Source of the DNA: Ionaspis alba
Lineage: Eukaryota
Reading direction: 5' to 3'
DNA: 34,567 nt
Assembly (NCBI GenBank): GCA_964255285.1
Contig: CAXUUL010000086.1
Location: forward strand, 1-34,567
Shown here: positions 1 to 34,567 of the stretch, one piece after another
Numbering within the stretch: the first letter of the stretch is position 1
How the letters are laid out: each line of letters opens with the position of its first letter
The notes under the pieces: generated by a model
The model's database searches: none
Told to the model about the DNA's origin: nothing
The model's input: only the letters and a program-made list of their open reading frames with translations
Program-made: the position numbers and the translations under genes

Positions 1-3000
1 CCTCCACCCTCCCCTTTCCCCTTCCTTTCCTCTTCCTCTTCCCCCTCTCCTCACTCCCGCCTTCCCTTCTCCACCCCTTGACTTCCTTAACCACATCCCT
101 CAACCCCTCCTCCAACCCACTCATCCTGGCCAACATAATCTGTCCCATAACCGCCTCCCTTTCCCCCTCACTCTCTCTTACCTTGCCCCGACCAGCCATC
201 AACCAATCCATCTGCGTCGCGAAACTGCCAGGCATACCGCCTACGAAGCCTCCGCCTACTGCTTTGTTGTCCCCGAGATCGGAACCGATATCCAAGAGCG
301 CAGACGAGGGGCGCCGCGAGCTTCGTTGGCGCGTGTCCATTGCAAGCATGCCTGCGATGTTGGGTGCGGATTGGAAGGCTGAGCGGAGAGGCATGATGGG
401 TCGAGGTCGAGGCGCGTTGGCGGGATAGCGTTTCGGAGTGCGGCGGCCGGCGGTCGCGGGGGTGACGACGCCGCTTCCGGGAGCGGTGTTCCTGGCGCTG
501 TTCTTGGCGGTGATGTCGGCACGGCTGGGGGAAGAGTCGTCTTCGTCAGCGGGTTTGAGAGGAGGATTGTAGAGAATGGTGTTTGTGGAGAGGTTGCGAT
601 TGTGGGCTCGACGGGGGCGATCCGGACCGATGCGTGTAGGGGGTCGCTCGAAAGGGGAGCCAGCGAAGGATAGAGAGGATTGGTGTTGGGTTTGAGGGGG
701 TGCAGAGGCGGCAGGTCGCTGTTGGAAGTAGTCGGTGCGAGTGTCTCTGTTGGTCGAGCTGTCGCGGCGCTCGTCGATGGTGGCTTGTTCGATAGTCATG
801 CCGTCGTTGGTGACAAGCTCGTCGTCACCGTCACCGTCAGTTTGCTCTGGGAGGTCCTCCATGCTCATGTTCATGAGGCCGCTGTCGGTTCGACGATGAA
901 AAGATTGGCTTGGTCGACGATTGCCTACGAAATCTTCGGGATCTGATGCAATTGATCTCGTGGTAATCGAGAATTCTCGCCCAGGTCCTCGTCGCCGACA
1001 TAGGAATCGTCGATTCACAGAACCCGGAATCTCCAACCGGTCCACGATTTCTCGATCTTGCTCTTGTGGTGGACTTGCGGTGCCTTCTGGACCCATGCTT
1101 TGCATCCAACTTTTGACCACGTTACTTGTTTGGCGGCGCTCTTGACTTTGTTGAGTGGCTCGAAAAGTATTGTCTCGAAAGGGGCGTCGAAAAACTTCAT
1201 CGAGAGCACGGTCTTTGTGGAAAGTCGTGACAGATGGTTCCCGCAGCTTAGGGGGGTTTGGACTGAATAGATTGAGCCCTGTACCAGGGTTGTCGAAAGG
1301 TCTGGCTTCCTTCCCTTTACGTCCACGCTGTTGGATCATTTCGGTGGTCTCGAAGGCAGAACTTCGTAAAACAGTACGCTCATAGGCGTAGATAAGGAAG
1401 AGCACAGGAAAGTGGGTGACCTTGATTACTGTTCTATTTAGCCGAACGAATTGGCGGAATGGCAGTATGAACCGCAAAGGTGTTAGAAACCAGGCAAGGA
1501 TGTTGGTCGGAGCAATGTATGAGAACAAAGCATCGGACTTGACCATGGAGATGGCATTGACTGCAAAGACAAATTGATGTTCCTCGTTGGCATTCTGGAC
1601 GATAGCCATGAAAGAGTTTGTCAAAACAGTGATCAGTATGGTGACGATGAGGAAGTGACAAATGAACAGGAAGAGGGTCAAGATGCTCTTCCCGAGCATA
1701 TTGATGTTGTCCCATTGCTCCCAAGCAGCTGGCGTAAACCCCATAATCATCTGGAACAAAGCATATGCAACACGAGTACCATGGAAGTCTGGGTTGCCAA
1801 AGGACAAGCTGAAAGCGACAAAAAAGCCACTGCAGCTGATAACGATGAGTATGAAGACCGCGACGAGATCAAGAGCCATCATCCGGAATGCGATTAGTAA
1901 TTGGGAGAAGTAGCGGTAGTGGTCCAGCACAGAGAAAAGTCGTGGAAAGAGAAGAACAGCATTAGTGGCTAGTACGTCATAAGCCATGTCCGCGACGTGG
2001 TGCTTTCGAAGATCTGGCATTAGAATCCCGTATAGCCTCAAGCAATAGTAACAGATCAACAGGATGAGAATGCCAAGATCAAAGGCATTCCAGAAGCTCA
2101 GGATGTAGAGGCTAAACCCCTGTTCATTGAAGCCCACAACCTCATCAAGCATGAAGCCAGCGCTCCAGAACCAGAAAATCACTTCCAATACCGTGATCTT
2201 GAGAGACCGCTCGACTAGGACGGCAAGGAAAAGTCCTAGCAGGACGGCCAGCGAACAAGTAGAGAGGAATTGGCGATAGCGAGGTACCCTGAGTCTAGAC
2301 AACTTGAACAAAGAAGCATCTCTAGGATCATACAATGTCACAGACCGCCGGACAGTGAACACAACCGAGTCTGCATGGTCTCTTTGCTTGGCAGGCTGCA
2401 AACGATCCGGGGAGGCCAATAGGACTGGTCCGCTGGGCCCAATGGCACCATATCCACGGTTCTGGTTTGGAGTGACCTTTGTTGGAGCACGATGGAGGTT
2501 GTCTGCCGAGGAATGAAACACAATGGTACCAGCCCAGATGGCTTCGAGCTGTTGGACCACGAGTGGGTGCGCAAGAAATCGTTTGGCTTGTGCCCGGATA
2601 GCGATCTCAAGAGTTGATATCCTAGCCACTCGGGGCTGTGGCCAGGGCCTTGAAGCATTCATGTCCCAATTTGGTGTGGGTGTGAGCGTGGCACTTCCTG
2701 GGGCAGAGAGTCCTTGGAGGGGATAGAAGTCGTATGACAGCGCGTCTAATTAATATCATTCAGTAAAGGGGCTATGTATGGCGCTAAGAATTGGCCGAGG
2801 AGCATACCAATCTGTGCACTTGTTAGTATTCAAGTTGTTGATCGCTATCAGCAACATACCAATTCTCTTGTGCTGTACTCTTTCAGAAGCTTGATAGCAA
2901 GTAACTCGCAGACCAATGCCCTAGTCTTGCTTGTCCCACTGTTTCCTGGATTCATTTGTACCTCCTTGTTGAATTGTAGACAATTGGCTAGGAGCGCGTA

Positions 3001-3502
3001 TAGAGTGGCTCGAGAGAAGTGCGCTGTCAAGATCTGTTGTTGCATAGGCTTGACTAAGAATTGTGATACTTGTGGCGATCGGAGCTGGTCCCAGGAGAGG
3101 GTGGTCTCGCATCGTGGAACGATGACCAAACGGATAGTATGGGTCAAGTTATACACCGGTAACGCGTCTACAGCTAATCAGTACGTGGAAGTCTGCGTTG
3201 AGCGAATAGATGCCCGAACCTAAATGGGATGCCTCAAAAATGGGCAGCAGAGGTGTATTTTGATGCCCGTCGTCGTCGCCATCTTCATCCTCGTCGTCTT
3301 CCGCCTCTTCCGCATCATCACCGTCATCCTCGGGTTCCTCTCCATCCCGGACAGACTCATAATCTGCAGCAACATGTCTTCGCTCCTGAGCATTGCCTCG
3401 GCGTGCTGCGATTGGAGATGTCCGTTGGGTGAAAGGAGAGGAGAAAGGACTACGGTCGGCGTGGTGTAAACCCTTCTTGGTCCCGAAAAGCGAAGAAAGC
3501 AT
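1..3502 (-). CDS. YVC1/TRP-like non-selective cation channel (3'-partial; runs off the window start). Exons 3502-3220, 3167-2860, 2811-2808 (4-nt microexon), 2745-<1
   Basis: The spliced translation gives TPLLPIFEASHLDALPVYNLTH, QLRSPQVSQFLVKP, ELIDALSYDFYPLQG, AKRFLAHPLVVQQLEAIWAG, LSRLRVPRY, SFWNAFDLGI, GFTPAAW, TVLTNSF and NANEEHQF, with several hydrophobic TM segments. Introns 3219-3168, 2859-2812 and 2807-2746 are GT-AG. The long last exon has no stop inside the window, which would explain its absence from the ORF track. Confidence 0.85.
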
Positions 3503-4159
3503 TGCTCTCCATCAGCGAACGAATGAGAGCGTAGCCGGACGTGGCTATTCTTCACTGGCGGTTAGATTGTGCTGGCTGATGCAGCATGCCAGATCATGAG
3601 TGGTCGAAGGGGTTTGTGGGGAAAGCAAATTTAAGAGTGGCAGAATTGAGACGCGAAAGGACTGCGATAAGGAACATCGTTTATCTATGTTCGCTCGATT
3701 TCCTAGGAGCAGATGAAAACTCTGATCATCTGACCGTAATTCTGCACTTGGGCTTCCGCATCAAGATCATAGAGGTTGCACGCCCGAGGATTCTCCATAA
3801 TTAAATGCATGTGGTTCTCGAGTTGCAGCCAATCAGAATGCCTACATGCTTCACCGCCTGGAGGAAACATGCTACATCTTCATATCACGAGAATGCAGAC
3901 GGCATGTTTAGATCGTCCTGTAGAGCACATGCATTCCCCATCTACCTATGAAAGTCAATCACCAGATCTTTTGTGCAACATAATGGTAATTGGTCTGATT
4001 ATGCCTGACGGTGCATCCTTACCCTCGGGGTCTGATGCGGCTCTAATGTCATCATGGATTCGATCCTAGACAAGTGTCTCGTGCACTACGCTAGCCACGC
4101 ATATGCAGGGGTTCAATCACTAGTGCCCGAGATCTAATCGGATTCGCTTAAAAAAAACT

Positions 4160-4165
4160 TGACTC
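4160..4165 (+). promoter_or_regulatory. Possible Gcn4/CpcA-type element (TGACTC) next to a poly(A) tract upstream of the pyrimidine biosynthesis gene
   Basis: TGACTC lies about 210 nt upstream of the ATG at 4371 and is preceded by an A-run at 4150-4157. It is a short motif and could occur by chance. Confidence 0.3.
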
Positions 4166-4370
4166 GAAAAGCCGTAAGTATGCACAGGCAAGTCATGTCT
4201 CAACACAAATTGGCATCAACACACTCGCCGTCAACACTCAATCTCCAGTGTTGAAGCAATGGTGCCCATATATTTTTCTCCGACGTGATTACTTCTCTTT
4301 CTTTCCTACCCCAACTCTACAACTCTTAACTTCAACTACATCCTTTACTTTCTCACAAGCTAAGCGAGCC

Positions 4371-7300
4371 ATGACTTCCTCGAAGTCATCAAATGGCATT
4401 GTGCCACACACAACTACTCGAGACACTCAAGACAGCAAAGACAGCAAAGACAGCAGTGGTGAAATGCTGGTTGTACGATCATCACTCAATCATGCAGCTA
4501 GTCTACAGAACGGGCACGATGCCGCTTCAGAAATGTCCACAACAAACGGCATTGACAACCATAAGTCACACTCGCCAATTTCTGTACATCCCGCTGAACG
4601 GGATTCTGACAGAAATATGATGCTGGAACTTAAGGATGGCACTACTTATGAAGGCTTCAGCTTTGGAGCCCACAAGAGTGTTGCCGGTGAACTTGTATTC
4701 CAGACCGGTATGGTAGGATATCCAGAAGCAGTAACGGATCCCTCCTACAGAGGTCAAATATTGGTCATCACATTTCCTCTGGTCGGAAACTACGGTGTTC
4801 CACCACGAGAAACAGTAGATGATCTGCTCAGCGAACTACCAGCCCACTTCGAGTCTTCCGAGATTCACATTGCGGGCTTGGTCGTTGCTTCTTACTCTGG
4901 AGAAGATTTCTCCAACTATCTAGCGTCTTCTTCACTTGGAACATGGCTGAAGGAGCAGAATGTTCCTGCCATGTACGGAGTGGACACCAGGGCTCTGACA
5001 AAGAAAATTCGGAAGCAAGGCAGCATGCTCGGGAAGCTGCTCCTGAAGTTGAGTGTGGACAAAGGTCCTTTGGTCAACGGGCATTCAACTCAAAAACCCC
5101 CATCAACCCCCAGCTGGCAAAGGTCTTATGAACACATTGAATGGATTGATCCGAATAAGAGCAATCTTGTGGCTGCCGGTGAGCATTTCGCATACTGTCC
5201 ACTCTCCTTCACAATAATCACCTCTAACGCTCTCATCCAGTCTCTTGCCGGAAACCCCACTTATATCGACCACGACCTTCTTCAGCCCTTCAACACCCTT
5301 CTGGACGACCAGTTCGTGTTCTATGTGTTGATGTCGGCCTCAAATACAACCAGCTTCGGTGTCTCGTCTCCAGGGGTGTTGAAGTTCAGGTCGTCCCCTG
5401 GGACTATGACTTTCCTAATCTTGCTGGCAAGGACTACGATGGTCTCTTCATCTCTAATGGACCAGGTGACCCAGCCTTACTTACCAAGACTATCAGCCAC
5501 ATCTCAACGGCCATGGCTGAAGGCAGAACCCCTATCTTTGGAATCTGCTTGGGACATCAGCTCTTGGCAAGAGCAGCTGGTGCTACAACACTAAAGATGA
5601 AGTTCGGAAATCGAGGCCATAACATCCCTTGCACCAGTCTGCTATCAGGGAAATGCTACATCACGTCACAGAACCATGGTTTCGCAGTGGACTCATCGAG
5701 CCTTTCTGAAGGCTGGGAAGAGCTCTTTGTCAATGCAAACGACGGTAGTAATGAAGGAATCAGACACGCTGAGCGGCCTTACTTTAGTGTCCAGTTTCAT
5801 CCTGAGAGTACACCCGGCCCACGAGACACAGAGTTCCTCTTTGATGTGTTCATCAATGCCATCAAGAGCACCATGTCTTCGGCAGAGAATCTCCTCAAAC
5901 CTGTGAAGTTTCCTGGTGGAACTATAAATGAGAACGAGAAGTTGTATCCAAGAGTGACGGTGAAGAAGGTTCTGGTACTCGGAAGTGGAGGGCTGAGCAT
6001 CGGACAGGCAGGAGAATTCGACTACTCTGGTAGTCAGGCAATCAAGGCTTTGAAGCAGGAAGGCATTTACACCGTCCTAATCAATCCCAATATTGCCACC
6101 ATTCAGACGTCCAAAGGCCTTGCCGATAAGGTCTATTTCCTACCCGTCAATACAGACTTCGTTCGAAAGGTCATCAAACATGAGCGACCGGACGCAATTT
6201 ATGTCACTTTTGGAGGACAAACGGCTCTACAGGTTGGCATACAGCTGAAAGACGAATTTGAGGAGTTGGGTGTCCAGGTTCTTGGGACGCCTATTGATAC
6301 GATCATTACCACTGAAGATCGCGAGCTGTTCGCTCGCAGCATGGAGTCGATAGGTGAGAAGTGTGCCAAATCTGCCTCTGCGAACTCCGTAGAAGAGGCA
6401 CTCCGCGTGGTCAAAGACATTGGCTTCCCCGTCATTGTGCGGGCAGCATATGCTCTGGGTGGACTTGGCAGTGGCTTTGCTTACAACGAGCAACAGCTGC
6501 TCGATTTGTGCACAAAAGCTTTTGCTGCGAGCCCTCAAGTGCTGGTGGAAAAGAGCATGAAGGGATGGAAGGAGATCGAATATGAAGTCGTTCGTGATGC
6601 TCGAGATAACTGCATCACGGTGTGCAACATGGAGAATTTCGATCCGCTCGGGATTCACACAGGCGATTCTATCGTCGTGGCACCTTCGCAGACCCTGTCA
6701 GACGAGGACTATAACATGCTGAGGACAACAGCAGTGAACGTGATTCGCCATCTCGGCGTTGTTGGAGAATGCAATATTCAGTACGCACTGAACCCTTTCT
6801 CGAAAGAATATTGCATCATCGAAGTCAATGCTCGACTTTCAAGATCATCTGCCCTAGCATCTAAGGCCACTGGCTACCCTTTGGCGTTTATTGCAGCCAA
6901 ATTAGGTCTGGGAATACCCTTGAACGAAATCTCCAACTCTGTGACAAAGGTTACTTGCGCGTGCTTTGAGCCCTCTCTCGACTACGTTGTGGTGAAGATC
7001 CCTCGATGGGATCTAAAGAAATTCCTTAGGGTCTCAACCCAACTCAATTCCTCCATGAAGAGTGTCGGAGAAGTCATGAGCATCGGAAGAACTTTCGAAG
7101 AAGCGATACAGAAAGCGATACGAGCCATTGACTTTCACAATCTTGGCTTCAACCAGACGAATGCCCTCATGTCGATCGATAACGAATTGCAGACACCATC
7201 AGACCAACGCCTTTTTGCTATTGCCAATGCCATGCACTCCGGGTACTCGGTGGAAAAGATCTGGGAAATGACACAAATTGACAAGTGGTTTCTCAGCAAG

Positions 7301-10166
7301 CTCAAAGGTCTCAGCGACTTCGGCAAGCTGATGACAACGTTCAAAGCATCGACCGTACCCACCAACCTCATACGTCAAGCGAAGCAGCTGGGATTTGCAG
7401 ACCGGCAGCTTGCTAAGTTCTGGAATACGAATGAGTTGGAAGTACGTCAACTGCGGATCGAAGCAGGCATAACACCTGTGGTGAAACAGATCGACACGGT
7501 TGCTGCAGAATTTCCTGCTTACACGAACTATTTATATTTGACTTACAATGGCACTGAACACGATATAAGCTTCGAGGATCATGGAGTCATGGTGCTGGGG
7601 TCAGGTGTCTACCGGATAGGCTCCTCTGTCGAATTCGATTGGTGTTCGGTCCGAGCGATTCGTACTCTACGGGATGAAGGTTTCAAGACTATTATGGTGA
7701 ACTATAATCCCGAGACCGTAAGTACCGACTACGATGAGGCAGACCGCTTGTATTTCGAGAACATCAACCTCGAATCGGTGCTCGATATTTACCAAATGGA
7801 GTCATCGAGTGGCGTTATCATCTCCGTCGGCGGGCAAACACCTAACAATATTGCTCTACCACTTCACCAACTGAACGTCAAAGTCATTGGTACATCACCA
7901 GAGATGATCGATACAGCCGAGAACCGATACAAGTTCTCGCGTATGCTGGACCGGATTTTCGTGGACCAGCCTGCCTGGAAGGAGTTGACCAGCATTGGAG
8001 AGGCCACCGAGTTCTGCGCGAAAGTGACATACCCGGTGCTGGTCCGGCCCTCGTATGTTCTCTCTGGGGCTGCTATGAACACCGTGTACTCGAAAGACGA
8101 TCTAGCCAACTATCTCAATCAGGCTGCAGAAGTGTCTCGAGATCATCCAGTCGTGATCACTAAATATATCGAGAATGCTAAAGAGATCGAGATGGACGCG
8201 GTGGCTCAGAACGGGAAAATGGTCGGGCACTTCATTTCAGAGCATGTCGAGAACGCTGGTGTTCACTCAGGAGACGCTACACTGATTCTACCACCTCAGG
8301 ATCTCGACCCAGAGACTGTTCGACGTATTGAAGAAGCGACACGTAAGATCGGGAATGCCTTGAATGTCACTGGTCCCTTCAATATCCAGTTCATTGCCAA
8401 GGATAACGAGATCAAGGTCATCGAATGCAACGTACGTGCATCGAGGTCCTTTCCCTTCGTTTCCAAGGTCATGGGCGTGGACCTTATCGAACTTGCAACA
8501 AAGGCTATGATGGGGCTACCACTCATTGAGTACCCGCCGACAAATATCCCACAGGACTACGTCGGTGTCAAGGTCCCTCAATTTTCCTTTTCAAGGCTTT
8601 CGGGCGCAGATCCGGTCCTCGGGGTGGAGATGGCTTCAACTGGTGAGGTCGCATGTTTCGGAAGGGACAAGTATGAAGCGTACCTCAAAGCATTGATCTC
8701 GACCGGCTTCAGACTGCCCAACAGAAACATACTTCTCTCTATCGGGTCTTTCAAGGACAAAGCTGAGATGCTTCCTTCAGTTGGAAAGCTGCATAAACTT
8801 GGTTACAACATCTTTGCAACTGCTGGGACCGCGGACTACCTGCAAGAGCACGGTGTTCCGGTGAAGTATCTTGAAATTCTCGCCAACGAAGAAGCAAACC
8901 AGAAACATGAATATTCTCTCCAGCAGCATCTTGCCAAAAACCTTATCGACCTCTATATAAATCTCCCCTCCAGCAACCGCTTCCGACGCCCGGCGAACTA
9001 TATGAGCAAAGGCTACAAAACGCGGCGCATGGCAGTCGACTACCAAGTTCCTCTTGTGACAAACGTCAAAAACGCCAAAATTCTCATCGAAGCCATTGCC
9101 CGACATTTCACCCTCGACATCCTCTCTATCGACTGCAAGACGCCCTCTCTCCATGACCTCCTCTCGCACTCCCCGTTCAAACAAACCTCGATACTCTCCG
9201 TCACACAATTCACACGCCAAGATTTGCATCACCTCTTCACTGTCGCCGCCGAAATGCGCCTCGGCGTCCAGCGTACCGGCGTCCTCGACATCCTCAAGGG
9301 CCGAGTGATCACTACTCTCTTTGCCGAGCCATCGACCCGTACTTCTGTCTCCTTCTCGGTCGCTATGCAGCGTCTCGGTGGGCAAGTGACCGACGTTCCG
9401 ACCACGCGCTCGAGTCTTCAGAAAGGCGAGACCCTGCAAGACACGATCTGTACGCTGGCCTGCTTCAGTGACGGCATCATCCTACGGCATCCAGATGCCG
9501 ACTCCATGTCAAGAGCCGCAGCTGTCTCTACGGTACCCATTTTCAATGCTGGCAATGGAACCAAGGAACACCCGACCCAGGCCTTCCTGGATCTCTTCAC
9601 CATTCGTGAGGAACTGGGCACTATCACGGGGCTGACTATCACCTTCGTCGGCGACCTGCGCTACGGCCGGACTGTGCACTCCCTCTGCACACTTCTCTCC
9701 CATTATGCCGTGACCATCCAACTCGTCTCCCCGCCCTCGCTCGTTCTGCCATCTGATATTCGCGACTCTATAGTCGCAGCTGGCCACCTGCTTACGGAGT
9801 CTCACGCTCTGACGCCTGACATCGTAGCAAGAAGCGATGTGCTATACTGCACGCGGGTACAGAAGGAGCGATTCGAGGATCTGGGAGAGTATGAGAAGGT
9901 GAGAGGGGGCTTGGTGGTTGATGAGAAGGTGATGAGCAACGCGAAGAAGAATATGGTCGTCATGCATCCGCTGCCCAGGAACGAGGAGCTGAGTACGGAG
10001 GTGGACAGGGACCCGAGGGCGGCTTATTTCAGACAGGTGAGTTTTGTGCATGTCTTGGGAGAGAAGGAGAGAGTGTGGGAACGATGGCTAACGACTTGGT
10101 GCGTAATAGATGCAATATGGGCTTTATGTTCGGATGGCGCTTTTGGCTTTGGTGTTGGCGCCTTGA
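4371..10166 (+). CDS. URA2: CAD-like multifunctional pyrimidine enzyme (GATase-CPSase-ATCase; Ura2/PyrABCN) lacking the pseudo-dihydroorotase domain. Exons 4371-5178, 5241-10036, 10110-10166 (about 1886 aa)
   Basis: GATase motifs [23 protein letters not shown] (catalytic Cys) and QFHPE. CPSase motifs [14 protein letters not shown] and [15 protein letters not shown], then an MGS-like allosteric region. ATCase motifs [33 protein letters not shown] and MHPLPR. Introns 5179-5240 (GTGAGC..CAG) and 10037-10109 (GTGAGT..TAG) restore LVAAVSCRKP and [19 protein letters not shown] context is gccATG. Confidence 0.95.
4429..4455 (+). repeat. 9-bp tandem repeat (AAGACAGCA x3) encoding QDSKDSKDS in the low-complexity N-terminus of URA2
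   Basis: Three exact copies are directly visible. Confidence 0.85.
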
Positions 10167-10833
10167 TTGGGTAATTTGGGATGGTAACATGCTTCTTGGA
10201 ATGGTAAAAGTGATTTTGTTCTTCTAGCGTGCATGACACGAGTTGGAAATGAGTGAGGGCCAGCGCCTTCGATGTAGTACGTTTCATATATAGAGGGTTT
10301 GGATGGGAATGGCTCGGTTCTGGATAGAGAAAAAGTCCACTTGCTCTTGAGGAAATATTTAAGTTTTGCATCATTACGACCTTGCCACATACATGGAATA
10401 TGTCATGGGAGTGCCAAAAGTGTGCAATTGGTCAGACTTAGTAGAGCCTACGGCTCATTTCTTTATGCGGGCAAGCCATATAGAGAGCCAATATGCTGTG
10501 GTAGAAGCATCTAAAAATCACTATAGCTCCCCCCCTGGAACCAAGCAAATCCGAAACATCACTCTACTCTCTATCAATGTGAGCTTTTACGGCCTTAGTG
10601 TAGGAGGATATTTACATACGCTCAGATCCATTTTGAGCCGCCAGAGTTACTTGCAGCTAGCAGTAGTAGTTGACAACCGCGCAGACAATTATCTAATCTG
10701 AACCTTCATTCGCAGTCACTCTTTGGATATCTGCCTTGAAAGTGATCAAATCAGTAGAGTACCTCGAAATCAGCTTCGGAATTCATTATCTCTATGTCCC
10801 TCTAACAGCACAGGAATTGTAGCCGTCCATTCC

Positions 10834-11809
10834 TCAGCCACATCCCTTCGGCTGTTTGGTCCAGCTAACCACATTGATTTGTAGTTCCTGTAATAAGGTA
10901 GGCTCGATCTCCTGATAGTACCACATATGCAAGACTTCCGGAATGTACACCTTTTCTTTTGCCGCTTCCAGAGCCTTTCCTACTGCAACGAAGGTAGGGT
11001 CGCCATTGACGAACTCAAGGTTTCGGAGATTCGGCATGCTCCTGAAGAGCTCCGTGATTGTATGAAAGAGCGTGACCACCAGTCCATCTATGAGACTCTC
11101 GAGCCACTCTGCTGCAAGACCCTCTTGGCAGCTGGAGGAGTTGATATTGTCGAATCCAATAATAAATTTCCGCAACCTTGGCATGTGTTGACGAACTATC
11201 TCGAGCCACAATACTGTGGGGTTCACTCCTTCTAAGAGGTCCCCACAATTTGAGTGCAACACACGTATCGCCGCGGTCAAAACTGGGCTAATGTGGTGAA
11301 GTAGAGACGGAAATGCCATTCGACTCAGCCACACAGGCATGGAATGCCATACGTAGTCGAAGAATTTTGCAACATCATTGGATATCTTCCTCTCTGCATC
11401 GTCGCAGTCCTAAAGAATCGGCAAGGTAACGGAATCGTCATCTTCGCCAATGAATTCTAGTATGGAAGAATAGCTATCGCTGTCGTTGGTCACAACGAAT
11501 ATGTTTTGACGTAAAGAACTGATACCGCTTCTTGATGAACCGCTTGAGAGACCTCTAGGATGCGAACATGTAATCCAGTACGCATTTTGCTTTTGATCGT
11601 GCGTGGAAGCGGTAGTTTTGTGATCGGTATGGAGCAGGACTTGGTATATCTTCTTCCGAATCTCTGCATCAAATCACTCTCATCGGCTACTAGCGAGCAA
11701 TCAAATCACAAGATCCTAGTCGATGTTGGTAAAATTAAAATCACCTCTATCGTCTGGCTGGATGGAGGAGGAAGGCAGAAGTCACGGAGCATCTTCTTGA
11801 TGTAATCAT
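10834..11809 (-). pseudogene. Probable pseudogene of an F-box-like (LPxEIRxxIY-type) hypothetical protein
   Basis: EIRKKIYQVLL starts at 11664 and LHVRILEVSQAVHQEAVSVLY sits in a different frame. QNIF returns to the first frame, an in-frame TAG lies at 11412-11410, and the ORF 11340-10834 has LRNLEF-type LRR-like segments. No clean first exon or splice donor was found. Confidence 0.55.
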
Positions 11810-12032
11810 GCGATGGCAGATGACTTTATCAAACCCGCGCTAATTGCATTGACCTTGGCGTTGTTTCAGTGTTGCTTCTGATGTTCACTGAATATAGAAG
11901 CTTACTTTCAATCGTTCTACCATCTTTGTGACATAGAGGAGACCTCTTTCATCACGAGCACAGGAAGTACCACCTTCGCAGACAACTGTACTGCTGGCAA
12001 AGAGACTGAGTTACATGCAAGCAAAATGGGCG

Positions 12033-15000
12033 CTAAATTGCACTCCCAACAGCCTCCTCCAGTGGTTGTGTTCGTACCTCCTCTAATGCTTTCCCATCCG
12101 AGCAGTCACAGCGGTAATGGGCCCGAAACTCAGAAGGAGCCAGACCAGAGAGTGATTCCAAAGCGTTGGAGCTTGCTTTAAGCTTTGCATACTTGCTTGA
12201 CGATGCAGTACCATCTGCGATTACTCGATCGTGGATCATGACGCCAGCGACGATGCGTGTAGGGGAGCCATCGATAGAAGGTAGCTCGTCTGACATGAGC
12301 CGGTAATTCGTGCAACCGAAGCTCAATGTAAGAAGATTGCTAAGGTATGTCTGCGTAGATGTCAGTCTTGGGAGTCATAGGAGGGCCGAGTGGGTTCGTT
12401 ACGGTGGGATGATTGTTTGCAAAGGTGTCATAAATGCTCATATCCTCGAAGTACCATCGAACATGAGAATCAAAGAAGCGCTCAACCTCCTTGAAGTTGA
12501 ACTTAGAATCGACGAAAACGGCTCCGATGTATGACTCGACTATATCCGGCAGACACTATCGCCAGGATCAGCCTCAACCACGAAGACAACGAACAACAAT
12601 GGGTCAAGAACAATACCTTTGGAGGATTCTTGGTGGTAGTCCAGTAGTCTCTTGTGCCATTCGACTCTTTCTCAGCTTCAACAATCTCGGTCACGTACTC
12701 TTGTACCAAATACATGTGAGACGGGCTGTTGAGTCGGAGATGCTTGTGGAAGCCCAGTTTGACGGATAGAGCCCCAAGGAACTTATTGGAGACCATAGCC
12801 ATCTATATTTCAAGTAAGTACATAATGCGGTACAAAGTACTACTCACCATGCCGTACCTTATGCTCTGTCAACCACTGTGGATCTCTGTCAGGATGACGG
12901 TGGAAGAGAAAGTTCACGCAAGCCATGTCAAGTAATGAGTCTCCCAGAAACTCAAGTCGTTGATAGCATGGTATTTTCTCCCATGAGAAAGGATACGACG
13001 GATGAGTGAATGCCGACCGTAGTACTCGAGGGTACCTGAACCCATAATCATGATCTTTCTGGACCTTAGCTGCAAGGTCGAGCTGGGATGCGGTGCAGGG
13101 AGCAGTTTGATAAGCTGGGAGACTGTATAGCTTGTAGTAGTCCTCCCACCTCTCGATATTGTGATCTGAGCTACAGACAACTGCCGTAACGGCTCTAACA
13201 GCCATGTCCATACTGCAGGTGTCGTTGTTAGATAACAGAGCCGCTCCTATCAGAGCCTCGCAGACATCTGCTATGGTCTTGTCATTGAGATGATGCTTGA
13301 AGACTTCTTTTCCAGTCTTCTTGTAGCCCTTGCCTTCGAGCAGCTTTATGCCTTCAGGATACCAAGTACGTCTATGGCATGTTAGTCTCCATAAGAATGA
13401 CATTGCGGAACATCTTTACCTGCTGAAGCTTTGGCTGCGAATGTATTCGTATAGCTTGATCTTGGTTGCTGCACCGAACAGATTCTTGTTGCAGATCATA
13501 AGCATTCTCTTGACGTGAGACTCGAACTCGTCGTCAATGGCGTTCTGAGCGTACAAAGAAATAGAAGTAGCCATCTTGAGAAAGCAATCGCCGATAAACT
13601 CGAGCCTTTCGTAGTTCTTTCCCATCCCGCGTTGGAAGTGGATCTGTTCGCTCCTGTGCTCCTCCATATTGTCTGAATCTTTAGTGAAGGCTTCTAAAGC
13701 TAGTTGAGGTGTGATTTGAAGATTCAAGAGACTGCAGCCTTCTAAGGCGATCAAATAAGACTCGAGACGGAATATTATGGCTGGGAACATGTATCCCATG
13801 TGTACGACTCCAGTCGGAAGCTTCACCAAAGGTCAGCGAGAACAGATAAACGAGGTCACTGAGGATACTTACCGCGGAGAATTTCAGAGGCTGTGGGCAA
13901 ACATAAGCTAAAGTTTTGACCTCTTTTTCGATGTCAGACCAATCGTCTAGCCAATTCCGTCGATGTAGTACCCTGGTAGCCTTCAATACCGGTTGATCCT
14001 GTTCCCAAGTGACTCTCGCCCTCGACTTAGCAAACAGGCTGACTGTGTAGTCGAGTATATTGTTGTTGTATTTGTGAGGCGCGCAGCCCTCAGGGAGCGG
14101 ATCGAGCGGACACAGGCTCGGTTCGACGCCGACTGAAAAGAATCGACGGCCGCCATCCCACCGATCAATCAGATATCGATCCACCATCTCCTCGTGCGGT
14201 GTATCTCTGCTCCAGGTAATTTCGTCGTTGTCCTGAACAAAGTCGACTGTTTTCCAATCAATAAGAGTATCAGGGGAAGGAAATCTGTTCGGACTAATGA
14301 TCGCATCAGAGCATTGTATGTCTAAGTCGATCAGGCTCCCAGAGTCGGATCCTCTGTCTGCATATATAGCCCCGTCCAGAAGTGGTGCAAGCCAGTACGA
14401 CATACGTTCCTCGTTGACCTCGTAAGTCTTATTGAAAATGTCTTTGAAGATGCGGAGAGTGAAACTAGTCAACTTGGCCAAACTAGAGGCCGTGACCTTT
14501 AAGGGGAGAGGCACGCGTTTGCAATTGACCTCCGAGATCACACCAGGTTGCGGGTGCAGGGGGAAGACAGGGAAATCAGGGAGAGGCTCGCGTGTCAACA
14601 TCGCCAGAGACTTGTAAACAGGGGTAGGTCCATTACCTTTAGTGACCAAATCTAGGATCGTGAAGTAGAGTTCTTCCGGAATTGCGCCCCATTGTGTCTC
14701 CCACAGACTAGGTTTAATGCGCATCTCGTACAGATTGGTCTTCTTCATATCAAGCGCCAAATGTGCGTTTCTCATGGCTGGGAGATGCTTATGGTATATG
14801 GGCAGCAGATGCCCGTCCAGGTATCCGTCTTGTCGTAACCTGAGGCAGGCTTCAAAGGCAGCTGATTGCTTGGCTATTGCCTTTCGAGCAGAAGGACGTC
14901 CGATGACCGATCGAATCGGGGCATTTTCAGGAAGAATAACTTCGCACAAATACTGCTTATTCTCGATGGTCATGATATACGTGACCTGGAGAGTTGTTTC

Positions 15001-17430
15001 ATTGTCGTGTGGCTACAAACATTCAGTATTGAAAGTCCTACTCATTGTGCGTGAACTGCATACCAGACAGCCCACGAAATGGGATAGTAATCCCAAGCTT
15101 GATCTGTAAGTCAACTTAGCACCCGTCGCAGGATCTTTATATATCCTGTGGGTCCGCTCCTTTTGGAATGCGTCGTCGAGATCGACGTCGTTACCAAGGA
15201 GGAGACGGTCAGCCGGGAGAGCTTCGCAGAAGTTCCGCATAACATGCTACAAATTGTTAGGGTGTGAGGCGCAAGTAAATTGGAGGGACTGACTTCTCCC
15301 AGACGAACTTCTTTCACTCCCTGAAGCTGCTGACGGTTACCACGCTCCACCATGTGCAGATACTTTAGATGTTAGCTAATGAACTCAACAGAAAGTTTGA
15401 TAATTACTTTCGAATTTTTATGCCGTGCTCTGCCCCGGCTCTGGATGTACTGGATCAGAGTGTCGTACAGGTCGAATCTTCCCACTTCAGTAACTTTACT
15501 TGTTTAAAAAATTGATGGGTTCTTACCTGACAATAGTATTGCAATCAGGTATATCAAGACCTTCCTCGGCAATTGAAGTGGCAAACTGCTAGAATCAGCG
15601 TAATGGTTCACTTCGAAGAGACTATATATTTGCACCAGACAATTCAGCTCCCCTTTGCGGAACTTCATCAAGGTCAAGACCTGCTGTCGCACCGTGAACT
15701 TGATATCTCCTGCTTCATCTGTTCGCGTGCCGATTAGTATACCGAGGCGAAGATGTGCATTCCCAATCCTCTTAAAGATCTCTCCGAGCAATCGTGCAGT
15801 ATAGCGCCTTTTTACGAAAACTATGCATCTTGCGTCTGTCGACTTCTCAAATAAGCTACTCAGGTAACCATGGAGACAGCGCACTTTCGAGCTTATGCTA
15901 TTGCCAGAGAATGAAGGTGGTAGGAATATATGATCGTTGACAATCTTCTTTGCTTCGCGGATCCGACTCAATTCTGCATCCAGTACGTCCACAGGACGTG
16001 AAACCTTGTCAGACAAGAAAGCCTTCTCGACTTTCCGCTCTAGCTTGTGAGCTTCTTCTTCAGCTAGCCCAAATGACCAGATTTGATCCGCACACCACTC
16101 CCCAAGATCAGCGGTAGCTTGTGTGGCCCATCGTATGAACCTGGCAAAGGACTCCAGATCGCCGTATCTACTCTCCATCTGTGCACAGAGAGGGGTCATG
16201 TATGGATGTGGAAGCGGATCGTAATCCATTATGCTTTCGCTAGGCCTGCTGACGGACATTCGCAGTAAGGAAAGATCAGCGGCGGTTGCGATTTGGCAGT
16301 CAAGAAGTGTCTCAAGTTCTTTAGCAGCCTGGACCACATCGACTTTGGCGTCGACTGGGGAAGCTGTCATACCGAATACCTTGGGGCGTCTGGATCTGTC
16401 TGTCTCTGCAAAGTAGAAGTCTTTAATTATTCTATAACACTTCAGAAAAAACTTTTCCCCCAGGAGGGGAATCAATACCTCGCATATCCATGGTTTTTCT
16501 TGGCATGATGCGCCTCATCAAAGATGAGTAGGTTGATCTGATCAATGCTTATGAACGAATGTGAAAGACAGTTGTACAAGACCTCGGCGGTACAGACAAT
16601 GGCCACGTTCTCCTTGAAGTGATGCTCCCATATCGACTTCTCCCAGAGATGAGTGTTCATGTCCCCGCAAAATCGGTCAATCTTCTGGTCCAGATTACAT
16701 TCGAGCACGGCAAATTGCTGAAAAACCAGTGTCACACAATCGACCTGGATAATGGTCAGCGAATGAGTACACGCTAGCATGGAAGAAAGCCTTTCGAACA
16801 AGGAAAAAGGAGATCCGACGGGATTTGCCCTGCGATCGATCTTCGAGCTCTTGATCAATAATATGCTTTAGCAATAACACCGCAATCAGGGTCTTCCCAG
16901 AACCTGTATCAAGAACAGCGATGGTGTTCTGTTTCTTGGCTCTTTCAAAGAGCTCGACTTGGTATTCCCTAGGGTCAGTGATTATGACATTGGACTCCTG
17001 CTTGGACATAAGAAGTCGGATCGACAATTCCTCGTCGTTTGCATTCTGGATTGCAGTTTTCACTTCCTCTTTCGTGACCTTTTCCGCCCTCGTCGATAGC
17101 CTGTAATATTTAGCGGTTACACCATCCGACTCTGGGTAGGCATTGATACCATGAAGAGAATATCGCATTCTGGGCACGTCTCCGCTCGGTGACGTGCTGT
17201 GGCCTCGTCCCGTCTTCCCGCTCACTGTCTAAGTCGTCAAGTGATTCTAGTACTTCTTTAGTACTATCTGAATTCTTAGTAGGGCCCGTCCCATTTAAGT
17301 TCTCAGATATTAGGGGCTCAAAAGTATCATCGTAGCTACGCTTCCGGTCTGTTGACACAACAGCAGAAGAAGATACAATCTCTCGAAGTGGGCTTGCAGA
17401 CTTCATGGCATCAAGCATCTTCGGTAACAT
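12033..17430 (-). CDS. dcl1: Dicer-like protein 1 (DExD/H helicase, Dicer dsRNA-binding fold, PAZ, 2x RNase III, dsRBD). 14 exons; introns 17149-17101, 16799-16745, 16478-16432, 15635-15586, 15526-15478, 15407-15363, 15293-15247, 15063-15013, 13872-13821, 13419-13372, 12857-12803, 12616-12556, 12402-12351
   Basis: Motifs [45 protein letters not shown] and QSRGRAR. RNase III signatures [13 protein letters not shown] and [13 protein letters not shown], plus DIVESYIGA and a C-terminal C..H..CDC zinc motif typical of fungal Dcl1/Dcr1. The start codon at 17430 is the best guess. Confidence 0.93.
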
Positions 17431-17784
17431 ATTGAAAGATTTACTTTGCGAATTTGTGTAAGACAATTGATCAAGAATGGAGATATCTCTCCATCCTGCA
17501 GTAGCAATTCAACGGCGAAGGAGAGTCAGCTGTAGAGTCGTCCGATGTGGAATTTCACAAACACTGTAAATTGTGGGCAGCCAGAGTAGAATGGTTCGCC
17601 AACGGCTCTGTATCATGAGTACGGTGATGCGAAGTGCTCTGCGTGGGCACACAGGGACTAAGTTCTCTCATGACTTGTGTTGAAGACAAATGAAAAGCTC
17701 TTACTGAGTTTCATAGCCGAATTGTTTGTTTCAACAAACTGTACCGACAAAACTATCCTCCATTGGTCAACACAACATATTATC

Positions 17785-18904
17785 ATGAGTGAATTACAGA
17801 CCAGTATCCGCACTCTGTTCTCTACAGCAAAAAGGTTACGCAAGCAATTAGACTCGCTAGAGTCCACGAACCAGGCATACCAAGATGGTCTCCGCGAAGC
17901 CATTTCCGCTCTAGAGGAGTGCCGCAAGCTTGCCGACGATGTATCGCTGTTTAGCCCAAACGAGACAGAGGAAGACGTTTCGTCTGGAGATCTCCAATAC
18001 CTTTCTATCGATTACTTTCTTGGAGACCTCATACCAAGATTGACATTTGCTGATCGGAAGACCCTACTCCAGAAGACACAAGACGCGTACGATCGATACC
18101 TTGGGCGGCTGGACAACTATGACATGCTATCTAAAGAAGATCGGAAGCTGTACGAGAGATATCTAGACAATAAGGATGTCTTCTCACTCCTGACGAGCCC
18201 GGACGCATCCATAAGACGTGGTACCAAGATAGCACGGTTCAAGCAAGAGAAGGACCTAAAGCAGAAGCTTGAAGTGAGGTCTCTCATCTCCACATGATTC
18301 TCTCTATTGACTCTGAACAAAGTACCTCTCGCAAAACCCCGCCGCACTTCAGAACGATGACTCCGCATTGCGAGCTCTCTACCTCGCGGAAATTACCCTC
18401 CACACGCATCAAACATTCCATGCCCTTGACCAGATAGCTCAAGAACTCAAAATTCTAGCTCTGGCACCTCCTACACCACCACCTGATCCTTCAACTTTAG
18501 TACAGGATCATCGGCAACCGATAGGCCAGCCTACTGATACCTATTCCGCTCGTCTAGACCCTCCAATATCACAGCTTCTCCGTAGCGGAAATGCTGGACC
18601 TATCCTCAGTAAGGATGGCAAACCTCTGAAACCCTTCACGCTCTTAGACAGTCGGCAAAGACTACGAAACGGAGTGTTCCGACCTGATCATAGCCTGCCA
18701 ACCATGACGATCGACGAGTATCTCGCCGAGGAGAGACGGCGTGGAGGCATGATCGAAGGAGGAGGGGAGCAGAGTGGTGCACAGGTGCCTATCAATGAAG
18801 ATGACCTAGAAGCAGCAGACAGGGAGACGATGAAAGCGAGGGAGTGGGATGAGTTCAAGGAGGAAAACCCCAAGGGCAGCGGAAATACTCTTAATAGGGG
18901 ATGA
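17785..18904 (+). CDS. TAP42: TAP42/alpha4 PP2A-associated protein. Exons 17785-18273, 18323-18904
   Basis: Motifs SLFSPNETEEDVSSGDLQYL, KIARFKQEK, GPILSKDGKPLKPFTL, VFRPDHSLPTMTIDEYL and KAREWDEFKEENPKGSGNTLNRG. Intron 18274-18322. Confidence 0.93.
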
Positions 18905-19052
18905 GATTGTGGTCAGGCTAGCATATTTGCTACCTGATTTCGATCTATGCGTTGCTAAGAAATGCCATATGTACTCACTGTACAATATCTATCCTTTCTG
19001 AAAATGCCGGCCCTACTCCTTTTGATCTATACCCGTGACACCAGTCTCCCCA

Positions 19053-19986
19053 TTACCGATCCCGTCCCAATCTCTCCTCCTCATCCCCTTCAAGTTCATA
19101 AGCTGGCTTAAACAGCTCCGTCCCATCAATTCTCAGCGCCGGGTTAGGATGCGTATCCGTAGTTCCGCCCAGACTTGTATACCCTTTATCGTAAAGCTCG
19201 CAATATGGAATCTCTAAATGCCGTATAAACTGCATCTTCACATGTCAGCCTTTTCCTACACTGTGCCTGTTCCCATCCCGGCCACTGAATCCCCCACAGC
19301 TCAGCATGATGGAGCTCTTACACTCCAGACTTCCACATAATGCCAATCAATAACCGGATGCACCCTCATAAAAGGCGGCCACCCATGATCCGTTGCATCA
19401 AAGCTCGTCAACGAACCCCCGTGCGGATCCGTCCTCCTTGTTCCGACAAAGATCGCCTTCACCTCTTTTTTCTGAGACAGATAGTCCTCAAACGCTGCTT
19501 TCATGCTCGCTCGGGCGAGGCGGGTCAGAGAAAGATGATAGTCGGTGGAGGATTGCTCGACGAAGGCTTCCACCTCGGGAAAGGGGTGAGGTGGAACAAT
19601 GTATATCGACTCAAGATGTGCAGGGAGGTCGGGATGGGTAGCGAGTGCCGCAAGATACAGGATCAAGAGGACGAGGCAGTCTTTGCCTCCATTATAGGAG
19701 AGAGAGAGTGCGGAGAGACTACCGGAGATGGTGGGGTCAGCATTGATTATGTTAGCTGCTTGAGGGCAGCTTCACACCTGTATCTCTGTAAAGCTTCGTG
19801 TAGTACGGCTAGTGATATTCTCGTCTGGGCTTGTGTTCGTCGCAGCGTTTCCGTCTTGAGGTCTTCCTGAAGGAACGCCTCGACGCGATCGCGCAAAGTG
19901 GTGCATAGGGTTCGGAGTGTATTCTTGCCATCAGATTGGGCTGCGTTGGTCTCTTGGGCTATGGGACCAGGCGCAGATTTTGTCAT
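19053..19986 (-). CDS. FAD1: FAD synthetase (PAPS-reductase fold). Exons 19986-19778, 19718-19322, 19229-19053
   Basis: Motifs LSYNGGKDCLVLL, GTRRTDPHG, RVHPVIDW, YCELYDKGYTSLGG, HPNPAL and ERLGR. GT-AG introns 19777-19719 and 19321-19230. Confidence 0.92.
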
Positions 19987-20266
19987 GACGAGCCGGCTGC
20001 GTTACTTGCCATCCATCTATATTGCGGCAAAGAGCGCACCTTGCAGATTGACTGTATGCGGCCTTGGGTCAGCACCTTCATGTTTCTGATGACGTTCTCG
20101 GCTAGGGTTTAGTTGCTAGAAGTTACATATTTATCTACCGTCGGAGAAAAATTCCGCGAGGAACGTAGGCTGATTATTTTCACAATCTAGTTAGTCTCAA
20201 AATTCAGTTCTAGGTAGCACTAGATTTGTTTTAATAACTTCAGCATTAGCTACAGTATATCACTGT

Positions 20267-22648
20267 CTACTTCAGCAGACCAGACGCTAGTGCCTCCAGA
20301 TCCTCAAGGGTCTCTGGCTCCACTATGAATTCACGAGCTTGCTTCCGGGCGATCGAGTTGCTATCATTATCAGAATCATCCTCGAACCATTTCTTTGGTC
20401 TTTTCCGCGTCGAATTGGAATCTTCTTTCTCATCGACGCTGTTCGCCTCTGGCTCTTCAAACGGAATAAGAATAGCTTGACGGCCATTCTCCGCCTTCTC
20501 ATCAATCTCAAGAGCTTCCCTCGCCTTCCTCTTCTCCTTTCGCACCCTCCTCTTCTCTTTCTCAGTTCGCTTGTCCTCAAGATCCGCATTGCGTACCCTT
20601 TCCTCCTCCGCTTTGAGAAAATTGGCTCTTTGATCAGCAGCTGGACCACGCTGTTTGAACTGCTCCTCGTCTTTCAGCTCATATAATTCATGGGGATTGC
20701 CATCGTCGTCGTAGATCAATTTCGAGCCTTTTCCTTTGAGCTTCAGCATTGCTTTCTTCGACTTAAGCATTTTTTCTCTTCTCTTCGAATCAATCTGCAA
20801 AGCATCTTTGCCCACAGCTGGAACCGTCTTCAACTTGGTCTTGATATTTTCGGTCTCTGTATCTGCAACCACAGCCACATCTGCATCAGAAGCGTCACTC
20901 AAGCGACGTTTGACAGTCAAGAAGTCGTTGTCTTCGTCTGCATCACCGGTTACGTTTCGAACATCTTCTTCGTTCTCGTTGATCAACTTCGAATAGTGGT
21001 CTGCGAGCACGTCCTGGTTCCTTCGCTCGAATATGCGGTCATACTTTGTTCTCACTTGTTCTTTCTCTGAAGATACCTTCTCTGCATTCTCACCAACGTT
21101 GTCCTCGTCCTCAGAAGAAGACACACTATGGCGTGGAGCATTTTTTAAGGCTTTGGCATTATCTCCTTTTCGAAACTTTATACGAGGGGCACCTGGGAGA
21201 CCCAAGCTTGCGGAAAACTCCTCCAGCGGTAGTTCATTGATCTTGAAAATCTCCTTATCTTTGTGTATGTGTATGGATCTGACATAAGACACGAATGCTT
21301 TTTGACCGAGATACTTGATTTCGGGATCCTTGAAACACATGTTCTGTAATGAGGTCCGGATGCTATGCTGCTTTTTCTGCTTCACCTTGATCTTTTCTAC
21401 AGGAACTTTCTTCTGTGCCAATCGTTTCAGCATACCTTCTTCCTCGCTAGGTTCGAGGAAAAGAACAGCTCGACCCACACGTTCATAGCGTGCCGTACGA
21501 CCGACACGATGAATATAGGTGTCTGCATCCTCGGGACAATCTAGTTGAATCACCCAATCCACAGCGGGAAAGTCCAGTCCTCTCGCTACAACATCCGTGG
21601 CGAATAAACAAGAATTCTTTGTCGAAGCAAATTTCGTGGTTATGTCTAGTCTTCCACTCTGCTTCTGTCTTCCATGCAGATGTAGTAACGGTATACCAGG
21701 CTGGAGGTGCCTGAAACACTCATACACAAATCTCACCTGCTTCCCCGACGACAGAAAGACCAGGATCTTTGACTTCGTGTTCGCCCGGATAAAGCTCCAT
21801 AGAGTATCAAGCTTCTCTGGCAATGGTATGACAATGTAGTGTTGCTGCAATGTTGAAGGCGTAGAGCTGTCCGCTTTCTCATGCACAGAAACATATTCTG
21901 GGTCTCTCAAGCTCAACCTAGCGAGATCTGATACCTTCTTCGTCTGCGTCGCACTGAATAGCATAGTCTGTCTCTCTTTAGGTAGGTGCTCGACAATAGC
22001 GTCCACAGTTCCTTGGAATCCCATATCCAGTATTCGATCCGCCTCGTCCAGTACCAGCATTTGCAAATTGTCAATCTCAAAAGCAGCCGTCTGATCCATG
22101 TGTTGCAGCATTCTCCCAGGGGTGCAGACCAGTATATTCATTCTTCTCAACCGCTCTCGCTCTTCCTGTAGACTTTTGCCTCCGATGACTAGTCCTGCAG
22201 AAAAGGTATGGTACCGTCCAATCTTCCGCAGAACCTCGAATATCTGAATCGCCAGTTCCCGAGTAGGGGAAAGAATCAAAGCACCAAGCCCGTCCAGTTC
22301 GGTCCATCTTTTTCGGTATAGATTCTCGAGTACGGGGATAAGAAATGCTAGGGTCTTCCCACTGCCTGTTTTTGCTGCTCCAAGTATGTCTGATCCTTTC
22401 AATGCAAAAGAAATAGCTTTTTGTTGGATATCCGTCAATACCTTGAAGTGAGAAGCTTCCAAGCCAGACGCGGTTGGCTCGGAAAGAGGAAGATCCGTAA
22501 AGTTTGTAGGTGTGTCTTGTCCTGGCTGAAGCTCCTGCACCCGCCGCTCTAAAGTCGCGATGTCTTCTTCTCCGCGCTTCCTCTTCAGCGTCCGGGCCTG
22601 AGGCTGTTTTGGCTTTGGACGCCTCTTGAGTACTCGCTCTGAATCCAT
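20267..22648 (-). CDS. DBP4: DEAD-box RNA helicase Dbp4/DDX10 (18S rRNA biogenesis), intronless
   Basis: Motifs [22 protein letters not shown] and HRVGRTAR, plus family-typical [35 protein letters not shown] and [16 protein letters not shown]. The first ATG is at 22648. Confidence 0.95.
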
Positions 22649-22740
22649 AGTTTCTTTGCTAACGAGACTTGAACATTTGTTGTCGGCCCAATCTTTTTCT
22701 GGTCGTTTGCGCAGATTATGCGCTAAGCCCTGTTCATTTC

Positions 22741-22750
22741 TTATCGATAA
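22741..22750. promoter_or_regulatory. Palindrome TTATCGATAA in the 199-bp divergent DBP4/SPF31 promoter
   Basis: A perfect 10-bp palindrome centred between the two start codons. The core TATCGATA recurs at 29932-29939 in another divergent promoter. Confidence 0.35.
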
Positions 22751-22847
22751 CAAGCCTGTACCTGCGCATATTGATCCAGGTTTCAGACCAGCTGCGGTGC
22801 TGATTCGCGCCTCCAACTACTACGAGAGCTTACACAGGGTTGACAGT

Positions 22848-23641
22848 ATGGCCATCAAAGAAGAAGGCAAGACGCCTGACAAGGGACAAGATGACAGCAA
22901 AGACTCCCTTGCAGCTCTGGACGCCCTGGAAAAAGAAGCATCCGAATTCAATAAAGTTAGTGCCCCGACCACTGGAGCTACTTACTCTGCTGACTTGATC
23001 ACAATAGGATGCTGAAATAGACCGTATTCTCAAAGCCTTTAAACTAGATGCGTGAGCATATCCCTACCATCCACCTTGTCCCACACTAATTCCTCTCAAG
23101 CTACGCAGTCCTCGATCTCCAACCTGGTGTCCCCGAAAGCGACATCAAGATCACCTACCGCAAAAAGTCCCTTCTCATACATCCCGACAAGACTTCCAAC
23201 CCCCTCGCTCCCGCTGCCTTTGACGCCCTCAAGAAAGCGTCCTCTGAGCTCTCGGACGAAAAGTCCCGCGCCCGCCTGGATGAATGCATAGCCGATGCGC
23301 GCATGCTCCTCATGCGAGAGCGCAAGCTCACGGTTGACTCACCCGAGATGAGGGACATGAGCTCGGAACTACAGGCCGCGTGGCGGCAGAAGACGGTCGA
23401 GGTGCTAGTGGATGCGGAACACAGGCGGCGGAAACAATTGAAGGCGCAGATGCAGGAGGAGGGTCGAGAGCAGAGAAAGGTGGATGAGGAAGTTGAGGCT
23501 AGGAAGAGGAAGAGGGAGCATGAGACTGCGTGGGAAGATACAAGGGAGAAGAGGATTGGGAGTTGGAGAGATTTTCAGGGAAAGGTGGGTAAGGAGGGAA
23601 CGGAGGGGAAGAAGAAAAAGAAGATGAAGGTCTTGGGGTAG
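22848..23641 (+). CDS. SPF31: J-domain protein, DNAJC8/Spf31 family. Exons 22848-22955, 23008-23051, 23101-23641
   Basis: The spliced product reads EFNKDAEIDRILKAFKLDAYAVLDLQPG..YRKKSLLIHPDK (HPD motif), with C-terminal WEDTREKRIGSWRDF and KKKKKMKVLG. Confidence 0.88.
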
Positions 23642-25402
23642 AAATGCTGGCTTTGGTGTTGGAGGATTCGTGTTTGACTGAAAAAGCATGCTGAGGGCGT
23701 TACTACAAGCCTTGAGGAAGGTTTGCACAGTGCTGAACTCGATCAGGGAAACCTTGGTGTCCGTCGCTAGATCATCTAGTCAGCGTTGAGGCACTCCGAG
23801 GACAGGTATCCAAGGCATAGATGAGGCAACACTGCCAATTTTGTTGGCTTTATAGAGCATCATAAATTTCACAGGTGGCTTTGGCTTGGGAAGCATTTGG
23901 ATGCATAGATCAACTGCAATACTCGGTTCACCGAGATGTTTAACCAGCCTAATCAAGCTGGGCAGTTGATGGTGATGCTGTAGAATACATAAACCATAAA
24001 GAGGTGCTTCAGGCTAAGTATCAATTGCGGGCCCGTCGAGAGCTCCGATGCTTATATGCTCCAGGTGTAGTCAAGCAGCACTGACTTCTTGCTGCACGGT
24101 GTTCCTAGAGAACCTTCTGTATTTAGACCAGAGGCGATGGAGTCCACAATCATCAACAGCCAAAACGTACAAGTGACTCAGTTGGGGCAGGGGAGGCAGA
24201 TCCGCTAGACCGCCACTAAGACTTAGGAACCAGTTTCTACTCCATTGATTGCATTGCATACCACATCAATCTCTGTTTCGACTCAATCAACTGATTGGTG
24301 TGGCACACTCCTCGCAGCCTCGGGACTCGAACCTTTCGAGCTTGGGGGCGATCCCTTGAGACATTCTCCTCCTTTTTGTCGGAGTTTGCATCCACTTAGA
24401 CCAACCAAAATCTCCGAGAAGCAGGAGAAGCGTGGACAACATGACGGAACGCTTCTGCAGACGTTTGCATAGGTTGCGAACGTATTCCAGCGATATCTTA
24501 GGACGCTGTAGTCAATTCGGACTTTCAGAATGCAGCCCAATCATAGCAAAGCTTCACTTGCAGCTGAAAGTGAGGCTGAAGTGCGGGATGCGCGCCTTCA
24601 GGAGCCTCATCCAGGCAACCACCACCAAACGTCTATCCGACGTGCGTTGCGCTTCTTTTCTTTCTCTCGCAAGTCTTGCTTGGTTAATTCTCTTAACTTC
24701 ACCGCACATATTGTATGACAATGAGGAATCATTTGATTGTTTGGAATCATCAAGAAAGCTGTTTGTGTTTGTTCCACCTTCAGGAGAGCAGAGCGGCATC
24801 TGGGAAAAGGCTGTGATTCACACGATCCGCTGTGCCCTCTTCTAGATTCCGCTTTAGACATCAAACCTCCCATCTCACCTTTCTACCTTGGTGCTTCCTC
24901 CTTCATGATTCCATCTCTTGCGCTCTATGACTCTTCATCACAAAACGGATGAGCAATTCCTTACATAAGAAGCACAAGATCTGATTCGGTCTTGGATTCT
25001 TGCCCCGGACACCCCACCTTCTGTGAAGAATCGAAAAACAAATGCATCACATCTGACCATTTTGCCAACCCCAATTCGCCTTATTACGCCACGCACCGCA
25101 GGAGGAATCCGCAAGATTGCTTGCTGTGCAACCAATTAGACTACCACAGCTTTAAGGAGACGATCATAGCGCCGCCACTTGCTGTTAATCGATTCCATCT
25201 AAGGTTCAGAGTGGACGATTAATACCGTTTTCAGGACGTCCAATGGGAGGAGGTATCCCTTGAGCAGCCTCTACATCTAATCTACCAAGAGAAGCCCTAT
25301 AACTTCAAGCCATCTTCATAGTATCTTGCCAACCAGTCGCTTGATTCAAGGTGATTCGCGGCCACGAGTGCTGGGATTACTTCGGTCCAAGCTTTCATCA
25401 GT

Positions 25403-28400
25403 ATGTCCGGTAACACGAAGGAGGACGAGGATGTGGCCAGAGCGATCGAGAACTCCTTGAAAGGAGAAGACGTAGAAATCCAAGAGCTCGAAGCAGCACT
25501 TCTTCGGTCCAGGGAGGAACTGAATGGCTCGTCCCAAGCGGTCAATGAAGCTTCACAAGCACAATTCAGCATGGCACCCCAGTCGTATGTGTCTCACGAA
25601 AATCACGTTGGAGATACGATAAATGGTGATTCATGGTCGGATGATGACCGATCGAGCAGCTCTCCGAGTGAGCCCTCGGTCTGTCAGCCATCACACGCTT
25701 CAGCTTCCGCGCCGGCTGCTACTGACTCTATTCTGCCAGCAGACAAGCCAGGAATCGAAGATATGATTGCAGAACTTCAGCAAAGCATTTGCATGGGTCT
25801 TCCGCGTCTGAACGATGCAAACAGCGATACTCTTGTCTACATTGACTCACCAGCTCGGCCACCTAATCTAAAGAACTCTACCTGGCGTGATGTCGTCAAG
25901 CATTATTCTGAACCATTCCGGATGAGGAGCAAAGCGCTGAAGGACACTGGCAGTCCCTTCATTGAACGTCTCCTTGGCCCGACAGCTCAGTACAGGTTCA
26001 AGCGTCGACACGACCTTCGTGGTGGCCAAGGACTGCCAAACGGAATAAAGTATGTCCTTGATCTTACGCCGCCAACCGAAGGGTACGAAGCCTTGAATCT
26101 TATACTGGATCTCTCTTGTTCTGAGGGAGTCAGGAAGTGGGGCCTGGCTCGGAAGAGATGGAACATCGCCCAAACTTTGGTCAGTGGCAAGGATGAGTTC
26201 ACGGACAACGCTGCAGATGCCGACAACGTCACAAAGCCCGTAACGAGGTCAGAATTGTCCCAAACTTCAGATCTGGAGTGTATCAGCAAGGACGAAATTG
26301 ACTACGAAGTCCCGGAGGATTACACTCCACTTAGACACCGCCTTGCTATCGAGCGTGTTCTCATGGCAATTTCCGGAAAGGATCCCAAGCTTGACTCGGC
26401 ACCAAAGGTCTGGACAACATTTGCCGTCGCTAAAAACTTCGGGATCAGGCAAAGCCTACTCACAGACTACATCATTCGTTGGCTTCGTGCGCCACCTAAT
26501 ACTTTATTCCTCGAAGTTTTACCAGAGGTCGCTCTCCAGATAGCCGATGGGCTCCAGTGTCAGTCGTTGTGTCGAGATGCATTTGCAATTCTGGTAGGAG
26601 AAGCAGCTTTGACTGCCTCTTGCCAAGGTCGAGACTTTCCTGCTGGACACAACGTGCATGGGAGGAAGCTGGGTTATTTGCCTGAAGGCTACCTGACTCG
26701 CGTGCAATATGCCAAGGACATTTTCCGCGAACGCATGGAAAATCAATTTCATGTATTGGCTGGACATGAAATGAGATGGATAGAAGAAATACCTGAACTA
26801 CGGCAGCTGTCGAGAAAGATGCTGAACAACACCGAACATAAGCGGGCAATCACCGCGCTGGTACAGGTGCTCAAGCGTTATGTCCAAGGAAGCATCTATC
26901 ATCTATTGTGTCTGAACTACGATAACATGCCTGGCCCGGTCATGGATCGGGGTGGTGCAAGTGACCTGTTTCCGAACACAAAATTTCGGGTCACATGGAA
27001 GAAGCTCCTCTATCGTGATCGTTACTTGACACTCTCCTTTTGGAAATTGATGCGGGGCTGCCGTCTCCGTACCTGGGACACGAATTTTGCCATTGAACCC
27101 GAAGAGAGTTACGGAAAGCCCAGTCAGACCACTATTGAGGCGCAGCAGCTACAGGAAGCCGGCATTTACAGCCGAGTCACGTACCGTGAAGTCAGGGAGA
27201 AGATTGAGGAATGTCGTATGCTGAGCGACAGGACTCCCATCTCCTCCTTCGCCGAATTGTCCCTTGCCCAAAATTCGGCCCTGAATAGCGGCAAAACGTT
27301 GTCTGACGTTGAATCTTCAACGGCATCGCCCTCTAAGAAAAGGCCCTTCTTGCAAGACACCGAGAGTCTCACACTTCCTATGTACGTTCCGATTCGTCCG
27401 GCACAATCAAGAGACGGTAATGAAGCATGGGCCACCGGGTCTGATCACAAGCGCCGCTTGTCTGCCTCTCTACGGCCGAGAGGAGAAAATGGAAGCGGAA
27501 ACGATTCAAGAAGCCCACCGCCTACGACCACCTGGACTATTGAAGAAGGCAATGCTCTACGACCGCCTGAGTCGATGGAAGATCTGCCTACGTGGCAAGA
27601 ACTTGGCCAAGAATCGACGACGCTACCTATCAGATTCCGAGCTCCGACCGATCCCAAGGACACAGCAGCTGCTGCTGCTGACAACCCTTGTCAGCCTGCT
27701 ACAGATCCGTCACGCAGAGAACAGACTGAATTGTACTCTCGGGTGGCAAGCAGAGCCTTCCTCAAGGGGCGCACAGTCGAAGAAGCAAATCCAACAAGGA
27801 ATTCTATACCCTTTCAGAGGCTCCCAATTATTCATGATGTCCGAAAAGATGCCAACCTCACTTCTCCCCATGAGGATCAATTTTTCAGTCTCCTCAGGTT
27901 CCTCTCTCAGGTGGAAAAGCACATCCATGACTTCGCTTACAAAATGCTGGATTCCCCCGATAAATTCAGTCGCGATGCGCTCTACCTCGAAGTGACCGAT
28001 ACCCTTGTTTGCCTAAGCGACGAAGAGCTGAAGTATCTTCCACTATGGGCTGGCGGTAACGACGACGGTTCTGGTGGTGTTTACAACGATAATGTGCCCA
28101 TTGCCGACGTTGGGTTTTCTACGGCTGGACCGGGGGTGCACACCGGCGTTAGCAGCAGTGTTGCTTCAAGTGAGTTCGAGATGATTGGCTCAGAAGGTAG
28201 CACTGTGAGGTCTTCTACGATCGTCAACGATGGCTATTCAGACACCATGGATCGAAGGCGCACTTACGACGCTGACTCAATGTGGGGTGATGTCATGGCC
28301 AGCAAGGCGAAGGCAGAGATCTCTGGAGCTTCTGTGGATGCTGATGTCACTATGGATTCCGAGAGCACTTGGGAGCGCGTTGCGACGCCAACAACTAGCG

Positions 28401-28675
28401 AAAATGGAGATTCACCAATGGAAGATATCGAAGAGGCACCGAAGAGAGATATCAAGGGTAAAGGGAAGATCACGACTGACGACGATATGTATGATGATGT
28501 CTTCCAGGAGAATGACAACGACGAAGAAGCATTCGATTTTGGTTCGGATGATGGCATGGGCGAATTCGAGGATGCTCATAATGATACGACTACCTACAAC
28601 CATCAGATGAGCAGTAAGGATGCGAACGCTACCATTATCTATCGTGGAGGCGATGAGGAGGATGAGAGACCTTGA
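25403..28675 (+). CDS. Uncharacterised 1090-aa protein with two N-terminal UIM-like motifs, a BTB-like region and an acidic C-terminus
   Basis: Uninterrupted 3.27-kb ORF with conserved-looking blocks YVLDLTPPTEG, DYTPLRHRLAIERVL, LDSAPKVWT and DTLVCLSDEELKYLPLWAGGNDDGSGGV. Confidence 0.85.
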   Translation: MSGNTKEDEDVARAIENSLKGEDVEIQELEAALLRSREELNGSSQAVNEASQAQFSMAPQSYVSHENHVGDTINGDSWSDDDRSSSSPSEPSVCQPSHASASAPAATDSILPADKPGIEDMIAELQQSICMGLPRLNDANSDTLVYIDSPARPPNLKNSTWRDVVKHYSEPFRMRSKALKDTGSPFIERLLGPTAQYRFKRRHDLRGGQGLPNGIKYVLDLTPPTEGYEALNLILDLSCSEGVRKWGLARKRWNIAQTLVSGKDEFTDNAADADNVTKPVTRSELSQTSDLECISKDEIDYEVPEDYTPLRHRLAIERVLMAISGKDPKLDSAPKVWTTFAVAKNFGIRQSLLTDYIIRWLRAPPNTLFLEVLPEVALQIADGLQCQSLCRDAFAILVGEAALTASCQGRDFPAGHNVHGRKLGYLPEGYLTRVQYAKDIFRERMENQFHVLAGHEMRWIEEIPELRQLSRKMLNNTEHKRAITALVQVLKRYVQGSIYHLLCLNYDNMPGPVMDRGGASDLFPNTKFRVTWKKLLYRDRYLTLSFWKLMRGCRLRTWDTNFAIEPEESYGKPSQTTIEAQQLQEAGIYSRVTYREVREKIEECRMLSDRTPISSFAELSLAQNSALNSGKTLSDVESSTASPSKKRPFLQDTESLTLPMYVPIRPAQSRDGNEAWATGSDHKRRLSASLRPRGENGSGNDSRSPPPTTTWTIEEGNALRPPESMEDLPTWQELGQESTTLPIRFRAPTDPKDTAAAAADNPCQPATDPSRREQTELYSRVASRAFLKGRTVEEANPTRNSIPFQRLPIIHDVRKDANLTSPHEDQFFSLLRFLSQVEKHIHDFAYKMLDSPDKFSRDALYLEVTDTLVCLSDEELKYLPLWAGGNDDGSGGVYNDNVPIADVGFSTAGPGVHTGVSSSVASSEFEMIGSEGSTVRSSTIVNDGYSDTMDRRRTYDADSMWGDVMASKAKAEISGASVDADVTMDSESTWERVATPTTSENGDSPMEDIEEAPKRDIKGKGKITTDDDMYDDVFQENDNDEEAFDFGSDDGMGEFEDAHNDTTTYNHQMSSKDANATIIYRGGDEEDERP

Positions 28676-29091
28676 TGGGCGGTTTGGCTTCCGGATTTCT
28701 GGCATGCGTGTGATTCATGATAGAGGATTGATTTACCTTCGGACGGTGGGTGTCTAGAGATAACGGGCTCTATGGGCCGACGTGTATCCGAGAATGACAG
28801 GCTTGAAGAGCCAGCGAGATATAACATGATCTTCTGACAGAATTATCAAATTGATAATGATAGAATTTCATTGCCTTTCTGCAGAAACCTCAATACAGAG
28901 AGACCGGCAAAATTTCATACGACTGTAAAATCGAGCCTTTGCCACAAGTCCCTGTCCCGTATATCATACTCACTATATGGTCACAGCCCAATTTTTCTAC
29001 TTTTCAACTCTACTTACAGGACAGCTCATCACACAGGGTCCTTGAGCTCCATTGCATTACACGTTCAAGAAACGCTTTCCAGTTCCCCAGT

Positions 29092-29671
29092 CTATTGACT
29101 TCTCGTCTGCGCATTCGTAGAAATCAAAAGTATGCAAGCCGCGACGATCGCCGTTGCAACAATCGTAAAGACCTATGTAGATTCCAGTCAGCCTTATTCA
29201 AATCCACCCACTTATACCGACTCACCACCTGTGTCTTCCACCCACTTTGCACCAGCGCCCTACCCTCTGCATATCCCCTTGAGGTGCGAACATAATTCGC
29301 TGCCCCGCTGCTCAAGCATGCCAAGCTTAAGACCCAGAATATTAATCCAAAGGGCAGGGCGACTTTCTTCTCGATTGCTGAGGGTTGATTCTTGAGATGG
29401 AAAGATATGATTATGGCGATGGACACAATGGCCATGTAAATTGATAGGCGCAGCCAGGAGAGAAAAGTCCGCTCGTTGGCAAGGTGGTCGCGCGTTGTGG
29501 AGGCAGTATTGGCTAGGAGGAGGGGCACCCGGGGCGGCAAATCAGATCTATACAGCACGTCAGCTCGAAGACAGAGTAAGAAGAAAAGGGGCATACCTAC
29601 TCTTCAACGGGTAGTGGGTAGGTCGTGAAAGGCGAGAAGAACTGGGCGACGAGTTCGCGGATTTTGGACAT
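29092..29671 (-). CDS. DUF202 (YidH-like) small membrane protein. Preferred exons 29671-29601, 29547-29226, 29172-29092
   Basis: Signature RDHLANERTFLSWLRLS followed by three TM segments and VQSGWKTQ. Introns 29600-29548 (GTAGGT..TAG) and 29225-29173. ATG context is caccATG. The 5' structure is ambiguous. Confidence 0.8.
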
Positions 29672-30128
29672 GGTGACGGTCCTTGCAATGGAAATCTCAA
29701 GGATAGAAGCACTGCCATCGAGAGAGGTCCCCTGACCCGAAATAACAGGGACTGCTCATTATTATCGAGGCTCGCGGATCGTCGCATGCTGAGATGGTGT
29801 CATCAATGCAGCTATTGCGCTTAGGGTTCTCCAGATCGCGGGGCGCGTCAGATATCCGCCGAGCCGCATCTACGGAAAGCTTATCTGAGGGCATGGGTGC
29901 GTGATGGAGAATTGCAGCTTAAAGTGCCGATTATCGATATGGAGGGTGGTTGCTTGAAGAGAGCATTCTTTTTGACGCATCGAATAGGAGGTTCTTAGCG
30001 GCAGGAAATACCGTTCCTATATCCTACACCCTTTGGAGCACATCTGTCTGCATCAACTTTATCAGAACTAAGAGGGGTCAAATTAATAGTCACAGCATTC
30101 CGTCTAAGCAAAAAGTTACACCACAGCC

Positions 30129-32282
30129 ATGGCGGACTCCTCCTCAGATAATCCAGCAAAGGCTCTCCGCCCAGGCCGCCTCTGGTACACGCGTAGCCGA
30201 TCATACGATAACACCACCATAACGGGCAGGTCGCCAATCGCGCATGCATCAATAGCCCGCGACCTAGAAGAGGAGCCGGATCCCGACCCTGACAATCCAA
30301 TCGAAGATTCAGAAAGCGAGCACGATGAGTCAGACTCCGAGGTCTCAACTATCAGACCTACAAATAGCCATGGCTCGTTCTCGCACTCCATGGCTGGGTC
30401 TTATCGGAGGCCCAGCTTCACGACTGCTGGGCCTAGGGCAACTGTCATGCCACAATTGCTGGGGCCGGATCGGAACCCGACGAGGAAGGAGAGACATGAG
30501 GCATTGAGGGAAGAGAGGAGTTTATTGAGGGATAATAACGTTATTCCGCCCAAGCATCCACAGAAAGGGGAGCATAATATTGCCGCGAGGGTGGCCAAGC
30601 ATCTGCCTGTGGCTGGGATACCAGGTGGTGATAGGAAGGTTGTAAGACCTGACGAGGAGGCTGCCAATGGTGCTGTTCATGATGGGCTTGAGGATCCGTC
30701 AGAGAGCACGCCGCTGCTGGGTGACCCAAACTTGCCATATGGAGGCCAAGATGTGCCCGATACTATCAATAAGAAGTGGGAGGAGGCTGTTGCTGCTGGC
30801 ATGATACATACTACATGGCAGAGGGAAGCCAAAGTTCTTGCCAGATATTCAGGGCCCCTGATTGCTACATTTTTGCTGCAGTACTCCCTCACAGTAGCTA
30901 GCATCTTTACCGTCGGCCATTTGGGAAAGGTGGAGCTAGGTGCTGTCAGTTTGGCCAGTATGACGGCGAGCATAACAGGCTATGCTGTCTATCAGGGCCT
31001 AGCTACAAGTCTAGACACATTATGCGCTCAGGCCTACGGCTCTGGTAGGAAGAAACTTGTTGGACTGCAGATGCAAAGGATGGTATACTTCCTCTGGGTG
31101 ATCACCATTCCCATCGGTGCAATATGGCTGTCCGCCGAGCCGATTCTGATTAGGATCGTTCCTGAAGCTGATGTCGCTATACTTGCTGGAAAGTATTTGA
31201 AAATCATCCTCATTGGAGCCCCAGGATTTGCTTGCTTCGAAAGTGGGAAGAGGTTCACACAAGCGCAAGGACTCTTCTCCGCCTCTCTCTATGTGCTGCT
31301 AATCTGTGCTCCGTTGAATGCCTTCATGAATTGGCTCTTTGTCTGGGTACGTATTCCTGCCCCCCCAATCCCATAGCCTTCCGCTTGCTCCACAGATCTG
31401 ACCTATCCCTAATAGCAATTTAAATGGGGGTTTACCGGCGCTCCCATCGCTGTCGCCATAACGGATCTCCTCCTCCCTATTCTCCTAGCCCTCTACGTAC
31501 GCTTCGTAGCCGGCCGCTCCTGCTGGCCGGGCCTTACACGTCGCGCCTTCCAAAACTGGGGACCTATGATCCGGCTCGCACTCCCGGGCCTGCTGATGGT
31601 TGAAGCTGAGTGTTTCGCATTCGAGATCCTGACGCTCGCATCGAGCTATTTCGGGACTACGATGCTGGCAGCCCAGAGCGTGCTGGCGACTGTTAGTGCC
31701 TTAACATTCCAGATCCCCTTTCCAATAAGCATTGCGGCGTCGACGAGGATCGCGAACTTGATTGGCGCTACACTAAGTGATGCTGCGAAGACGTCCGCGA
31801 AGGTGGCGCTAGTCGGGTCGGTGGTGGTGGGGTGTTTGAATCTTGTGGTGCTTTCGTCTTTGAGGAACTATTTGCCTATGCTCTTTACCGGTGATCCGGA
31901 GGTTTCGGCACTGGTGGCGAAGGTCTTACCAATTTGTGCAGCGTTCCAACTGTTTGATGCGTTGGCTTGCAATTGCAACGGGATTTTGAGAGGTCTGGGT
32001 AGGCAAGAGGTTGGGGGTTGGGTGCAACTTTTTGCGTATTATGCTATCGCTATGCCAATAAGTATGGGGACGGCATTCGGACTGGGATGGAAGCTCTATG
32101 GATTGTGGACTGGCGTTGCGATTGCGTTGGGATTGTGAGTCTTGTCCCCGTTCATGAGGTGGACTAGTTTGAGGACTTTGCTGACCTATATTAGGGTTGC
32201 TATCATCGAAGGCATATTCTTGTATAGAACGAGTTGGGAACGGTCAGTGGAGGACGCGGCGCAGAGGAATGCATCGTCGTAA
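30129..32282 (+). CDS. MATE-family efflux transporter (Erc1-like), probably vacuolar. Exons 30129-31346, 31416-32134, 32195-32282
   Basis: Motifs GHLGKVELGAVSLASM, GLATSLDTLCAQAYGSG, LALPGLLMVEAE, ASTRIANLIGA and FQLFDALA..NGILRGLGRQ. The hydrophilic N-terminus carries an acidic dileucine motif (ESTPLL). Confidence 0.93.
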
Positions 32283-32499
32283 AATGCGGTATACCACATG
32301 GCTTGCGTTGTATAGATGGTCAGCTTTTTGGCTAGTACGTATACCAAATCCTACATTGAACCTTATTTTTGTATTTCACACGAGGTTTAGGCAGAAGATT
32401 TCGGTAACTTTGGAAATGAATGTTGATGATGTATTAGTCTTCGGAGGGTTCCATCTACCCTCAATATGCTCGTGTTGGCCGAGAATATTGCCTCTGTAT

Positions 32500-33177
32500 T
32501 TAGCTTGTCGAGGACATTTTCACCTCAAAGTTAAGGTGATATTTATCCAACCTTGGACCAATATAATCGGAGATATGTCTTTCCAGCCATGATTTTTCAT
32601 TTCGATTCTCATCCAGCAGTGGAGGCGTATTGACCGTGCGGAGCGTTTCTAAATTGGGAAGTTGGCCGTCGTGAAGAAGTAGGCCTACCGTCTGGTAAAG
32701 CATAATATTATGCATTGCCTCCCAATCGAGCTCGATTATCTTGATGTGATCCGAACATTGGGCGAGAATCTCGTGGAATTTCTTCAAGAACAGCATGGAA
32801 TTCACTGGGTAGCATCCATAGAATCCATGCAAAACCCTTTTATCGCAGACCACTTTGATGTTCTTCGTCTTGAAGACTTCTGTGAAGGGAAGGCGATTCT
32901 GCCATCGTTCTAAGAGTGATGGCGACAAATAGCACAGCCAATAGCCGTCAGCATAAATACGATAGTCGAGCGAGCTCTCTGCGGTCGAGTTGGCGAAGAA
33001 CGGGGAGGCTTCGAGACGCAGAACCTGGCATGTATGAAGGATCGCGTATCGTGACTGAATTATCGCTCTTGGGGACTCTTGGATCGTCTTTGAATCGATA
33101 GGCGGAAGCCCTCCGATGAGGTATTTGTATATCATGCAGCGCACTTCTGGAGGCATATTGAGGAGAGACATTTTCAT
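32500..33177 (-). CDS. Hypothetical F-box-like protein (225 aa)
   Basis: Intact ORF starting SLLNMPPEVRCMIYKYL, followed by AILHTCQVLRLEASPFF and LPNLETL, a pattern common in ascomycete F-box-like orphans. Confidence 0.7.
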   Translation of the reverse strand: MKMSLLNMPPEVRCMIYKYLIGGLPPIDSKTIQESPRAIIQSRYAILHTCQVLRLEASPFFANSTAESSLDYRIYADGYWLCYLSPSLLERWQNRLPFTEVFKTKNIKVVCDKRVLHGFYGCYPVNSMLFLKKFHEILAQCSDHIKIIELDWEAMHNIMLYQTVGLLLHDGQLPNLETLRTVNTPPLLDENRNEKSWLERHISDYIGPRLDKYHLNFEVKMSSTS

Positions 33178-33529
33178 AGGACCGACTTGAAGATTGCGAG
33201 TAAATGATGTTCCCTTCTGAAAAGTTTCTGGTACAAGAGCCGTGGCGCCTTTTTAGTATCGCAATGAGAGGATCTAAGCAACGATAAAGAAACTAGGCGT
33301 TCGAAATCCGGTTCCAGGGAGCCGCCTATCGGACTTTATAGAGATTGTGCCAAGAATTTTCATGAAGGAAATGTTCAAGCAATCAAGGATAGGGTACATA
33401 CACTTATAGCCCGAATTCGAAAATATGAGATGGTTCCGTGGATACATACAAGGTTTTGCTCACAAGCCCTTGTAAGCCAGACGCCTCAAAGCTTGGGTAA
33501 AATCTAAAGCACTCGCCTTCCGATCCTAC

Positions 33530-34563
33530 CTACATTTCTAGTACGGCCCAAGTCATATCATCCACGGTCGTAAAAATCAAAGAGTTGCTCGAAAGTTCCT
33601 CCCCTCCCTTCATGACGTCCTGCATACTCAATCCCGTAGCTGTAGCGATATTCTGAACGTGCAAACCCTCATTGCCTTGCGGAGTCGTCTCCAGGCACTG
33701 AAGCACACGTTTCGCTGTTGTGCTTAGATGCGAAATTTGTCTTCCATTGAGAGCCACACCCGCAGGCATGCCATTGCCTTGTAATTGCTGCCCTTGCTGT
33801 TGACCATAGCCACCGGCATCAGTAGCTGGAGCAGTAAATTGCTCGGGTGGTCCTCTTGTGAAATAGAGATGGACAAATGTAGCCTCCAAGAGGTGATAGT
33901 TGATTTCGTTCATATCCGTGATTTTCCTCATGTTCTGCGCACCTACATGCCTCTTGTCATTAAAGGATTTCAGCTCTCCCCAGATCCGAACCCAGGCGCC
34001 GATCTGAATGTCGTTTGACTTGTCATGTTGAGGTTCGCCAAGGTCATCATTCTGGAGAATCCACTTCTTCACTTCTATAATCCCTGTGCCGTCATCCAGC
34101 TTGAAGGTCGAGTTCGTGGCTTGCTCTGATTTTCCGCGAACCTGTCCAACAAACGTGACCTTGGTCACTTCAGTGCCGTCGATATCGAATTCGCCGTTCG
34201 GATGGGGTTGGTAAGCATCTAGGACTTGCATGATCGTTACAGGTCGGATGGTATCTTTACCATATGTATTCTAGTGACATGGCATATGAGTAGGGTGAGG
34301 ACAATCTGGGGATACTTTTTCGTACCTTTGACCCGTCTCCTTGACTTCCACCTTGGGACCCTCCTAGGAATCCTCCGCCTTCCGCCCCGCCTTGCGCGCC
34401 ATAGGATGTCGTGTTGTATTGCCCTCCGCCATAGCTGGTATTCCCGTAGGTTTGTTGATTACCATATCTTTGCCCGCCATACGATTGGTTTCCACCGTAG
34501 TGTGCTAAATAGTGAAATTAGAGAACGCGCTCTGCAGGCTTGGAGGTGAGTAAACAAACCCAT
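33530..34563 (-). CDS. RFA2: Replication protein A 32-kDa subunit. Exons 34563-34560 (ATGG), 34504-34326, 34270-33530
   Basis: G/Y-rich N-terminus (YGAQGGAEGGGF), DTIRPVTI, OB fold VTFVGQVR..FKLDDGTG..EVKKW, NEINYHLLEATFVHL and winged-helix tail NEGLHVQNIA..IFTTVDDMTW. Introns 34559-34505 and 34325-34271. Confidence 0.93.
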
Positions 34564-34567
34564 TTCC

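Follow-up and report, generated by a model that had tools for sequence, protein, structure and literature searches.

A URA2 gene of a lichen fungus in which CPSase runs directly into ATCase, and the repeated absence of the pseudo-DHO domain in filamentous ascomycetes

In the openly accessible part of the literature, the inactive dihydroorotase (DHO)-like domain present in the CAD-like proteins of fungi (pseudo-DHO) is described as conserved among fungi and as central to the hexamer, in which dimers of DHO or pseudo-DHO connect two trimers of ATC, an enzyme active only as a trimer. A URA2 gene in the 34,567-nucleotide window analysed here (the whole stretch of Ionaspis alba DNA, to which all coordinates refer) encodes a protein with neither the inactive domain of canonical Ura2/PyrABCN nor the active zinc-binding DHO of animal CAD, and is an orthologous variant rather than a canonical Ura2/PyrABCN member. 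The locus raises the question of whether the domain has truly been lost, how exceptional such a loss is and what particle the remaining chain could form. The original prediction had made its novelty depend on whether DHO-less Ura2 was already documented in this lineage; the open-access literature (including PMC8442968, PMC9863657, PMC7053772, PMC6022934, PMC8659124 and PMC4625875), as far as its text is available and with subscription journals mostly outside this coverage, holds no description of a natural DHO-less fungal form, which may be known in literature beyond this search.

The URA2 locus and the direct CPSase-ATCase junction

The URA2/pyrABCN ortholog in the window runs from an ATG at 4371 to a stop at 10164-10166, with two predicted introns, each carrying a CTAAC branch-like site, and its 1886-residue product has the length originally predicted. 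A single stop-free frame extends across 5243-10036 in translation. The features of the locus are as follows.

4371..5178, + strand: exon 1, coding for an N-terminal extension and the small-chain domain of CPSase (PF00988 in Pfam, ~4623-5036)
5179..5240, + strand: intron 1, 62 nt, GT..AG, predicted from sequence
5241..10036, + strand: exon 2, a single open frame covering GATase, the large chain of CPSase, the MGS-like domain and the greater part of ATCase
5324..5857, + strand: class I glutaminase (GATase) domain, with GICLGHQ at 5540-5560 and QFHPE at 5792-5806 (Pfam)
5966..9142, + strand: CPSase large chain, two ATP-grasp halves and C-terminal tail (Pfam, translation)
8765..9061, + strand: MGS-like allosteric domain, intact (94% identity to the relative P0002 over 8843-9142)
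9128..9163, + strand: fusion junction, cut point 9142/9143 (anchors, alignment to relatives and long forms)
9143..10166, + strand: ATCase domain, split by intron 2 (Pfam, human CAD alignment, AlphaFold2 model)
10037..10109, + strand: intron 2, 73 nt, GT..AG, predicted from sequence
10110..10166, + strand: exon 3, final 18 residues and stop (translation)
12033..17508, - strand: Dicer-like neighbour gene, tail to tail, extent approximate (Pfam, comparison of loci)

GATase and the small and large chains of CPSase form one polypeptide, as in canonical Ura2/PyrABCN, and the GATase-CPSase-ATCase order is that of S. cerevisiae Ura2, Aspergillus PyrABCN and the Chaetomium thermophilum CAD-like protein (5NNL, 5NNN, 8BPL), to whose ATCase (ctATC) the window ATCase is 63-64% identical. 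Like these proteins, the window gene occupies the syntenic locus and encodes a chain without DHO activity. Animal CAD (human, 5G1N, 4C6C series) has the same CPS-2 and ATC domains but also a DHO domain, of which the window protein has none at all. With the CPSase tail running to 9142 and the lead-in helix of ATCase beginning at 9143, the in-frame fusion lies where it had been predicted, and Pfam OTCace_N begins 43 residues beyond the end of the MGS-like domain (~9061).

Alignment also bears out the expectation that catalytic motifs would be intact on either side of the junction. GICLGHQ and QFHPE we take to be the catalytic motifs of the GATase. In human CAD, according to published descriptions, S2000, K2003, E2005 and P2186 are active-site residues and R1986-D2019 and D2009-R2187 are trimer ion pairs; in an alignment to 5G1N (offset numbering) the window keeps identical counterparts of all four active-site residues and both ion pairs. 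From 115 sequences, AlphaFold2 predicts MGS and ATCase as two complete domains (mean pLDDT 90.1, pTM 0.76), with an ATCase that fits ctATC (8BPL) at 1.8 Å and a junction (blocks of pLDDT 66 and 83) running from the last MGS helix through a short coil and a one-turn helix to the ATCase lead-in helix. A pTM of 0.76 is no proof of a fixed MGS/ATCase orientation, and an earlier model of CPS.B-MGS-ATC built from 30 close sequences had reached pLDDT 59.5 and pTM 0.42.

The window CPSase is closest to Xylographa long forms (92.5% identity), with at most 88.2% identity to Dothideomycetes and 88% on average to Eurotiomycete orthologs. A tree of 118 rows chosen from 414 proteins (49 of them short, linker columns removed, Zymoseptoria excluded as having no anchor) supports the window clade at 100 and places it within a group of Trapelia, Xylographa, Lambiella, Agyrium and Bachmanniomyces (SH-aLRT 99), which we take to be lichen fungi of the Ostropomycetidae. 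The Dicer-like gene lies tail to tail beside URA2 in six of the 66 loci compared, all six of them long forms, indicating that the window gene sits at the native URA2 locus. The gene is thus a URA2 ortholog, nested among long-form lichen orthologs and sharing Dicer synteny with them. In run X1, where coverage is partial, the sole extra high-depth piece upstream that could point to a second URA2 copy is a 64-base match at 6816-6879, whose continuation presumably belongs to an arginine-specific CPSase.

About 415 residues are absent at 9142/9143, corresponding to the entire pseudo-DHO (PDB 5NNL) plus the DHO-ATC linker. We measured the gap as an anchor distance, from the end of TNVKNAK to the start of EPSTRT, and counted as DHO-less any URA2 with a distance below 200 residues, in frame and without an intron; the window has 82 residues, in frame, with no intron. 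Among the best 120 of 1597 matches in a first homologue search (119 of 121 measurable, query included), 107 proteins measured 470-513 residues and 12 measured 82-163. In one long relative the additional stretch (L053:4750-6003, 418 residues) matches 5NNL residues 1-339 (E 6.5e-151) as well as human CAD DHO (E ~1e-54), and a linker of ~75 residues follows the pseudo-DHO match. Since this stretch comprises 5NNL from its first residue together with the linker, the whole barrel and the whole linker are gone from the window, in agreement with the complete in-frame removal claimed originally. Searched with six pseudo-DHO queries, neither the 34.6 kb window (best E 0.76) nor any of 18 short-form loci (2-13 kb each) gave a match, and the same six matched three of three long controls (E<1e-145). 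The absence of a Pfam amidohydrolase hit, proposed as a check, turned out not to be diagnostic, as an intact pseudo-DHO also gives none (0/2 long segments). The long forms compared share 62-74% identity in the pseudo-DHO, indicating selection on it in lineages that keep it, an observation that counts against the reading proposed below.

Authenticity of the deletion

The original prediction had advised looking for the same deletion in related sequences, and five other database proteins (P0002, P0224-P0227) carry exactly the same junction. Upstream of 8452, in the CPSase, they are 93-94% identical to the window and therefore come from other species or strains. A junction common to five relatives makes assembly collapse very unlikely and speaks against the concern, voiced with the prediction, that about 1-1.2 kb had gone missing. 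One 1429-base contig of run X1 (depth 104) covers 8452-9880 with 0 differences, and a second, different contig (depth 29, 257 differences) covers the same interval at equal length; in run X2 a 212-base contig (9088-9299, depth 3) bridges the junction. All three runs belong to one study and supply contigs, not raw reads, and X1, probably the source sample, cannot count as independent evidence; the junction shared by relatives is the stronger evidence. Both anchors are present in 52 of 66 metagenome loci, at 282-300 bases in 18 and 1428-1524 bases in 34, with all 52 intervals in frame and stop-free, so the short form exists in DNA and is not an artefact of gene models. Set against these observations, the spanning of the junction by contigs alone and a rise in GC3 from ~0.55 to 0.64-0.69 after 8843 leave next to no probability that a collapse or chimera took out 1.2 kb.

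How often the domain has been lost

To the first search we added a second, limited to proteins of at most 1943 residues and so biased to short forms, a third that used a profile built from seven short forms, and look-ups of clusters. The pooled set holds 414 proteins, 390 of them measurable, and divides into 177 short and 213 long, counts that are not an unbiased frequency; none of the 390 lies between 200 and 440 residues. Counted by source name, with Sordariomycetes, yeasts and Basidiomycota left out, the short form is found in 63/63 named Dothideomycete proteins (57 by standard and 6 by looser anchors, some genera being repeated), 9/23 from Leotiomycetes, 1/17 from Lecanoromycetes (Peltigera), 1/29 from Eurotiomycetes (Monascus) and 2/8 of a mixed Lichinomycetes-like set (Peltula and Pycnora). 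No long-form protein occurs among the 63 named Dothideomycetes in these searches, and since long forms of other classes ranked up to third in the short-form profile search, long Dothideomycete copies should have appeared. With every named Dothideomycete short, and at least four other classes containing the short form, the DHO-less architecture is common in public databases and far from the rarity implied by the original prediction.

The short/long label needs 18 changes on the 118-row tree, 14 of them forced by well-supported branches, and a single clade of all short forms is rejected (p-AU 1.2e-39, 35 rows; clade tests were run on subsets of 35 and 39 rows). We read the changes as losses because yeast, Chaetomium and animals have a DHO-type domain, and the differing junction remnants (0-112 residues beyond the window's) agree with repeated loss. 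A tree that joins the window with the Dothideomycetes is not rejected (p-AU 0.385 for the concatenated alignment, 0.23 for CPSase alone and 0.66 for ATCase alone), and CPSase favours the lichen placement of the window by ~42 log-likelihood units; loss in the window clade is likely to be independent of that in the Dothideomycetes. The pseudo-DHO hence looks dispensable in filamentous fungi and behaves as a removable loop-out module, either whole or absent, that has been lost many times in filamentous ascomycetes. Such repeated clean loss means that the pseudo-DHO rule is not general in fungi and contradicts the rule as stated for fungal CAD-like proteins. It also provides matched natural pairs of which one member has the domain and the other does not (Coleophoma/Phlyctema, Rutstroemia/Sclerotinia borealis and Aspergillus/Monascus), in which oligomer state, channelling and UTP control can be compared and the question of the hexamer becomes testable.

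The linker-free clade and its putative particle

The window shares the barrel-free CPSase-ATCase fusion with the DHO-less URA2 of Dothideomycetes, some Leotiomycetes, Peltigera, Peltula, Pycnora and Monascus, from which its deletion is probably a separate event, and its clade is the extreme of this pattern. Its anchor distance of 82 residues is the shortest of the 390 measured (the next is 88), and the clade retains no linker, whereas other DHO-less forms retain 6-112 more residues at the junction. Its ATCase is also much faster than theirs. On a fixed tree the ratio of ATCase to CPSase branch length is 4.5 in the clade against 1.43 on long-form branches, so that ATCase evolves about three times faster relative to CPSase; on the clade's stem the lengths are 0.357 for ATCase and 0.061 for CPSase. 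ATCase likewise outpaces CPSase on the stem of the Dothideomycetes (0.231 against 0.049).

How might such a chain assemble? We propose that in an ancestor of a small clade of lichen fungi the entire dead DHO barrel and its linker were deleted from an ordinary pyrimidine-specific gene, the product of which would use glutamine, bicarbonate and ATP to make carbamoyl phosphate and hand it to ATCase, with dihydroorotase activity presumably supplied by a separate protein, as in other fungi. The active sites of ATCase are located between subunits, which requires three chains to come together through their ATCase parts, and as two such trimers would have no DHO dimer linking them, the most likely particle is a free trimer of ~0.6 MDa, half the CAD hexamer. 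The trimer suggested by the original prediction would thus be the likeliest state, by analogy with published mutants that break the DHO dimer: DHO-dimerisation mutations are reported to convert hexamers into trimers, and disruption of the DHO interface in DHO-ATC constructs without CPS yields trimers (PMC8442968). A recent modelling study (bioRxiv 10.1101/2024.07.30.605799) describes a CAD model in which CPS-2 contacts only the ATC and DHO of its own subunit and the carbamoyl phosphate exit lies close to the ATC site, without CPS-CPS contact; AlphaFold docks ATC onto same-chain CPS-2 even from isolated domains. The altered channelling once predicted gains no support from this modelled docking, since with CPSase docked on the ATCase of its own chain both channelling and the UTP control exerted at the MGS-like domain, which the window protein retains, could persist. 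Partial deletions would have been purged, as half a barrel would misfold, and in the window clade the tether was cut to nothing and the surface of ATCase has evolved at an unusual pace, perhaps as an accommodation. We consider it fairly probable that the enzyme is an active trimer keeping channelling and CPSase UTP control, that partial deletions were purged and that the missing tether drove the change of the ATCase surface.

The most serious alternative is that a hexamer or larger assembly is kept because CPSase-CPSase dimers bridge two ATCase trimers, the pseudo-DHO being redundant glue whose removal leaves particle size unchanged. This would explain why its loss has been tolerated so frequently (at least 14 changes), and it fits the high conservation of CPSase in short forms. 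We nevertheless think it unlikely: the 2024 model is without CPS-CPS contact, the mutational conversion of hexamers into trimers speaks against it (though those tests used constructs lacking CPS), and among CPSase columns conserved in long forms none is altered in more than 5/18 short lineages. A two-copy fold of CPS.B plus MGS scored 0.00 and weighs neither way.

A second alternative accounts for the linker-free junction and the fast ATCase as decay, under selection relaxed by partial reliance on salvage or by loss of regulation. The branch ratio of the clade, set against ~1.4 elsewhere, is what such decay would produce, and clade differences are fixed at 10/160 conserved ATCase columns compared with 6/801 in CPSase (Fisher p=4e-5, a post hoc test of one event); in addition, four of the five relatives have Asn in place of the Asp of one trimer ion pair (human D2019). 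Decay is very improbable, however, given the retention of open frames and of every active-site motif checked in 6/6 clade members, the confident predicted fold, and a CPSase that, its allosteric domain included, is not accelerated.

Thirdly, a separate partner might provide the missing domain in trans and bridge the trimers, be it a free-standing pseudo-DHO, another full-length copy of URA2 or the active dihydroorotase, much as separate active or inactive DHO dimers bridge bacterial ATC trimers of the Pseudomonas and Aquifex type. In this organism the search for a pseudo-DHO covered the 34.6 kb window, which leaves this reading some room, but its absence there and from the 18 short-form loci, the lack of any long form among the 63 named Dothideomycete proteins, and the fact that the active DHO of fungi belongs to the E. 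coli type, which dimerises differently, make it very unlikely.

If the free, active trimer is the correct reading, it bears on the wider question of what the hexamer is for. We would suggest, as a tentative view held with slightly less than even confidence, that the DHO-bridged hexamer is unnecessary for CAD-type enzymes, that the trimer has been reached independently at least a dozen times and fixed in the largest ascomycete class, and that the window is the linker-free limiting case, in which pinning of the C-terminus of CPSase to the N-terminal helix of ATCase has forced a refitted CPSase-ATCase interface. Because it has no linker, this form strictly limits the distance at which CPSase and ATCase can dock, and thereby tests the AlphaFold model. 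According to the CAD literature, a full-length structure is lacking as particles disintegrate on grids, and human CAD function requires DHO dimerisation, the need for a hexamer being unexplained; if the suggestion is true, the compact particle would be a candidate for the first full-length CAD-type structure and would permit a direct test of the hexamer's benefit in animals.

Several observations stand beside this argument. In human cells, as reported, the DHO-dimer mutant M1601E does not rescue CAD knock-outs, so loss of the hexamer is harmful there, an observation that counts against an active trimer.

The rate shift of the window clade is one event, and across lineages DHO loss does not accelerate ATCase: a general speed-up was considered and rejected (median ratio 1.43 in short against 1.41 in long forms, p=0.67, 49 against 68 tips). 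Convergent compensatory substitution was likewise rejected, as no long-form-conserved column is altered in more than 7/18 short lineages and the replacements differ. Work in yeast reportedly gives the pseudo-DHO a part in relaying the UTP signal to ATCase, so that inhibition of ATCase may have been lost here.

Stand-alone catalytic ATC trimers (bacterial class C, plant and trypanosome) resemble the proposed particle in forming a trimer without a DHO partner, but are not fused to CPSase. Beyond the close relatives, 13/40 of the 50%-identity representatives with both parts are short-linked, 10 of the 13 being distant, and in distant CPS-ATC fusions without DHO (P0432, P0436, P0448, P0461, P0463, P0465, P0468, P0480, P0506 and P0422) the MGS-like domain is followed by ATCase within 92-196 residues, as in the window, with only 31-68% identity in the MGS part.

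Other breakpoints and distant fusions

Among the short forms of URA2, those without the pseudo-DHO domain, four database proteins (P0242, P0086, P0016 and P0174) retain the first pseudo-DHO strand after the CPSase tail, and their breakpoints therefore differ from that of the window. CPSase-ATCase fusions without DHO are also found among distant proteins (P0432, P0436, P0448, P0461, P0465, P0468, P0480 and P0506), in which the MGS part, the allosteric (MGS-like) domain at the CPSase end, is 31–42% identical. One of these, P0436, begins at the CPSase large chain, without glutaminase, and looks prokaryote-like. In four further distant CAD-like proteins (P0426, P0447, P0437 and P0435) the CPSase-to-ATCase anchor distance is 335–385 aa, which suggests that pseudo-DHO domains of reduced size exist in lineages other than filamentous ascomycetes.

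The ATCase half of URA2

The Asp of the trimer ion pair R1986-D2019 (human CAD numbering) is present in human CAD and in the window (9464–9478). Sequence comparison places Asn at this position in four of the five relatives sharing the window's exact junction (P0002, P0224, P0225 and P0226); in human CAD, the substitution D2019N has been discussed in the literature as potentially damaging.

Within URA2, GC3 rises from 0.47–0.59 upstream to 0.64–0.69 over the MGS end and ATCase (8843–10036), and this raised stretch is the same part of the gene as the fast-evolving one.

A second sequence version is seen in run X1, a sequencing run read as contigs and probably the window's source sample. Between 8452 and 9880 this minor version differs from the window at 257 of 1429 bases, with a depth of ∼29 compared to ∼104 for the major version, and numerous indels relative to the window continue as far as 10980, while upstream of 8452 a single contig was matched, at a depth of 120. 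The minor version could represent a block of deeply diverged allelic sequence that covers the ATCase half and extends towards Dicer; alternatively, it could come from a relative present in the same sample, with its upstream sequence merged or filtered out.

Genes surrounding URA2

Features of the window other than URA2, with Pfam assignments.
2–2749, −, YVC1-like channel
10834–11409, −, open frame of 191 codons
12033–17508, −, Dicer-like gene (helicase, Dicer dimerisation and RNase III matches)
17674–18904, +, TAP42
20267–22816, −, DEAD-box helicase
23090–23641, +, DnaJ protein
25355–28675, +, open frame of 1106 codons
30108–32138, +, MATE transporter
33530–34270, −, RPA subunit

The frame between URA2 and Dicer (10834–11409) has no Pfam match and no match across the 66 related metagenome URA2 loci. 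The Dicer-like gene lies tail to tail with URA2, an adjacency retained in six lichen-type loci. The channel, TAP42, helicase, DnaJ, transporter and RPA genes are ordinary, and the sole Pfam match of the 1106-codon frame is weak and UIM-like (E 0.077).
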